Assembly (NCBI GenBank): GCA_035285865.1
Contig: JAYKHS010000026.1
Coordinates: 1 to 64,000, forward strand
Length of the DNA: 64,000 bases
Direction of reading: 5' to 3'
Source: Candidatus Sericytochromatia bacterium
Lineage (GTDB): Bacteria; Cyanobacteriota; Sericytochromatia; S15B-MN24; VGJW01
The position numbers were made by a program, and so were the translations under genes. A model generated the notes under the pieces. The model saw only the letters and a program-made list of their open reading frames with translations. It had not been told where the DNA came from and ran no database searches. This document shows positions 1 to 64,000 of the stretch, one piece after another. Every line of letters starts with the position of its first letter. Within the stretch, counting starts at the first letter, position 1.

Positions 1-65
1 ATGACTCACAGGTCGATCAGGGCCAATCGGGCACCTGCAAAAGTCTCTTGCCTCTGTTGTCGAAG

Positions 66-108
66 CGACCCCCCGGTGTCTGGCGAAAGCCAAGGCATCG
101 GGGGGTTG
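66..108 (+). other. Long GAAA-capped RNA hairpin (terminator or 3' part of an upstream ncRNA/leader)
   Basis: cgaccccccggtgtc-tggc GAAA gcca-aggcatcggggggttg folds into an ~19-bp stem. Mismatches are G.U pairs on the + strand. Confidence 0.5.
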
Positions 109-202
109 TGCTTTGGGGGGTGTGTGGTGGAGGTGGGCGGGTATGTACCCTATTAGCCCGAATGGCGGGCTGTGCCCATTCCTTCCGGAGGATCCCGTCA
201 CC

Positions 203-808
203 TTGTTGCTCGCTCTTGCAGACTTCGCTGCCCCCATGCCCTCTCAGGCTGCCGTCGCGGCACCCTTTCAGGTCGCCCAGATCGTGCGCTCCGGCGGTAC
301 GGGATCGGGAAGCACACCGGAGGCCTCGGCCCCTGCTGCCAATCTCGGGACCAACATCGTGGCTCCCACTCTTGCGGGTGGGCCGCTGACCCGGGCGCAC
401 AACCTCGGTTTCCAGTTTTCCAACATTGCCGGCTCCGGTCTCACCTATCGGAACTGGTCCAGTTCGGCCTTCGGCTTTGCGCTTTCCGTCTTTCCCCAAC
501 AGGAGACGGTGGGCGGCGTGACCAAGGGACTCCTGAACTACGGAGGCCAGCTGATGTTGCCCTTCTACAACAGTGGCACTTCGCGCCTTTACGGCCTTCT
601 CGCCGGTGGCGTGGGCGATCTGCCGGAATCCCGCGATACCAACATCGCCCCTGGCGTCGGGGCCGACTACGTGCTGGGTGACCAGTTCATCCTGAACGTT
701 GGAGTCGGCCTCTCCAGCTATACCAGCACGCCCAAGCCAGGCTCGGCAGCCGCTTCGCGCTCGGGAATGGTCTTCGGATACACGCTGGGTGCGCAGTTCT
801 GCTTCTGA
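203..808 (+). CDS. Putative outer-membrane beta-barrel / exported protein
   Basis: GGAGG at 187-191 precedes TTG 203 (start uncertain). Alternating hydrophobic, Gly/aromatic-rich strands and a C-terminal Phe (YTLGAQFCF) typical of BAM substrates. Confidence 0.6.
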   Translation: MLLALADFAAPMPSQAAVAAPFQVAQIVRSGGTGSGSTPEASAPAANLGTNIVAPTLAGGPLTRAHNLGFQFSNIAGSGLTYRNWSSSAFGFALSVFPQQETVGGVTKGLLNYGGQLMLPFYNSGTSRLYGLLAGGVGDLPESRDTNIAPGVGADYVLGDQFILNVGVGLSSYTSTPKPGSAAASRSGMVFGYTLGAQFCF

Positions 809-831
809 GCAGTCAGGCGTACCACTGCTGA

Positions 832-868
832 AGAAGAGGCCCCCCGGACTTTCCGGGGGGCCTCTTCT
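832..868. terminator. Bidirectional intrinsic terminator-like hairpin
   Basis: Perfect inverted repeat agaagaggccccccgga-ctt-tccggggggcctcttct between two convergent genes. Confidence 0.8.
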
Positions 869-881
869 CGTTACGGGCGGA

Positions 882-1346
882 TCAGTGGGGCTGACGCAGC
901 ATCTTGCGCACTTCGTCGATGTGCTCGGTTTCACCCCGCACCATCTCCCGGGCGAGTTCTTCCAGAGCGATGTCTCCGTCGCGGGATGCGAAGTCGGCCA
1001 GCTGCTTGTAGAGCTTGAGGGCCTCGAGCTCGTGGTGGAGACTCTCTTCGAGGATGGCATTGATGCCGTGCTGGTTCGTCTCCTCGACGGACTGCGAGAG
1101 CAGGGGGGGGTGGCCACCATAAGAGGTGATCTTCTCGCCAATCAGGGTGGCGTGCGTCTGGCTCTCGGTGGCCTGGTTGCGGAACCAAGCCTGGATGGGA
1201 ATGCGATTGTGGCCCATCACCATGAACGAGTAATGCAGGTAACGGATGATCCCGGCCATCTCTGCCTGGTAAATGCGGTGCAGGCACTGCATCGCGTCCT
1301 CGGAGAGCGTAACGAATGCCTTGGCATCCAGTGCGACCATGGTCAT
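882..1346 (-). CDS. Ferritin-like / bacterioferritin-family protein
   Basis: AGGAGG RBS before ATG 1346. Four-helix ferritin motifs YQAEM..RYLHYS, ESQTHA, HELEAL..Y, ETEHIDEV. Confidence 0.85.
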   Translation of the reverse strand: MTMVALDAKAFVTLSEDAMQCLHRIYQAEMAGIIRYLHYSFMVMGHNRIPIQAWFRNQATESQTHATLIGEKITSYGGHPPLLSQSVEETNQHGINAILEESLHHELEALKLYKQLADFASRDGDIALEELAREMVRGETEHIDEVRKMLRQPH

Positions 1347-1366
1347 GAAATCCTCCTGATCAGTGA

Positions 1367-1439
1367 TGGGCGGTGAGGGACTCGAACCCGCGACATCCTC
1401 GGTGTAAACGAGGCGCTCTACCAGCTGAGCTAACCGCCC
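1367..1439 (-). tRNA. tRNA-Val(TAC)
   Basis: GGGCGGTTAGCTCAGCTGGTAGAGCGCCTCGTTTACACCGAGGATGTCGCGGGTTCGAGTCCCTCACCGCCCA. Cloverleaf with anticodon TAC and TTCGA T-loop. CCA not encoded. Confidence 0.97.
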
Positions 1440-1449
1440 CCGTCGTTTC

Positions 1450-1458
1450 ATGTTAGCA
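1450..1458 (-). promoter_or_regulatory. Extended -10 promoter for tRNA-Val/ferritin
   Basis: TGcTAACAT ending ~10 nt upstream of the tRNA 5' end. Confidence 0.5.
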
Positions 1459-2241
1459 GGAACCGACGTTTCGGAGTTCGCTCAGGATGCTGGCGGTACG
1501 TACATTGGGCAGGTTGTCGTAGGTGGGTACCAGGACCAGCTTCTCCGGTAACAGGCTTGCGGCCACAGCCACGGCCGGGTCATTGGTGTCCATGAACGCA
1601 AGGCACCTTGCGCCGGCGTTCATGGCCGAGCCGATGACGCCGTGATCCCCCACGACGAGGTCAACGCGTCGTCCGACAAGCGTGCCGTCGAGGATGCTCG
1701 TGCTGTGGCTGTGCAAGGCCCCGCAGCCATCACTGAGTACGGCGACTCCCCCGAGATCGTCGACCCAGCCGTCTACGGCGGCCCCCTCGAGTGCGGCAGG
1801 GGGGATGACATGGCCACCTAACGTGGACACCCGATCGGCGAGCTGCCGGTAGAGCTCGAGCATCGCTCCGGGATGGCCGGTCCCGAATGATACGTTTCCG
1901 CCCGCCATCGCCACCTCATCCAGCAGCCGGATGGCCCTTGTCCAGTGCCGTGCCGCGTGCTCTGCGGCGATGGTTCCCGGTCCGGACTGGAACCGCTCGG
2001 GTAGGGTTTCCCCCAAGGCGGCGCAGACCGTATCGATGATGCTGCTACGATCTGGCGTCTGCTTTCGCCATCGCTCGGTCAGGGCATTGATCCCGAACGT
2101 ATAGAAGGGGTCTCCGTTTCTCATGCGGTCGATGGCCCTGAGGTTGGCACTGGCCGGATTCGGTGTCTGGCCGGCGAGACCCAGTGTCTCGAGGCGTCGG
2201 GCCAGTCGGGCGAGGCCGAGCATCTCCGGGTCAGGCAACAT
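1453..2241 (-). CDS. Putative phosphatase (actinobacterial 'Phosphatase' family-like, non-HAD)
   Basis: Motifs FGTGHPG, HSHS, DLVVGDHG and MDTNDPA resemble, from memory, the actinobacterial phosphatase family (F[AG]TGHPG..HTHS..ADHG..DxNDPA). Overlaps the 3' end of the GT20 gene. Confidence 0.6.
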   Translation of the reverse strand: MLPDPEMLGLARLARRLETLGLAGQTPNPASANLRAIDRMRNGDPFYTFGINALTERWRKQTPDRSSIIDTVCAALGETLPERFQSGPGTIAAEHAARHWTRAIRLLDEVAMAGGNVSFGTGHPGAMLELYRQLADRVSTLGGHVIPPAALEGAAVDGWVDDLGGVAVLSDGCGALHSHSTSILDGTLVGRRVDLVVGDHGVIGSAMNAGARCLAFMDTNDPAVAVAASLLPEKLVLVPTYDNLPNVRTASILSELRNVGSC

Positions 2242-3583
2242 GACGCGTCCCGGAGCAGGGGCGCTCGGCGCTGGACAGTTGGCTGGCGAGCCACGTGACC
2301 GGTGCTTCGCGCAGCATCCGGCAGCGCATGCGTTCCGAGCGGAGGTTTCGCTCGGCGGGACTCATGCAGAGCGCGCGCTCGAGTGCCCGCGCCATACCGT
2401 CGGTATCGAGCGGATGGACCTCGAGGCAGTCGGGTTGCAGTGCTTGCCACGCGCCCATGTGGGTCGATGCCACGATGACACCCGCGTTGCGATTGAGGAG
2501 CGCACCTTCCTTGGCGACCAGGTTCATGCCATCGGCCAGCGGCGCTACCAGGAGGATGTCGTAGCCTTCTAGGGCCATCAAGGCACGGTCGCGGTCGTCC
2601 TCTTCGCGAAGGGAGGCCCGGAGTCCGGCTTGACCCCATCGATGCGACAGGGCGGCCATGCCCGCACGAATTTCGGCCTGACACTTCCTGTAGGTCGGCG
2701 ATTCCTGCCGGCTCTCGGGGGCAAGGCAGAGGATGGACAGACCGGAGCTCAGGTCGGGGCGTCTGGCGAGCAGGCGGTCTATGGCATCGATGCTGCGCGG
2801 GAGGTTCTTGCTGGGGTCGCCGCGCCCGACCAGCAGAATGCGTCTGCCGCCTCCGGGCCATGGATTCGCGCGGTCGGCACGCGACCGCAGTTCTCGCGCG
2901 GTGCGCAGAAGATGCTCGGGGTCGATCGGCACGGGATGGGTTTCGACACGGCCTCTTCGACGCGTCCCCCAGGTCCGTTCTCCACTCAGCAGATCCTCCA
3001 TCTTCGTCTTGTCGCCAGGGGTTTGCACGCCCACCAGATCGGCGGCACCGAGGCCTAATCCAAGGGCCGTGCGAATGTCCGGGGGCAGCCAGCGCCAAGC
3101 TCCTGTCTCGGGCACCGGAACGTGCAGGTAGAAGAGGATGCCGCAGTCCGGTCGTAGCTGTCGCAACATCCCGGGGACCAGCAGCAGTTGGTAGTCGTGG
3201 ATCTGGACCCACGCTCGGTCTTGAGGGAGCAGGGCGGCCAGGGTGTGCGCGATCCGGGAGTTGGCTTCCCGGTAGGCTGCGAAGCCTTGACGGGCACGGT
3301 CATCAAGGCTGTCACCCCCGGACGGGTCGAACCATCCGTGGCAGAGGGGCCAGAGGATGCGGTGGCACCAGGCATCCCGGTAGCCCGCAAGCTGATTCTC
3401 CGTGAGCGTCAGCTTGACGAGTTGCCGATCCGCACGAGCCTCGCCGTGGAACCCGATCCAGCCTGCCAGATGGCCCCCCTCCAGAAGGCCTGCCATCGAT
3501 GTTGCGAGACCGCCCCCGCCTGCCGGTGCCAGGGCCGGCAGGCGGTGCGCCGCGACCCAGGGCTTTTTCGGAACGTCCCACAT
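2231..3583 (-). CDS. otsA: GT20 trehalose-6-phosphate synthase-like glycosyltransferase
   Basis: HRLP, GGGGLAT, LWPLCH, IHDYQLLLVP, FYLHVPVP, RGDPSKN, DGMNLVAKEG. GAGGT RBS before ATG 3583. Exact substrate uncertain. Confidence 0.85.
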   Translation of the reverse strand: MWDVPKKPWVAAHRLPALAPAGGGGLATSMAGLLEGGHLAGWIGFHGEARADRQLVKLTLTENQLAGYRDAWCHRILWPLCHGWFDPSGGDSLDDRARQGFAAYREANSRIAHTLAALLPQDRAWVQIHDYQLLLVPGMLRQLRPDCGILFYLHVPVPETGAWRWLPPDIRTALGLGLGAADLVGVQTPGDKTKMEDLLSGERTWGTRRRGRVETHPVPIDPEHLLRTARELRSRADRANPWPGGGRRILLVGRGDPSKNLPRSIDAIDRLLARRPDLSSGLSILCLAPESRQESPTYRKCQAEIRAGMAALSHRWGQAGLRASLREEDDRDRALMALEGYDILLVAPLADGMNLVAKEGALLNRNAGVIVASTHMGAWQALQPDCLEVHPLDTDGMARALERALCMSPAERNLRSERMRCRMLREAPVTWLASQLSSAERPCSGTRHVA

Positions 3584-3733
3584 GGCAAGGCACCTCGGCT
3601 TTTCGAGACCCGATCGCACGGGCAGCGGCCGTCGCAGGATGCCGTGGTCACCGTGGCCTTTGCAAGGGGAGCGAGAGACGTTTGGGCCGTGATGGACAGC
3701 GACGCGTCAGGCCGTGCGGAGGAGCATGCCGGC

Positions 3734-4774
3734 ATGCCGTCCCCCCGAGTGCTGCTGCTCGCGCCTCCGTTCCTGTCGGTCCCCCCCGATGGTTATGGCG
3801 GCACAGAGCGGGTCGTTGCCGCGCTCGCAGCCGAGTTGCCTCGCCTGGGCTGGCGGGTGGAGGTCTTTGCGGCAGGGCATCCCGACAGTCCCTTCAGTCG
3901 CCCTGTCGGGCTGTCGCAACTCGGTGCGGACATGGAACGTGCCCATGTGGCCGCTGCAATGGCCACGATCAGGTCGAATCCCGGAAAGTTCGACATCGTT
4001 CACGATCACACGCGGACCGCAGCGCTCGAGGCCGGCATCGGCTTGCTTCGACCCATGGTGACGACCGTCCATAACGACGTGGATCCGGTGCGACAGGAGG
4101 CCTATCGTCATCTCGGTCCGGAGCGTCTCGTGTTCCTGTCTCATGCTCAGGCACGCCGTTACGGACGAGCGTCGGCGCAGGTCGTTCCGAATGGTATCGT
4201 GATGGCCGACTGGCCGCTGGGGAGTGGGCCTCGAGGTGAGCATGTGGTCTTCCTCGGACGCCTCTCTCGGGAAAAGGGGCCGCATCACGCCATCGACATT
4301 GCCCGGGCGCTCCGGGTCCCCCTGATCCTTGCTGGAGGTCGGGACCCCGGCCAGGGGGCGTTTTTCGAGGCGGAGCTGATGCCGAGACTGCGCGACCAGG
4401 ACGTGGTTCGCTGGGTCGGCGAAGTTTCAGGCCGTGCGCGGTGGCAGTTGCTGGCGGGGGCTCGCGCCTTGCTTTCCCCGCTGGATTGGGAGGAGCCTTT
4501 CGGCCTCGTTTTGCTCGAGTCGATGGCCTGCGGGACACCGGTCATCGTTACCGCGCGGGGGGCTGTACCCGAGGTGGTTGCGCATCGCGAGGCGGGATGG
4601 CTGGTTCGCGAACCGGGCGACTGGGCACGTGGGCTGGCGTGGGCGCGCGAGATTCGGCCCGAGCGGGTGCGTGCAGCCGTGGCCCGGAGCTTGTCTGCAT
4701 CGGAAATGGCCCGGCGGTATGTCGGGTGTTATGCGTCCCTGCTGGCGAGGGACGGTCGAAAGGAGCGGGCATGA
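3734..4774 (+). CDS. GT4 family glycosyltransferase
   Basis: VPPDGYGGTERVV, HDH, FLGRLSREKG, WEEPFGLVLLESMACGTPV. GGAGGAG RBS. Confidence 0.9.
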   Translation: MPSPRVLLLAPPFLSVPPDGYGGTERVVAALAAELPRLGWRVEVFAAGHPDSPFSRPVGLSQLGADMERAHVAAAMATIRSNPGKFDIVHDHTRTAALEAGIGLLRPMVTTVHNDVDPVRQEAYRHLGPERLVFLSHAQARRYGRASAQVVPNGIVMADWPLGSGPRGEHVVFLGRLSREKGPHHAIDIARALRVPLILAGGRDPGQGAFFEAELMPRLRDQDVVRWVGEVSGRARWQLLAGARALLSPLDWEEPFGLVLLESMACGTPVIVTARGAVPEVVAHREAGWLVREPGDWARGLAWAREIRPERVRAAVARSLSASEMARRYVGCYASLLARDGRKERA

Positions 4775-5058
4775 AGGGTTGGATCGTGGCCTTGGGCGCC
4801 CTGACAGGTGTCGTGGCCGGGGTGCTGCTGGCTCCCCAGCCCGGCAGGGCGCTTCGCGGAGCCGTGAAGCAACGGTTGCAGGATGGCGGGCGCAGTGTAC
4901 GGGGAAGGGCCGGGACCTGGGTAGGCCAAGTGGCCGGCGCCTTCCACCGCGCAGGAAATCGCCTGGAGCGGGTCGAGCACGCCGTGGTCCGGGGTACTCC
5001 CTTGGAGCCGCGGGTGCGCGCGGTCTTCGACCGTGCCGAAGGGGCGGCTCAGCGGTAG
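4771..5058 (+). CDS. YtxH-like small membrane-anchored protein
   Basis: GALTGVVAGVLLAPQPGRALR matches the YtxH N-terminal GxxxGxxxGLLxAPxxGxxxR pattern. ATGA overlap with the GT4 gene. Confidence 0.65.
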   Translation: MKGWIVALGALTGVVAGVLLAPQPGRALRGAVKQRLQDGGRSVRGRAGTWVGQVAGAFHRAGNRLERVEHAVVRGTPLEPRVRAVFDRAEGAAQR

Positions 5059-6449
5059 TAGGAGCCGAACCAGCGATCGGCATCCAGATCCGCCAGGGCC
5101 ACCGGATCGGTTGCCGCCACGAACAGGCCGCGCGCGTCGGTCGGCAGGACCTTGATGTCGACCGACGCCGCCGCAGCGACCTCTTCGACGGTTCGGTCAT
5201 CCAGCAGGGTCCTGCTCCCGGGCCGCAACATGATGTCGGGCAGCCAGACTTCACCCGTGATGCCCGCCTCCTGCAGACCGAGGATGAGGTCCTCACCAGT
5301 CCTGAGGCCCGTGACGGTGATGCTCGGGCCCCAGGTCCTCGACGCGATGGGTAGGAGCCGAACCTCAAGGCCCTCGACGGCATTGAGGCGCGCCACGATG
5401 GGTTCCATCACGCGGACGGCCGCAGGGCCCGTAAGGACCGTGACTTGGCGTGCCGGGGCGATGCGTGTGGGCAGGTTTCGAGCGAGGCGGTTCCAATCGT
5501 TGATGAGGAGCCTGCAGCCACCGACACCATCGCCGAGGTTGGTGTAGTCGCCGTAGTGGCGTTCGCCCGGAAAGGCCATGTCCGCGAGGATATAGAACTC
5601 ATCGGCAAGGCGAACCAGATCGTCGCCTCGTTCCTCTCGGAAGCGGCGTTGGAACGGGCGAACCTGACGGATGACTTCACGACACCATTCGGGAGTCGTG
5701 GCGGCGAGACCGGGAAGTGCGAGTGATTCCCGGAAGCGCGTGGCTCCGAAGGGCACGATGTTGATCGACAGCAGGCCCTCCCCCCAGCGGGTCACGAGTT
5801 CCTCCAGTGTCCGATCGAGCACGGCCCCGTCGTTCCGCTGGCGCACCAGCACGATCTGTGCGTGGAAGTCGATGCCCATGGCTACGAGCCGGTCCAGCTG
5901 AGTGTGCAGGCGTTCGGCCAAGGGCTGCCGAAGCATGGAGCGACGCAGCTCGGGATCCGTCGTGTGGATCGACACGTACAGGGGAGAGAGCCGAAGGGCC
6001 TCGATCCGCTTCCAGTCGCGTTCCGCAAGGTTCGTCATCGTGATGAAGTTGCCCTGCAGGAACGAGAGTCGATAGTCGTCGTCCTCGATGTAGAGGCTGT
6101 TCCGGAACTGACCCTCCGGCATCTGGTGGATGAAGCAGAACTCGCACTTGTTCGCGCACTGCCGGACCCGGTCGAAGACGGCTTCGTCGAAAGCCAGACC
6201 AAGGTCCTGGTCTTCCTCCTTCGTGATGGTCACGTCCCGTTCGCCATCGTCCCGCAGCAGGCGCAGGGTCACCTGGCGCTCGGTAATCGCGAAACGATAA
6301 TCGATCAAGTCCTGTAAAGGTTGATCGTTGACCGCGATCAGGCGATCGCCCATGGAGCAACCGGCCGCCGCAGCCAGGGAACCTGGTGCGACGGCCGTGA
6401 TGAGACCGCCCGTGGGCTGGCGGTCAGTCCTCGTCCTCGTTGATTCCAT
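5049..6449 (-). CDS. PDZ + radical SAM DUF512 (TIGR03279-like) Fe-S protein
   Basis: N-terminal PDZ-like segment, CxxxCxxC (CANKCEFC), DDDYRLSFLQGNFIT, LSPLYVSIH. Confidence 0.9.
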   Translation of the reverse strand: MESTRTRTDRQPTGGLITAVAPGSLAAAAGCSMGDRLIAVNDQPLQDLIDYRFAITERQVTLRLLRDDGERDVTITKEEDQDLGLAFDEAVFDRVRQCANKCEFCFIHQMPEGQFRNSLYIEDDDYRLSFLQGNFITMTNLAERDWKRIEALRLSPLYVSIHTTDPELRRSMLRQPLAERLHTQLDRLVAMGIDFHAQIVLVRQRNDGAVLDRTLEELVTRWGEGLLSINIVPFGATRFRESLALPGLAATTPEWCREVIRQVRPFQRRFREERGDDLVRLADEFYILADMAFPGERHYGDYTNLGDGVGGCRLLINDWNRLARNLPTRIAPARQVTVLTGPAAVRVMEPIVARLNAVEGLEVRLLPIASRTWGPSITVTGLRTGEDLILGLQEAGITGEVWLPDIMLRPGSRTLLDDRTVEEVAAAASVDIKVLPTDARGLFVAATDPVALADLDADRWFGSYYR

Positions 6450-7527
6450 CCGTGTCGCTGGATTCCTTCAGGGAGAGGGAGATGCGCTTCTCGTCGGGAC
6501 GGAACCGCTTGATGATGGCATTGACGGTCTGTCCGACTTCGACGACGTCCTCAGGACGCGCCACGTTGTCGCCCATCTCTGCGGTCGGCAGCAGGGCCTC
6601 GACACCCGGTTCGATCTCGACGAATGCACCGAAGGAAGCAAGCTTGGTGACCTTGCCGGGCACCTGCATGCCTTCGCTGAACTTCGCCGTGAGGCTGCTC
6701 CAGGGATCGTCTTGCAGCTGCTTCAGCGACAACGAGATCTTGTGCGCGTCGCGGTCGACCTTGAGCACCTTAAGGGTGACTTCATCGCCGATGTTCAGGA
6801 CGTGGCTGGGGTGCTGGATCCGCTGCCAGGAGATTTCCGAGATCGGGAGCAGGCCATCGATCCCGCCGAGATCGATGAAGGCACCGAAGTCGGCGATGCG
6901 GACAACCTTGCCGCTGATGATCTGGCCGACATCCAGTGTCTGCAGGATCTCGGCGCGCAGCTTGCCCTTCTCGGCGGCGACGGCCTGCCGGTGGGACAGG
7001 ATCAGCTTGTTGCGGCGCTGATCCACTTCGATGATCTTGAGCGGCACTTCGGTGCCGACGAGCTCGTCATGGGCACCCTTGGTGCGCAGCTGGGAGGCGG
7101 GGACGAAGCCGCGCAGCTTGTATGCGTCGACGATGATGCCGCCCTTGACGACACCGGTGACCCGAGCATGGATGACGGCCTCTTCCTCGAAGTCCTTCGT
7201 GGCCTGAACCCAACCACGGGCTTGGTCCACTCGCCGCTTGGAGAGTGTCAGCTGGCCATCCTCGTCCTCCTCGCGAAGGACATACAGCTCAAGCTCCTCG
7301 CCTTCGCGGATGTGGTCGTGGGGGTTGCCGACGGGACCGTTGGCCAATTCCTTCACGGGGATGAGGCCTTCGGACTTGCCGCCGACGTCGACCAACACTT
7401 GGTCGTGGGACACGCGGACGACGCGGCCGATCACGATGTCCCCGGGCTGGACATCGACAAAGGTGGAATCGTAATCGATGACCTCTTCGTCGAGGTCGGC
7501 CACGGCAATCGGATCAAGGGTGTTCAT
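6424..7527 (-). CDS. rpsA: 30S ribosomal protein S1 (short, 4 S1 domains)
   Basis: DVGGKSEGLIP, RGFVPASQL, DFGAFIDLGGIDGLL, FGAFVEIEPGVEALL. Confidence 0.93.
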   Translation of the reverse strand: MNTLDPIAVADLDEEVIDYDSTFVDVQPGDIVIGRVVRVSHDQVLVDVGGKSEGLIPVKELANGPVGNPHDHIREGEELELYVLREEDEDGQLTLSKRRVDQARGWVQATKDFEEEAVIHARVTGVVKGGIIVDAYKLRGFVPASQLRTKGAHDELVGTEVPLKIIEVDQRRNKLILSHRQAVAAEKGKLRAEILQTLDVGQIISGKVVRIADFGAFIDLGGIDGLLPISEISWQRIQHPSHVLNIGDEVTLKVLKVDRDAHKISLSLKQLQDDPWSSLTAKFSEGMQVPGKVTKLASFGAFVEIEPGVEALLPTAEMGDNVARPEDVVEVGQTVNAIIKRFRPDEKRISLSLKESSDTDGINEDED

Positions 7528-7584
7528 GGGGGGAGGGAAACCTGCTCTTCAAATGGATTCGGCGTCGATCAAACGCGCCATGCG

Positions 7585-7593
7585 ATTGTAGCA
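7585..7593 (-). promoter_or_regulatory. Extended -10 promoter upstream of rpsA
   Basis: TGcTACAAT ~58 nt upstream of the rpsA ATG. Confidence 0.55.
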
Positions 7594-7637
7594 TGCGCGG
7601 CGTGGCGGGAGGTGGCTGCTGGCTTGATGCTTGGCCT

Positions 7638-8486
7638 TCAGGCCAGGGCGAGCAGAGCTTCGCGGACTTCGGCGATGCCCGAGTCGGGGGTCGAGAGGCC
7701 GGAGGCCAGGCCAATGGTGCGGAAGCCCGCCAGCCAGTTGCTGTCGAGTTCGGCGGCCGTCTCCACCTGCAGCGTGGGGACGACGGAGCGGCACGCATCG
7801 GCAATCTGCCGGGTGTTGGCGCTGTGGTGCCCACCCACGACGACCATGGCATCCACGTCGCCGGCGAGCGCCATGGCTGCATCGATGCGCTTCTGCGTGA
7901 CGTCGCAAACCGTGTTGAAGACCCGCAGGTCCATGGACTTCATCGCGAGCAGGCCGATGATGTCGCGCGCCGGTGCCGGCGGGAAGGTGCTCTGGATGAC
8001 GACGCCGAGGCGAGCCTGCAGTCGGGGGAAGAGGCGATCCACGTCTTCCCTCGTCTGGCACACGGGCACTTGGCCGTAGTCCCCGGCCGTCAGGGCCTTG
8101 ACCTCGGGATGGTCGGCCTTGCCGATGACCGCCAGGGGATAGCCGGCCTTGCGGAGGGCCTCGGCGCGATGGTGCGTCCGCGTGACGAGCGGGCAGGTGG
8201 CATCGACCACTTGCCACCCGGCGTCACGGATCTGTCCCAGCTCACCCGGGGCAATGCCGTGCGTGCGCACCACGAGCGTGCCGGGCGTTTCCTGTTGCCA
8301 GGCCGCCACGTGCCGCAGGCCCTGGGCTTCGAGCGCCGCCACCTGCTGAGGGTTGTGGACCAGATGGCCGTACACGACAATGTCCCGGTTTTCCTGGCTG
8401 GCCGTAGCGCCGGCCTTTTCGGCAAGGCGCACGGCGCGCTCGACTCCGTGGCAGAATCCCGTTGCTTCAGCCTCGATGACCTTCAT
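7638..8486 (-). CDS. ispH: 4-hydroxy-3-methylbut-2-enyl diphosphate reductase
   Basis: GFCHGVERAV, LVHN, DATCPLV, HPEV, NTVC, SANT. Confidence 0.95.
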   Translation of the reverse strand: MKVIEAEATGFCHGVERAVRLAEKAGATASQENRDIVVYGHLVHNPQQVAALEAQGLRHVAAWQQETPGTLVVRTHGIAPGELGQIRDAGWQVVDATCPLVTRTHHRAEALRKAGYPLAVIGKADHPEVKALTAGDYGQVPVCQTREDVDRLFPRLQARLGVVIQSTFPPAPARDIIGLLAMKSMDLRVFNTVCDVTQKRIDAAMALAGDVDAMVVVGGHHSANTRQIADACRSVVPTLQVETAAELDSNWLAGFRTIGLASGLSTPDSGIAEVREALLALA

Positions 8487-9784
8487 GGTTCCATGATAGC
8501 GCGTCGCGTGGCCCAGAAGCCGGGATCCGAGACGGCTGCGACATCCGGATCCTCGAGGGTCACGGGACCGGCAGCCACCAGGCTGGCAATACCGGCAGCC
8601 ATGGCGAGCCGATGGTCCCCCAGGGCCTCGAATGCACGCCCGGGCCTGGGGAAGGGTGCATCATCGCCTCGACCGTGGATGGCCAGATCGTCGCCGGACA
8701 GTTCCGCGTGGACGCCCAGCCATCCGAGCAGTCCGGCCACGGCCTTCAGGCGATCGGATTCCTTGAAGCGGAGCTCGCGGGCCCCGAGGATTCTGGAGAT
8801 CCCACGCGCACGCGCCATGGCGACGGCCAGCACGGGAATCTCGTCCAGAGCCTGAACGACCTCCTCGCCCGCGATCGTCACGGGTGAAAGCACGGCCGGT
8901 GATGAGATCGTGACCGTGCCGACCGGGTCGTGGCCGTGGGCGGTGCCCAGCCAGACAGGACAGCCCATTCGCTCGAGCACGCGTATCCAGCCGATGCGGC
9001 CCGGATTGAGGCTGACAGGGCCAAGGACGAGACTCGAGCCCGGAACAATCGCTGCGGCTACCCCCCAGAATGCCGCGGCCGATGGATCCCCGGGGATGTC
9101 GAGGACGTGACCCGGCAGGTCCCATGGTCCCTCCAGCGCAAAACCCCGGGGCAGGCGCCGCAAGGGAGCCCCGAGGTCCTCGAGCAGGCGTTCCGTGTGG
9201 TCGCGAGAGGCGTGCGGTTCTTCGAGTTCCAGCCGTCCTCCCGCCTGAATGACGGCGAGGGCGAGCGCCGTCTTGACCTGAGCGCTGGCGATCGGGAGCG
9301 CGACGCTACAGGCCGCGGGGTTTGCCACACCCCTGACGGAAAGTGGCAGGTTGTCCCCGCCCTCGAGCACCGTCAGGCCCCACGCAGCGAGGGGATCGAG
9401 AACGCGACGCATCGGTCGTCGCGACAGGGAGGCGTCGCCGATCAGACGAGCACTCAGGCCGCGACCTGCAAGCAAGCCGAGCAGCATCCTCGCCGTCGAT
9501 CCCGAATTTCCGCAATCGAGCGTGACATCAGACCGCCACGCGTCTGGTGACGTGACCAGCAAGTCGCTCCCGTCCCGTACGATCCGGACACCGAGTCCCA
9601 TGAGGGCCGTGGCGGTATGCGCCACGTCGCGGGCCTGGCTCAGGCCGCGAAGGGTCCACGGGCTGGAGGCCAGTGCACCGAAGAGCAGGCCCCGGTGGCT
9701 GATGGATTTGTCGCCGGGCAGGTCGGGGTGCCCCCGCAAGGGACCGCACGCAGGATGCAGGACCATGGTCGTCACGGGCATCAT
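8483..9784 (-). CDS. aroA: 3-phosphoshikimate 1-carboxyvinyltransferase
   Basis: PGDKSISHR, CGNSGST, SAQVK, RDHTE, ELRFKESDR, GDHRLAM. Start uncertain within 9766-9784. Confidence 0.95.
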   Translation of the reverse strand: MMPVTTMVLHPACGPLRGHPDLPGDKSISHRGLLFGALASSPWTLRGLSQARDVAHTATALMGLGVRIVRDGSDLLVTSPDAWRSDVTLDCGNSGSTARMLLGLLAGRGLSARLIGDASLSRRPMRRVLDPLAAWGLTVLEGGDNLPLSVRGVANPAACSVALPIASAQVKTALALAVIQAGGRLELEEPHASRDHTERLLEDLGAPLRRLPRGFALEGPWDLPGHVLDIPGDPSAAAFWGVAAAIVPGSSLVLGPVSLNPGRIGWIRVLERMGCPVWLGTAHGHDPVGTVTISSPAVLSPVTIAGEEVVQALDEIPVLAVAMARARGISRILGARELRFKESDRLKAVAGLLGWLGVHAELSGDDLAIHGRGDDAPFPRPGRAFEALGDHRLAMAAGIASLVAAGPVTLEDPDVAAVSDPGFWATRRAIMEP

Positions 9785-9790
9785 GGTGCC

Positions 9791-10240
9791 ATGGGGCGCT
9801 GGGCACCCGCTTTCGTCTGGATGGCCGTCATCTGGATCCTGTCCGCGCGCGGACGCTCCGGTGAGGATTCGGGCTTCCTTCTGGCGACGCTCCTGTCGTG
9901 GTTCGGGCATCCCGAGGGTCCGGACCCCTATGTCCGCCTCGTGGTGCACGCCGCGGCGCGCAAGATGGCACACCTGTCGGCCTACGCGGTGCAGGCTCTG
10001 CTGGCGGTCCGGGCCCTCGGCGTCCGCAGGCTGGGCCTTGCCTGGTGCTGGGCCGTGCTCTGGGCGGTCATGGACGAGTGGCATCAGTCGATGGTCCCGG
10101 GGCGGTCGGGTCAGTTGCGTGACGTCATGATCGACGGTGCGGGCGCGACGTGGGCCTTGTTGGGGCTGTGGATCCACGTACGTTTGCCGCGGGCGCCTGG
10201 TCGGCCTGCTGGCCCGCTCCCTGCCCCGGATGTCGCCTGA
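9791..10240 (+). CDS. VanZ family membrane protein
   Basis: RKMAHLSAYA, DEWHQSMVPGR, DVMID. Confidence 0.85.
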   Translation: MGRWAPAFVWMAVIWILSARGRSGEDSGFLLATLLSWFGHPEGPDPYVRLVVHAAARKMAHLSAYAVQALLAVRALGVRRLGLAWCWAVLWAVMDEWHQSMVPGRSGQLRDVMIDGAGATWALLGLWIHVRLPRAPGRPAGPLPAPDVA

Positions 10241-10803
10241 CGGGCACCGAGGGCTTCTGTCCGGGTTGTCGCGCGGCGGCGCGGGCGCCGCTGGCTGCGC
10301 GGGTGGGCGAGGCCCGGTTGCTTGTTCTCGCGGCGGGTTCTTACCGAGGTGGCCTGCGACGCGCCATTCTGGCCCTCAAGCAGGGTGATCGTCCCGACCT
10401 CGCCCGGTCGCTCGCCGCTCTGTTCCCTGGCCCGCCACCTGGTGCCCCTTTGCTCGTGCCGGTGCCGACCTCGCCGGATCGCGTGCGTGCCCGGGGCTAC
10501 GATCACGCGTTGCTTCTTGCCCGTCACCTGGCCCGGACGTGGGGATGTCCCGTGTCCCCCCGTGTCCTGCGCCGCACGCGTGCCACGCCCCGCCTGCACG
10601 CCAGTGGCCCGGGGGAGAGGCGGCGATTGTTGCGGGGAGCGTTCGCGGCTGTCCGGTCCCGCAAGACGGCAGAGGTCTGGCTGGTCGACGACCTGTGCAC
10701 GACCGGAGCTACTCTGGACGGCTGCCGCAGTGCGCTCGGGATGCGTGGGTGGGATGTTCGCGGTGCGGTCGTGCTGGCCCGAGCCTGTTCCGGCATGCGC
10801 TAG
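10168..10803 (+). CDS. comF: ComF family protein (zinc ribbon + PRTase)
   Basis: CPGC..CPGC, VPVP, RGYDH, LVDDLCTTGATL. Start approximate, overlapping vanZ. Confidence 0.8.
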   Translation: MDPRTFAAGAWSACWPAPCPGCRLTGTEGFCPGCRAAARAPLAARVGEARLLVLAAGSYRGGLRRAILALKQGDRPDLARSLAALFPGPPPGAPLLVPVPTSPDRVRARGYDHALLLARHLARTWGCPVSPRVLRRTRATPRLHASGPGERRRLLRGAFAAVRSRKTAEVWLVDDLCTTGATLDGCRSALGMRGWDVRGAVVLARACSGMR

Positions 10804-10812
10804 AATGGGGTG

Positions 10813-11979
10813 ATGAGGTTCGGTCCCGGCCGCTTGGCACTCCTGCTTGCATCGTGGCTCGCCGTCGTGCTGGTCGCGTTGTCCCCGGTGCATGCCGCCG
10901 AGGAGAGTCCGGAGCCACCTGAGGTTCGCCTCGAGGCAGAATTTGGCCCCACGGCGCCCGATTCGGTCGTGCGGCAGTTCCAGGATGAGGCGGACCGCCG
11001 CGTGCCCGAGTGGATGGGTGCCAATCCTGCCGCGTCGGCCTCTGCGGATGGTTGGGCCCTGGTGCTCGAGAGGACGCCGCGCGGCCTCGTCGTCCGCATG
11101 GACATGCCTGCCGATGCCACGGTGGACGCGGCCCCCGTCGCCGAAGCTCTGCGGCAACCCATGGCCGGCCTGCTGCGCGAGGTGGGCGGGAACTACTCGA
11201 CGCGGCTTGATGTCCGGGTGCCCCGGTCCGGGTTGTCCCTGCCCGGTGGCCCTTGGGTGGCTGTTCCTGCCGTCGCGGCCGTGATCGTCGTCGGAGGGTT
11301 GCTGCTGCTCTCGCGGCGTCGGGGTCGAACCGGCGTGCCGAGGCTCTGGGGACTTCCGGTCATCGGGGTCCTGCCCGAAAGTCTGCTGCGCCTCGGGCGT
11401 CTGTACCATCTGCAGGCCAAGCCCTGCCAGGCGATGACGTGGTTCTTCCTGCAGCGCGCGGGGGCGCGCCGCGAAATGCTTCTGTCCGGGCCAACGCCGG
11501 AGGCTGCGGCCATCGTGGCCGTGGGCATCGCCGCGAACATGGCGCGGCAGGGTCAGTCGGTCCTGCTGGTCGACGTGGCCGGCGGCGGTGAGGTTTTCCC
11601 GGGGGTGCTTGCCCGGTTCGGGCCCGAAGCCACGACGGTCGGCGAGGGTGGCACCGCATCGGGCTTGCCCGGCGTCGACCACATGGCGCTCGGTGAGGTG
11701 CCCCTTCGTGCGGGCATCCTGCCCGAGGATGTCATGGAGCGCTACAGGGTCGTCCTGTATGTCTTGCCCCGCGGGCATCGCCCGGCGGGGATGGGGGTGC
11801 TCGAGATCGTGCATCGGGCCTCGTTGCGCCTTGCGGTGCCCATGTGGTTCTCCAGGCGCGCGCTGGGCTGGGTCGTCGTGGGTGAGTCCGTGCCGGTCCG
11901 GATATCCGACGCCTACTACACCCGCTACTATTACGAGCGCATCCAGGAACCGGGCGTGCCGACCCACGCCCTGGCCTGA
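10813..11979 (+). CDS. Membrane protein with degenerate BY-kinase (Wzc/CpsD-like) cytoplasmic domain and Tyr-rich tail
   Basis: Signal peptide, one TM helix, GLPVIGVLP, AANMARQGQSVLLVDV and C-terminal DAYYTRYYY. No Walker A GK[ST]. Confidence 0.55.
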   Translation: MRFGPGRLALLLASWLAVVLVALSPVHAAEESPEPPEVRLEAEFGPTAPDSVVRQFQDEADRRVPEWMGANPAASASADGWALVLERTPRGLVVRMDMPADATVDAAPVAEALRQPMAGLLREVGGNYSTRLDVRVPRSGLSLPGGPWVAVPAVAAVIVVGGLLLLSRRRGRTGVPRLWGLPVIGVLPESLLRLGRLYHLQAKPCQAMTWFFLQRAGARREMLLSGPTPEAAAIVAVGIAANMARQGQSVLLVDVAGGGEVFPGVLARFGPEATTVGEGGTASGLPGVDHMALGEVPLRAGILPEDVMERYRVVLYVLPRGHRPAGMGVLEIVHRASLRLAVPMWFSRRALGWVVVGESVPVRISDAYYTRYYYERIQEPGVPTHALA

Positions 11980-11986
11980 GGGGCAC

Positions 11987-12991
11987 ATGTCAGGAACAGG
12001 GCCAGTCATGGGTAGCGTGGCACCGGAGTATCTGGAGCGTGCCCTCGGACTGCACGCCCGCCATCCCGTGGTCGATGGGCATGCCGATACGCTCGACCGT
12101 TCCCTGGATGGCCACCTGACCTTCGGTGGGTCGCAACCAGACCTGCATTTCGACGTGCCGCGCTTCGCGGCTGTCGGGGGGGCCCTGCAATTCCTGTCGC
12201 TGTGGGTGCCGGGGGATGTCACGGGGGATCGGGCCCTTCATCGTGCCATGCGCCTCGTCGGCATCCTTCACGAAGGCCTGCGGCGCCAGCGGGGCTTTCG
12301 TCTCGTGGACCGCGCGGATGACCTTGAAGCCGGTCTTCCGGGCATCATGCTGTCCTTCGAGGGCGCCGATCCCCTCGCCGACGATCCCAAGTTGCTCGAG
12401 GCCTTTCATGCCCTCGGCCTAAGGATGGTCTCCCTGACCTGGAACGGGCGGAACGGGTTTGCCGATGGTCTGCTCGTATCGGACCGACCCAGCGGTCTGA
12501 CGCGCCTTGGTCGCGATCTGCTGAGACGGATGGCGGACCTCGACATGGTTCTCGATCTGGCACACATCGCAGAACCCGGCTTCTGGGACGCGCTCGAAGC
12601 CTACCCCGGGCGGGTCGTCGTCAGCCATGCCAATGCGCGTGCCGTTTGCGACCATCCCCGCAACATGAATGATGAGCAGATTCGTGCCATCGCGGAGCGT
12701 GGCGGAGTCATCGGGACCGTCCTTTATCCCCGCTTCATCGGGGAAGACGCAGGGTTGGCCCAGGTTGCACGCCACGTCAGTCATCTGCGCTCGGTCGGCG
12801 GTGACGGCGTGCTCGGGCTTGGCGCGGACCTGGACGGTATCAGCGACTTGCCTGCCGGCTTCGCGGGCGTGCAGGATCTGCCTCGCGTGACGGCAGCCCT
12901 GCTTGAGGCAGGTCTCGAGGAATCCGCAGTTGCGGCGTGGATGGGCGGCAACTGGTTGCGCGTGCTCTTTGGGAAGCGGGACGTCGCATGA
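11987..12991 (+). CDS. Membrane dipeptidase (peptidase M19)
   Basis: VVDGHADT, SFEG, LTWN, DLAH, VSHAN, HPRN, GADLDG. Confidence 0.9.
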   Translation: MSGTGPVMGSVAPEYLERALGLHARHPVVDGHADTLDRSLDGHLTFGGSQPDLHFDVPRFAAVGGALQFLSLWVPGDVTGDRALHRAMRLVGILHEGLRRQRGFRLVDRADDLEAGLPGIMLSFEGADPLADDPKLLEAFHALGLRMVSLTWNGRNGFADGLLVSDRPSGLTRLGRDLLRRMADLDMVLDLAHIAEPGFWDALEAYPGRVVVSHANARAVCDHPRNMNDEQIRAIAERGGVIGTVLYPRFIGEDAGLAQVARHVSHLRSVGGDGVLGLGADLDGISDLPAGFAGVQDLPRVTAALLEAGLEESAVAAWMGGNWLRVLFGKRDVA

Positions 12992-14037
12992 AGACAGCGG
13001 TTACCTTGCAGGACCTTGCGTTCCTCGACCCGGGCGGGATGTTTGGCTGTGTCGCCGGCTGGGGACTCCGCGCCGGTTCGGCCCACGCCCGTGCGCGCGT
13101 GGCACTCGCGGGCTGGCCCGAAGCGTCCCCCGTCCCCGCCTCAGTCTTGATGGTCGGCATGGGCGGTTCGGCGATTTCTGCTGACGTCGCCACGGAGTTC
13201 CTGGGCGGGCGCTGGCCCGTTCGACTCGGCGTCCATCGTGGAACGGGCCTGCCGGCCTGGGTCGATCGAGAGACTACGGTGGTGGCGCTCAGCTACTCCG
13301 GGGATACCGGGGAAACGCTCTCGGCCGTGGATGAAGCCGTGGCTCGGGGATGTCCCGTCGTGGCCCTGACGTGTGGCGGACAGCTGGGGGCCAGGATGGC
13401 CGCTGCCGGCGGACGTGTGCTTGCGCTCGAGCCCGGCTGGCAACCGCGTGCCGCGATGGGGGAAATACTGTTCACCCTGCTGGCCCTTCTCGGACACTGG
13501 GGGGCTCCGCTGGATTCCGGACCTGCTCTGGCGCACGCAGCGGCGTGGGGCGAGGCCCTTGCCGGGGGGGTCCCGGAAGACCATCCGGCACTGGCTCTTG
13601 CGCGCTTCTTGGCCGACTCCCCTGATGCCTGGCCCGTGATCGTGGGCGTTGGGGGCGTGACGGGTGCCGTGGCGGCGCGCTTGCGGGGCCAGTTGGCCGA
13701 GAACGCAAAGTGCCTCGCCTCGTCCACGGTCCTGCCGGAGGGTACGCACAACGATCTGGTGCCCTTGGCACTCGACCGCCATCGGGAGGCCGTTCTGGTC
13801 GCGTGCAGGGACCCTGAAGAGGACCCGTGGCTCGCCCGCCAGGCAGACGTGGCCCTTGCCGTCACGGGGCGTTCGTTGCACGAGTTGCGGTCCTGCCATC
13901 CCGACGCACTGGCACGGCTTGTCGAGAACGTGCTCGTCGGAGACCTCGCTTCTGTCTTGTTGGCGTGGATGCGGCGCGTGGACCCATCCCCCATCGAGCC
14001 CATCGTGACGCTCAAACAGAGGCTTAGGCATTCATGA
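12988..14037 (+). CDS. Bifunctional phosphoglucose/phosphomannose isomerase (SIS)
   Basis: GMGGSAI, SYSGDTGET, QPRAA, ENAK, PEGTHN. Confidence 0.88.
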   Translation: MKTAVTLQDLAFLDPGGMFGCVAGWGLRAGSAHARARVALAGWPEASPVPASVLMVGMGGSAISADVATEFLGGRWPVRLGVHRGTGLPAWVDRETTVVALSYSGDTGETLSAVDEAVARGCPVVALTCGGQLGARMAAAGGRVLALEPGWQPRAAMGEILFTLLALLGHWGAPLDSGPALAHAAAWGEALAGGVPEDHPALALARFLADSPDAWPVIVGVGGVTGAVAARLRGQLAENAKCLASSTVLPEGTHNDLVPLALDRHREAVLVACRDPEEDPWLARQADVALAVTGRSLHELRSCHPDALARLVENVLVGDLASVLLAWMRRVDPSPIEPIVTLKQRLRHS

Positions 14038-15119
14038 CTGTCGTCCTGCTTGCAGGGGGGCCGGGGACGCGCCTCCATCCCTTCACCCACACGACGCCGA
14101 AGCCTCTGCTGGACCTCGGTGACGTGCCTATCCTCGGCATGCAACTCGCCTTGTGTGCACGGCACGGCCTGACGGACGTCGTGTTGAACATCCATCATCT
14201 GGCGGCTCGGGTCCCGGAGGCCCTGGGTGATGGTGCCCGCTGGGGGGTCCGCTTGAAGTACAGCGTCGAGGAAACGCCACTGGGGACGGCGGGACCGGTC
14301 GCGCTCGCTGCAGACCTGCTCGATGGCGGGCCCCACGTGGTCTTCAACGGCGATATCCTGACGGACCTCGATCTCACGGCGTTGCTCGAGGCGCACCGGA
14401 AGTCGGGGGCGGCCGTGACGCTGACTTGCACCGAGGTAAAGGACCCGACGGCCTTCGGGTTGGTGCTCGCCGATGCCGATGGTCGCGTGTCCCGCTTCCT
14501 CGAGAAGCCGACGCGAGACGAGGCGCGCGTCCTGGTGGATCGCTTCTGGGTCAATGCAGGGACCTATGTCATCGATGATGCCGTCATTCGCCGGATGCCT
14601 CAGGGGCGTCCCTACAGCTTCGAGCGCGAACTCTTCCCTTCCCTTCTTGCCGAGGGTGTGCCGATGCATCGCTTCGAGTCCGCGGCCTACTGGCGCGATT
14701 GCGGCACGCCGGAGTCGTGGCGCCACGCCGTCCGGGACATCCTCGAGGAGCGGCTTGCTCCCCCGGGCCACTGGCAGCGTGAATTGCGGGACGGTCACGT
14801 CGTCTGGAGCGGGGGATCGGTGACTTGGGATGAAGGAGCAGGAGTCGAGGGAGGCCCCATTTTTCTCGGGGCAGGGACACGGTTGGGCGCGGGGGTCAGG
14901 CTCGGCCGGCATGTCGTCCTTGGACCCGATGTCACGGTGGGTGCATCTTCGCGCCTCGTCGAAGTTCAGCTCGGGCGTCGGGCCCGGGTCGGCGAAGGTG
15001 CGAGGCTCGCGTCCGTGATCGCCGGAGATGATTGCGTCCTCGAGTCGGAATGCACGGTGCAGGCGGACGCGCTCCTCGCTTCGGGTACGGTGCTCGCGCG
15101 AGGCACGCGGATCGGATGA
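14034..15119 (+). CDS. Mannose-1-phosphate guanylyltransferase / NDP-sugar pyrophosphorylase
   Basis: LAGGPGTRLHPFT, PKPL, PLGTAG, NGD, FLEKP, and C-terminal hexapeptide repeats. Confidence 0.88.
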   Translation: MTVVLLAGGPGTRLHPFTHTTPKPLLDLGDVPILGMQLALCARHGLTDVVLNIHHLAARVPEALGDGARWGVRLKYSVEETPLGTAGPVALAADLLDGGPHVVFNGDILTDLDLTALLEAHRKSGAAVTLTCTEVKDPTAFGLVLADADGRVSRFLEKPTRDEARVLVDRFWVNAGTYVIDDAVIRRMPQGRPYSFERELFPSLLAEGVPMHRFESAAYWRDCGTPESWRHAVRDILEERLAPPGHWQRELRDGHVVWSGGSVTWDEGAGVEGGPIFLGAGTRLGAGVRLGRHVVLGPDVTVGASSRLVEVQLGRRARVGEGARLASVIAGDDCVLESECTVQADALLASGTVLARGTRIG

Positions 15120-16546
15120 AGCGCCTGCTCTTCGGGACTGATGGATGGCGCGCCGAGCGGGGCGCCGGGTTCGATGCCAGGGCCATTGCCCGCGTCGCCG
15201 AGGGGGTGGCTCGGGTCTGGCGGGATGCTGATCCCGGTGATGCTCGCCCGGTGCTCGTGGGGGGAGACACCCGGAGCGGCAGTGCCGAAGGCGTGCGGCA
15301 GGTTGCCGCGGTGTTGGCCGGCGCCGGCCTCCCCGTGCTGCGTGTCGAGGGACCGGTCACGACGCCGAACATGTCCCACGCGGTGGTGCATCAGGGTGCG
15401 CGCGGGGCGCTCGTCGTCACGGCAAGCCACAATCCTGCCGGCTGGAACGGTCTGAAGATCAAGCAGGACTTCGGCGGGTCGGCAGAGCCGACGCTGACGG
15501 CGCAAGTCGAGGCGGCGATTCCCGACGAACCCTCGATTCGACCGGCCGATCCGGATGCCATACCCGTGCTGGACCCGCGTCCGGCCTACCGGGACGCACT
15601 GGCTGGTCTCGTGGATCTCGAGCGGGTGCGTCGCTTCATCGGACGGGCTGAGGCGCCGCTGCGGGTGGCGTTCGATGCAATGCACGGGGCCTCGGCGGGT
15701 TATCTCGAACATTTCCTGGGCCGAGACGGTTTGCTGGCGTTGCGTTCTGAGCCGGATCCGACCTTCGGCGGCGTGCATCCCGAGCCCATCGCGCAGCATC
15801 TGGGGCCGCTGCGGCAGGTGCTGGGAACCTGGAGCGCACCGGCCATCGGTCTCGCCTGCGACGGGGATGGGGACCGGATCGGCGCGGTTGCCGAGGGTGG
15901 GGCCTTCGTCAATGCCCATCTCCTGATGGCCTTGTTGACCCGGCATCTCCTCGAGGTCAGGGGATGGCAGGGCGACATCGTGAAGACGCTGTCGACCTCG
16001 GTGATGATCGATCGCTTGGCCCGACACTACGACCGGCCCTTGCATGTCGTGCCCATCGGTTTCAAGCACGTGGCGGCCGAGATGCTCAGCCGGCATGTGA
16101 TGCTGGGGGGCGAGGAGTCGGGGGGAATCGGCTTTCCGCGACACCTGCCCGAGCGGGATGGCCTGCTCTGCGCCTTGCTGGTCCTCGAGGCCTGTGCATG
16201 CGCCGGTACCGGGCTGGCGGGCCTGCTGGACAGCCTGCGGACGCTTGCCGGCGCACACGCTTACGATCGCATCGACCTGCCGCTGCCGGATCCTGTCCGT
16301 GTTCGCCGTGCCATCGAGGACCTGCGGGTGGAACCGCCGGCCGTGCTTGCGGGCAAGGCCGTGGTGCGCTGGGGATCCGAGGATGGTCTGAAGGCGATGC
16401 TGGAGGACGGCTCGTGGCTTCTGCTTCGCCTGTCCGGTACGGAACCTCTGCTGCGCCTCTATGCCGAGGCGTCCTCCGAGCCTGAGGTTGCCGACCTGCT
16501 GGCCGAAGGTCGGCGGTTGTCGTGCGCGGATCCTGGAGAGGCCTGA
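15116..16546 (+). CDS. Phosphoglucomutase/phosphomannomutase
   Basis: FGTDGWR, TASHNP, DGDGDR, GGEESGG, SGTEPLLRLY. Confidence 0.92.
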   Translation: MKRLLFGTDGWRAERGAGFDARAIARVAEGVARVWRDADPGDARPVLVGGDTRSGSAEGVRQVAAVLAGAGLPVLRVEGPVTTPNMSHAVVHQGARGALVVTASHNPAGWNGLKIKQDFGGSAEPTLTAQVEAAIPDEPSIRPADPDAIPVLDPRPAYRDALAGLVDLERVRRFIGRAEAPLRVAFDAMHGASAGYLEHFLGRDGLLALRSEPDPTFGGVHPEPIAQHLGPLRQVLGTWSAPAIGLACDGDGDRIGAVAEGGAFVNAHLLMALLTRHLLEVRGWQGDIVKTLSTSVMIDRLARHYDRPLHVVPIGFKHVAAEMLSRHVMLGGEESGGIGFPRHLPERDGLLCALLVLEACACAGTGLAGLLDSLRTLAGAHAYDRIDLPLPDPVRVRRAIEDLRVEPPAVLAGKAVVRWGSEDGLKAMLEDGSWLLLRLSGTEPLLRLYAEASSEPEVADLLAEGRRLSCADPGEA

Positions 16547-16548
16547 TC

Positions 16549-17532
16549 GTGCGAGCGCCGGGAATCGTCGTCCTGTCGGGGGGATACTCTTCCGAGCGGG
16601 ATGTCTCGCTGCGCAGTGGTGCGGCCGTTGCCGACGCCCTCGTCAGGCGCGGGCACGATGTGCGGCGCTTCGACCTCATGGATGTTCTTCCCGGTGGTCC
16701 CGTGGCACCCGGAGACTGGTTGCCCGGGACAGACGTCGTGCTGTTGGCCCTGCATGGGGCGGGGGGCGAAGACGGGCTCGTGCAGGGCATGCTCGAACTT
16801 GCTGGCGTCCCCTACACGGGGTCCGGCGTGTTGGCGAGCGCGACGGCCATGGACAAGGGGGCGACCAAGCGCGTCTATCGCGCTGCAGGTCTTCCTGTTG
16901 CCCCCGACATCCTCGTGCCTGCCGCCCACGTCCGCGGGATGCCTGTGGCCGGGCTTCGCGACAGCGTCGATGAGGAGCTGGGCTGGCCTGTCGTGCTCAA
17001 GGCCGTCTGTCAGGGCAGCACCCATGGCATCGAGGTGGTCCGGGAACGGGCAGGTTGGGGTCGGGCATGGGAGACGGTCGCGGCCTTCGGGGAGGACGTG
17101 CTCATCGAGACCTTCGTGCGTGGACGCGAGTTCACGGTTCCGGTATGGGGCCATCCCGAGCCGAAAGCCCTTCCCATCGTCGAGATTGTTCCGCGCGTGG
17201 CGGATTACTTCACGCTCGAGGCCAAGTACCAGCCAGGCGGGGCGGACGAGATCGTGCCGGCGGTGATCGATCCCGGGGTTGCAACGATGCTGGCGGACCT
17301 CGGCGTGCGTGCTCATCGGGCCCTTGGCTGCTTCGGAGTCTCGCGCACCGATGTGTTGCTCGATGCGGAAGGCCGGCCCTTTCTGCTCGAGACCAATACG
17401 GTTCCGGGCATGACTGAGGGTAGCCTCCTGCCCAAGGCCCTTGCAGCGGCTGGGGTTGACCTCGGCGGATTTGCCGAACGCATGGTGCAGTGGGCCCTGG
17501 CACGTGGTGCGCGCAGGAGGGACAGCCGGTGA
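16549..17532 (+). CDS. ddl: D-alanine--D-alanine ligase
   Basis: GGYSSERDVSL, LHGAGGEDG, YTGSG, MDK, KY, LETNTVPGMT. Confidence 0.93.
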   Translation: MRAPGIVVLSGGYSSERDVSLRSGAAVADALVRRGHDVRRFDLMDVLPGGPVAPGDWLPGTDVVLLALHGAGGEDGLVQGMLELAGVPYTGSGVLASATAMDKGATKRVYRAAGLPVAPDILVPAAHVRGMPVAGLRDSVDEELGWPVVLKAVCQGSTHGIEVVRERAGWGRAWETVAAFGEDVLIETFVRGREFTVPVWGHPEPKALPIVEIVPRVADYFTLEAKYQPGGADEIVPAVIDPGVATMLADLGVRAHRALGCFGVSRTDVLLDAEGRPFLLETNTVPGMTEGSLLPKALAAAGVDLGGFAERMVQWALARGARRRDSR

Positions 17533-18050
17533 ACGCACCGGTCTCGATGATGGTCGTGGGGCTGCCGGTGGCCATCCCGGCCCTGGCCCTCGCCGGCATC
17601 TTTCTCGCCGTCCGGGGTCATCGGGCCGGTCTCGTCGTGGTCGGAGCCGCGTGGCTGCCTCGGCTCTTTCTTGCCTGGGCCGGCGATGGAGTGGATGCCT
17701 TGCTGGCTGAAGGCGTGACAGCTGCCTGGACATCCCTGCTCTTGCTGCTGGGCTGGTTCTTCGAGCGTGCGGCCGCACGCCTCGGTCTGAGGCTGTTCCG
17801 ACTCGACCGGCAGGTCATGACGGGTGCAGCCGTCGGCATGGTGGTGACGTTGTTCGTCGGTTCGGCCGGTGGTCTGGGTCTGATGCTGGTCGGTGCGTTC
17901 CTCGGTGCTTTCGCGGGTGGCATCCTTGCTGCAGCCCCGCCGAGGCGAGCTTTGGTCGACAGCCTCGGGGCCCTGTTGGCCATGTTCGGCGGCGATGGCA
18001 TTCGTCTGCTGTGCGCCCTGACAGTAGCAGCCACGGTGGTCGGGCGTTGA
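17529..18050 (+). CDS. Integral membrane protein (DUF456-like)
   Basis: Multiple TM helices, GAAVG / GAFLGAFAG glycine patterns. GTGA overlap with ddl. Confidence 0.55.
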   Translation: MNAPVSMMVVGLPVAIPALALAGIFLAVRGHRAGLVVVGAAWLPRLFLAWAGDGVDALLAEGVTAAWTSLLLLLGWFFERAAARLGLRLFRLDRQVMTGAAVGMVVTLFVGSAGGLGLMLVGAFLGAFAGGILAAAPPRRALVDSLGALLAMFGGDGIRLLCALTVAATVVGR

Positions 18051-19057
18051 TTCGGCGCTTTGCCCTGCTTTCGGCGGTCTTGGTCTTCGTGGCCTCGCGT
18101 CCGGCTGCAGCGGTCATTCTCCAGGATCCCGTCACGGCGACACCCGAGGATGGGTTCGCGTGGGAGTTGTACGGTGCGTGGCAGGCCTTCGATCAGGAGA
18201 TGACCGGTGAATGGCCAGCCCAGCAGCGCTGCAGTCCGGCGCTTTCCGCCGTCAACGGGTGTGATGGCAACCCCTACGTCGAGTCCCGATCGGCCTACGC
18301 GCTCGAATGGCGCGGGCGCTGGAGTCTTGCAGAGGGTACCGGCTTCGAATTGCACGTGCCCGGCCTCTTCGTGCTTCAGGACGATCCAGGTGAGCGATTG
18401 GCGCCGGGCGTTCCTCCGGAGACGCTTGGGCTCGGGGATATCCGATTGGTCCTTGCGCGGGACCTTGCACGCGACGAGGACCGCGGTCTGGTCGCGCGCC
18501 TGCGCGCGAACCTGCCTCCAAATCCCTCGCCACTGGGTCTCCAGCCGGAGACTTGCGTTCTGAAGGATGCTCAAGGAGTTCCTGTCCTCGGTCCCGATGG
18601 TCGGGAGGTCCCTCTGCTGACCCGGATCGAGTGGGCGGCACCGAGTGTGGATTTGCGCCTCGTCGGGCATCAGGAGATATCCGAAGCCGACCTGCAGATG
18701 GTGGGTTCCGTGGGTGCCAACGTGCCCTTCCGTCGTCAGGTGACGGATACCCAGGTGCAGTGGCGTGGGCTGGCGTTCGAAGGCGCTGCAGGACTCACCT
18801 GGCGGCCCGTCAGGGTCGCTGCGTTGCACCTGGAGGCCCTCGGGTCGTGGTCGAATCCCTTCGAGGAAGACAGGCGCATCATCTGCAAGACCGGCGTGCA
18901 GCGCTTCGACCTTGCGCCGGGCGTCACCTGGAGGGCATTCGAGGGTCTGGACCTCTGGAGTCTGGTCCGTGTGCCTGTCTGGTCGGCGGGCTATTGGCGG
19001 GACTGGAGTTCCTTCGACCTTCTGTTCGGCGTTCGGACGGCCACCTGGCAGCCTTGA
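18047..19057 (+). CDS. Exported beta-strand-rich protein (possible outer-membrane barrel)
   Basis: Signal peptide, GLGDIRL motif, aromatic amphipathic strands. TTGA overlap with the upstream gene. Confidence 0.55.
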   Translation: MIRRFALLSAVLVFVASRPAAAVILQDPVTATPEDGFAWELYGAWQAFDQEMTGEWPAQQRCSPALSAVNGCDGNPYVESRSAYALEWRGRWSLAEGTGFELHVPGLFVLQDDPGERLAPGVPPETLGLGDIRLVLARDLARDEDRGLVARLRANLPPNPSPLGLQPETCVLKDAQGVPVLGPDGREVPLLTRIEWAAPSVDLRLVGHQEISEADLQMVGSVGANVPFRRQVTDTQVQWRGLAFEGAAGLTWRPVRVAALHLEALGSWSNPFEEDRRIICKTGVQRFDLAPGVTWRAFEGLDLWSLVRVPVWSAGYWRDWSSFDLLFGVRTATWQP

Positions 19058-19064
19058 ACCTTGC

Positions 19065-19151
19065 TGTGCGAAAGCGCACATCTCCGATGTGACGGCGATG
19101 CGCACATCCCCCGGTCGTCCGACCTAAAGACGTCTGGGGGATGTGCGCATC
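19065..19151 (+). promoter_or_regulatory. Structured leader of spoVS that occludes the RBS
   Basis: Perfect 16-bp inverted repeat 19097-19112 / 19136-19151 ending at the ATG. A second copy of gcgcacatc lies at 19074-19082. Confidence 0.55.
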
Positions 19152-19448
19152 ATGAGTGCCGGGGAAGCTGTGACGCTAAAGGTTGCGGGCGAGTCTCGTC
19201 CGTCCTCCGTCGCCGGGGCAATCTGTGCCGGCCTGCGTGAGCGGGGCCAATGCGAGATGCAGGCAATCGGGGCTGCAGCGGTCAACCAGGCCATCAAGGC
19301 TCTGGCCGTGGCGCGGAGTTTCCTCGAGCCCGAAGGTCTGCAGCTCGTTTTTGCGCCATCCTTCTTCGACCTGGACGTCGCGGGACTCGAACGCACGGCC
19401 GTGCGGTTCCACGTCCGCCTCAGGCAGGACAGGGAGTCGCAGGCCTGA
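19152..19448 (+). CDS. spoVS: Stage V sporulation protein S (Alba-like fold)
   Basis: LKVAGESRPSSVAGAI, QAIGAAAVNQAIKALAVAR. Confidence 0.92.
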   Translation: MSAGEAVTLKVAGESRPSSVAGAICAGLRERGQCEMQAIGAAAVNQAIKALAVARSFLEPEGLQLVFAPSFFDLDVAGLERTAVRFHVRLRQDRESQA

Positions 19449-19487
19449 GGCGGTCGATCGTCCGACCTGTCCGAGGGTTGTGGGGCC

Positions 19488-19517
19488 TTGACTCCGAGGG
19501 TGCCGAGCCGTCAAGAT
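19488..19517 (+). promoter_or_regulatory. sigma70-like promoter for rplU-rpmA
   Basis: TTGACT-N18-CAAGAT about 115 nt upstream of rplU. Confidence 0.4.
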
Positions 19518-19630
19518 GGAGCTCTTGTTATGGGGCGCCGCTCCTTGCCGGTTTTCGACAACGCCTTCTGGCGGCCGTCCGGGGCGCGCATGTCCGGGCC
19601 GATGCCCGTTTTTGAGAGGACGGTTTCCCT

Positions 19631-19942
19631 GTGTACGCCATCATTGAGACGGGCGGCAAGCAGATCAAGGTCGAAGAAGGCCGCTACATCGACGTGGAGA
19701 AGTTGCCCGCTGCCGAGGGAGAGACGATCGAGTTCGATCGTGTCCTGATGGTCGTGGGTGGTGACGACGTCAAGGTGGGGGCGCCCGTCGTGGCCGGCGC
19801 CAAGGTGGTCGGCAAGGTTCAGCGTCAGTGGAAGGGCCCCAAGCTCATCGTCTACAAGATGCGGCCCAAGAAGCATTACCGCCGTAAGAACCACCACCGT
19901 CAGCCCTACACCCGGGTCATGATCGAGGCCATCAAGGCCTGA
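19631..19942 (+). CDS. rplU: 50S ribosomal protein L21
   Basis: [17 protein letters not shown]. Confidence 0.97.
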
Positions 19943-19973
19943 TTCCCCCGAGATCTACAGAGGTAAATTCGTC

Positions 19974-20240
19974 ATGGCACACAAGAAGGGCGTAGGCAGC
20001 ACCCGGAACGGTCGCGACAGCAACTCGAAGCGTCTGGGCGTCAAGAAGTTCGGCGGCGAGTTCGTGCTTGCCGGCAACATCATCATCCGCCAGCGCGGTA
20101 CCCGCATCCTGGCGGGCGAGAATGTGGGCGTCGGTCGCGACCATACGCTGTACGCGCTGGTTCCTGGCCATGTCGCTTTCCAGCGGTCCGGCGCGGATCG
20201 CAAGAAGGTGGCCGTCCTGCCGTTGGCCGTCGAGGCCTGA
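19974..20240 (+). CDS. rpmA: 50S ribosomal protein L27
   Basis: [21 protein letters not shown]. Confidence 0.98.
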
Positions 20241-20261
20241 TTCGGCAGCCGAGAGGCAAAG

Positions 20262-20290
20262 GGCCCGTCGTCCTTGGACGACGGGCCTTC
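20262..20290. terminator. Terminator-like hairpin after rpmA
   Basis: ggcccgtcgtc-cttg-gacgacgggcc, between convergent genes. Confidence 0.75.
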
Positions 20291-20328
20291 GACTTGGGCG
20301 TGCGACGCCTTTGGGGCGTCTTCACGAT

Positions 20329-20916
20329 TCAGGGTGTCTCGTCGGACCCTGGATTGTCGGGCTGTTGGCGGCGCAGGTAGTTGCTGAAATCGGTGGCCGT
20401 GACATTCGCCACGAAGGCCTTGAAGTCATCTTCATTGTCGGCATCCGCTTGCGCGTCACCCAGCAGGGGGGCCACGTCGATCTGCAGCAGGGCGGTGTCG
20501 GCAAGCAGGGGGAGGCGGCTGGCCAAGGCCACCTGGATGGCCTCGATGGCCGACATGGCAAGCCGATGAAGTTTGCTGCCGGTGTCACGGTAGACCAACG
20601 CTCCCTGGACCATGGCACCGCCATTCTGGACGGCCTTGATGCCACCGACGGGTTTGAGCTCCAGCCGGAGGGCAACGGCTCCCAGGCGCTCCAAGGCGGG
20701 TACGAGTCCGGCAGCCATGCGCGGTGGGCCGAACGCCGGGTCCAACAGGGCTGACAGGGTGATGATCTGTTCGATGGCTTCGCGGTGGGTCTCGAGGACG
20801 AACCCCAGCAGCTCCTTGCGCGAGCCCAGAATCAGGCCCTCGCGGCGCTTGCCTTGGCTGTCACGCGGCATCTCGAAGGCACCCAGAAGGGCGACCCGAC
20901 GCAGTCTTTGCGACAC
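20329..20916 (-). CDS. Divergent bifunctional nuclease (DUF151/BFN)-like protein
   Basis: SAIEAIQVALASRLPLLA resembles the BFN RPSDAIALAL..P motif, and C-terminal EDDFKAFVANVTATDF resembles EFxxFLxxxxPxDF. GGGAG RBS. Confidence 0.55.
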   Translation of the reverse strand: MSQRLRRVALLGAFEMPRDSQGKRREGLILGSRKELLGFVLETHREAIEQIITLSALLDPAFGPPRMAAGLVPALERLGAVALRLELKPVGGIKAVQNGGAMVQGALVYRDTGSKLHRLAMSAIEAIQVALASRLPLLADTALLQIDVAPLLGDAQADADNEDDFKAFVANVTATDFSNYLRRQQPDNPGSDETP

Positions 20917-20952
20917 GAAAACTCCCGACAGGTTTCCGCACCTGTCGGGAGT
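20917..20952 (-). terminator. Hairpin + U-tract after HU, overlapping the RBS of the DUF151-like gene
   Basis: actcccgacagg-N8-cctgtcgggagt followed by TTTC-GTG on the - strand. Confidence 0.6.
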
Positions 20953-21001
20953 GATTCTATCACGCGGGGCACATCGCCTACTTGTGCCTCGGGGCCCCGG
21001 A

Positions 21002-21307
21002 TCAGGCCTCGACAAGGACCCTGCGCTTCCGCGTCGCCTCCAGGCGTTCGCGCAGATGCTTGCCCGCGACCCAGACGGCCGCGCGGCGTGCAGGGATCTG
21101 GAGGGTGGATCCCGTCCTCGGATTGCGTCCTTCGCGCGCGGCGCGTTCCCGAATCTGGAACGAGCCGAAGCCCACGAGGGTCACGCGCTGACCGCGCGTC
21201 AGCGCACGGGTAATGGTGTCGAGTGCCGTGTTGAGGCAGAGCGCAATGTCCTTCTGAGGCATGCGGGTCTTCTGCGCGACGTGCCTGACGAGTTCTTCCT
21301 TGTTCAT
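21002..21307 (-). CDS. hup: HU family DNA-binding protein
   Basis: MNKEELV, VTLVGFGSF, REGRNPRTG. Confidence 0.95.
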   Translation of the reverse strand: MNKEELVRHVAQKTRMPQKDIALCLNTALDTITRALTRGQRVTLVGFGSFQIRERAAREGRNPRTGSTLQIPARRAAVWVAGKHLRERLEATRKRRVLVEA

Positions 21308-21463
21308 CGGTGCATTTCCTCGGTCTGGATGCGTGGGGGTGGCGTTTGCTGCAGGTGCGTTACATTTCTTAATGAACGCATGTGGATTATCTGGTTCCGC
21401 TCTGGTTCCGTCAAGAAGGCCCGTGGTGCCGCGTGCTACCATGCCCCCTTGGGGAGGGCCGGG

Positions 21464-22237
21464 ATGGCAGGGCATTCCAAGTGGGCGCAGATCAAGCGCA
21501 CGAAGGCCAAGGTAGACGCCGCAAGGGGCGCGGTCTTCACCCGGATGTCCCGCGAAATCATCGTCGCCGCGCGACTCGGTGGCGGAGACCCTGCAGGAAA
21601 CTTCAGGCTGCGTGCCGCCGTCGAGGCCGCCCGCAAGGCAGGCGTGCCGAACGACAACATCCGCAGGGCCATCGCCAAGGGTACGGGAGCCGAGGGAGCC
21701 GAGATCCTCGAGGAACTTCGCTATGAAGGCTACGGTCCGGGGGGCGTGGCTTTTCTCGTTCGGGCCTGCACGGACAATCGCAATCGGACGGCTGCCGACT
21801 TGCGGACGGTCTTCGGCAGGCTCGGGGGCAATCTGGGCGAGTCGGGATGCGTATCCTACATGTTCGCCGAGCGTGGCGTGGTGTTGCTGGCCTCCGACGA
21901 TGACCCCATGCCGCTCGAGGATGCGGTTCTTGAGGTAGCGCTCGAGGCCGGAGCCGACGACCTGAGATCCCTGCCGGGTGCCTTTGCCGTGCATTGCGAG
22001 GTACCCGCTCTGGAGACCGTTTCCGAGGCCTTGCGTCTCGCCGGATTTCCGGTCGCTTCCGTCGAGGTTCAGGACGTGCCGGACCTGCAGGTTGCCGTGA
22101 CGGATGGGGAGCTGGGTCGCAAGCTGATGTTGCTGGTCGAGCGCCTCGAGGAGCTGGATGACGTCCAGCGGGTGGCGGCAAACTTCGATCTCTCGGACGA
22201 CCTGCTTGCGCGTCTGGCTGACGAAGACCAGGGCTGA
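21464..22237 (+). CDS. yebC: YebC/PmpR family protein
   Basis: MAGHSKWAQIK, YEGYGPGGVA, TDNRNRT. Confidence 0.96.
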   Translation: MAGHSKWAQIKRTKAKVDAARGAVFTRMSREIIVAARLGGGDPAGNFRLRAAVEAARKAGVPNDNIRRAIAKGTGAEGAEILEELRYEGYGPGGVAFLVRACTDNRNRTAADLRTVFGRLGGNLGESGCVSYMFAERGVVLLASDDDPMPLEDAVLEVALEAGADDLRSLPGAFAVHCEVPALETVSEALRLAGFPVASVEVQDVPDLQVAVTDGELGRKLMLLVERLEELDDVQRVAANFDLSDDLLARLADEDQG

Positions 22238-22240
22238 CGG

Positions 22241-23737
22241 GTGAGGGGCGGATGGCTGGCGGTCGGCCTTGTGGTGCTGATCCTCGGCGGAATCCGTCCG
22301 GCCATGGCGGCCTCTTCACGTGTCCCGAAGCCCGTCCCGTTCCTCGCGATTCGTGAACAATCTCCTGCCGGATGGGTTCTGATCCTGCCCGAGGGCTGCA
22401 CCACCCGGCTATTCCGGTTGGACGGGGACCGCTGGGTACTGGACTTTGCTGGGGCCCGGTGGCCGGTCGGGCAGCCCGCAGCGGACCGGACGCGTGCAGG
22501 CGTGCGTATCCGGACAGGTGCCTGGAGGCCGGATGTCGCGCGTCTTGTCCTGACGGGTCAGGGCCCTCGTCCACCGTCATGGCGGGTCGAGCACGTCGGA
22601 GGATGGCGTGTCGGCCGGCTGACCTGGGGTGCGTCCCCGCTCCCGTCCCCTTCGTCGTCCCCGCCGGAGCCTGCAGCGAAGGTGGAGCCGCCGGCCCTTG
22701 CCGTGTCCGCCTCTCCAGCTCCCGCTTCCTCGGCATCGGAGCTTGTGGCCCGGGAGGGTCGGGACGAGGTGCGCGTGGCACCCTCACCGGGCGTGACCCT
22801 TCGTCGGGCCGGGCCCTTGTGGTTGGTGCGCCTGACTGCGGATGCGACGACGCGGTTTCGCCTCTCCCGACGGGGTCAGCGCAGCAGGCTGCATGTCACG
22901 CTCGAGGGTGGCAAGCTGCCACCGGGGGGTGAGCAGGCCTTCGCCGACGGGCCGTTCGCGCTCAGGATCGAGCCTGCATCGGGCTCGGTGCCGGGCGCCC
23001 ACGTGGTCTTGCAATGGCCGCTGGGATATCGATACGAAGCCACGCAGACCGCCGATGGGCAGGCCCTTGTTCTGGGATTCCAGGCACCGGGTCGCGCACG
23101 GGGACGCCAGTTGCGGGTGACGGTCGATGCCGGGCACGGCGGGTCGGATCCCGGCACGCGCAGTCTGTTTGGCGATCCGGAGAAGTCCGTGGCCTTGCAG
23201 CTTGCGCGGCAACTCGAGCGGGCCCTGGTCCGGCGCGGGGTGATCGTGCAGGCGACCCGACAGGGAGACCAGACGCTGTCGCTGCATGGCCGCGTGGACA
23301 TGGGTGAGGAGTTCCGGTCGGACGCCCTCGTCAGCATCCATTTGAACCATGCGGGGCGGGCGAGCACCCGCGGCATTGAGACCTACTGGTATACGCCGGA
23401 AAGCGTGGTCCTGGCGCGCTCCGTGCAGCGTCGCCTCGTGGCCGCGCTGGGTGGACCGGACCGAGGCGTGCACCGGGAAAACTTCGTCGTCGTCAAGTAC
23501 GGTCGATTCCCGGCTTGCCTGGTCGAGGTCGGCTACCTGTCCAACCCCGAGGAAGCCCGATTGCTGATGCAGCCGGCTTACCAGCAGCGGGCAGCTGACG
23601 GGATGGCGTTGGGGATTCTGGACGCCTTGGGCATCCCGGCGCAGACCGCACCCATTCAAACGTCTGGCACTGCCGGCCGGGCTTCGGGTACAAGAGCTTC
23701 CGGGAGGGACCAGCGACGTGGCCGAAGAACACGTTGA
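22241..23737 (+). CDS. N-acetylmuramoyl-L-alanine amidase (AMIN-like N-terminus + Amidase_3)
   Basis: Signal peptide, VDAGHGGSDPG, EK, SIHLN, LVEVGYLSN. Confidence 0.9.
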   Translation: MRGGWLAVGLVVLILGGIRPAMAASSRVPKPVPFLAIREQSPAGWVLILPEGCTTRLFRLDGDRWVLDFAGARWPVGQPAADRTRAGVRIRTGAWRPDVARLVLTGQGPRPPSWRVEHVGGWRVGRLTWGASPLPSPSSSPPEPAAKVEPPALAVSASPAPASSASELVAREGRDEVRVAPSPGVTLRRAGPLWLVRLTADATTRFRLSRRGQRSRLHVTLEGGKLPPGGEQAFADGPFALRIEPASGSVPGAHVVLQWPLGYRYEATQTADGQALVLGFQAPGRARGRQLRVTVDAGHGGSDPGTRSLFGDPEKSVALQLARQLERALVRRGVIVQATRQGDQTLSLHGRVDMGEEFRSDALVSIHLNHAGRASTRGIETYWYTPESVVLARSVQRRLVAALGGPDRGVHRENFVVVKYGRFPACLVEVGYLSNPEEARLLMQPAYQQRAADGMALGILDALGIPAQTAPIQTSGTAGRASGTRASGRDQRRGRRTR

Positions 23738-24020
23738 AACCGGCGCGGAGTCGGCCGGAGATGATCCCCTCGTGATGAGGGTCATGACCTCTCTGACCCT
23801 CGCCGCCGTCATCATGCTGGTTGCCCTCGGGGGCTGGGCCTGGGTGCACCGACCGCGCTCCGCGCCGGACCTGACGACGGGTGGTCCCGGCGCTCAGGTC
23901 TTCCAGCAGCAGGGTTCCCCGGCGGACCTTGGGTCGCAGCAGGCCGAGCCTACCGACCCGTCAGCTATGAACCGGGATCAGAAGGCCCGTCGGCTCTTCG
24001 GGGGCATGAACGGCGACTAG
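23718..24020 (+). CDS. Small single-TM hypothetical protein
   Basis: One hydrophobic helix (LTLAAVIMLVALGGWAWV). Overlaps the amidase stop. Confidence 0.55.
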   Translation: MAEEHVETGAESAGDDPLVMRVMTSLTLAAVIMLVALGGWAWVHRPRSAPDLTTGGPGAQVFQQQGSPADLGSQQAEPTDPSAMNRDQKARRLFGGMNGD

Positions 24021-25669
24021 CCGCCGCGGCCACGACCCTTGCCGTATCGGCCACTGCCACGCTGTCCGGACTCGGCATCCTCTGGCCGGGCTTCGCTCAT
24101 GACCAGGTTCCAGCCGGTCATGTTCGCGAAGCGTGACGGGACGATGGCCGTGTCGACGTCCTTGCGCAACTGGTCGAAGGGGACGGTCAGGGATTCACCC
24201 GATCCGGAATCCGCCACGATGGCAATTTCCGCACCCGAGGCATCCTTGCGCAGTTCGAGTATGGTGACCTGATGAAGGACCTGCTGGCCGTTCTGGTTGC
24301 CGGTCACGCTTGCCGGGACGGGATAACCTTCGTCGAGTGCCTTGCGGATGCCCTCCCACGCCCGATCGCGGTTGCGATCCGTGACCGGCACGGGAACGGC
24401 CCGGTCCCCGGCCACGGCCTCGTAAAGCTTTTCGGCCTGAAGCTCCGTGAGGCCTCCGGGGACGCTTGCGGCCTGCCGGGTGGAAGCACTGGCGGTTCCC
24501 TCGGGCTCGTAGATCCCCTCGCCCCTGCGTCCACCGCCGTAGCGGCCGCCCCCGCGTCGACCACCTCCATAGACGCCGCCCCCGCGTCGGCCACCACCAT
24601 AGGAGCCGCCACCGATGCCTTCGTCCGAGCCGTCGTCGTAGCGTTCCGCGTGCGCCATGAGTGCTTCCTGGATCACGGCATCGGTCGAGGACCGGCCGAC
24701 CGTCTCGCCCTGCCAATCGACCGGAGCAAGCTCCAGGAGGTCGTCGTTGGCCAGGCGAACCTTGCCTTCCCAGATCAGCCCGGTAGCCAGCCGAAGATAC
24801 TCGGCCGGGTCCTGCTGCGCCATCAGCGTCTGGAGCGACGCCACGACGCAGGTGTTGGTGCCCTCTCCCTGGTAAACCTTGTCCGGATAGGCCACGTGGT
24901 TGATGAGGTTGGCCAATTGACCTGCTGGAGTGAGACCTCGCTCCCGGAGGCCCGCGGCCAGCGTCGGTGCCTGGGCCCGGGAGGCCAGCAGTTGCAGGAT
25001 GGTCGGGGGTACGTCGCTTGCGCGACCCGTAGGTGCCTTGCGCAGGAGCACGCCCTCCTCGAGGAGCCGGGCGAGCCCTGCGCGGGTACCTTCCATCACC
25101 TTGTCATCCAGCGCGCCCGCGAAGGATTCGAGGATGCCCACGAAACTGGCACGGTCCGACTCCGAGAGCTCGCGGAAGGCCTGACGCTGAGCAGCAGACA
25201 GGGACGCGATTCGGCTCTCGTGCTCCGGGCGTACCGGGACGGCGGCATGCTGCGCGCGGGCGGTCCGGGCCGCCATGGTTTCGGCGGCATCGTTCTGGTT
25301 GAACTTCTGCTGCGCTTGCGCCACGTGCTTGGCTTCCTGAATCTCGGCGGCAATCTCGAGCATCTTGCGGCTTGTTCCGCCAACGCCAGCCCCCCGATTC
25401 GCAGGCTGGCCGCCGCCCGTCAGGCCCTGCCAGAGGCGCTCGGCCCACGCCATCAGGCGCCGAACGAGCGAAGGCTTCTCGGCCGGCATTGCTGCAGGCG
25501 GGGGAGGTGGCAGCGGTGCCGTGCGCTGGAACCGGTCCGTTGCGGCTCGCGGACGGTCGTCCACCGCAGGGGGCGCTGACTCGGCCGTCGGGGACGGCGG
25601 TGCGATCGGTGCCGTGCCGTTGATGCGGCGGACGTCGTTCAAAAGGCCCAAGTGCTCACTCCTGTCCAC
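24017..25669 (-). CDS. Hypothetical effector-like protein with putative papain-like (C39-like) Cys protease domain and RGG/YGG insert
   Basis: Pro-rich disordered N-terminus, YQGEGTNTCVVAS, DPAEYLRLATGL, HQVTILE, ADSG. Confidence 0.6.
   Translation of the reverse strand: MDRSEHLGLLNDVRRINGTAPIAPPSPTAESAPPAVDDRPRAATDRFQRTAPLPPPPPAAMPAEKPSLVRRLMAWAERLWQGLTGGGQPANRGAGVGGTSRKMLEIAAEIQEAKHVAQAQQKFNQNDAAETMAARTARAQHAAVPVRPEHESRIASLSAAQRQAFRELSESDRASFVGILESFAGALDDKVMEGTRAGLARLLEEGVLLRKAPTGRASDVPPTILQLLASRAQAPTLAAGLRERGLTPAGQLANLINHVAYPDKVYQGEGTNTCVVASLQTLMAQQDPAEYLRLATGLIWEGKVRLANDDLLELAPVDWQGETVGRSSTDAVIQEALMAHAERYDDGSDEGIGGGSYGGGRRGGGVYGGGRRGGGRYGGGRRGEGIYEPEGTASASTRQAASVPGGLTELQAEKLYEAVAGDRAVPVPVTDRNRDRAWEGIRKALDEGYPVPASVTGNQNGQQVLHQVTILELRKDASGAEIAIVADSGSGESLTVPFDQLRKDVDTAIVPSRFANMTGWNLVMSEARPEDAESGQRGSGRYGKGRGRGG
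24509..24612 (-). repeat. ~3.5 x 30-bp in-frame tandem repeat encoding GGGxYGGGRR
   Basis: Units at 24531, 24561 and 24591 on the + strand, with synonymous divergence. Confidence 0.85.
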
Positions 25670-25856
25670 GCTCCGGGGGGACTGATTACTTCATGGGACG
25701 AACCCTGGCATGGATCGCTGCGTTTAATATCCAATTCATCATTTTTTGACACGTCAGCCGGAGGTGCGGATCGAGGAAGCTGCCTACAATGGGAGACCCT
25801 GTCCCCGGGAACTGCGGGAGCCCGAGCGCTCCCTTCGCCTCACGGAGGTCGTGACG

Positions 25857-27005
25857 ATGCTAGCCGGGATTCCGGGGCGTTCCGGCGTCGGTCGTGCCCC
25901 TCGACGTCTCCTTGTGATGGTGGGTTGCCTCCTCGCAGCCTGCCGGCCGACCGAGGACGCACGTCCAGTCCCCGTCGAGGCCGAGCGACCCGTCGCGGTT
26001 CGTCAGGGCGTGGTCGCGCTTCGTACGGTTGCCGATGGGTGGCTTCTGCAGGGGCAGGTGCAGGCGGGGCGCGAGTGGCGCGCCCTGGCTCGCGTCGGTG
26101 GTCGCGTCGTCCAGATGGCACCGGAATGGTCGCGGCTCGGGCCGTCCGGACTGCTTGCGCGCCTGTCGGCGCCTGAGGTCGAGGGACAGGTTGCCCAGGC
26201 CCGCGCTGCCCTGGCCACGGCGGAGGCCGGGCGGGCCACCGCCGAGGCCAACCTGAGGCAGGCCCGGGATTTGGCGCGACGAACCCAGGACCTCGCCGAA
26301 GGTGAAGTCACGAGTGACCAGACCCGTGCCCAGGCCCGCACCATGGTCGAGGTTGCCGAAGCCCAGGCGGCCCAGGCTCGTGCCGCGTGTGCGCAGGCTG
26401 CCGGGGCACTTCAGACCGTGCAGGCGCAGCGTGATGAGACCGTCGTCCGGGTTCCTGCCGGCGGCGTGGTGTCGCAACGGCTGGCAGAGCCCGGCAGCGT
26501 GGTCATGCCCGGCCAGCCCCTGGCTGTCGTGGTGGAGGATGGCCGGATGCACGTGCGGATCGCCTTGCCCGAGCAGGCAGCCGGGGTCGTCGAGGTGGGT
26601 CATCTTGCCGAACTCGAGGCGACGGCCTTCCCGGGCCGGCGCTTCCGGGGGCGGGTCGTGGCCTTGGGGCCGGTGCTCGATCCCGTGACCCACACCCGGC
26701 CGGCCCGTGTCGAGCCAGTCGGCAATCATCCGCTGAGGCCGGGCATGTCCATCGAGGTGCGTCTGCGTGGCAAGGAGCGCAGGGCTCGGGTCGTACCCCT
26801 CGCGGCTATCGTCACGACCGAGGGCGAGGACTTCCTCCACGTCGTCTCGGCTGGCAAGGCGCGTCGTCGACCGGTCGTCCTCGGCTGGCGAGATGCGCGG
26901 TGGGTCGAGGTCGTCCGGGGAGCCGAGCCGGGTGAGGTCGTCGTCACGGCCGGCGCGGACTTCGTGAAGGATGGGGATGCCGTCACTGCCGGAGTGGAGC
27001 CTTGA
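25857..27005 (+). CDS. RND efflux periplasmic adaptor (lipoprotein)
   Basis: Lipobox LLAAC, alpha-hairpin, VRVPAGGVV, LRPGMS. Confidence 0.9.
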   Translation: MLAGIPGRSGVGRAPRRLLVMVGCLLAACRPTEDARPVPVEAERPVAVRQGVVALRTVADGWLLQGQVQAGREWRALARVGGRVVQMAPEWSRLGPSGLLARLSAPEVEGQVAQARAALATAEAGRATAEANLRQARDLARRTQDLAEGEVTSDQTRAQARTMVEVAEAQAAQARAACAQAAGALQTVQAQRDETVVRVPAGGVVSQRLAEPGSVVMPGQPLAVVVEDGRMHVRIALPEQAAGVVEVGHLAELEATAFPGRRFRGRVVALGPVLDPVTHTRPARVEPVGNHPLRPGMSIEVRLRGKERRARVVPLAAIVTTEGEDFLHVVSAGKARRRPVVLGWRDARWVEVVRGAEPGEVVVTAGADFVKDGDAVTAGVEP

Positions 27006-30000
27006 ACTTCTCCGAACCCTTCATCCGGCGTCCGGTCCTGACGTCGATGCTGATGCTGGTGACGTTGGTGCTGGGCGTCATGGGCTTCTCCAGATTGTCG
27101 GTCGATCTCTTCCCGGACGTGGACTTCCCCGTCGTGGTCGTGACGGTCCCGTATCCCGGAGCGGCTCCGCAGGAGGTCGAGACGCAGGTCTCCAAGCCCG
27201 TCGAGGAAGTCCTCGCGGGCGTCCCGGGCTTGAAGTCCCTCAGCAGCACCAGTCGCGAGGGCGTGGCCGTCGTCGTGGCTCAATTCCGCCTCGATGCCGA
27301 TCCTCAGGCGGCTGCGGCCGACGTCCGCGACAAGGTGTCGGGCCTGGGCACCCGATTGCCCACCGAAGCCCGCACTCCGGCCATCCAGGTCTTCGATCCG
27401 GCCAGCGAGCCCATCATGACCTACGCCTTTTCCGGTGGACGCCCCGAACGCCTCACGGCTTTCCTGAGGGAGCGCGTCCGTCCCCGGCTCGAATCGCTTC
27501 CGGGAGTCGCTGCCGTGCGGCCGTTCGGGGATCGCAACCGGGAAGTCCGGGTGCTGCTGGACCCGGCGCGTCTGGCGGCGGCTCGCGTGACGCCGATGGC
27601 CGTCCTGGATGCGGTCCGCGCGTGGAACATGGATCTTCCCGGCGGGCGGGTCGAGGAGGCCGGCAGGCTCATCACCCTGCGGACCCTGGGGCGCGCACGG
27701 GACGTCGCCGAGCTTGGCGATGCGGGAGTTCGGGATCTGGCCGGCGGCATCGTGCCCCTGTCGCGCGTGGCCGAGATCCGGGACGACCTGCGCCGCCCGG
27801 AGACGGCGGCCTTGGTCGATGGCCAGCCTGCCGTGGTTTTCGGGGTGGTCAAGGCCCGCGGCGCGAACGCAATCCGCGTCGCTGCGCGGGTCCGGCAGGT
27901 GCTCGACGGGCTTCGGGCCGAATTGCCGTCCGGCGTGCGCCTCGTGACGACCCGTGACCAGACCGAGTTCATCCGAGAGGCCAACCTCTCGGTTTGGGAG
28001 CACACGGCGGTCGGTGGTCTGCTTGCCGTGGCCGTCCTCCATCTGTTCCTGCGCAGCCGCGCCGCCACGTTCATCGGTGGTCTGGCCATCCCGCTGTCGA
28101 TCCTCGGCACCTTCTGGCTGATGCAGTGGGCCGGCTTCAGTTTCAATCAGCTGACCAACCTGGGCCTCTCGATGGTGGTCGGCATCCTCGTGGACGACGC
28201 CGTGGTCGACCTCGAGAACGTCTGGCGTCACATCGAGCAGGGCAAGGAACCGATCCGGGCGGCAATCGATGCAACGGCCGAGATTCAGCTTGCCGTGACG
28301 GCGACGACCATGACCATCGTGGCGGTCTTCATTCCCGTGGCCTTCATGGACGGCCTCATCGGTCGCTTCTTCGAGCAGTTCGGCTGGACGGTGGCTTTTG
28401 CCGTGCTCGTTTCCCTTCTTGTGGCGCGGACGGTAACGCCGATGCTCTCGGCTCGCATGTTGCGGCCGGCGCAGTCCGGGCACGGCTCGGATCAGGATAC
28501 CGGGTTCCGCTGGGCTGCCCCCTATCGCAGGATGCTGGCCTGGGCCCTGCGGCACCGGCGTCGGGTCCTCGCAGGGGCGCTCGTGTCCTTCGTGGCGGGC
28601 CTCGGGCTGGTGCCGTTCATTCCCAAGAGCTTCCTCGAACAGGCGGATGCAGGTGAGTTCCTGCTGACCATCAAGGCCCCCAAGGGCAGCTCCCTGCAGC
28701 AGACCCTGGTGCTGGCGCGGGGCGTCGAACGGTTGGTGCGTGCGCGTCCGGAAGTCCGCACGGTGCTGACCCAGGTCGGGCTCAGGGATCAGCCGGATCT
28801 GGCCCAGATTCATGCGGTGCTCCGTCCGCGTGGGGAGCGTCGTCTCGCGGACGTGGCCATTGCGCAGGAAGTCCGGGATCGGGCTCAGGACCTCCCTGGT
28901 GCCAAGACGTCCGTGATGGTCATTGGCATGGTCGCGCAGGGCGATCAGAACTATCCGATCTACTTGCAGCTGCGTTCGGAGGATCTCGGGGCTCTCGCGC
29001 GTGTCTCGTCGAATCTTGTCGCAGCCTTGCGCAGGCATCCCGGCCTCGTGGATCTCGACTCCAGCCTCGGAGCCGCACGCCCCGAGATTCGCCTCGTTCC
29101 GGACCGTGGGCGCATGGCCGAGCGGGGCGTCAGTCCGGCAGCGGTGGCGGCGACGCTGCGGCTGGCCACCGAGGGTGAGACGGCCACGACCGTGCCGCTG
29201 GATGGCGAGGACGTCCCCGTGAGGGTGGCTTTCGAAGACAGGGTCCGCGGCGATGCCTCGCGCTGGCAGGACCTGGACATCGTCGGTGCGCTGGGCCCCG
29301 TGTCGCTTGGTCAGCTCGTCACGGTCCGACGAGGGGACGGCTACGCCGAGATCCAGCGTCTGGATCGTGGACGCGTGGCCACGGTGGTCGGCAACCTGCG
29401 GCCGGGCATGGCCCTCGGGGAGGGACTTGCGATCGTGGCACAGGAGGTTGCGCGGCTGGAACTCCCGCCCGGGGTATCCATTTCGCTCGAGGGTCAGGCG
29501 AAGGACATGGCCGAGAGCTTCACCGGCCTGGTTCAGGCCTTGTTGCTGGCCGTGCTGTTCATCTACGTCATCCTGGCCGTGCAGTTCGAATCCTTCCTGC
29601 ACCCGTTCACCATCATGCTCTCCTTGCCCCTTTCGGTCGTGGGTGCATTCCTCGGGCTTTTCCTTACGGGTACAGAACTGGGCATCACGGCCATGATTGG
29701 CGTGATCATGCTCATGGGCATCGTCACCAAGAATGCCATCCTGCTCGTGGACGTCACCTTGAGCCGGCGCGCCGCAGGCATGGGTGTCGAGGAGGCCCTC
29801 CTTGCCGCGGCTCCTGTTCGGCTGAGGCCGATCCTGATGACTACGGCAGCCATGGTCATGGGCATGCTGCCGATGGCTTTCCGGCTGGGTGCCGGCAGCG
29901 AGTACCGGTACCCCATGGCCATCGTGGTCATCGGTGGCCTGGTGGCCAGCACGATGCTGACCCTGATTGTCATTCCCGTGGCCTTTGCGGAGGCCGAACG

Positions 30001-30079
30001 CTGGTCCGAGCGCGTGCGCGCGCGCTTCGGCTGGGCGAGGAGTGCGCGGGAAATGGGTAAGACGATTGCGGCGCCCTGA
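27002..30079 (+). CDS. RND efflux permease (AcrB/SwrC family)
   Basis: FIRRPV, GILVDDAVV, GIVTKNAILLVD, RLRPILMTT. Confidence 0.95.
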   Translation: MNFSEPFIRRPVLTSMLMLVTLVLGVMGFSRLSVDLFPDVDFPVVVVTVPYPGAAPQEVETQVSKPVEEVLAGVPGLKSLSSTSREGVAVVVAQFRLDADPQAAAADVRDKVSGLGTRLPTEARTPAIQVFDPASEPIMTYAFSGGRPERLTAFLRERVRPRLESLPGVAAVRPFGDRNREVRVLLDPARLAAARVTPMAVLDAVRAWNMDLPGGRVEEAGRLITLRTLGRARDVAELGDAGVRDLAGGIVPLSRVAEIRDDLRRPETAALVDGQPAVVFGVVKARGANAIRVAARVRQVLDGLRAELPSGVRLVTTRDQTEFIREANLSVWEHTAVGGLLAVAVLHLFLRSRAATFIGGLAIPLSILGTFWLMQWAGFSFNQLTNLGLSMVVGILVDDAVVDLENVWRHIEQGKEPIRAAIDATAEIQLAVTATTMTIVAVFIPVAFMDGLIGRFFEQFGWTVAFAVLVSLLVARTVTPMLSARMLRPAQSGHGSDQDTGFRWAAPYRRMLAWALRHRRRVLAGALVSFVAGLGLVPFIPKSFLEQADAGEFLLTIKAPKGSSLQQTLVLARGVERLVRARPEVRTVLTQVGLRDQPDLAQIHAVLRPRGERRLADVAIAQEVRDRAQDLPGAKTSVMVIGMVAQGDQNYPIYLQLRSEDLGALARVSSNLVAALRRHPGLVDLDSSLGAARPEIRLVPDRGRMAERGVSPAAVAATLRLATEGETATTVPLDGEDVPVRVAFEDRVRGDASRWQDLDIVGALGPVSLGQLVTVRRGDGYAEIQRLDRGRVATVVGNLRPGMALGEGLAIVAQEVARLELPPGVSISLEGQAKDMAESFTGLVQALLLAVLFIYVILAVQFESFLHPFTIMLSLPLSVVGAFLGLFLTGTELGITAMIGVIMLMGIVTKNAILLVDVTLSRRAAGMGVEEALLAAAPVRLRPILMTTAAMVMGMLPMAFRLGAGSEYRYPMAIVVIGGLVASTMLTLIVIPVAFAEAERWSERVRARFGWARSAREMGKTIAAP

Positions 30080-30101
30080 GGCGTCGTGACCGATCGACGC
30101 G

Positions 30102-32042
30102 ATGTCCGAACCTGATTCCTATTCCTTGCTCGGCCTTGCCTGGACGGCAACCGAGGATGAAGTATGGGCGGCCTTTCACGCCCGTGCGGCCGACCTCGTG
30201 CGCGGGCGAGCCAGCGACGATTACGCCCGCCTCCTCGATGCCCTTCAGGAATTGACGGACCCGGAGCGCCGGGCCTTGCTGGATGCGCGTCTTCGGGGAG
30301 ACCAGGTGCCGCAGGCCCCGCCGCCGAAGCCCGAGCCCAGGCCGGTGATGCAGCGGACGCCGACGCTGGTCTTGCGGATGACCATGGATGAGATGGTCGA
30401 CCAGGCTCGATTCCGCGAGATGGCGGCGTTGCTCGACGAGGAGGCCAGAACCTCGGAACCTTCCCCGGGGCGTCTGGCCCTCAGGGCCTTTGTGGCCTTT
30501 CGCCTCGGGGACGATGCCTTGGGCTTCGAGCGCCTGAAGCAGGCTCTGGCAGCCGATTCATCCTGCGCCTATGCCCATTATGCACTGGCGGTGCATGTCC
30601 AGCAGCGCGGCCGTGCCGAAGATGCGTGGCGAATCCTGCAATGGGCCTTGCCGCACGTGGGCGGCGACGAGGACCTCTGGTGCAGGGTGATGGATCTTGC
30701 CGTGTTGCTGAAGGATCCCGACGGGATCGTGCCATTCCTGATGACCGCGCTCGAAGACCATCCTGTCCGTATCCGGATGGTCGCTTTGCTCGTGGACCGC
30801 TTGTTGGCCAACGATCAAGCTGTTGCGGCCATGAGCCGCGCCCGGACTTTGCTGGAGCGCTGCCCCACTCAGCCGGACGCGTGGTTCCTGCTCGCGCGCA
30901 CGCAGGCCAGCCTCGGGGATCGGGCCGGTGCGGACGAGTCCTGCTTGAAGGCGCTCGAGCTGGATTCCGGGCACGGACCTGTGCTGAAGTTTCTCAGTCG
31001 CCTCTACTTCGATGCGGTGCATCCGGGAACTCGGGCCTTGCTGGCCCGAGCCGCCGGGGTCCTGGGCAAGGATGCCGAAATTGCCGGGCTGCAGGGGCTC
31101 GAGTCGCTGCGGAGCGGGGAGCTCGAGGTGGCCGAGCGTCACCTCGAGCGGGCGCACGCCCTTGATCCGACGTCCGTGCGATTCAATGCCCCACTTGCCG
31201 AGACGCAACTGCGCCTTGGAAAGCCCTCCGAAGCACTCGGGCATGCGCGCCTGCTTGCCGGCAGGCAGCAGGAATCCGAACGAGGGCCGTTTCTCGCTGG
31301 CGAGGCCCTGCTGACACTGGGCAGACTCGAAGAGGCGATCGTCAGCTACCAGGAGGCCCTGAAGCGTACGCCCGGCCATATCGCCAGTCTCTATGCCGTC
31401 GCCAAGTGTTACGCCTCCCTGGGCCGACCGGCCGAGGCTCTGGGTTATCTGATGGCCCTGACGGCATCGACCGTGCCTGTACCGGAGGTTCTGGTGCTCA
31501 AGGCCCAGATGATGGGGGCCATCGGCCAAGGCACGCACGCCGAGTCGACGTGGCGCGAGGTGCTTTCGCTGGACCCGGAGCATCAGGAGGCTCGTGTCGG
31601 CCTTGTCGGTGTTCTGGTTGCCACAGGCCGTGATGACGAGGCGTGGGCCATCATCGATGCCTTGATGGCCAGTGCCGATGGTGACCCCGACGTGCTTGAC
31701 GGCTTGGCACGCATGTGGGCCGAAACGGGCCGGATCGACACGGCGATGGAGCTCTGGCGCAGAGCGCTCGTGTTGCGGCCGAGTGATCGGTCCCAGTACG
31801 AGCCCTATCTGGATGCGCTCGAGAAGTCGGAATCATGGGATTTGCTTCAAGGCACCCTGACGCAGGCCATGCGATTCTTCCCGAATGATGCGACGCTGCC
31901 CCTTCGTTTGGCTCGTTCCTACGAGGCCCGTGGTTTGACCCGTGAAGCCGTGCTGGCTTATCGACGCCATCTTCGGATGGCACCCGCTTCCGCCGAGGCG
32001 CGGATGGTGCGGTCGCGCATCGAGGCTCTGGGGGGCCAGTGA
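30102..32042 (+). CDS. J-like domain (no HPD) + multi-TPR protein
   Basis: DSYSLLGL..ATEDEV..LTDPERRALLD, followed by many TPR helical pairs. Confidence 0.8.
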   Translation: MSEPDSYSLLGLAWTATEDEVWAAFHARAADLVRGRASDDYARLLDALQELTDPERRALLDARLRGDQVPQAPPPKPEPRPVMQRTPTLVLRMTMDEMVDQARFREMAALLDEEARTSEPSPGRLALRAFVAFRLGDDALGFERLKQALAADSSCAYAHYALAVHVQQRGRAEDAWRILQWALPHVGGDEDLWCRVMDLAVLLKDPDGIVPFLMTALEDHPVRIRMVALLVDRLLANDQAVAAMSRARTLLERCPTQPDAWFLLARTQASLGDRAGADESCLKALELDSGHGPVLKFLSRLYFDAVHPGTRALLARAAGVLGKDAEIAGLQGLESLRSGELEVAERHLERAHALDPTSVRFNAPLAETQLRLGKPSEALGHARLLAGRQQESERGPFLAGEALLTLGRLEEAIVSYQEALKRTPGHIASLYAVAKCYASLGRPAEALGYLMALTASTVPVPEVLVLKAQMMGAIGQGTHAESTWREVLSLDPEHQEARVGLVGVLVATGRDDEAWAIIDALMASADGDPDVLDGLARMWAETGRIDTAMELWRRALVLRPSDRSQYEPYLDALEKSESWDLLQGTLTQAMRFFPNDATLPLRLARSYEARGLTREAVLAYRRHLRMAPASAEARMVRSRIEALGGQ

Positions 32043-32045
32043 AGG

Positions 32046-33095
32046 CTAGTCTCGGGCTGTCGGACGCGTGACCAGGGGCCGTCGACGCAGGACTTTGCGG
32101 GCGAGGTAGCCGCGTGCCCGCGGGGCCGCGGGGTCCCCTGGCGCCAGCTTGAGGAACGAGCGGAAGGCGGCAGCGGCCTCGTCGCTGCGCCCTTGGCGAT
32201 GCAGGGCGACACCGAGGTTGTAGTGCGCCGCTGCCAGCCCGGGCACCCGCTTGATGGCCCGTCTGCACGACGCTTCGGCGTCCTTGTGGCGGTTGAGGCC
32301 GATGAGGGCGAGCGCCCGGCCCACGTCCGCGACGGCTGGATTCGCTCCGGCCTTCGCGGCGGCCTCGAAGGCGGTCAATGCGTCCGCGGCACGGCCTTGT
32401 TGCCATGCACGGGCGCCGTCGGCAAGCAGGGCGTCGGCACCTGAGAGCCGTGGAGCGCGCACGGCCCGAGGCAGGGTCGTCGGCTTCGCCGGCAGCGTTT
32501 CCGGGCTGGCGGATGGGCGTGGTGCCGGAAGCGTTGTCCGGCCCGCATCCGGGGCGGGGCCGAGGTCAGGGCGTGCCAGCAGCCCGAAGGCGACCAGCCC
32601 GGCGGCCAAGGCCGGAAGCAGCCACAGAGCCTTGCTGCGATCGGAAACCTCGAGAGCGCGCGTCGGCGCCCGCCGGATGACCGGTGTCGTCCGGGCCTCG
32701 CGCGGCTCTTCCGGTGCGGTGGGTTCCGGATTCGGCATTGGTGGCGACTGGTCCGACATCCGCTCGACGGGCGCATCCCTGCGGCTACCCGAGCGGAGGC
32801 GGCGCTCCTCTTCGTGGCGCGCCATCTCGCGCTGGCGCGCCAGCTCGGCAAGGATATCCAGATCGGGGCCGGAGTGAAGGCCTGTGGACGCCTGGGTTGC
32901 CTCGGGCACGGGAGCGCCCAGGCTGGCCGCGATATCCGCCAGTCTTGCGAGCGCTGCCTCGGCCCGGGCCCGGGCGTCGGCCGTCGTGGCCACGTCGCGT
33001 CGGCGGCTCCATCGGTTTCGCGCGGCCTCCAGCGCACGCCTGAGTTCGGCCTCCGTGGCCTGTTCCGACAGGCCGAGCAATTCCCACGGCTTCAT
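32046..33095 (-). CDS. J-like domain (no HPD) + TM + TPR protein
   Basis: MKPWELLGLSEQATEAELRRA, TM LWLLPALAAGLVAFGLL, TPR AAAHYNLGVAL. Confidence 0.75.
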   Translation of the reverse strand: MKPWELLGLSEQATEAELRRALEAARNRWSRRRDVATTADARARAEAALARLADIAASLGAPVPEATQASTGLHSGPDLDILAELARQREMARHEEERRLRSGSRRDAPVERMSDQSPPMPNPEPTAPEEPREARTTPVIRRAPTRALEVSDRSKALWLLPALAAGLVAFGLLARPDLGPAPDAGRTTLPAPRPSASPETLPAKPTTLPRAVRAPRLSGADALLADGARAWQQGRAADALTAFEAAAKAGANPAVADVGRALALIGLNRHKDAEASCRRAIKRVPGLAAAHYNLGVALHRQGRSDEAAAAFRSFLKLAPGDPAAPRARGYLARKVLRRRPLVTRPTARD

Positions 33096-35191
33096 CCGGC
33101 GGCCCACCATGCACCGAGGACCGGGCCGCATGCCGGACAAGCACCATCCTCAAGCGCTTCGTCGCACACCGGGCAGAAGCGGCGGCCATGCTCCGACTCT
33201 GCCAGCACGAGCGGGGGCCAGCCCTCACGTTCGAGCCTGGCCCACAGCACACCTACCCAGGAGGGTGGTGCATCCGGTTCCTGCAACGTGCGCATGAGCC
33301 TTGCGAACTGCCTGGCACGACGCCTGCGCCGCTCGCCGTCCGTCGGGATGATGAGTCCTTCCGCCGCCAGTTCCCGGATGCGTTGGCGCACGGCTGCACT
33401 GCCGGCCAGTCTTCCGGGCAGTTCCAGCGGGTGGCGCCCGGACGCGATGGCTTGCCATCGTCCGTCCTCGCGGAGGATCCGGAAGGCATGGGCCGCCCAT
33501 CTGAGGGTGCCTGTGGCCAGAGCCACCATGATGGCCACGGCGTCGTCGGGCGAGGTTTCCGGCGGTGGGGCGTCGGCCTTGCCACCCCAGGACAGTTGCC
33601 AGCCCGGACGCAAGTTGCGGCCACCGTGACCCGTGAAGGGGTGCATGTCGGGATCGTAAGGCCTCGGCGGTCTCCTTGCCACGCTTCTCACGCCTGCCGG
33701 CGCCGTGGCCGCCATGGCGGCCGCTCTTACGGCACGGGCCGTGAGCGCGCCCATCAGATCGGCCACCTGCGGGACGACGGCCCCAGGGCTCGGCCCAACG
33801 AGCCGCTCGGCCCATCCCGGGCCTCCGGCTGCCTCGCGCAAGGGATCCTCTGCACTTCCGGCCAGCATGGCCAGAGCTTCCCGGACGGCGGCATCGTGCT
33901 CCTCGGCCAGCGCAGGCAGGGCCGCTCGCTGGATGATGGTCCCCAGATACCGCAAGCGCTTGAGGCCTTCCCGTTCGACCATCGCGCGCCAGGCCTGCAG
34001 GGAGCGGGCCATTCTGTCGATTGCGGTGCCCTGATCCTCAAGCACGGCACGCCGAGTCCGCTGTTCGCGGAGGGTTTCGAGCATCTGCCACCAAGGCTTG
34101 ATGTCCGCGATGGCAGCCATGACCTCATCCGTCGCCAGGCTTCGGCCTTTCGGCCACAGGCCTGGGCGGAACTTCAGTCGTCCGAGCCGCTCCTCGGCCT
34201 GGCCTGAAGCGAGCGGCATGGCGGCCGTCAGGTCCTCCAACACGCGCTCGGTTGCTTCCTTGCGTCGCGCAATGCCCGTCTGAACGACCTCGAGCAATTC
34301 GAGCCACGAATCGACGGTGGCCAGTGCGGGGCGTGGATTGCCCGACCAGAGATCTTCACCCAGAGCCGCGTGCAAGGTTTCGCGGGCTTCCTCGATCAAG
34401 GCGCCAGGTGGTGTCCAGCCGGGTTCACGCACCATCGCGAGAAGATCCAGTTCGGCCAGCAGCCACGCCCGAAGGGTCTCCCCGCGCACGGGACCCTCGG
34501 CCAACATGTCCGAGGCGACGGACACGGGATCCACTCCTGCGGGCAGTCGGGGATCGAGAGCCCGCCATGTGGCCAGCAGTTCTCCGGATTCCGGTCTGCG
34601 GAGCTCCAGAAGCTGCTCCAACAGGCGAGCTTCGAGAACCGCCTGGACACGCTCTCGATCATGACCCGTCACTTGCCCGGTCCAGACTCCCGGGGGCAGG
34701 GGGGGCTCGGGTTCCCGCATCAAGTCTCGCAGCAGGATGCAGGCCGCCGCCGTCCCGTCTGGGGCGAGCCTGCCTCCGCCACGTCCCTCTCCTACCCACG
34801 TGACGGCAACGGGACGGCCCGTGGCCGACCCCCATCCGAGGAGGGTATCCAAGAGCAGGGATTCAGGATCGTTAGCACGAAGCACGAGATGGACAGCTCC
34901 TGCATCTGCGGCGAGGATGCGCCGCCAGTCCGTCTCTGCCTGCAACAGGGCGTGAACCAGGCTGTCGTCCCCGGGGGTCACGTCAAGCCAGGGGGCACTG
35001 GCCCATGCCGGGGGCAAGTCCGCCACGAGCTGCTGGATGGGGCCCGGGAAGTCTTCAGGGCACGGACCGGAGACCACCGCAGTCAGTCGTGGTCTCGGCC
35101 TCCCGGCGGGAGCGACGGCCATGGCCAGCAGATCATCCAGCATGGCGAGCGTGTGCGCACCGGCAGAACCGATGCCGACCATCAAGGTCAC
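33092..35191 (-). CDS. Degenerate tubulin/FtsZ-like protein with helical region and C-terminal zinc ribbon
   Basis: N-terminal LMVGIGSAG loop, long helical mid-section, CPVC-x8-CPAC. GTGA/ATGA coupling to both neighbours. Confidence 0.55.
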   Translation of the reverse strand: MTLMVGIGSAGAHTLAMLDDLLAMAVAPAGRPRPRLTAVVSGPCPEDFPGPIQQLVADLPPAWASAPWLDVTPGDDSLVHALLQAETDWRRILAADAGAVHLVLRANDPESLLLDTLLGWGSATGRPVAVTWVGEGRGGGRLAPDGTAAACILLRDLMREPEPPLPPGVWTGQVTGHDRERVQAVLEARLLEQLLELRRPESGELLATWRALDPRLPAGVDPVSVASDMLAEGPVRGETLRAWLLAELDLLAMVREPGWTPPGALIEEARETLHAALGEDLWSGNPRPALATVDSWLELLEVVQTGIARRKEATERVLEDLTAAMPLASGQAEERLGRLKFRPGLWPKGRSLATDEVMAAIADIKPWWQMLETLREQRTRRAVLEDQGTAIDRMARSLQAWRAMVEREGLKRLRYLGTIIQRAALPALAEEHDAAVREALAMLAGSAEDPLREAAGGPGWAERLVGPSPGAVVPQVADLMGALTARAVRAAAMAATAPAGVRSVARRPPRPYDPDMHPFTGHGGRNLRPGWQLSWGGKADAPPPETSPDDAVAIMVALATGTLRWAAHAFRILREDGRWQAIASGRHPLELPGRLAGSAAVRQRIRELAAEGLIIPTDGERRRRRARQFARLMRTLQEPDAPPSWVGVLWARLEREGWPPLVLAESEHGRRFCPVCDEALEDGACPACGPVLGAWWAAG

Positions 35192-36525
35192 GGGTGGCGC
35201 CTCCACCACGATCGGGCGTGACCTTGAGCCACGCGCTCCAGGCGATCTTGCGCTGCTTGCCCATCCGGACCCAGATGCATTTCCTTCAGGGTGCTCCCCT
35301 CGCCCCATGTCAGCCACCATCCGTCCGTGCGCCATTCTCGCAGGTCGGCAGCCCGATCCCAGAGTGCTTGTCGGGGGTCTTCGGCTGCAGGCCGAGTCCA
35401 GACTGGCGTGTCACTCAGCGCCCCTGCCGCCGGGGAAGCCGGGAGGCTCCCGCCGCGGATGTTTCCCCAGCCGGTCGCAGGCCTTTCCGGCAGGATCGGT
35501 TCGAACCAATGGCCGTCGATGACTCCGCCGTGTCGTCGATGCGCAGGAGGCGACGAGGTCGTGGTCCGCGTACCCCGAGATGGCGTCTGGCGCGGCTCGG
35601 CGGCTTTCCATGCATCCTCGACGAGGCGCCACGGCCCTGTCGGATCCGGCAGGTGCCGGCGACGCAGCCGCCAGCCCTCCTCGTCGAGGCGCTGGCCCAG
35701 GGGTGCCACGGCGAGATCCCGGGCGCGCACGAGTTGCAGGAGCAAGCTGCGATCGTGCCGGTCGGCTTCTTCGGCCAGGTCTCCCAACTCCAGCGGCAGC
35801 ATGTCCTCGTCCATCTCCGGCACGGTCCAGCCATCGGTCGGCAGGTGACGGGCCACGAACGCGATGGCACGTGCCACGGCCTCTGGGCCGAGAACGCTGC
35901 GAACGGCCTCGAGATGGACGGCGAGGCTGTCGGCCATCCACGCGAGGGGCCAGCGGCCATTGTGCCACGCCCTTGCTGCCGCTTCGCGCGGGCCAAAGCC
36001 TTCGGTCGGCCAAGGCCAGAGGCTCCTCCGAAGGGCCGTATCCAGTTCGGTCTGCAGGTTTGCGTCGGGATCCAGGACCTGCCACGGGCCGGGAAGTTCC
36101 TCGATGACGGGAGCCCACGCCGGCAGCATCCGCGGGGTGCTCGAGGATTCCGCAGGTTCCGGCCTCAGCGCCAGCATGTGGGCCGAGGTTGGCAGTTCCC
36201 CGCGTGCCCAGAGCGTCAGGGCCGAGGCCAGCAGGCGTTGCGGGGGATGCGCATCGTTCCCCTCTAGATTGCGGATGCCCGGGACCTCCAGGCGACTGCC
36301 CGGTTGCACGATCGCGAGGATGCTGGCATCGGCGGGGGCTGTGCCAAGCCAGGCCCGAAGGGCGGCTGCACGAATCTCTCGGCTGTCGAGCAGGACAACG
36401 GTACCCGGGTTGAACGCGCTCGGCCACGACGTGAAACCTGTCGTGCCGATCGGGAGGGCCGGGCGTGCGAGCCCCAGGGCTTCCCGGGCGTGACGGCCGA
36501 TTGCGTGGACCTCAGGTGGACTCAT
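35188..36525 (-). CDS. Hypothetical protein (possible second, highly degenerate tubulin-like paralog)
   Basis: Translationally coupled at both ends. N-terminal VHAIGRHAREALG beta-Gly-helix. Trp-rich. Confidence 0.6.
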   Translation of the reverse strand: MSPPEVHAIGRHAREALGLARPALPIGTTGFTSWPSAFNPGTVVLLDSREIRAAALRAWLGTAPADASILAIVQPGSRLEVPGIRNLEGNDAHPPQRLLASALTLWARGELPTSAHMLALRPEPAESSSTPRMLPAWAPVIEELPGPWQVLDPDANLQTELDTALRRSLWPWPTEGFGPREAAARAWHNGRWPLAWMADSLAVHLEAVRSVLGPEAVARAIAFVARHLPTDGWTVPEMDEDMLPLELGDLAEEADRHDRSLLLQLVRARDLAVAPLGQRLDEEGWRLRRRHLPDPTGPWRLVEDAWKAAEPRQTPSRGTRTTTSSPPAHRRHGGVIDGHWFEPILPERPATGWGNIRGGSLPASPAAGALSDTPVWTRPAAEDPRQALWDRAADLREWRTDGWWLTWGEGSTLKEMHLGPDGQAAQDRLERVAQGHARSWWRRHP

Positions 36526-36800
36526 CCCCGGATCCAGACTCCGAACCAGACGGTGGCACCGAGCACGACGAAAACGGTGGCCAGCATGACCTGTGTGGTT
36601 GGCGGATGCCCCGGACAGAAGGCCAGGATGGCCGCGACCGTGGCAAGGATGCAGCCGGAACCGAGTCCTGCCATGGCCGACTCGGTCGGGCGGTCCGGAT
36701 GAGCCGTCAGGAGCAGGCGCGGTATCCCCCATGTGGCCCACAGCGCGACAAGCAGGCCGGCCAGCATGATTGCGGTTCGCGTAGCCAGAACGTCATCCAT
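36522..36800 (-). CDS. Small 3-TM membrane protein
   Basis: Three hydrophobic segments in 92 aa. Overlaps both neighbours. Confidence 0.65.
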   Translation of the reverse strand: MDDVLATRTAIMLAGLLVALWATWGIPRLLLTAHPDRPTESAMAGLGSGCILATVAAILAFCPGHPPTTQVMLATVFVVLGATVWFGVWIRG

Positions 36801-37278
36801 GGCTGTCCGCCTGATCCAGCACGAGTTCCACCGTGGCCTCGGCAAAACCGACTTCGCGGTAGAGCGTTCGGGCTGCCGTGTTCCCGACATGCGTGAACAG
36901 CCGCAGACGCTCCACGCCGATTCGGTGCGCGATGGCCCGTGCATCCTCGAGCAGGCTCTTGCCGAGGCCACGTCGGCGATGCCCGGGGTCCACGGCCAGC
37001 ACGACGATGAACAAGTCGCGTTCGCCCGTTACCGGGTGATGGGTCGGCAGCGACCAGCAGCAACCCGTGACCTGTCGGGTCACATCGCGCGTGACCCGGA
37101 CATGGCCGCCTTGCTCGCGATACCACGCCCACTGGGCCTCGATGCGTTCCCGTGCCTCGCTGCGCGTCAATCGGGCCAACGCGGGGTAGCTGGCGTGGAC
37201 GGCTTGCCCGAACAACGCGAGCAGGGCTGGGCGATCGTCGTCGACGGCATCCTCGACCACGCGTGGATCAATGCTCAT
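36793..37278 (-). CDS. GNAT family N-acetyltransferase
   Basis: LAVDPGHRRRGLGKSLL, NTAARTLYREVGF. Confidence 0.9.
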   Translation of the reverse strand: MSIDPRVVEDAVDDDRPALLALFGQAVHASYPALARLTRSEARERIEAQWAWYREQGGHVRVTRDVTRQVTGCCWSLPTHHPVTGERDLFIVVLAVDPGHRRRGLGKSLLEDARAIAHRIGVERLRLFTHVGNTAARTLYREVGFAEATVELVLDQADSHG

Positions 37279-40200
37279 GGTGTTTCAGGACATCGGAAAG
37301 CCATGTGCGGAACGGTCGGTTGCGGTCCACCACTTCCTTGTTCGCCCAGGGTGTCCAGGGCCGTGTCCAGTGAACTCCCCCGACCAGATAGCGGTAGCGG
37401 CCGGGGTGCTCGACAGGCCAGGGATCGACGAGGTAGCGTTTGCCCGGAGTGGCGATGTTCCCCACCATGACCCAGTGGGCATCCTGATCGGAATCGACCG
37501 ATCGCAGCACGATCACTTGGTCCAGGTCTTGCTTCCAGCTCAGCAGGGTCCCTGCGGGGGCTTCGGCCAACTGCACCTCCAGCCGTTCCGCCTTGGGCTC
37601 GGGCCAGGCAGGCAGGCTCTCGCGTATCAGGTCGGTCGCACTGGGTCCAAGAAGAAGAACCATGCCGGTAGCCAGTCCTGCAAGGGTTCCTGAAGTGCGA
37701 TGCAGGACGCGTTTCATCGGCGTGAGGTGGTCCATGGCTCGTTCGAGGCCGGGCACGTGGAGCACAGGCGTCAGGGGCTCGAGCTGGCGCGCGGTCTTCA
37801 GGGCGAAGCGGCCGCGGCCCCTCACGGGGTCGTAGGCCAGAACCAGGGGGCGGTGTCCCTGTGGAACCAGCGCCGGCAGCAGGCTCATGGCCTGGTCGCG
37901 CTGGCGGCGGACCTCTCGAGTGCGCCACCACGAGAGGGGCTGGTGCCACCAGCTCGGGTCCTTGCGCCCTTGTGCCACGGCTCTGGGGCCGCGATCGCCA
38001 GCGCCCCTGCGGACCGCCATGTTGCCGTGCGCCGTCGTGTCCTCGTCGTCGTCGAGGTCGGCGTTCTCGAGCAGCGCCCGTCCCTCGGCGGCATCTTCAT
38101 CGTCCTCGAGCAGGCCGCGCTGGGCGGGGGCGGCTTCGATGGGCCCCTCGTAACCTTCTTCGGCCAACAGCTTCATCAGCAGTTCGTCCTGGTCGTCGTC
38201 CAGGCCCGGGTAGGCCATCGCCGGGCCTGAGGGCACGGGCGCGTCGTGAGGCAGCGGGTCGAGGGCGTCCAGACGCCTGCCCGCCTGGCGCAGGCTCCCG
38301 GGTATCATCCAGCCGATGAGGCCCAGCTCCTTCAGGCGCTCCAGGTCGTCCGGGTTCAATCTGGTCACGGGAACAACGGCCGTGATGCGATGCACGGACT
38401 GACCTTCCGGACCCCACGCGCAATCCCCGAGCAGTGCGGCCTCGCCTTCCGCCGGCCAGGCCACGTCGACGGGAACTGAGATGCGATGGTCCGGATGCAG
38501 CATCTCGAGCCCGAGGAAACGCGAAAGAGCCGACTCCGGCAACGGCACGAGCGGCGCGTCGTTCTGACCGGATGGTTCGCCCGCTGCGCGGCTGTCCGTC
38601 CCGTGTCCGGGCCCTTCGATTCCGTCTGCGGCTTCGATGGAATAGCGGACGAGTTCCGGCTCGGTGGCACGCGCGGTGTTCAACACGTCTTCGGGAGCAG
38701 AGCCGAGGATGGCGCGCAAGGCCGAGACATCCGACATCGGGTCGTCCCACGCCTCCTCGGCGGGATGTTCCGTTTCGGGCACGGCGGTGGCAGACGGCGC
38801 GACGACCGATGGGTCCAGGGGGCCCGTGCCGTAACGCTTGAACAGGGCATCGAGTTCCGGGTCCTGTTCCATCCGGTTCAGCGTCTCGAGCAGCTGTTCC
38901 TCCGGTTCATCGCCGAACGCGTCCTCCGATACGCCTTCCATCGTCTCGTCGGCGAGGGGCGCTGGCTCATCCCCGGTTGTCCCGGGGGCGGCCCGCTCAT
39001 CCAGGGCCAGTCGATCCTCCTCTTCATCGACTGCAAAGGGGTCATCCGCCACGAATGGCTCATCGGCCTCCTCGATGGCGTCATCCTGAGGGTCGGCTGA
39101 GGACCTGTTCCGCAAACTCTCGGGCAGCAGTTCCTCTACCGTCGGGAAAGGGATCTCGCCACTCAGGAAGCGTTCGAGGAGGTCTTCGGGCTCCTCCAGC
39201 ATGTCCAGTACTTCGAGCTGAGCGGCTTCCAGCACGAAGACCGGCGTGTCGGGGATGGGCAGGATGACAAAAGCGGGTGCCGCCTCCCCTTCCGGCGCTT
39301 GCCCGGAATCGGGGACGGATCCTGCCGGGATGTCGAATATCGAGTCCACGCTCGGGAACGTGGGCTCGGGCTCGGGCTCGGGTGGCGGCGGGGGGGGCTG
39401 TGCCAGATGCGGCCTCGGTCGCGGTGGGGCTGCCGGCAGAACCTCCGGTGACGGGAGCGGCGGCGGGGCGGGTTCCGCGGCAGGATCGGTCGTTGCTTCC
39501 AGAACCTCGAGTGCCTGCAGGACCTCGTCCAGTTCGGCAGGCGGTTGCGCGGCCTTCGGCTTGCTCTGGGGGATCGGGGTCATGCCGCCGTAGCGAATCG
39601 CATTCTCGATCAGGACCGGGTCGTCGAGCGGAATCCAGCCTTCCGGGGTTTCCACCGGAGGCCAGGTATCCTCGTGATCCTTGGAGCGCCATCGGAATCC
39701 CAGCCCCGGCAGGTGGAAGCTCGGGGGCAAGTTGCCATCCTCGAAGCCTTCCAAAGGAGCATCCGGATCCGGTTTCTCGTTGGCGCGAAGCTCGATCTCA
39801 TGCCGTGCAGCCATCTTGTCCAGACGGTCTGTCCTGGAGCCGACCCCAGCCGTCTTGGACCAGCCGTGTCCTGCGAAGGACTCGGGGGGGCGCTGCAAGG
39901 AGACCGGCTGTACCTTGGGGACGACGAGTCTGTTTCCGGCGCGCTCCCGAGCTATCGAGAGACGGTCGTCATAGGCCTTGCGGGTAATCGGGTCCAGGAG
40001 TTCGGCTTCTGCGTGCTTGAGCATGGCCAGTGCGGCTACCGCATCGTTGTGCAAGGTCGGGTGGTCGACGCGCCCGTTCCAGAAGGTCCGGTAGTTGTCG
40101 ATGGCGGAGGCGAGTTCGGCTGCCGAGCCCGTTTCCGGCAGGCCAAGGAGCGTGTAGTAGTCCGGTACGTCCGCTTCCGCGCCCATCGGGGCCGTACCGG

Positions 40201-40582
40201 AGGTGATGCCCACGATGGCGTCACGGATGCCATCCGAATCTCGGCCGGGCAGACGGACGACCCGGACGCCCTGGGCCGCCATCCGTTCGATGAAGCTTCG
40301 GGGGTCATCCAGTGGTGCGGTACCCGGTGTGCCGGGCAGAAGGCAGAAGTGCGTGGAGGCCAGCAGGCGGCCGGAGTCCTGCGCGAAGGCTGTACGGATG
40401 GCGCGGACGACCTCACCGACGACGTCCTCGTTGCCGGCGACCATCACCCCTTCCCAGGTACGTCCGGAGCCGCAGGCATCGAGGAAGCCCTGGATGTTCC
40501 CGGGCCGATGACGGATGGCCTCGATTCGGCCTTGCGGCCATTGCACCGGCCGAGGCAGAGCGTCAAGCAGGAGCCAGGTCAT
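37268..40582 (-). CDS. Large multidomain protein: alpha/beta domain, J-like domain, acidic Pro-rich IDR, JAB-like domain, TM, C-terminal beta (FN3-like) domain
   Basis: PDYYTLLGL..LLDPITRKAYD, D/E/P-rich tract, EAALLG..ITAVVP..LIGWMIPG, TM GTLAGLATGMVLLLG, LSW..YLVD..GRYRYLV. Confidence 0.7.
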   Translation of the reverse strand: MTWLLLDALPRPVQWPQGRIEAIRHRPGNIQGFLDACGSGRTWEGVMVAGNEDVVGEVVRAIRTAFAQDSGRLLASTHFCLLPGTPGTAPLDDPRSFIERMAAQGVRVVRLPGRDSDGIRDAIVGITSGTAPMGAEADVPDYYTLLGLPETGSAAELASAIDNYRTFWNGRVDHPTLHNDAVAALAMLKHAEAELLDPITRKAYDDRLSIARERAGNRLVVPKVQPVSLQRPPESFAGHGWSKTAGVGSRTDRLDKMAARHEIELRANEKPDPDAPLEGFEDGNLPPSFHLPGLGFRWRSKDHEDTWPPVETPEGWIPLDDPVLIENAIRYGGMTPIPQSKPKAAQPPAELDEVLQALEVLEATTDPAAEPAPPPLPSPEVLPAAPPRPRPHLAQPPPPPPEPEPEPTFPSVDSIFDIPAGSVPDSGQAPEGEAAPAFVILPIPDTPVFVLEAAQLEVLDMLEEPEDLLERFLSGEIPFPTVEELLPESLRNRSSADPQDDAIEEADEPFVADDPFAVDEEEDRLALDERAAPGTTGDEPAPLADETMEGVSEDAFGDEPEEQLLETLNRMEQDPELDALFKRYGTGPLDPSVVAPSATAVPETEHPAEEAWDDPMSDVSALRAILGSAPEDVLNTARATEPELVRYSIEAADGIEGPGHGTDSRAAGEPSGQNDAPLVPLPESALSRFLGLEMLHPDHRISVPVDVAWPAEGEAALLGDCAWGPEGQSVHRITAVVPVTRLNPDDLERLKELGLIGWMIPGSLRQAGRRLDALDPLPHDAPVPSGPAMAYPGLDDDQDELLMKLLAEEGYEGPIEAAPAQRGLLEDDEDAAEGRALLENADLDDDEDTTAHGNMAVRRGAGDRGPRAVAQGRKDPSWWHQPLSWWRTREVRRQRDQAMSLLPALVPQGHRPLVLAYDPVRGRGRFALKTARQLEPLTPVLHVPGLERAMDHLTPMKRVLHRTSGTLAGLATGMVLLLGPSATDLIRESLPAWPEPKAERLEVQLAEAPAGTLLSWKQDLDQVIVLRSVDSDQDAHWVMVGNIATPGKRYLVDPWPVEHPGRYRYLVGGVHWTRPWTPWANKEVVDRNRPFRTWLSDVLKHHEH

Positions 40583-40584
40583 CT

Positions 40585-42468
40585 TCAGCGGCCCCAGGCA
40601 TCCCAGGGGGGACGTGCACGAAGCCCGACGGCGGCGGTGTCCCAGGGCTGGCCCAGCACTCCGAGTCGATCCTGAGGCAACATCAGGTAGCGGTAGATGC
40701 CATCGGCCGCGACATGGTCCTGAAGTGGCTGGCCGAGGCGCAACCGCAGGCGTCTGCCTTCGCCGAGCCGCACATGCTCGCCTCCGGGCCCGAGATTCTC
40801 GCGGATGACCCAGATGCCCGCCAGATGGGGCTCCGGATTGCGCAGGCCCAGGGACAGGGTCTGGCGGTCGAGGGACAGCTCCATCTCTCCTTCGACAGAC
40901 TTGAATGCCTTCTCTGCCGGCCAGTCGAACGGCAGGGCACGAGACCAAGCGACGGGCTGGCCGTCCCGGTCCAGCTCGGCCAGGCGGTACCAGACCCTGC
41001 TGCTCGGCGGATCTTTGCCCAGCAGGGGCTTGGGCAGGGGCAGGTGATCGGCGCCGGGCGGCACCATGCCGAGGCGTCGCCTGTCACCGCTGCGGCACTC
41101 GGGACGGAGGCATCCGTACAGGGCGAGCGGTTCCTCGCGGGAAGTCCACGTCAGGACGGGCGTGCTGCCGACGAGGGCCAGCGCAAAGGTCTGCGGTCGA
41201 TGGATCCACAATGTCGTCAGCAGTGCGACAAGGGCCAGGGCCGCACCTTGTCGGCGATCCGCCGGGGCCATGAAGTCGCGTACGGAGCGGCTGACCGCGC
41301 GATGCCACGGCCGCCGCGCCCCGCGGATCAGGCCCCCGGTGGCCGGGTCGAAGACGGGCTCCCCGCGTGTCGGCGTCCGGGGCATGCGGCCGACCGTGCG
41401 TTGCAGCAGGACAGCCTCGGCCTTGACGTCGTCAACGACGAGGCAGGTCTGCCAAGCATGGGGCATCAGGGCTTCATGCAGGCCACCGTCGTCCCGGACG
41501 AGTCCGCCTCCGGGGCGCATCACATAGGTCCCGACGGGCACGAGTGCGGTGCCCGGGTGCTGAGCACCGGTCTGCAGCAGGCCTTGCAGCACGCGGCGCG
41601 CTTCCTGACGCAGCCCGGGGCCGTCCGTTCCATCGGTCAGGGGGACGGCCGCGAGGATCGTCACGTCGACGCGGGGGCTGCCGTGAAGATCGCGTGCCGG
41701 GGACACGCGTCCCATCAGCAGCCCCCGTCGGGTCTCCACCGGTTCTCTCGGATCGAGCGCACGGCGGACAGCCGTAGGCATGCAGACCCGCAAACTCGCG
41801 TCGCCACCCGGGATCATCCACAGGTCGTCGGCCATGCGTCCCATCCCCACGGGCAGGGCCGGCCAATCGATCGTCGGATCGACTTCGGGTTCTGCCGGGC
41901 TCTCCAGCTCCGACCAAGGGTCATCCCCCTCGCCGACGAATACGGGAGTCGGCGGCTCGGGAATCCCTTCCCGGATCGGGTGGTCGTCCTCGATGCCCAA
42001 GGAGTCCAGGGCATCGCCCAGTGCCTCGTAGAGGCCGGCCATCGCCGAGAGGTCGGCCTCGGGGGGGGCTTCCTCGACCGTCACTGCCCCGACGTTGCCC
42101 GGGCTGTCCGGAACGTGCGCGGCAGCCGGCGGCGCAGCATCCGTCATCGGACTCGCCTGGGGCGATGCCACGGTTGCCGCAGTTGCCGCCTGCGGCTCAG
42201 GGCTCGTGAAGTCCTCGCTCGAGCGGGCCGGGGCTTCGCCATCCAGCAGGAAGCGGTCCAGCGTCGGGATGGCCGCGCCCCCTTCCGGGAAGGCGCCTTC
42301 CAGCGCGGACAAGAGGCCGAGTCCGCCCCCCTCGCCCTCGCCGGGTTCGTCCGTGAACGCGGCCAGCAGCGCCTGACGCTCCTCGACGGTCGTGCGGGCT
42401 CCTTCGAGGCCGCCGCCCGGTCCAGGAGGCGTGCGTGCCTCTTCGTCGGGAGAGCCAGCCGGAACCAT
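40585..42468 (-). CDS. Acidic IDR + inactive JAB/MPN-like domain + TM + tandem beta (FN3-like) domains
   Basis: ETRRGLLMG..VTILAAVP..VGTYVMRPG..D..LH..CLVVD follows the JAB layout without HxH. TM AALALVALLTTLWI, LTW..WYRL, DGIYRY. Confidence 0.7.
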   Translation of the reverse strand: MVPAGSPDEEARTPPGPGGGLEGARTTVEERQALLAAFTDEPGEGEGGGLGLLSALEGAFPEGGAAIPTLDRFLLDGEAPARSSEDFTSPEPQAATAATVASPQASPMTDAAPPAAAHVPDSPGNVGAVTVEEAPPEADLSAMAGLYEALGDALDSLGIEDDHPIREGIPEPPTPVFVGEGDDPWSELESPAEPEVDPTIDWPALPVGMGRMADDLWMIPGGDASLRVCMPTAVRRALDPREPVETRRGLLMGRVSPARDLHGSPRVDVTILAAVPLTDGTDGPGLRQEARRVLQGLLQTGAQHPGTALVPVGTYVMRPGGGLVRDDGGLHEALMPHAWQTCLVVDDVKAEAVLLQRTVGRMPRTPTRGEPVFDPATGGLIRGARRPWHRAVSRSVRDFMAPADRRQGAALALVALLTTLWIHRPQTFALALVGSTPVLTWTSREEPLALYGCLRPECRSGDRRRLGMVPPGADHLPLPKPLLGKDPPSSRVWYRLAELDRDGQPVAWSRALPFDWPAEKAFKSVEGEMELSLDRQTLSLGLRNPEPHLAGIWVIRENLGPGGEHVRLGEGRRLRLRLGQPLQDHVAADGIYRYLMLPQDRLGVLGQPWDTAAVGLRARPPWDAWGR

Positions 42469-42527
42469 GGCTTCATGATACCCCCGGGGCGGGCTGGTAG
42501 GATGGAGCGTCAAGCCGGAGGCCCCGC

Positions 42528-44951
42528 ATGCAGGAACGCTACGATCCCCAGTCCATCGAGCCGCGGTGGCAGGACCACTGGGAGCGCCACGAGACCTTCC
42601 GGGTCCGCGAGGATGCGGGCAAGTCCAAGTACTACGTGCTGGACATGTTCCCGTATCCGTCCGGTTCGGGCCTTCACGTCGGCCATCCCGAGGGCTACAC
42701 GGCGACCGACATCGTGGCGCGCTACAAGCGGATGAAGGGTTTCAACGTCCTGCACCCGATGGGCTGGGATGCCTTCGGGCTGCCGGCCGAGCAGCACGCC
42801 CTCGCCACCGGCGAGCATCCGCGGGCCATCACAAAGCGGAACATCGAGACCTTCAAGCGCCAGATCAAGGCCTTGGGCTTCTCCTACGACTGGTCGCGCG
42901 AATTCAGCACCACGGATCCCGATTACTACCGCTGGACGCAGTGGATCTTTCTGAAACTGGTCGAGAAGAACCTGGCCTATGTGGCCGAGGTGCCCGTGAA
43001 CTGGTGCCCGGCGCTCGGGACGGTGCTGGCCAACGAGGAGGTCATCGACGGCAAGAGCGAGCGGGGCGGCCATCCCGTCGTCCGCAAGCCGATGCGCCAG
43101 TGGATGCTGCGGATCACGGCCTATGCCGAGCGCTTGCTCGAGGACCTGGCCGAACTGGACTGGCCCGAGAGCGTTCTCGAGATGCAGCGGCACTGGATCG
43201 GGCGCTCCGAGGGTGCCGAGATCACCTTCCGGCTGCAGGGCTCGGATGCGTCCTTCCGCGTCTTCACCAGCCGACCCGATACGCTCTTCGGAGCCACCTA
43301 CTGCGTGCTGGCGCCGGAGCATCCGCTGGTGGCCCGGGTGACCACCGAGGCCTGTCGATCTGCCGTCGAAGCCTATCAAGCGGCGGCTGCTCGCAAGAAC
43401 GACCTCGATCGGACGGACCTCGCGACCGAGAAGACGGGTGTCTTCACCGGAGCCTTTGCGGTCAATCCTGCCAACGGGGAGTCGATTCCCGTGTGGATAG
43501 CCGACTACGTGCTCGCTTCCTATGGCACGGGTGCCGTGATGGCCGTGCCCGCGCACGACACCCGGGACTGGGAGTTTGCCCGGGTCATGGGTCTGCCTGT
43601 CCGTCGTGTGGTCGAGGGCGGCGACCTCCAGGAATCGGCCTGGACGGGCGATGGAGCGCACCTGGAGTCCGCTTTCCTCGATGGCCTGGACGTGGCGGCG
43701 GCCAAGGCCCGGATGACCGAGTGGCTGGAGGCCGAGGGGCACGGCAGCCGCAAGGTCAACTATCGCCTGCGGGACTGGCTTTTCAGCCGTCAGCGCTACT
43801 GGGGCGAGCCCATTCCCGTCGTGCATCACGAAGATGGCACCTGGTCGGCGCTCGCGCCCGATGCCCTGCCGTTGCTGCTTCCGGACCTCGAGGAGATCAA
43901 GCCGAGCGGGACGGGCGAGAGCCCGCTGGCCCTCGCGAAGGACTGGGTCGAGACGACGGCAGATGGCAAGCCGGTTCGCCGCGAGACCAACACCATGCCG
44001 CAGTGGGCCGGGTCGTGCTGGTATTACCTGCGCTTCATGGACCCTGCCAACGCCGAGGCGCCTTTCGCCAAGGACAAGGAAGCCTATTGGGGCCCCGTGG
44101 ATCTCTACGTCGGTGGGGCGGAGCATGCCGTGCTCCACTTGCTTTACTCCCGATTCTGGCACAAGGTGCTGTACGACCTCGGCCTCGTGTCCACGAAGGA
44201 GCCCTTCAAGCGCCTGTTCAATCAAGGGATGATTCTCGGCGAGAACGGCGAGAAGATGTCCAAGTCCCGGGGCAACGTCGTCAATCCCGATGACGTGGTC
44301 CAGGCCTACGGGGCCGACACGCTGCGGGTCTACGAGATGTTCATGGGGCCACTGGAGGCTTCAAAGCCCTGGAACACCCAGAATGTCGCCGGATCCTACC
44401 GATTCCTCGAGCGTGTCTGGAAGCTTGTCGTTGGTGCGGAAGGTGGCCTGAATCCGGCCATTCGCGACATCGATCCGCTGGCCGCCCGTGATCTCGAGCG
44501 TGCTTTGCACAAGGCCATCGCCAAGGTGGGCGGGGACATCGAGGGCCTGCGCATGAATACCGCCATCAGCGCGCTGATGATCTTCCTGAATGAGGCGGCC
44601 CGGACCGAGGTTCTGCCGCGCGCGACGGTCGAGCGTTTCGTGCTGCTGGTCGCACCCTTTGCACCCCATCTGGCCGAGGAACTCTGGCATCGACTCGGGC
44701 ATGCGCAGAGCCTCGCCTATGCGCCGTGGCCGGCCTTCGATCCCGCGATGACGGTCGAGGACACCGTGGAGTTGGCCATCCAGGTCAACGGGAAGGTGCG
44801 TGGCCGCATCGAGGTGCCGGCCGATGCTCCGGCCGAGCTGGTCGAGAAGGCTGCGCTCGAGGATGCCGACACCCGTACCTGGTGCGAAGGCAAGACGATC
44901 GTCAAGGTCGTCGTCGTGCCGGGACGGCTCGTCAACGTCGTCGTCCGCTGA
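42528..44951 (+). CDS. leuS: Leucine--tRNA ligase
   Basis: [30 protein letters not shown]. Confidence 0.98.
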
Positions 44952-44963
44952 GGCAGGCGTCAA

Positions 44964-45896
44964 TCAGCCGGTCGTGCCACGCCGCGCCAACATCGGCGCG
45001 GCCAGAGGCCACGCGATGCCCGCCACGATGAGGGCGGCCCCGGCGGCTTCGATGGGCTGGGGCCACAGGCCGAGCAGCAAGATGCCGAGGGCGATGCCGG
45101 CCACCGTTTCTCCCGGCGAGGCCAGCGAGACGATGGCCGGCCGCAGGCTCCGTGATGCGGCCTGCACCAGCGTGTGCCCCATCACGGTGGGCACCAGGCC
45201 CAGTCCGGCCATCGCTGCCCAGCTGGTCCACGGCAGGTCCAGTCTCCAGACGTCGGGGCCACTGTGGCCGGAAACATGGGCCGCCCAGAGCCCCAGAGCG
45301 ACGGTCAGGGCCGCCGTTGCGTAGATGACGGACGCCGAGGCCACGACACCCAGGTGCCGGACGGGTCGCAAGAGGGCAACATAGGCTCCGAAGAGCACGA
45401 CGGCCACCAGGATGCCGAGGTCACCTTCGAGGCGATGTTCGCCATGCCCTGCGCCCTGGGCCACCACCAAGGCGCCCAGCGTCGCGAAGATGAGGCCGAC
45501 CACCTCCATACCGGAAGGTCTCAGGCGAAAGGCCAGCCCGCAGACCAGCACGACCGCGACGGGTTCGAGGCTGACGAGTGACACGGCGGCGGGCAGGGAC
45601 GTATGGGCGAGGCCCCAGAGGAACGCCGAGAAGTGCGCGCCCAGCACCGCGCCGGCTGCCACGACCCGCACGGCTTCGGGGCGAGGCAACTGCCCGAGGC
45701 TTCGCGCCAATTCCCGCCAACCGAACGCGCCCATGGCGAGGGCTGCGACGGTCAGACGGAAGAACGCGGCCTCGAACGGACCGGCCGGGGCCGCCAGACG
45801 TGCCATGGGACCACTGGCCCCGAAGGCCAGGCTTGCCACGATCAGGAACACCCAGGCGAACCAGGCCGGGTGACGGCCCGATTCCGCCTGGGTCAA
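44964..45896 (-). CDS. EamA/DMT family transporter
   Basis: About 10 TM helices in two repeats, GAHF, LEP, TVMGHTL. Confidence 0.88.
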   Translation of the reverse strand: MTQAESGRHPAWFAWVFLIVASLAFGASGPMARLAAPAGPFEAAFFRLTVAALAMGAFGWRELARSLGQLPRPEAVRVVAAGAVLGAHFSAFLWGLAHTSLPAAVSLVSLEPVAVVLVCGLAFRLRPSGMEVVGLIFATLGALVVAQGAGHGEHRLEGDLGILVAVVLFGAYVALLRPVRHLGVVASASVIYATAALTVALGLWAAHVSGHSGPDVWRLDLPWTSWAAMAGLGLVPTVMGHTLVQAASRSLRPAIVSLASPGETVAGIALGILLLGLWPQPIEAAGAALIVAGIAWPLAAPMLARRGTTG

Positions 45897-45900
45897 CGCT

Positions 45901-46266
45901 TCAGGCCGAGACAGCCTGCCAGGGCTCGAGCCGTCCCTTGCCCCAGAGCTGCTCGAGGGCGTAGAACTCGCGGACCTCGTCGCGCATGACGTGCACGACC
46001 ACGAGGCCGCAGTCCAGGAGGACCCAGGAGGCCTCCTGCTGGCCCTCCTGCTTGATGTCCTTCACGCCCGCCGCAATCCACTGCTCCTGGATGTGGTCGG
46101 CAATCGCGCGGACCTGGGCCGGGCTGCCCCCGCTGCAGACCACGAAGTGGTCGCACATGACGGACACGTCCGTGAGGTCGATGCGCATGATGGCCCGGGC
46201 CTTCTTGTCGTCGGCAGCGCGGGAAGCGAGGTCGCAGAGTTCACGGGCACGATCCAAGCGGGACAT
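45901..46266 (-). CDS. rsfS: Ribosome silencing factor
   Basis: DKKA, DHFVVCSG, WVLLDCG, REFYALEQLW. Confidence 0.95.
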   Translation of the reverse strand: MSRLDRARELCDLASRAADDKKARAIMRIDLTDVSVMCDHFVVCSGGSPAQVRAIADHIQEQWIAAGVKDIKQEGQQEASWVLLDCGLVVVHVMRDEVREFYALEQLWGKGRLEPWQAVSA

Positions 46267-46314
46267 TCTCCTGTCAGCGGTGGGTGTTCCATCAGTATGA
46301 CAGGAACGCGCCGC

Positions 46315-46923
46315 TCACGCCGGGCTTCGGTAAAGCCCTCGCTCCATGATCCATCGCCGGACGGGTTCCGGGAGTCCCTCGGGATCATCGCCTGCCGTCA
46401 GGGCTGCGCGGATCGACGTCGCGCTCACGGCCACGGGTGACATCGACACGGGATCGAGGTAATCCGAGAGTGCTTTCGGCATTTCCCCGGCGGTAGGATG
46501 GCCAGGCCGCCCGACGACCGCGAAGCGCACCCTGCCTGCCACCCAATCCATGGCTCGCCAGTCCGCGAGGGTCGGCAGATGCTCATCGCCGATCGCCCAC
46601 CACCACGATCCCCCGGAATGGGCCTCCTGCAGTTCCCGGATCGTGTCGACGGCATAGGAGGGCGCAGGGCGCGCGAGGTCGACTGCCGAGACCTGCACGC
46701 CGTTCATGCCTCGCGTGCCCAGGTGGCACATCCGGAGGCGATCCTGGTCCGGGGCACCGGGTGCCTCCGACTTGAAGGGCGACCTTGCCGCGGGGACCAC
46801 CCAGACCGTGTCGGCGCCCCAGGCCAGCAGCGCATCCACGACGGCACGGTGCCCCGCATGGAAAGGGTCGAAGCTTCCCCCGTAGATGACTTGCCACGGG
46901 CGTGGCAGATCCGCTGTTCTCAT
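46315..46923 (-). CDS. nadD: Nicotinate-nucleotide adenylyltransferase
   Basis: YGGSFDPFHAGH, SPFK, SATSIR. Confidence 0.92.
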   Translation of the reverse strand: MRTADLPRPWQVIYGGSFDPFHAGHRAVVDALLAWGADTVWVVPAARSPFKSEAPGAPDQDRLRMCHLGTRGMNGVQVSAVDLARPAPSYAVDTIRELQEAHSGGSWWWAIGDEHLPTLADWRAMDWVAGRVRFAVVGRPGHPTAGEMPKALSDYLDPVSMSPVAVSATSIRAALTAGDDPEGLPEPVRRWIMERGLYRSPA

Positions 46924-48206
46924 GTCCGGACCTGCCCGGTTCCTCGGCCGATGGTCTTGACCGTCGTGAGCTCGCGCAGCCCCATCGGACCGCGCGCGTG
47001 CAGCTTTTGGGTCGAAATGCCGACCTCGGCCCCGAATCCGAACTCCCCTCCGTCCGTGAATCGGGTCGACGCATTCACGTAGACGGCTGCGGCATCGACC
47101 TCGTGCAGGAAGCGTTCGGCGTGCGCATGGTCCCTTGTCACGATGGCCTCGCTGTGGCCCGTCCCGTGCCGGGCGACATGGGCGAGGGCCTCGTCGAGGC
47201 TTGCGACGCACCGCACGCCCATGACGAGGGCCAGGTGTTCGGTGTCCCACGTGTCGGCGTGTGCCGGCTGCATCGGGACAGCCGCGGCCACCGCAAGTTC
47301 GATGGCCTGCGGGCAGCCCAGCAGCGTCACGCCCGCGCTGGCCAGCGCCGCAAGCAGCGCACCGCCGGCCGGATAATCCCGCGCCAGCAGCAGCGTTTCC
47401 GCCGCGTTGCAGACCCCGGGGCGCTGCGTCTTGGCGTTCAGGACGATGGCCTCGGCCATCGAAGGGTCTGCCGAGGCATCCACCAGCACGTGACAGATGC
47501 CGACGCCGGTCTCCAGCACCGGGACCCGGGCCTCTGCGACGACGCTGCGGATAAGGGCCGCGCCACCCCGCGGGATCAGGACGTCCACGAGACCCGTCTG
47601 GCGCATCAGCGCGGTCGCGGCCTCGCGTTCGGGGCGGTCGATAAGCACCACGAGGTCTTCGGGCAGTCCGCAGTCGGCCAAGGCTTCGCGGATCAGGCTG
47701 ACCAGCGCCCTGTTGCTGGACAGTGCCGAACCGCTGCCGCGAAGGACCAGGGCGTTCCCGCTGCGCAGGCACAAGGCGGCTGCATCGATGGTGACGTTGG
47801 GCCTTGCCTCGTAGATGAAGCCCACGACGCCAAGCGGTACGCGGACCTGGCTCAACTGCAGGCCATCGGGTCGTGTCCAGCCGCGCACGACCTCGCCCAC
47901 GGGGTCCGGCAGGTCCGCGACTTCCCGGACCGAGCGCGCCAAGGCCTCGAGGCGGCTGCCATCCAGCATCAGCCGGTCCAGCAAGGCCGGAGCCATGCCC
48001 TGCGCCTTGCCTGCGGCCACATCCCTCGCGTTGGCGTCGAGCACCTGCTCCTGCAGGGCGCGCGACGCCAGACGATCGGCGAGGCGCAGCAGGACGGTCC
48101 GACGCAGCCGTCCGTCCGCACGGGCGAGGACGGGGGCCTGCTCGGCCGCCTGCCGGCAAAGGGCGTTGACCTCGTTGGCGATGGGGTCCGGCATCGGATC
48201 CTTCAT
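46920..48206 (-). CDS. proA: Glutamate-5-semialdehyde dehydrogenase
   Basis: IYEARPNVT, CNAAETLL, NASTRFTDG, ISTQKLHARGPMGL. Confidence 0.96.
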   Translation of the reverse strand: MKDPMPDPIANEVNALCRQAAEQAPVLARADGRLRRTVLLRLADRLASRALQEQVLDANARDVAAGKAQGMAPALLDRLMLDGSRLEALARSVREVADLPDPVGEVVRGWTRPDGLQLSQVRVPLGVVGFIYEARPNVTIDAAALCLRSGNALVLRGSGSALSSNRALVSLIREALADCGLPEDLVVLIDRPEREAATALMRQTGLVDVLIPRGGAALIRSVVAEARVPVLETGVGICHVLVDASADPSMAEAIVLNAKTQRPGVCNAAETLLLARDYPAGGALLAALASAGVTLLGCPQAIELAVAAAVPMQPAHADTWDTEHLALVMGVRCVASLDEALAHVARHGTGHSEAIVTRDHAHAERFLHEVDAAAVYVNASTRFTDGGEFGFGAEVGISTQKLHARGPMGLRELTTVKTIGRGTGQVRT

Positions 48207-49318
48207 GCCTCGGTCTCCTGGCTGTCGAAAAGCACCATGTCGTTGCGATGCACCGCTTCGTCGGCCGTCACGAAGCCTAAAAGGCGCTCGATGGCCTCGG
48301 CCGGATGACCGGCAATCCGGCGGAGGTCGCCGTCCGCGTAATTGACAAGCCCCTGGCCGATGACGCGTCCGCGCAGGTCGGCCATCCGTACCACCGAGCC
48401 GGCAGGGAAGTTGCCCTCGATATCGCAGATGCCGGCCGCCAGCAGGGACTTGCCACGATCGCGCACGGCGACCACTGCCCCGTCGTCGATCCGCAGCAGG
48501 CCGGCGCGTCCATCGGCGGAGGCAATCCATCGGCGTCGAGAGGCGTGTCGTTCCTCGGGTGCGAGAAAGCGCGTGCCGTGGACGTCCCGACCGGCGACGA
48601 GGTCCAGAATGGCCCTTGGCTGGCGGCCATGAATCAGGGTCAAGGGGATGCCGGCCGACGTGGCGATGCGAGCGGCGTGGATCTTGGTGGCCATGCCGCC
48701 CGTACCCAGATCGCTGCCTGCGCCGCCGGCCATGGCCTCGATCTCGGGCGTGATGCGGGGGACTTCTCGCTGCAGGCGGGCTTCCGGGTGATCGGGATGG
48801 CGGTCGTAGAGGCCGTCGATGTCCGTCAGGATCACGAGGTGGTCGGCATCCACGAGACCAGCCACATGGGCCGACAAGGTGTCGTTGTCCCCGTAGCGAA
48901 GTTCCTCGGTCGCGATGGAGTCGTTTTCGTTGACGATGGGCACCACGGGTGGATCGAACGCCAGCAGGCGCGCCAGCGTGCCGCGGGCGTTCAGGTAGCG
49001 CTTGCGGTCATCGAGGTCTGCCCGGGTCAGCAGCAGCTGCGCGGTCGCGATGCCCAGTGGAGCCAGCAGCGATTCGTAGGTGTGCATGAGCAGGCCCTGG
49101 CCGACGGCGGCGGCTGCCTGCTTCGTCGCGAGATCCGGGGGCTTGCCGATGCCGAGGCGGGCGCGGCCCGCCCCCACGGCGCCGCTGGTCACGAGCACCA
49201 CTTTGTGCCCCGCATCGATGAGGTCACCGACCACGGAAGAAAGGGCCAGCAGGAACCGACCATCGAGGCCGTGATCCCGGGCGATGGTGCTGGTCCCGAT
49301 CTTGAGCACCACAATCAC
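48203..49318 (-). CDS. proB: Glutamate 5-kinase with PUA domain
   Basis: KIGTS, SGAVG, NENDS, GDNDTL, GTGGMATK. Confidence 0.96.
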   Translation of the reverse strand: MIVVLKIGTSTIARDHGLDGRFLLALSSVVGDLIDAGHKVVLVTSGAVGAGRARLGIGKPPDLATKQAAAAVGQGLLMHTYESLLAPLGIATAQLLLTRADLDDRKRYLNARGTLARLLAFDPPVVPIVNENDSIATEELRYGDNDTLSAHVAGLVDADHLVILTDIDGLYDRHPDHPEARLQREVPRITPEIEAMAGGAGSDLGTGGMATKIHAARIATSAGIPLTLIHGRQPRAILDLVAGRDVHGTRFLAPEERHASRRRWIASADGRAGLLRIDDGAVVAVRDRGKSLLAAGICDIEGNFPAGSVVRMADLRGRVIGQGLVNYADGDLRRIAGHPAEAIERLLGFVTADEAVHRNDMVLFDSQETEA

Positions 49319-49328
49319 GGCAGGGACC

Positions 49329-50603
49329 TCAGTCCACCCAGGTGAAGGCCACGTCGGCGACCTGCACCGTGTCTCCGTCCTTGACGTCCAGTTCGCGAAG
49401 CGCGTCGTAGATGCCGCTGCCCTTCAGGCCGCGCTCGAAGCGATGGATGGCTTCGGGGCTCTCGGGATCCCACGTCGTGAGCAGGCGGTCTGCTGTCGGG
49501 CCCGTGACCTCGAAGCCTTCCCGGGTCCGCCGGATGGTGAAAGGAGCCTCCTCGGGCTTCTCGGGCAACGCTTCCGGCAGGAAGCGTGTCGGCTCCGGCA
49601 GGGTGGGCAGCGTCCGGCGCAGGTGGTCCAGCAGAGGCTGAAGGCCCTGGCGGGTTGCGGCTGATCCCGCGACCACCACAAGGCCTTGGCCCTCGAGGAC
49701 CGCACGGACATGTTCCTCGTGCGCCCTGGCTTCCGGCAGGTCACACTTGTTCAGGAAGGCCACCCGGGGTCTCGCCGCCAGCTCGGGGCTGTAGGCTGCC
49801 AACTCATGCTCGATGGTGTTCCAGTCGGCCAAGGGATCACGACCTTCCATGCCGCCGGAGAGGTCGAGCACGTGAATCAGCAGCCGGGTGCGCTCGACAT
49901 GGCGCAGGAAGGCATGGCCCAGTCCGGCGCCTTCGTGGGCCCCCTCGATGAGACCGGGGATGTCGGCGACGATCATGGTGCCGCCGTCATCGAACCGCAC
50001 GACGCCAAGTTGCGGCTGGAGGGTGGTGAAGGGGTAGTCCGCGATCTTGGGACGTGCTGCCGATACGGCGCTTATGAGCGTGCTCTTGCCAGCATTGGGC
50101 AATCCGACGAGGCCGACGTCTGCGAGCAGCTTGAGCTCCAGGACGAGGTCCCGGGTGACGGCGGGACCACCCGGTTCGGAGTGGGTCGGCGCCCGATGGA
50201 CCGGGGTCGCGAAGGCCGCATTGCCACGTCCGCCACGCCCCCCTTGGGCGGCAATCCAGCGATCGCCGGGGTCGGCGAGGTCGGCCATGACGCGGCCGCT
50301 ATCCGCGTCGCGGATGACCGTGCCGCAGGGCACGCGCACGACGCGATCCTGCCCTGTGCGGCCCGTGCGATTCTTCTGACCGCCGGGCTGGCCGTCGTCG
50401 GCCTCGTAGTGCCGACGCAGTTGGAAGTCCAGCAAGGTCTGCAGGTCGTGTGTGGCCTCGAAGACCACGTCGCCCCCCTTGCCGCCGTCGCCACCCCACG
50501 GTCCCCCGTGCTCGACATATTTTTCCTGGCGGAACCCGACGCAGCCGTTGCCACCTCGGCCGCTCGTGACCTTGACGGTGGCCTTGTCGACGAAGAGGCT
50601 CAT
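49329..50603 (-). CDS. obgE: GTPase Obg/CgtA
   Basis: FVD, GGDGG, GLPNAGKST, YPFTT, DIPG, NKCD, and C-terminal OCT domain. Confidence 0.97.
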   Translation of the reverse strand: MSLFVDKATVKVTSGRGGNGCVGFRQEKYVEHGGPWGGDGGKGGDVVFEATHDLQTLLDFQLRRHYEADDGQPGGQKNRTGRTGQDRVVRVPCGTVIRDADSGRVMADLADPGDRWIAAQGGRGGRGNAAFATPVHRAPTHSEPGGPAVTRDLVLELKLLADVGLVGLPNAGKSTLISAVSAARPKIADYPFTTLQPQLGVVRFDDGGTMIVADIPGLIEGAHEGAGLGHAFLRHVERTRLLIHVLDLSGGMEGRDPLADWNTIEHELAAYSPELAARPRVAFLNKCDLPEARAHEEHVRAVLEGQGLVVVAGSAATRQGLQPLLDHLRRTLPTLPEPTRFLPEALPEKPEEAPFTIRRTREGFEVTGPTADRLLTTWDPESPEAIHRFERGLKGSGIYDALRELDVKDGDTVQVADVAFTWVD

Positions 50604-51154
50604 GAGGCTTGGGTGCGCGCGAGACGCATCGAGCCGAGGACCAGCATCGCGATGCCCACGTCGATGCCGATGTCGGCGATGTTGTAGATCGGGAACCAGT
50701 TCTGGCCGTGCACGACGTTCACGAACAGCCAGTGGATGTCCGGGCCTGGCCAGCGCATGTCGAACATGTCCGTGACGGCTCCGAAGCGGATGCGGTCGAC
50801 GAAGTTGCCCACCGTGCCGCCCAGCAGCAGGCCCAGGCCCGTGGCCTGCCACCAGCGCGGGGCCTCGAGGCTGCGTTCGTAGGCGAGGATGAAGACCGTG
50901 ACGGTACCGGCGACGAGGGCCAGGAACCAGACATTGCCGGCCAGGATGCTCCAGGCTCCGCCAGTATTCTTGACGTGGGTCAGCGCCATCCAGTTCTCGC
51001 GGAGGAAGGGCACCGAATACGGCAGTCCATCCATGGGTTGCCCCACGACGGCCAGGTGCTTCTCGGTCCAGGCCTTGACGGCCATGTCGAAGCCGAGCCA
51101 CGCGGCAAAGACGGCGTACATCAGGTGGCTGGCGAGCGGGGTGCGGTTGTCCAC
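50600..51154 (-). CDS. lspA: Lipoprotein signal peptidase II
   Basis: NTGGAWS, GNFVDR, VTD, YNIAD. Confidence 0.92.
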   Translation of the reverse strand: MDNRTPLASHLMYAVFAAWLGFDMAVKAWTEKHLAVVGQPMDGLPYSVPFLRENWMALTHVKNTGGAWSILAGNVWFLALVAGTVTVFILAYERSLEAPRWWQATGLGLLLGGTVGNFVDRIRFGAVTDMFDMRWPGPDIHWLFVNVVHGQNWFPIYNIADIGIDVGIAMLVLGSMRLARTQAS

Positions 51155-51319
51155 GCCCCCAAGCTAGCACGGGGAGCGCGGCCGGGCCAACGCCGGGTCC
51201 GTTGTTGCCCGATGGTGAAACGCCGGGCAAGGCCGTGATAGGCATCCATCAAGCCGGGGTAAGGCATCATGGGTGTCCGTGCCCCTCATCTGCCAGCTTT
51301 CAAGCCAGAGGTTCCCGAC

Positions 51320-52036
51320 GTGTCCGCCAAGATTCTCGTCGTCGACGACGAACCCAGCATCGTTAAATCCATCCAGTTCTCGCTGGAGAAGGAGGGCTAC
51401 ACCGTCGTCACGGCGACGGATGGTGCCCAGGCCGTCGAGGTCGCGCGCCGCGAGAAACCGTCGCTCATCATCCTGGACCTGATGCTGCCATCGATTGATG
51501 GTTACGAGGTCTGTCGCCAGGTCCGCCAGGAGATGCCCTGCCCGATCATCATGCTGACGGCCAAGGGTGAGGAGATCGATCGCGTCGTCGGGCTCGAAGT
51601 CGGTGCGGACGAGTACGTGACCAAGCCCTTCTCCCTCCGTGAGCTACTGGCTCGGGTCAAGGCCCTGCTGCGGCTGGTGGCTCGTTTCCAGGAGGCGAGG
51701 GTAGCCACGCCCGACAAGATCGAGTTCGGCGACCTGTGCATCGACCTGACCCGACACGAGGTCACCATGGGCAGCAAGGTGCTCTCCTTGACCCTCAAGG
51801 AGTATGAGCTCCTCAAGCTGATGGCCCTCAATGCAAACAAGGTCCTGTCGCGCGAGTACCTCATCACCCAGGTGTGGGGCTACGACTTCACGGGCGAAGG
51901 CCGGACGGTCGATGTCCACATCCACTGGTTGCGCGAGAAGATCGAGCGTGATCCGAACAATCCCGTCCGCATCCAGACCGTTCGCGGCGTTGGCTATCGT
52001 TTCGAGCGCAGGGTGCGTGCCGGCAGCGAGGCGTGA
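51320..52036 (+). CDS. OmpR/PhoB (WalR-like) response regulator
   Basis: LVVDDE, LDLMLP, GADEYVTKPF, RTVDVHI, TVRGVGY. Confidence 0.95.
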   Translation: MSAKILVVDDEPSIVKSIQFSLEKEGYTVVTATDGAQAVEVARREKPSLIILDLMLPSIDGYEVCRQVRQEMPCPIIMLTAKGEEIDRVVGLEVGADEYVTKPFSLRELLARVKALLRLVARFQEARVATPDKIEFGDLCIDLTRHEVTMGSKVLSLTLKEYELLKLMALNANKVLSREYLITQVWGYDFTGEGRTVDVHIHWLREKIERDPNNPVRIQTVRGVGYRFERRVRAGSEA

Positions 52037-53424
52037 GTCCCGTCGAACTGGTCCTGGCTCTGTGGGCCGTGGCCGCCTCCGGGGTGGTGGGCCTGCAGGC
52101 GCGAAGGCTCTTCCTGAAGGCACGTGACACCGAGGCCGTCGTGGCCACGATCGAGCAGTTGGGTCATCGGGCCCTGGCCCACGCGTGGCAGCCGGCCGTT
52201 TCCCTGCAGGCGCCGCCTGAGCTCCAGCCGGCCATCGAAACCGTCTCTCGTCTCGGCGACCAGATCCACGCCTTCCAACTGCTCAACATCGAGCAACTGA
52301 TCGTCGATCGTGCGGAGTTGCAGGCTGTCCTGTTCTCGATGTCCGAGGGCCTCGTCATCTATGACCTCGACATGCAGCCCGTGCTCACGAATCCGGCTTT
52401 GCGGCAGATGGCTCAGCCCGGTATCCACGCGACGGTCTTTCTGGAGCCCCATACCATGTTCCTCGCCCGGTGGGAGGATCCCGAACAGATCCGGCGCCTG
52501 GACCAGGCGATGCGGGACGAGCCGACGCTGCCTCGGACGGACATCCTGGCGCTCAAGGAGCCGCGCCAGTGGCTCAAGCGCTATTCTTCGCCGCTCTTCA
52601 ACGCCAAGGCCCAGCAGATCGGGCACGTCGTCATCTATCACGACGTCACGGCAGAGCGACAGGCCGACCAGATGAAGTCCGAGTTCATCACGAACGCCTC
52701 GCATGAGTTGCGGACACCCGTGACCAGCATGAAACTGCTGCTCGAGAGCGCGGTCGATGTCCTCGAGGGCGTCAGCTTGCCCGCGGGTGTCGCGCGTCCG
52801 CCGGACCTCGACATGCTCGAGAGCTTCCTGCGCGATGCCGTGGCCGAGGGCGAGCGCATGCACGTGCTGGTCAACGATCTGCTGGATGTGTCCAAGTTGT
52901 CCTCGCAGCGGGCCGATCTCAACATCCAGCGCGTCCAGGCGCTCAGGGTCATCGAAGAAGCCGTGGCCACGGTATCCCCTCAGGTTCGCCAGCGTGAACA
53001 GCAGCTTTCGCTCGAAATGCCGGGTTCCGCCGAGATTCCCGTCGACCGCGTTCGCCTGCGGCAGGTGCTGGTCAACCTGCTGGGCAACGCCGTCAAGTAC
53101 ACCCCGATGGGCGGCGAAATCTTGCTGACCCTTTCAGAAGGTCCCGAGGGCTGGGTCTTCACGGTCGAGGACAGCGGCATCGGCATTCCCGAGGAGGACC
53201 TGAGCCAGGTTTTCGATCGTTTCTATCGGGTCGGTCGCGATCGCACGCGGGCCGGTGGGCCAGGTGGTTCGGGCCTGGGGCTGTCGATCGTCAAGGCGAC
53301 GGTCGAGGCCCATGGCGGCAGGGTCCATGCGGAGCGGCGCGCTGAAGGCGGCACGCGCATCCGCTTCACGCTTCCGGCTCAGTCTGCCGCGGTCGAACCC
53401 GCACCTGGAGCATCCAGCCTGTAG
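52033..53424 (+). CDS. PAS-containing sensor histidine kinase
   Basis: N-terminal TM, PAS-like region, SHELRTP, NLLGNAVKY, DSGIGIP, GSGLGL. Confidence 0.93.
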   Translation: MSPVELVLALWAVAASGVVGLQARRLFLKARDTEAVVATIEQLGHRALAHAWQPAVSLQAPPELQPAIETVSRLGDQIHAFQLLNIEQLIVDRAELQAVLFSMSEGLVIYDLDMQPVLTNPALRQMAQPGIHATVFLEPHTMFLARWEDPEQIRRLDQAMRDEPTLPRTDILALKEPRQWLKRYSSPLFNAKAQQIGHVVIYHDVTAERQADQMKSEFITNASHELRTPVTSMKLLLESAVDVLEGVSLPAGVARPPDLDMLESFLRDAVAEGERMHVLVNDLLDVSKLSSQRADLNIQRVQALRVIEEAVATVSPQVRQREQQLSLEMPGSAEIPVDRVRLRQVLVNLLGNAVKYTPMGGEILLTLSEGPEGWVFTVEDSGIGIPEEDLSQVFDRFYRVGRDRTRAGGPGGSGLGLSIVKATVEAHGGRVHAERRAEGGTRIRFTLPAQSAAVEPAPGASSL

Positions 53425-54101
53425 CCGGCTCCGTGCACGGTGTGCAGGGTCGCCGGGACGAGCGGATCCGGTTCGATCCACTGACGCAACTTGACGATGT
53501 AGTTGTCGATGGTGCGGGTGTTCCGCACGGCCTCCCGGCCCCAGACCTCGTCCATCAGCAGGTCACGGCTGACGACAGTTCCCCGGTGGCGCCACAGGCA
53601 CCGCAGCAGTTCCAGGGCCCGGACCGGGACGTTCTGGATCTGGCCGTCCCGCTCCAGTTCCATGCGATCGAAATGCACCGTGGCGATGCCGATGTGCAGG
53701 CTCGTGGGCTCGGCTGGCTGTGGCTGGGCTGGCTGGCTGCGCCGCAGGACTGCCTGAATGCGTCCGAGCAGTTCGAGGGGACTGAAGGGCTTGACGACGT
53801 AGTCATCGGCCTCCAGTGCAAAGCCCGCGACCCGATCGGCCTCCTGCCCCTTGGCCGTCACCATGATGACGGGCAGTCCGGGCGCCTGGGACCGGATGCC
53901 CTTGAGCACCTCGAAGCCGTTCAGACCGGGCAGCATCACATCAAGCAGCACGAGGTCCGGCCGCGCACCGGGTGCAGTCGCGCACGCCAGGCCGTCGGGG
54001 CCCGTAGCCGCCGCCACGACACGATGCCCTTGTCCCTCAAGCAGCTCGACGAGGCCCGTCCGGATTGCCCACTCGTCCTCGACGACCACGATGGTGGCCA
54101 T
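53379..54101 (-). CDS. OmpR family response regulator
   Basis: VVEDE, LDVMLP, ADDYVVKPF, TRTIDNYIVKLR, TVHGAGY. Confidence 0.93.
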   Translation of the reverse strand: MATIVVVEDEWAIRTGLVELLEGQGHRVVAAATGPDGLACATAPGARPDLVLLDVMLPGLNGFEVLKGIRSQAPGLPVIMVTAKGQEADRVAGFALEADDYVVKPFSPLELLGRIQAVLRRSQPAQPQPAEPTSLHIGIATVHFDRMELERDGQIQNVPVRALELLRCLWRHRGTVVSRDLLMDEVWGREAVRNTRTIDNYIVKLRQWIEPDPLVPATLHTVHGAGYRLDAPGAGSTAAD

Positions 54102-54102
54102 G

Positions 54103-56043
54103 TCAGGTGCCTCCTTCCGGCGCGTGCCACGTCGGCCAGTGCACCACGAAGGTGGCACCGCCCTCAGGTGGATGCTCGACGTCCACGGAGGCCCCGTGCG
54201 CGGCCGTGAACTCCTTCACGAGGGCGAGGCCGAGGCCACTGCCGCCCGGGCCGTCGGGTGAGACGGCCCGATAGAACGGCTGGAAGATCCGCCTGCGGTG
54301 CTCTGGCGCGATGCCGGGGCCGCGATCAGCCACCTCGATCCTCACGTTGCGCGCCGACGCACCTGCCGAACGGAGGCGCAGCGCGATGTCCCGCGCATCT
54401 CCCGAGTAGGCGATGGCATTGTTCAGCAGATTCAGCAGCACCTGCAGGAGCGCGTCTCGATCCGCCCGTACCGGTGGCAACTCGGTGTCCGGCAAATCCA
54501 GATGCAGACGGAAGCCCTTTTCATCAGCCGTGGGCTGGATGATGGCCATGGCATCCTGCGCCAGTACGGCAGGTTCGATCTTCTGGAGGTTGTAGGTCTT
54601 CGTGCCGCGCTGGATCCGGGCAAAGTCGAGCACGCGGTCGATAAGGCGCCCGAGGCGTTCACTTTCCTGGATGACTGTGCGCGCCGCACTGCCCGGATCG
54701 CGTGATAGGCCCGAGGCCAGTAGTTCGGCATAGATGCGGATGGCGGTCAGCGGTGTCTTGAGTTCGTGCGAGACACCCGCCACGAAGGACGCCTGCATGC
54801 GGGCGAAGGCCAGTTCGCGCGCCAAGCCCCGGGCTATGGCCACGCTCGCGGCCAGGACGACGGACAGCAGGATGCCCAGCACCGTCCACGAGCGGCGTCG
54901 CAGGGAGGCGAGGCGGCTTTGCAGCAACTCAGGCGGCCAGCGAACCGTGACGACCAACGCATCGAGCGGGGCCGACAGGCGGGCCGAACTTACTTCGTCA
55001 TCGTCCGATTCGCCCCACGCGAGGTCAGGCATGGCCGTCTGGTCGAGGCGCCGCAGGCCCTCCCGGACCAACCCCTTGCGGATGCCGTCGAGGTCCACCT
55101 GGAAGCCGCTGTAACCCACTTCCGCGCGCCCGACAATCCCGAAGAGCCGACGCCCCTCCCCCTGCCCCACGACGACCCAGCTTGGGGTACGGAACTCCCG
55201 GTCCCGTATGGCGGGCCAGAGTTGGCCGGCGACCAGGCCCTGAACTGGTGGCTGGGTGCCTCGCCCGACACTTTCCCGGGCCATCCGGCGCAGGTAATCG
55301 AGATAGGCAGACGCCTCGTCCGGGCCCACGGCGGCCTCGATGCGGGGTGCGAGGCGTCCTTCAGCGCCGGCCTCGCCTCCGAGCCTGACAATGCGGAGTT
55401 CGGCCATGAGGCCGTACGGCACGCCGTCTTCGGCCTTGTCCGTGCCGAGCAGACGGGCCACGGCACGGTAGAGAGAATCGGCCTCTGCCGTCCGTCCCCC
55501 CCGTTCGGCAAGGCGTGCCATGCCGTAGGCGGCACGGGCACGCACGGCCGGGGCTGCGGAAAGCAGGAGGACCCGGCGGTAGGCGGCTTCGGCCTCGGCC
55601 AGTTGGCGGGTGCTGAATTCGGCACTTGCTGCCTCGGCAAGGGCTTGCTGGACCTGTTCCGGAGTGCCCTGCGCCAGCGGCAGGGGCAGTTCAGCCACCC
55701 GTCCCGGCGAAGCCAGCAGTTGGGTTCCGCCAAGGCGGTATTCCCGGTCGATCCAGAAGGGCTGGGAAATCCAGGGGAGTTCCTCGGCGAGGAAGGGGCT
55801 GCCGCGGCCACTGCGTCCCGGCGGTGGAGCAAGGTGGGCCAGACGCCTGCCGAGTTGGTCGCCAAGGTCCGCGGCAAGGGCCGCCGCCTGGCTTTGTCGG
55901 GCATCGGCCATCGCGCGCGCGATGGCCGTTTGTTCTCTGGCCAGCTCTCGGATCTCGGCTGCCACGAGCAGGGCTATGGGGAGTCCTGCAAGCATGACGA
56001 GCAGCAGGCCGGCACGCCACATCGGCTGGATTCGCCGCATCAC
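54103..56043 (-). CDS. Sensor histidine kinase with TPR-like periplasmic domain
   Basis: Two TM helices, periplasmic AEAAYRRV / ARAAYGMARL helices, SHELKTP, NAIAYS, DRGPG, GSGLGL. Confidence 0.9.
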   Translation of the reverse strand: MMRRIQPMWRAGLLLVMLAGLPIALLVAAEIRELAREQTAIARAMADARQSQAAALAADLGDQLGRRLAHLAPPPGRSGRGSPFLAEELPWISQPFWIDREYRLGGTQLLASPGRVAELPLPLAQGTPEQVQQALAEAASAEFSTRQLAEAEAAYRRVLLLSAAPAVRARAAYGMARLAERGGRTAEADSLYRAVARLLGTDKAEDGVPYGLMAELRIVRLGGEAGAEGRLAPRIEAAVGPDEASAYLDYLRRMARESVGRGTQPPVQGLVAGQLWPAIRDREFRTPSWVVVGQGEGRRLFGIVGRAEVGYSGFQVDLDGIRKGLVREGLRRLDQTAMPDLAWGESDDDEVSSARLSAPLDALVVTVRWPPELLQSRLASLRRRSWTVLGILLSVVLAASVAIARGLARELAFARMQASFVAGVSHELKTPLTAIRIYAELLASGLSRDPGSAARTVIQESERLGRLIDRVLDFARIQRGTKTYNLQKIEPAVLAQDAMAIIQPTADEKGFRLHLDLPDTELPPVRADRDALLQVLLNLLNNAIAYSGDARDIALRLRSAGASARNVRIEVADRGPGIAPEHRRRIFQPFYRAVSPDGPGGSGLGLALVKEFTAAHGASVDVEHPPEGGATFVVHWPTWHAPEGGT

Positions 56044-57344
56044 GGTCCATCACCGCGCAGACCGAGCCGCTCTCGAGCGAGCGTGCGAAGCATCGTACCG
56101 TCGGCATCCCGGCCATTCGGAAATTGGTCCAGCAGTTGCTGCCAGGCTTGGCGCGCCCCTGCAGTGTCACCCCGCGCCTCGCGCCGACGGGCCAGCAGCG
56201 CCAGGGCGCGTCCGCCCGCCCGGGTGCCGTCCGGCCACAGGTCCATGCGACGGTCGTCCGCCAGGACCTGTTCCGCGAGGGCCTCGCCATCCTCGGTGAG
56301 GCGTGCTGCCGCAACCAGAGCGCGACCATCGAGGTTGCTGCGCGGATGCTCGCGGGCCAGTTCCCGCAGCGCCGCAATCGAGGCCTCCCGGTCTGGCCCG
56401 ATGGCGGCCTTCTCAAGCTGGTTCAGACGCTGCGAGGCGCGTCGCCACGCCTCGGCAGGGAGACCGCTGGAAAGGGAACGGCCGAGGGCTTCGAGGCTCT
56501 CCCGGCCCTGAGCGGCCTGAATGGAGGCATCGCCGAGTGCAGCCTGCGTGACCTGGATGGCGGCGTCGAGGCGGCCTGTTTCCCAAAGATTCTGGCCCTG
56601 CTGCAGCCAGAGTCGTCCCCGCAAGGGCGCTGCAAGAGCGCGCAGGCCCGGAGCCCGAGCCTCGAGTGTCCGGAATGCCTGAAGACCTTCGTCCGGCCTG
56701 GCCTTCGGGCCGATTTCGAGAACCAGTTCGGCCTGAGTCGCGAGGGGCAAGGTGTCACCGAACTCTAGGACGAGCGACATCTGGATCGCCGTCGCCCGTC
56801 CTGCCTGGCCGGCCCGGATGAGGCGTCGGGCCGCTGCCGTCAGGCGCTTGGAGGCCTCTTGCCGGGCAAAACGGTCCACCTGGTTGCGGAACCCGGCGCG
56901 TTCGTCTTCCGGGAGCAGGGCCTCCCACCCCTGGCCTGGCCGCGTGGCCAAAGGGCCGGCCGGCGAGTCCGGGCTATCCGGGACGAGTTCGCGGGTGCCT
57001 CCCGTGCGCATCCAGCCAACCGCGGCACGCACATGGTCCGCGCGCGCGTCGAGGGCGGTGCGGTAGGCGGCGCGCGCTGCCGCCTCCTGCCCGAGCACGG
57101 CATAGTGATCACCCAGATCGGCCGCTGCCTCGGCAAGAATGCTGCCCGAGGCTATCGGCAGCAGGACCTGCAGGCGCGTGATGGCCTCCTGGAGGTCTCC
57201 GTCCGCGACGGCCAGCAATCTGGCCTCTGCCAGCTTTCTCGTCGGCGTGTCCGGACGGGACAGTCCGGATGCCGGGACGGGAAACAGCACCCCTACGCCC
57301 AGCAGTAGCCAAGGCGCCCGGTTCAGCCACATGCGGGACGTCAT
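56040..57344 (-). CDS. Secreted TPR-like protein
   Basis: Signal peptide, TPR-like helices, ARQAWQQLLDQFP. Confidence 0.7.
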   Translation of the reverse strand: MTSRMWLNRAPWLLLGVGVLFPVPASGLSRPDTPTRKLAEARLLAVADGDLQEAITRLQVLLPIASGSILAEAAADLGDHYAVLGQEAAARAAYRTALDARADHVRAAVGWMRTGGTRELVPDSPDSPAGPLATRPGQGWEALLPEDERAGFRNQVDRFARQEASKRLTAAARRLIRAGQAGRATAIQMSLVLEFGDTLPLATQAELVLEIGPKARPDEGLQAFRTLEARAPGLRALAAPLRGRLWLQQGQNLWETGRLDAAIQVTQAALGDASIQAAQGRESLEALGRSLSSGLPAEAWRRASQRLNQLEKAAIGPDREASIAALRELAREHPRSNLDGRALVAAARLTEDGEALAEQVLADDRRMDLWPDGTRAGGRALALLARRREARGDTAGARQAWQQLLDQFPNGRDADGTMLRTLARERLGLRGDGP

Positions 57345-57363
57345 CGCCCCAGCATGCCCGGAC

Positions 57364-58029
57364 TCAGGACTCCATGAACCGTCTGATCCGCATCACCATC
57401 AGGTCGTTCTCGTCGGAGAACGGGGCTGCCTGAAGGATGGCGATCATCTTGGATTTGGCTGCCGTCGGCAGATCCGTAAGATTCTGGTCCGTCGCGATCC
57501 TCATGGTTGCTCTGACGCCTGCGAGGCCGGCGTCCTCGACGGCTGCCGGGTCCTCGAACCAACCCGCCTTGAGGGCGTAACGGGCCACGTCCAGGCCAGG
57601 GCCCGAGTCGCCCATGGCTTTGAAGAGATCGTCCCGCTTGCCGATGCGAGCCAGTGCCTCCGACAGGACGCCATCTTCCCCCTTGGGAACGGCGGGAATC
57701 ATGACGAGGCCGATGCCCTCGCGGTCCGCGGAGCCCCCGTTGCGGCCAAGGAGGCTGGCAATCAGCTGAGCCCGCTGATCGGGGCTTGCCGCGTCCACGA
57801 GGTCGGGGCGCTTGCGGACGAGGGTCTTGAGCGTCGCAGGCGTGGCACCGCCGATCTCCGTGTCCAGCTGGCGCTGGAGCTGCTCGCGCAGACCCTCGCG
57901 GGTAGACAGGCGGACTTCGTCCTGCCGCACGGGCGGCAGGGGCGGTGGGGGCGTGGTTCGGGCCGTCTTGCCCTTGCGCAGGAAAGGCAGCCGCTCGAGC
58001 AGGCCGGTCAGAATCGGAAAGTCAGGCAT
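57364..58029 (-). CDS. Hypothetical helical protein with Pro-rich N-terminus
   Basis: GAGGT RBS, PPPPLPP followed by QDEVRLS, then an all-alpha body. Confidence 0.65.
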   Translation of the reverse strand: MPDFPILTGLLERLPFLRKGKTARTTPPPPLPPVRQDEVRLSTREGLREQLQRQLDTEIGGATPATLKTLVRKRPDLVDAASPDQRAQLIASLLGRNGGSADREGIGLVMIPAVPKGEDGVLSEALARIGKRDDLFKAMGDSGPGLDVARYALKAGWFEDPAAVEDAGLAGVRATMRIATDQNLTDLPTAAKSKMIAILQAAPFSDENDLMVMRIRRFMES

Positions 58030-58037
58030 CAGGAACC

Positions 58038-59204
58038 TCAAAGACGGGAAGCCATCCGCAGCAGACCTGCGGCATCCGGATGACCGAGCACGGTCTGGAC
58101 CTTGCGGGCTGTGGTGCGGGAGAGCTCGAGCAGGCCTCCGCCCGGCGTGGCCAGGACCTGCGTCGACTTCAGGATGCGGACGCTGCGGTTCTCGGCAAGC
58201 AGACCGCCGACGACCTTCTGGCTGACGACGCTGATCCGCTTGGTGGATCGGGCGACCTCGCGCAGAGCAGGTGGTGCAGTCACCACGCGAACGGCTCGGA
58301 CGCGGGTAGCCGTGCCCGAGACCGTGCGGGCCGCCTGTGCTGCGGCCTGAGCAGCTTGAGCAGCCTGCGCAGTTTGGGCCGCCTTTGCTGCGTCACGAGC
58401 CTTGCGGGCTTGCTGGAGCACAAGATTCACCTGACTGCCCTGGCTGGCCAGACGGGTCTTCTGGGCGACCTTGGCGGACTTGGCAACCGTGCCCGCCGTC
58501 TGTGCGGCCTTTCCTGCCTGAGCTGCCTGTCGGGCAGCGTTGGCTGCTTGCGTGGCCTGCTGGGTCGCCTTTGCCGTCTGGGCGGCTTGCGCCGCTTGCT
58601 GGGCCTTGCGTGCAGCCTGGGCGACCTCGCTGGTCTGCTGGGCCTTGCGGGCTACCTGAGCAGCTTGCGTCGCCTGTTGCGCCTTCTGGGCGGCACCAGC
58701 TGCCTGGGAAGCCTGACGGGTGACCTGCCCGGCCTGCTGGGCGGCCTTGCCGGTGCGTGCCACGGCTTGCCCCGCCCCAGCCGCCCCGGATGCGGGCTTG
58801 AGCAGTCCTGACCCGACCAGCATGCTGCCGACCTCGAAGAGGCCCCGGCCGATGGCGCGGCCGGGACGGCCCTGCCGCACGGCTTCCGCGTAAGGTTCGG
58901 TGAACGCCTTCACGACTTCGCCGGGCCGTGTCAACAGGGCCACGGGCAGCATCGCGAGGCCCGTCACGGTCTCGATGGGATGCGTGATCATGTGAATGGT
59001 GCCGCCGACCATGTCGCCTGCACCTTGCACGGCTCCGACGATGACGTCACCGACAAAGCCGCCGAGACCCTGCTCTTCCGTGCGATGCCGCGGGCGCCGG
59101 GCGGCCAGCTCCGCACGGGTCTCCGCATCCACCGGGCGGTAGATGCGTTCACGCTGCGGGGCCGGTCCCAGAACCTGGTTCAGGTCGCGCACGAGCTTGG
59201 GCAT
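58038..59204 (-). CDS. Hypothetical protein with Gly-rich hydrophobic (pre-toxin/translocator-like) segment and Ala/Gln/Lys repeats
   Basis: AGGAG RBS, GAVQGAGDMVGG..HPIETVTGL, GRAIGRGLFEVGSMLVG, KAQQ repeats. Confidence 0.65.
   Translation of the reverse strand: MPKLVRDLNQVLGPAPQRERIYRPVDAETRAELAARRPRHRTEEQGLGGFVGDVIVGAVQGAGDMVGGTIHMITHPIETVTGLAMLPVALLTRPGEVVKAFTEPYAEAVRQGRPGRAIGRGLFEVGSMLVGSGLLKPASGAAGAGQAVARTGKAAQQAGQVTRQASQAAGAAQKAQQATQAAQVARKAQQTSEVAQAARKAQQAAQAAQTAKATQQATQAANAARQAAQAGKAAQTAGTVAKSAKVAQKTRLASQGSQVNLVLQQARKARDAAKAAQTAQAAQAAQAAAQAARTVSGTATRVRAVRVVTAPPALREVARSTKRISVVSQKVVGGLLAENRSVRILKSTQVLATPGGGLLELSRTTARKVQTVLGHPDAAGLLRMASRL
58330..58790 (-). repeat. Low-complexity Ala/Gln/Lys repeat with 13-aa (39-bp) periodicity
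   Basis: KAQQATQAAQVAR / KAQQTSEVAQAAR / KAQQAAQAAQTA. tgctgggccttgcg occurs at 58597 and 58636. Confidence 0.75.
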
Positions 59205-59318
59205 GACGGGTTCTCCTGCATCATCTATCCCCGGCAATCGTCCCCGCCTGACGGGAGAGGCGGTTAAGCCTCTCCTAAATCTGGGGCGGCTGCCGGCTTG
59301 ACCGAGAGCTTTTCCGGA

Positions 59319-59335
59319 ACTTAAGCGGCACTTAA
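59319..59335 (+). promoter_or_regulatory. ACTTAA direct repeat with 11-bp period (OmpR/PhoB-type box candidate)
   Basis: ACTTAA at 59319 and 59330 in the divergent intergenic region. Confidence 0.35.
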
Positions 59336-59437
59336 CCGCGGCAGCGCAAGAACCCAGCGTCTTCTCCGGACAGAGAACTCGTCAGGGCGTCGAGCCCTCA
59401 AGGTCACCCCCGCCCCCTTTGTTCTGGAGGATTCCCG

Positions 59438-59599
59438 ATGTCGCTGATCACCCGCCTCGTCCGTGAAGAAGAAGGCCAGAGCATGGTCGAGTACGGCATC
59501 ATCGTCGCCGTGATCGCCGCGGTCTGCATCGGCGGATACAAGGCCGTCGGTGCTCAGGTCAACAAGTCCATCGACACCCTGATCAAGAACATGAAGTAG
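59438..59599 (+). CDS. flp: Flp family type IVc (Tad) pilin
   Basis: Not in the ORF track. MSLITRLVREEEG|QSMVEYGIIVAVIAAVCIGG..., 53 aa, G|xxxxEY motif, GGAGG RBS. Confidence 0.95.
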   Translation: MSLITRLVREEEGQSMVEYGIIVAVIAAVCIGGYKAVGAQVNKSIDTLIKNMK

Positions 59600-59617
59600 G
59601 CGAAGCCTCGCTTCCCC

Positions 59618-59660
59618 GGCCCGGGGCGCCCGTCTTGGACAGGCGTCTCGGGCCTTTGTT
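59618..59660 (+). terminator. Hairpin + U-tract after flp
   Basis: ggcccggggcgcccgtc-ttg-gacaggcgtctcgggcc followed by tttgtt. Confidence 0.65.
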
Positions 59661-59669
59661 CCGGGTACA

Positions 59670-60278
59670 GTGCAAGCCGTGAGTGCTTTCTTCGTGGCCG
59701 ATTCCTGGCGGTGGGCCCTCCTGCCCGTGTTGGCAGTCGCCGTCGTCACGGATGCCAAGGCCAGGCGCATTCCCAATTGGCTGACGTTTCCCGCGATGGT
59801 TGCGGGCCTCTTGGCTTCCGTCGCCGCCGCCGCGTTGGCGGAGGGTTGGAGGGGTGCCGTGCTTGCCGGGGTGTCGTCTCTCGGTGGCTGGCTTGCTTTT
59901 CCGCTGGCCTTCCTGCTGATTGATGCTCTGTATGCCGGAGCGTGGGGGCAGCTCAAGGGCATCCGGGCCGGAGACATCAAGCTCATGGCGGCTGCGGGGG
60001 CCTGGATAGGTTTCTGGTCTGCACTCTCCGCCATCCTGGACACGGCGCTTGTCGGTGGTGTGATCAGCCTGCTCTGGGCTGCATTGCATGGGGCATTGGG
60101 CGGCGTCCTGAAACAGGTCCGAGGCTTCTTCATGGCTGTCGGTGCCGGGCTGCGCCAACCGGCCGCGATGGTCCCGGAGTCGCGAGCGCCCCTGCTGCCC
60201 TACGCCCTTTCAATCGCTCTGGGCACGATTGCCGCGATGCTCTGCCCCCCCCTCTGGCAGCTCGGTGTCGGGCGATGA
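59670..60278 (+). CDS. cpaA: Prepilin peptidase (A24, CpaA/TadV)
   Basis: TDAKARRIPNWLT, GDIKLMAAAGAW, LPYALSI. Start may be GTG 59679. Confidence 0.9.
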   Translation: MQAVSAFFVADSWRWALLPVLAVAVVTDAKARRIPNWLTFPAMVAGLLASVAAAALAEGWRGAVLAGVSSLGGWLAFPLAFLLIDALYAGAWGQLKGIRAGDIKLMAAAGAWIGFWSALSAILDTALVGGVISLLWAALHGALGGVLKQVRGFFMAVGAGLRQPAAMVPESRAPLLPYALSIALGTIAAMLCPPLWQLGVGR

Positions 60279-61177
60279 TGCGCACGTCCCGCACCGCGCG
60301 CGGCCAAGCCATGGTCGAGTTTGCCCTCGTTCTGCCGCTGTTGTTGCTGCTGACTTTCGGCACCATCGAACTGGGGCTTGCGGTCCAGCACAGGCTCGTT
60401 CTGACAGGGACGGCCTTCGTTGCGGCCCGTGTGGCGGCCGTGCACGGCGAGACGGCCGATGCCGGCGTGCGCAAGGTCGTCGAGACTTACGCCGCCGATG
60501 CCGGTTCGGCATGGCTGACCGGCGCCAAACCAGAGCTCGATCGCGGAAACAGCGGGGTCCGTGTCCGGATCTCGCGGAAGGACGAGGGCTTCACGCCCGC
60601 GCTGGTCGGAGCGATGGTCGCCAGCGGGGGGCGGCCGCCGCAGCGGGGTGGGTGGACCGTTGCTGCGGTGGTGCGCCCCGAGTTCGTGCCTGGCAGGCTG
60701 CGACGCGGTGCAGCGCAGGTGCCCACGGATCTGCAGGTGGACTACCGCGTCTCCCTGCCAGGTCTCGAGCGCATCAAGGGCATCGGCGACATCGTGCGGA
60801 AGATGCCCGGCGGGACATCGGGCGCGGAACTCGCGCTTGCCGCCGATCCCGTGACGCAAGCGACGCTGGCGAATCCGATGGACCGCAACGGCACGGTCTC
60901 CCCGAGCAAGCGCTACGTGTCCCCCGAGAATGAGGAGCAGGCCTTTCGTCAGGCCCAGCGTCTCGCCGAGGGCTTCGACCAGCTCGACAAGGTGGTCAAG
61001 GCGTTCTACGCGTCCTATGTCGTGGCGGCGACCGTTCCCGGCTCCACCGGCGTCGACGCGACCCTCGGCGCCATCGCGACCGCCTTTGCCCAAGTGGACA
61101 GGGCCGTCTCGTTGGCGGGCACCGCGGAGCAGTTGGAGAAGGCCCAGAAGGCTTTCTTCGGCGGGGCTGTCCGATGA
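60275..61177 (+). CDS. TadE-like minor pilin
   Basis: RG|QAMVEFALVLPLLLLL, AAR. Confidence 0.85.
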   Translation: MMRTSRTARGQAMVEFALVLPLLLLLTFGTIELGLAVQHRLVLTGTAFVAARVAAVHGETADAGVRKVVETYAADAGSAWLTGAKPELDRGNSGVRVRISRKDEGFTPALVGAMVASGGRPPQRGGWTVAAVVRPEFVPGRLRRGAAQVPTDLQVDYRVSLPGLERIKGIGDIVRKMPGGTSGAELALAADPVTQATLANPMDRNGTVSPSKRYVSPENEEQAFRQAQRLAEGFDQLDKVVKAFYASYVVAATVPGSTGVDATLGAIATAFAQVDRAVSLAGTAEQLEKAQKAFFGGAVR

Positions 61178-62046
61178 TGTTGCGCAGGGGACCGCGAGGG
61201 CAGGCCCTCGTCTACTTCACCCTCGTGTTGGCAGTCATCGTGGGCGTGCTCTATGCGACCTATGACCTCGCGCGCCTCACGACGGCCAAGATGCAGGCCC
61301 AGACGGCAGTGGACGCCGCGGCGCTCGCGGGTTCCTCCGTCAAGGTATCGGTCCACCATACGCGTGCGCTCGCCTATGCCGCGATGACGGGACAGGCCAC
61401 GCTGGCTCGTCTGAAGTTCGCCAAGGCGCTCGCGGTCGTCGGTGCCCAGCCCCCCGTGCCGGGGCAGCCCTATCTCGCTGCCAAGGAATTCGACAAGTGG
61501 GTGGGTGAGGCTCAGGCGCACGTCACGAAGTTGCGTCGTCTGCGGGCGGGACTCGTGGCTTATAACGCCTGGGTCGCCCGGGAGGGGCCGGAGATCGTCG
61601 CGGATGCCGCACGGCTCGCCTTCAATGCCAATGTCTCCGGCATGAATGCCGCCATCGGCGAGGGGAGTGCTGCGAATGCCCGCAATCTGGCGTTGCTTGC
61701 CGGCCCGAAGAATCTGCCCGAGAACGGAGGCCAGTTCGCTTCCGGTCGTTTCGTGGGTGGTGTCAACTATCCCGGCGAGTCGGCAGGTGCCGGTGGTTCG
61801 TCGGGCAAGACCCTGGTATGGGCGGAGCCGGTCTACCGGCCCCTCGGGTCTGCCCTGCTGGGCGCGTCGCATCCGCTTGCGTTGCCCTCGGTCGCAGCAG
61901 CTGGCATCGTGCCGGCAAGCGAACTCAAGGCCGTCGAGCCCGGTTCGGGGGATGCCGAACTCGCGGGTTTCGGTTTCCGCTGGTACGCCCCTCGGCTCTT
62001 CCAGGTCGGTGGCGTCAACGGGTATCCCCATGAACTGCTTCATTGA
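61174..62046 (+). CDS. TadG-like minor pilin (Tad N-terminal domain)
   Basis: RG|QALVYFTL, QTAVDAAALAG. Confidence 0.8.
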   Translation: MMLRRGPRGQALVYFTLVLAVIVGVLYATYDLARLTTAKMQAQTAVDAAALAGSSVKVSVHHTRALAYAAMTGQATLARLKFAKALAVVGAQPPVPGQPYLAAKEFDKWVGEAQAHVTKLRRLRAGLVAYNAWVAREGPEIVADAARLAFNANVSGMNAAIGEGSAANARNLALLAGPKNLPENGGQFASGRFVGGVNYPGESAGAGGSSGKTLVWAEPVYRPLGSALLGASHPLALPSVAAAGIVPASELKAVEPGSGDAELAGFGFRWYAPRLFQVGGVNGYPHELLH

Positions 62047-62686
62047 CCGTCGGCAACCGCGTGGGCAGGCGTTGGTCGAGATGGCTGTCGTGCTGCCCGT
62101 GGGCGTCTTGCTGCTGTTGTTGGTCGGTTACATGGGCAAGGGGCTGCTCGAGCGGCAGCAAGTCGTGATGGCGGCCCGGCACGCCGCACGCTCCGTCGCA
62201 CATCAGGCCTTGGCCCCCACGGTGGCCAAGGTCACGGGAGCTGGTGTCGTGCAGGCATCCGTCGGCCTGGCGGGGCGGAGTGCGGCCGTCAAGGAGTTGT
62301 TGCCCGAGGGCACCGCGGCGCAGCCCGACTGGGGTCAGGCCGTCGCGGGCACGGCCACGAGCAGATTGCGCCCGAGGCCCCTCGGGGCCGGGGCGATGGG
62401 TTACATGGCGACCCATGTGCAACAGGTCGAAGGCCGCGCCATGACTTTCGGTCTGGGGTTCGTGCTGTATGGTGCCAAGGCCGATAGTCGCCTGCGCCTG
62501 CTGGAGCCCGTCCGCAAGCAGGCCCAAGGTGTCGCGCGTCAGGTCGGGAAGCCGCCGTCCTTACTGGCTGCGCCGCTGACGGTTTCGGCCCAGGCCTTCA
62601 TGCCGGGTGAACTGCCCGTGCACCATCCGCAAGTCGGCCTGCTCGAGAACAACCGGTGGATCCGCGACATCGTGGAGGGCCCTTGA
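62030..62686 (+). CDS. TadE-like minor pilin
   Basis: RG|QALVEMAVVLP, AARHAAR. Confidence 0.82.
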   Translation: MNCFIDRRQPRGQALVEMAVVLPVGVLLLLLVGYMGKGLLERQQVVMAARHAARSVAHQALAPTVAKVTGAGVVQASVGLAGRSAAVKELLPEGTAAQPDWGQAVAGTATSRLRPRPLGAGAMGYMATHVQQVEGRAMTFGLGFVLYGAKADSRLRLLEPVRKQAQGVARQVGKPPSLLAAPLTVSAQAFMPGELPVHHPQVGLLENNRWIRDIVEGP

Positions 62687-63024
62687 TTCTGCCTGTCCTC
62701 GTCGCCTCGGCGACCGTGCTGCCCGATTTGCCCCGCTGCGCGGGCGTCTCCTGGGGGGGCAAGGGTGCCGCGCGCTGGGCGCGCCTGTCCGGAGCCGAGC
62801 GTGTCGCGCTGGATCGCTTCGAGGCGTGCTGGCGTCGCGCGGGATGGCAGGCCGAGATTGATCCGCAGGTGCTTGATGGCGATGCTGCGCCGGGTCGCCT
62901 GCGGCTGTGGCGAAAAGGGGTTTGGCGTGCCACGGTCTTTTCGGTGCGTGACGCCGGAGGGCGTGCGCTATGCTTGGTCGTGACGGATCGGGACAGCCGG
63001 AAATCGGCCCCGGGAGGGCATTGA
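62683..63024 (+). CDS. Small hypothetical protein in the tad operon
   Basis: TTGA overlap with the upstream gene, hydrophobic N-terminus, fills the gap before cpaB. Confidence 0.45.
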   Translation: MILPVLVASATVLPDLPRCAGVSWGGKGAARWARLSGAERVALDRFEACWRRAGWQAEIDPQVLDGDAAPGRLRLWRKGVWRATVFSVRDAGGRALCLVVTDRDSRKSAPGGH

Positions 63025-63027
63025 GCG

Positions 63028-64000
63028 ATGTCGGATCTGCGTGCCAAGTTGCGGCGTCCAGAGGGCGATGAACCGGCGGATGCGGGAGCCTCGGCCAGCG
63101 GGGGCAAGGCCCTGCGGCGCAGCAAGGCGCCTGCCGCTCGCAGTGGCCGTCAGGCGAAGGCGACTGCTCGTCCCGGGCTCCTCGAGGGACTCGACGTCAA
63201 TCGTCGGTTGCTCCTCGCGGCCGGTGGCCTCGCAGCCGTGGCGGCCCTGTTGGCCGTCACCTATCTCTCGGATGCCTCGGCGCGCATCGCGGGTGCAGGA
63301 GCCAAGGTCAAGGTCTGGGTCGTGGCCCGCGACTTGCCTGCACGGCATGCTTTGGCCGAGGGTGACGTCGAGGAGCGCGAGGTGCCGGCCGTCTATCTGG
63401 CCGGACCCCACGTCACCGCCGACAAGACCGTATTGGGGCGGGTCACGACGACACCGCTCTGGCCCGGCGAGGTCCTGCTCGAGGGGCGCGCCGTGCCCGC
63501 GGGAGCGGCCACGGGCGTGACTCCGCGGATCGGTCGGGGCGAGCGCGGCTTCATCTACGTTCCCGATGGCTTGCAGGACGTGCCCCTGGTGCGACCCGAC
63601 GACCGGGTCGATCTGGTGGCCACCGTTCCTGAGGCCGAGGGCAGCGGCCGACTCGTGTCGCGGCCGGTGGTCCACGGCGCACGCGTCATCGGTGTCGGGG
63701 ATCGCTTCACCGCCGAGGCGACCGAGTCCGCGACCGGTCCGAGCGGGGCGATCACGCTGGCCGTGCCGCAGGGACGCGTCCAGTTGCTGGCGGTGCTTGC
63801 GGAAGCAGGACGTCTCCATTTCATCCTGCGGGCGGCTGGGGACACGGGATCGGGCGCTCAGCCGGACATTCGCGAGTTGGAGCGTCTGGTCCTCGGTCAG
63901 GTCGCGCGTCCGAGCTCACCTCGTGCGGCACCGCCGCGCACAGTCGTCAAGGTGGTCCGGGCACCAGCCCCGGCGCCTCGCGTCGTGCGTGTCCAGGCCC
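63028..64000 (+). CDS. cpaB: Flp pilus assembly protein CpaB/RcpC (partial, runs off the window)
   Basis: Translated by hand from ATG 63028: TM helix, SAF domain VWVVARDLPARHAL..VLGRVTT..LWPGEVL, VRPDDRVDLVA. Confidence 0.88.
   Translation, partial: MSDLRAKLRRPEGDEPADAGASASGGKALRRSKAPAARSGRQAKATARPGLLEGLDVNRRLLLAAGGLAAVAALLAVTYLSDASARIAGAGAKVKVWVVARDLPARHALAEGDVEEREVPAVYLAGPHVTADKTVLGRVTTTPLWPGEVLLEGRAVPAGAATGVTPRIGRGERGFIYVPDGLQDVPLVRPDDRVDLVATVPEAEGSGRLVSRPVVHGARVIGVGDRFTAEATESATGPSGAITLAVPQGRVQLLAVLAEAGRLHFILRAAGDTGSGAQPDIRELERLVLGQVARPSSPRAAPPRTVVKVVRAPAPAPRVVRVQA

Follow-up and report, generated by a model that had tools for sequence, protein, structure and literature searches.

The locus described here raises the question of whether a row of genes, whose products have lost nearly every catalytic motif, makes up one system, and what task such a system would fulfil. 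In the window (the whole stretch of 64,000 nucleotides that was analysed) seven minus-strand genes, A–G, abut or overlap between positions 42468 and 32046, the junctions being one 2-nt gap followed by overlaps of 11, 8, 4, 4 and 4 nt. The operon of the original prediction is thus real, and the 3' end of the convergent gene H lies 3 nt from G, again as predicted. GC3 is 0.74-0.80 for all eight genes. No promoter-like site was seen, and terminator-like sites numbered 0 vs 4.8 +/- 2.2 in shuffles, which is a weak signal. An Rfam search of the window returned one tRNA only. Gene order and orientation are identical in all four genomes of the genus, this one and three others (in one of them, G003, B is interrupted by a contig break), so the synteny on which the prediction depended is kept. 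The stop/start overlaps are retained across the four species despite near-saturated dS.

Genes A and B occur in 8/8 genomes of the family, a small one of uncultured relatives of cyanobacteria, and in 0/39 other genomes of the class that were searched. Within the family, A-B-GNAT alone is invariant: the G006 locus consists of these three genes only, those of G005 and G007 are A-B-GNAT-G (D, E and F being absent from all three), and that of G004 contains additional genes, one of them on the opposite strand. The locus has the average GC of the genome and adjoins LeuS at a fixed position in this genus, G005 and G006. Purifying selection was found in all seven genes tested (A–F and H; dN/dS 0.13-0.37). 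Decaying pseudogenes are ruled out by the open frames and dN/dS <0.4, and a recent mobile island by the genome-like GC and fixed position. The predicted single eight-gene system is too wide: neither H nor the tubulin genes accompany A and B throughout, D, E and F are missing in three loci and H is doubtful.

Gene A (40585..42468, minus strand, 627 aa) encodes a conserved N-terminal part of ~80 aa, an acidic Pro-rich IDR (81-200), a JAB/MPN domain (~205-385), a TM helix (~408-422) and two outer beta domains. Judged by its alignments, A is a JAB/MPN-fold homolog whose catalytic set is gone in this genus. Its orthologs match Prok-JAB/JAB with a collinear alignment (G004 at E 3.6e-5 and G006 at E 4e-4, both Prok-JAB matches being under the curated cut-off), and the A profile retrieved intact JABs with E to 1e-18. 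The E-H-H-S-D columns read T-V-R-D-D in this genome, and the JAMM/MPN+ peptidase motif E...HxH...S..D is absent from its A and present in that of G004. Among eight A orthologs, one has EHHSD (G004), one NHHSD, two have partly lost the set and the four of this genus have lost it fully; H-H-S-D is kept in 20/20 other JABs. The dead JAB is 75-81% identical within the genus vs 47-58% for the IDR of A. The outer domains of A were found in 8/251 genomes of the phylum, all eight within the family. In the tree of A the stem of the genus is 2.1-2.2 substitutions per site long and the tips are short; support is 86/89 for the A clade and 80/86 for A with membrane-type JABs, neither of them starred.

The predicted architecture of acidic IDR, JAB-like domain, TM and beta domain, common to A and B, held in part. 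The IDRs (21-26% D/E, 2-7% K/R) and the JAB/MPN domains were confirmed, and the TM helices of both proteins, though clear in relatives, are borderline in this genome, where no 19-residue KD window exceeds 1.6. The outer beta domains are FN3-like by pattern only and found no FN3 match in the libraries: those of A have no Pfam match and gave chance matches only in a PDB sequence search. An all-beta domain follows the TM in a structure model.

Gene B (37268..40582, minus strand, 1104 aa) begins with a receiver/flavodoxin-like domain devoid of the phospho-Asp (1-130), an HPD-less J domain (137-215) and a long acidic IDR. Next come an MPN-minus domain (~697-935) split by an acidic insert, a weak TM (~965-985) and an outer beta-sandwich. 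The case for an MPN fold in B is of moderate strength: its domain aligns with that of A (hhalign E 1.9e-4, 106 columns), and Foldseek with the model of the B ortholog P0008 returned an archaeal Rpn11 homolog, Rpn8-Rpn11, CSN and eIF3f (prob 0.84-0.99, E 5e-3 to 1.4e-2), no match at E <= 0.001 being obtained for either structure model. The JAMM/MPN+ catalytic motif is absent from every B. The receiver fold (Z 10.3, rmsd 3.6 A, 114 residues) lacks, in alignments judged by eye, both the phospho-acceptor Asp after beta-3 and the Lys after beta-5. The domain is about equally like small GTPases and receivers (Z 9-10), and it contains no P-loop motif. The J fold of a B ortholog reaches Z 9.9, and the J-like domains of the original prediction were corroborated by Pfam DnaJ matches (E 8.5e-6 for B of G004, 0.0018 for G of G005 and 0.16 for H); in none of these three proteins is the HPD conserved. 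The MPN insert of B carries an acidic amphipathic motif (38141..38200, minus strand), nearly invariant in the genus and similar to the motif found at the C-terminus of F', a tubulin paralog of the G004 type. This paralog was not found in the present assembly, and the strict motif pattern has a single occurrence among the genome's 5.6 million six-frame codons. Neither F nor P0008 retrieved a relative in scans of metagenomes.

The pairing of A and B was modelled for the G004 orthologs. The predicted complex of A(28-265) and B(500-678) has a median ipSAE of 0.65, the best of three controls being 0.01; two of three runs passed and one gave 0.01, the contacts shared between runs come to at least 23%, and the pLDDT of the partners is at least 69. 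The same mark is reached by 116/157 solved pairs and 2/215 mismatched pairs. The invariant residues D38-L39-W40 of A, and W518 of B, lie in the modelled interface; interface-wide, conservation does not exceed that elsewhere in the domain (random sets did equally well 1895 and 4490 times out of 10000). As solved MPN heterodimers exist, the pass may reflect structures already known to the predictor. In sum, the model suggests that in G004 the A and B MPN domains would form a bacterial MPN+/MPN- pair.

Gene C (36793..37278, minus strand, 161 aa) is a GNAT (Pfam Acetyltransf_1 above cut-off, E 7.5e-15) with intact acetyl-CoA motifs, the one exception to the erosion of catalytic motifs, which was borne out elsewhere by T-V-R-D-D in A and the loss of HPD and of GGGTG(S/T)G. 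It lies directly 3' of B in 8/8 genomes of the family. The GNAT is, however, present in 27/27 genomes of the order; beyond the family, none of the 17 neighbourhoods examined has an A/B-like gene next to it, and the genes beside it there are korAB-like or amidase-like. For this reason a GNAT dedicated to A/B was rejected, and the proposed regulation by acetylation is unsupported. Gene D (36522..36800, minus strand, 92 aa) has the three hydrophobic segments predicted for it, and G004 has a hydrophobic ORF of 74 aa at the same position. Gene G (32046..33095, minus strand, 349 aa) comprises an HPD-less J-like N-terminus, a Pro-rich linker, a TM (154-175) and outer TPRs. Gene H (30102..32042, plus strand, 646 aa), a conserved neighbour of the operon, combines a J-like domain with a TPR array. 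The TPRs of G and H were identified by Pfam, in agreement with the earlier assignment, as was the GNAT. In sister families a TPR gene converges on korB at the place of H, and the membership of H in the system is doubtful.

The tubulin-like fold that had been proposed is supported for gene F (33092..35191, minus strand, 699 aa), composed of an FtsZ/tubulin-fold N-domain (1-180), a coiled coil (~289-445), a helical domain and a C-terminal zinc ribbon. Residues 1-180 superpose on FtsZ 2vaw (Z 10.1, rmsd 3.4 A, 155 residues) in a weak model (pLDDT 54, pTM 0.29), and the three best Atlas feature matches are all Tubulin_2 (0.88-0.89). Pfam assigns DZR only (E 0.0044). The GTP-binding loop GGGTG(S/T)G is absent from F in 4/4 genomes of the genus, no significant match was obtained to PF13809 or to a full-length Tubulin_2 profile of 24 proteins, and a PDB sequence search with the F alignment gave chance matches only; the first 17 columns alone beat 20/20 shuffles. 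In G004 a Pfam Tubulin_2+DZR gene lies directly upstream of the G ortholog, and F' is its second tubulin paralog (hhalign E 4.5e-14). F as a degenerate FtsZl1/Tubulin_2 protein is a supported assignment, the model being of low confidence. Gene E (35188..36525, minus strand, 445 aa) is probably the ortholog of E' of G004 (803 aa), as judged from the match to the N-terminus of the latter (E 0.0039; 0/20 shuffles as high), and is possibly an extremely eroded FtsZl1 paralog. E has no usable Atlas match, and E with E' does not rise above shuffles against Tubulin_2. A C-terminal resemblance seen by eye was dropped since the C-termini of E, E' and F do not beat shuffles against Tubulin_2. The tubulin genes are missing from 3/8 loci of the family and hence are not core.

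None of the named systems fits the A–H locus, as had been predicted: A-G have no PADLOC match, and A, B, D, E and F no NCBIfam match. For A, B, D and E of this genome Pfam likewise returned nothing informative. With FtsZl1 operons (Tubulin_2, PF13809; Makarova and Koonin 2010, PMC2875224) the low-confidence model of F shares the FtsZ-like N-domain, coiled coil and helical C-domain, but this locus has no GGGTG(S/T)G loop and, by Pfam and NCBIfam, no vWA, kinase, GTPase or OmpA gene (very diverged forms being possible for E). Conversely, a look at 20 cyanobacterial FtsZl1 neighbourhoods turned up none of the JAB, J and GNAT partners. The GAP1-N2 GTPase-centric systems with tubulin or Hsp70 (Kaur et al. 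2020, PMC7159879) resemble the locus in their DnaJ and TPR modules, membrane proximity and inactive enzymes, and possibly also in their FNIII-type modules and tandem genes of the tubulin-coiled-coil kind; in contrast, the eight genes contain no DO-GTPase, GAP1, vWA or Hsp70 by Pfam, and the locus is vertical, conserved rather than hypervariable, and MPN-centred. Compared with bacterial Ubl systems (Bil, Bub and type II CBASS JAB peptidases; bioRxiv 10.1101/2024.11.21.623953), the MPN domain of A is homologous to the JABs of the order's E1-E2-Ubl loci, whereas the operon lacks E1, E2 and Ubl and a PADLOC match, and its JAB is dead, membrane-anchored and duplicated.

A further parallel is eukaryotic. 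The proteasome lid, CSN, eIF3 and BRISC are each built around an active/inactive MPN pair, and in eIF3 both MPN subunits are inactive. G004 likewise has adjacent active and inactive MPN paralogs, comparable with Rpn11-Rpn8, CSN5-CSN6, eIF3h-eIF3f and BRCC36-Abraxas; structural matches and the heterodimer model suggest the same likeness, and the present genus, with both MPNs inactive, is in an eIF3-like state. The differences are that these proteins are bacterial and membrane-anchored and have no PCI subunits. The Rpn8-Rpn11 interface is helical; the modelled A–B interface of N-terminal strands and a beta-hairpin is unlike it, and the likeness is thus probably convergent. A literature search found no bacterial active/inactive MPN pair.

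A non-catalytic membrane scaffold, as the original prediction had it, is still the most likely role. The explanation that we prefer, with confidence just short of even, is a scaffold or receptor in the membrane, non-catalytic and specific to this lineage, made from parts of Ubl and FtsZl1 systems, in which A and B are paired and other partners are recruited. A and B would be paralogous single-pass membrane proteins derived from a membrane-anchored JAB peptidase of the order's Ubl-E1-E2 systems, with cytoplasmic MPN domains joined as an MPN+/MPN- heterodimer and beta domains facing outward. In this genus neither MPN would be catalytic, nor would the receiver, J and tubulin domains, so the complex would work by binding. 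The acidic IDRs, amphipathic motifs and J-like and TPR modules may recruit partners including degenerate FtsZl1 coiled-coil proteins, and the envelope-spanning assembly would do a constitutive envelope-organising or membrane-remodelling job. The same parts could also serve conflict, which we hold to be improbable though worth weighing: A and B would be readers or decoys of the cell's own Ubl system, their dead MPNs binding Ubl-tagged proteins or anti-JAB phage inhibitors at the membrane, with degenerate tubulins as effector. Assembly of a tubulin effector has been proposed for tubulin-bearing GTPase-centric systems (Kaur et al. 2020, PMC7159879). On other contigs of this genome, ThiF/E1, E2-like and intact JAB genes stand together at two loci, and sister families have five JAB-TM-extension proteins with intact metal ligands, two of them inside E1/E2/Ubl loci. 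An arms-race signature is nevertheless missing (the chromosomal position is fixed, every family genome has A and B, and the outer domains are 58-82% identical inside the genus), no PADLOC match was obtained for A-G, and no GTPase, MoxR, vWA or toxic effector is found among the eight genes.

It is somewhat less probable still that there is no single system, A-B being a two-gene insertion ahead of a housekeeping GNAT, with D-E-F, G and H as separate accretions which share a transcript and form no complex. The variable gene content of G004 to G007 agrees with this, as do sister families where the GNAT and the convergent TPR gene flank korAB-like genes in the absence of A/B. The conserved stop/start overlaps speak against it, together with J-like modules in each of B, G and H and the acidic tail motif of G004-type F' that recurs inside B in this genus. 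Least likely, in our opinion, is a membrane protein quality-control hub, in which J-like domains and TPRs would pass clients to or from DnaK while the MPN pair and GNAT do the tagging. Three J-fold domains (Z as given for the B ortholog) with TPR arrays would suit it, and the receiver/GTPase-like and J arrangement of the B ortholog resembles Rbj (6jmg, Foldseek E 3.5e-3). However, the HPD motif is required for Hsp70 stimulation, no J domain here has a conserved one, and DnaK/GrpE genes are absent from the locus.

The scaffold reading also has a bolder form, unlikely but somewhat less so than the rivals above, in which a eukaryote-style MPN+/MPN- heterodimer would have evolved independently in one bacterial lineage as a transmembrane receptor, by duplication of the deubiquitinase of its own Ubl system. 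It would have been disarmed stepwise (intact, then Glu, then metal ligands, then all lost), the dimer being kept as a hub for Ubl reading or signalling, to which GTPase-dead tubulin-like polymers would be anchored across the envelope. The pseudo-receiver of B, the intact JAB of a relative and the intact Ubl/E1/E2/JAB loci in the same genome were all absent from the original prediction. The locus connects FtsZl1 operons with Ubl conjugation, two bacterial systems of which little is understood. Inside one orthologous operon the JAB passes by degrees from intact to fully dead, and therefore the origin of a pseudo-deubiquitinase scaffold is directly testable with a few recombinant domains. Disarmed enzymes kept by selection suggest that, in this family, they may act as a structural or signalling hub.

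Genes A (42468-40585), B (40582-37268), C, the GNAT (37278-36793), D, a small three-TM protein (36800-36522), E (36525-35188), F (35191-33092) and G (33095-32046) lie on the minus strand of the window, as read from a six-frame listing and translation. Their junctions comprise one 2-nt gap and otherwise overlaps of 4-11 nt, and H (30102-32042), a J-like/TPR gene on the plus strand, stops 3 nt short of G. Labels given by eye place an RND efflux pair on one side of the block and, on the other, a divergently oriented leucyl-tRNA synthetase gene; the GC content of the block is ordinary for the window. A synteny search across relatives found the A-H order conserved in 3/3 other genomes of the genus, one of which (G003) has a contig break inside B, so that the single operon and its convergence on a J-like/TPR gene stand as originally predicted. 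Elsewhere in the window the sole Rfam match is a tRNA gene (1367-1439, minus strand), and a 550-aa protein (24017-25669, minus strand) has a Cys motif that looks peptidase-like by eye as well as Gly/Arg-rich repeats of the unit GGGRRGG, and matches nothing in Pfam below E 0.26.

The window A protein has no Pfam match, and its assignment comes from orthologs in the relatives G004 and G006, which match Prok-JAB (E 3.6e-5 and 4e-4, both below the curated cut-off) and can be aligned with it across the entire JAB-TM-beta region. The catalytic columns read EHHSD in G004, NHHSD in G006, ERHHE and ERHQE in G005 and G007, and TVRDD or TVRED in the four genomes of the window's genus, while H-H-S-D is kept in 20/20 other JABs of the order. 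The eroded JAB that had been claimed for A is thus found in the window's genus, but the G004 ortholog is intact. An LG+G4 tree separates the eight A rows from all others at a single branch (support 86/89); a mixture model does not resolve them as a group. The stem to the window's genus measures 2.1-2.2 substitutions per site and the tips 0.03-0.25, a shape that may reflect a burst of change at catalytic loss followed by renewed constraint. Residues 1-80 of A (42229-42468) are an N-terminal extension specific to the genus, whose members share 70-94% identity there; the short amphipathic helices within its acidic disordered region are possible binding motifs.

Gene B was modelled through its compact ortholog P0008 (pLDDT 71; the alignment had 10 rows, the window protein among them). 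Residues 2-133 of the model superpose on receiver/flavodoxin folds over 114 positions (Z 10.3, rmsd 3.6 A), and small GTPases fit them about as well; the domain lacks both the phospho-Asp and a P-loop. A J domain lacking HPD follows (Z 9.9), which bears out the HPD-less J predicted earlier. The third domain matches an archaeal Rpn11 homolog, Rpn8-Rpn11, CSN and eIF3f (E 5e-3 to 1.4e-2) and aligns to the JAB of A at E 1.9e-4, with the metal ligands found in no ortholog. At the C-terminal end the model has a TM helix and then an all-beta domain, and basic residues tend to precede the TM, consistent with an N-in topology, but the TMs of A and B are weak in the window. The predicted JAB-like fold of both long proteins holds, for A via orthologs and for B, with moderate strength, via the model and the alignment to A. 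In the window's genus an acidic insert within the MPN domain carries a motif resembling the tail of F', a tubulin paralog of G004, with one occurrence in the six-frame genome; F' itself was not found in the window's assembly by tblastn.

Pairing was modelled for the G004 proteins rather than the window pair. A(28-265) with B(500-678) gave ipSAE values of 0.65, 0.71 and 0.01 in three runs, a median of 0.65, where none of three controls exceeded 0.01. The pass mark was reached by 116/157 solved and 2/215 mismatched pairs, counts that are only approximate with our own alignments. The runs have at least 23% of contacts in common and partner pLDDT of at least 69. The modelled interface contains the invariant D38-L39-W40 of A and W518 of B; its overall conservation does not exceed that of the remainder of either domain, since random residue sets did as well in 1895 and 4490 of 10000 cases. 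Because MPN heterodimers have already been solved, resemblance to them may account for the pass.

Of the one or two tubulin-like proteins predicted, F is upheld, and E may at most be an extremely eroded paralog. In a weak model of F (pLDDT 54), residues 1-180 superpose on FtsZ over 155 positions (Z 10.1, rmsd 3.4 A), and also match PhuZ and CetZ; a long coiled coil and then a zinc ribbon follow, and F has no GGGTG(S/T)G loop. On these grounds F is read as a degenerate FtsZl1-type protein. Its three best Atlas feature matches are Tubulin_2 clusters at 0.88-0.89 (bar 0.9), and E has no usable Atlas match. A 24-protein full-length Tubulin_2 profile found neither F nor E by hmmsearch or hhalign; it matched F' by hhalign at E 4.5e-14. 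The N-terminus of E links to its probable G004 ortholog E' (E 0.0039; 0/20 shuffles as high), whereas neither rises above shuffles against Tubulin_2. No intact Tubulin_2 was found in the window's 83%-complete assembly. G004 has a further, unlinked Tubulin_2 (L071 1-3363), in which the GTP loop is altered and the tail is made of acidic/Pro repeats. In another family, L070 7515-19301 of G046 holds an intact Tubulin_2 operon, its other genes being vWA-like, zinc-ribbon and coiled-coil; the opposite strand carries a related type of GNAT at a distance of 8 kb. A cyanobacterial locus (L114 4774-12512, G233) has a vWA-like gene and two tandem Tubulin_2 genes, the second without glycine motifs and with a hydrophobic hairpin (hhalign E 2e-21), an intact/degenerate pair outside the family too.

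The acetyl-CoA motifs of the GNAT are intact, in keeping with the prediction that exempted the GNAT from the erosion of nearly every catalytic motif. A full-length match (E <= 1.2e-26) occurs in 27/27 genomes of the order. The A, B and E profiles had no match at E <= 0.05 in 17 GNAT neighbourhoods taken from other families, the only other matches being Tubulin_2 at 0.02 and F at 0.046 on a GNAT ORF. Eight neighbourhood gene lists, labelled by eye, place korA/korB-like genes beside the GNAT in three and amidase-like genes in three or four; three of these loci have a ~640-aa TPR gene like G and H. The order-wide GNAT, the lack of A/B profile matches outside and the TPR gene there indicate that the GNAT and the position of H predate the A-B unit. 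The GNAT stands directly behind B in 8/8 family genomes, so its later recruitment to A-B is possible.

The A profile and the B C-terminal-half profile matched 8/47 class genomes, exactly the eight of the family (the genus and G004-G007), and the outer domains of A matched the same eight among 251 phylum genomes. The B N-terminal domain with J gave only five lengthwise matches among 1.84 billion representatives; the remaining listed matches were mainly to the J stretch. Comparisons among the genus's genomes give dN/dS values of 0.18-0.23 (A and B), 0.23-0.37 (C, D and E), 0.18-0.27 (F) and 0.13-0.23 (H), with G left out; LeuS and AcrB give 0.08-0.12. All are rough values, since dS is near saturation. 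The dead JAB of A (75-81% identical) and the pseudo-receiver of B (69-85%) are among the best-kept parts.

Several known systems share parts with this locus. FtsZl1 operons are defined by the presence of vWA, kinase, GTPase and OmpA genes (PMC2875224, Makarova and Koonin 2010), all missing here, and A/B-type profiles had no match among the 991 ORFs of 20 FtsZl1 neighbourhoods from cyanobacteria. The tubulin/FNIII/DnaJ/TPR systems that Kaur et al. 2020 (PMC7159879) describe have DO-GTPase and GAP1 at their centre, again missing; the active JABs of Bil, Bub and CBASS are covered by the Bub preprint (10.1101/2024.11.21.623953). Neither this operon nor a bacterial MPN+/MPN- pair was described in the mostly open-access literature searched; to that extent the expectation of no already described system is upheld.

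An unlikely alternative is that the complex has a conflict role, reading Ubls or serving as a decoy. On two other contigs the same genome carries a Ubl-system locus (L056 3037-11655) with AAA ATPase, TM/vWA-like, ThiF E1, TM protein, Ubl-like, E2-like, intact JAB with hydrophobic tail and two coiled-coil genes, similar loci occurring in G013 and G014, and a second (L055 9816-13069) with Cys-rich/OB-like, ThiF E1, short ORF, UQ_con E2 and intact JAB; the Ubls, the E2 of the first and the vWA domain were labelled by eye, not by Pfam. Five sister-family proteins have the JAB-TM-extension layout with intact ligands, and of three whose loci were examined, those of G014 (by Pfam) and G013 (by eye) lie in E1/E2/Ubl loci and that of G021 does not. 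On the other side stand the outer domains, 58-82% identical in the genus and not hypervariable.

An accreted gene string with no common complex is rather unlikely. Content downstream of the GNAT does differ among family loci: G006 has A-B-GNAT and nothing more, G005 and G007 A-B-GNAT-G, and G004 A-B-GNAT-small TM-E'-F'-beta-propeller-(opposite-strand gene)-Tubulin_2/DZR-G, its two contigs joining within F', the tail of which matches those of the related proteins P0002 and P0003. With several of these genomes only 64-86% complete, a gene missing from a locus need not be missing from the organism. An N4/N6 DNA methyltransferase gene is divergent from A in G004 (L016 5755-7038) and G005 (L019 ~6965-8250); tblastn found none in the window's assembly. 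A chaperone hub, to which the J-like and TPR modules would lend themselves, is improbable, the J domain of B being without HPD.

The operon is real, selected, undescribed and restricted to the family. It is built from known kinds of parts, its core being two membrane MPN paralogs whose loss of catalysis has reached different stages and the degenerate-tubulin module its variable part. The reading tentatively preferred, at a little under even confidence, is that A and B would form a membrane-anchored MPN dimer turned pure binding platform, with beta domains on its outside face and, inside, IDRs, J-like, pseudo-receiver and TPR modules together with GTPase-dead FtsZl1 proteins; such a complex would serve a constitutive role in the envelope.
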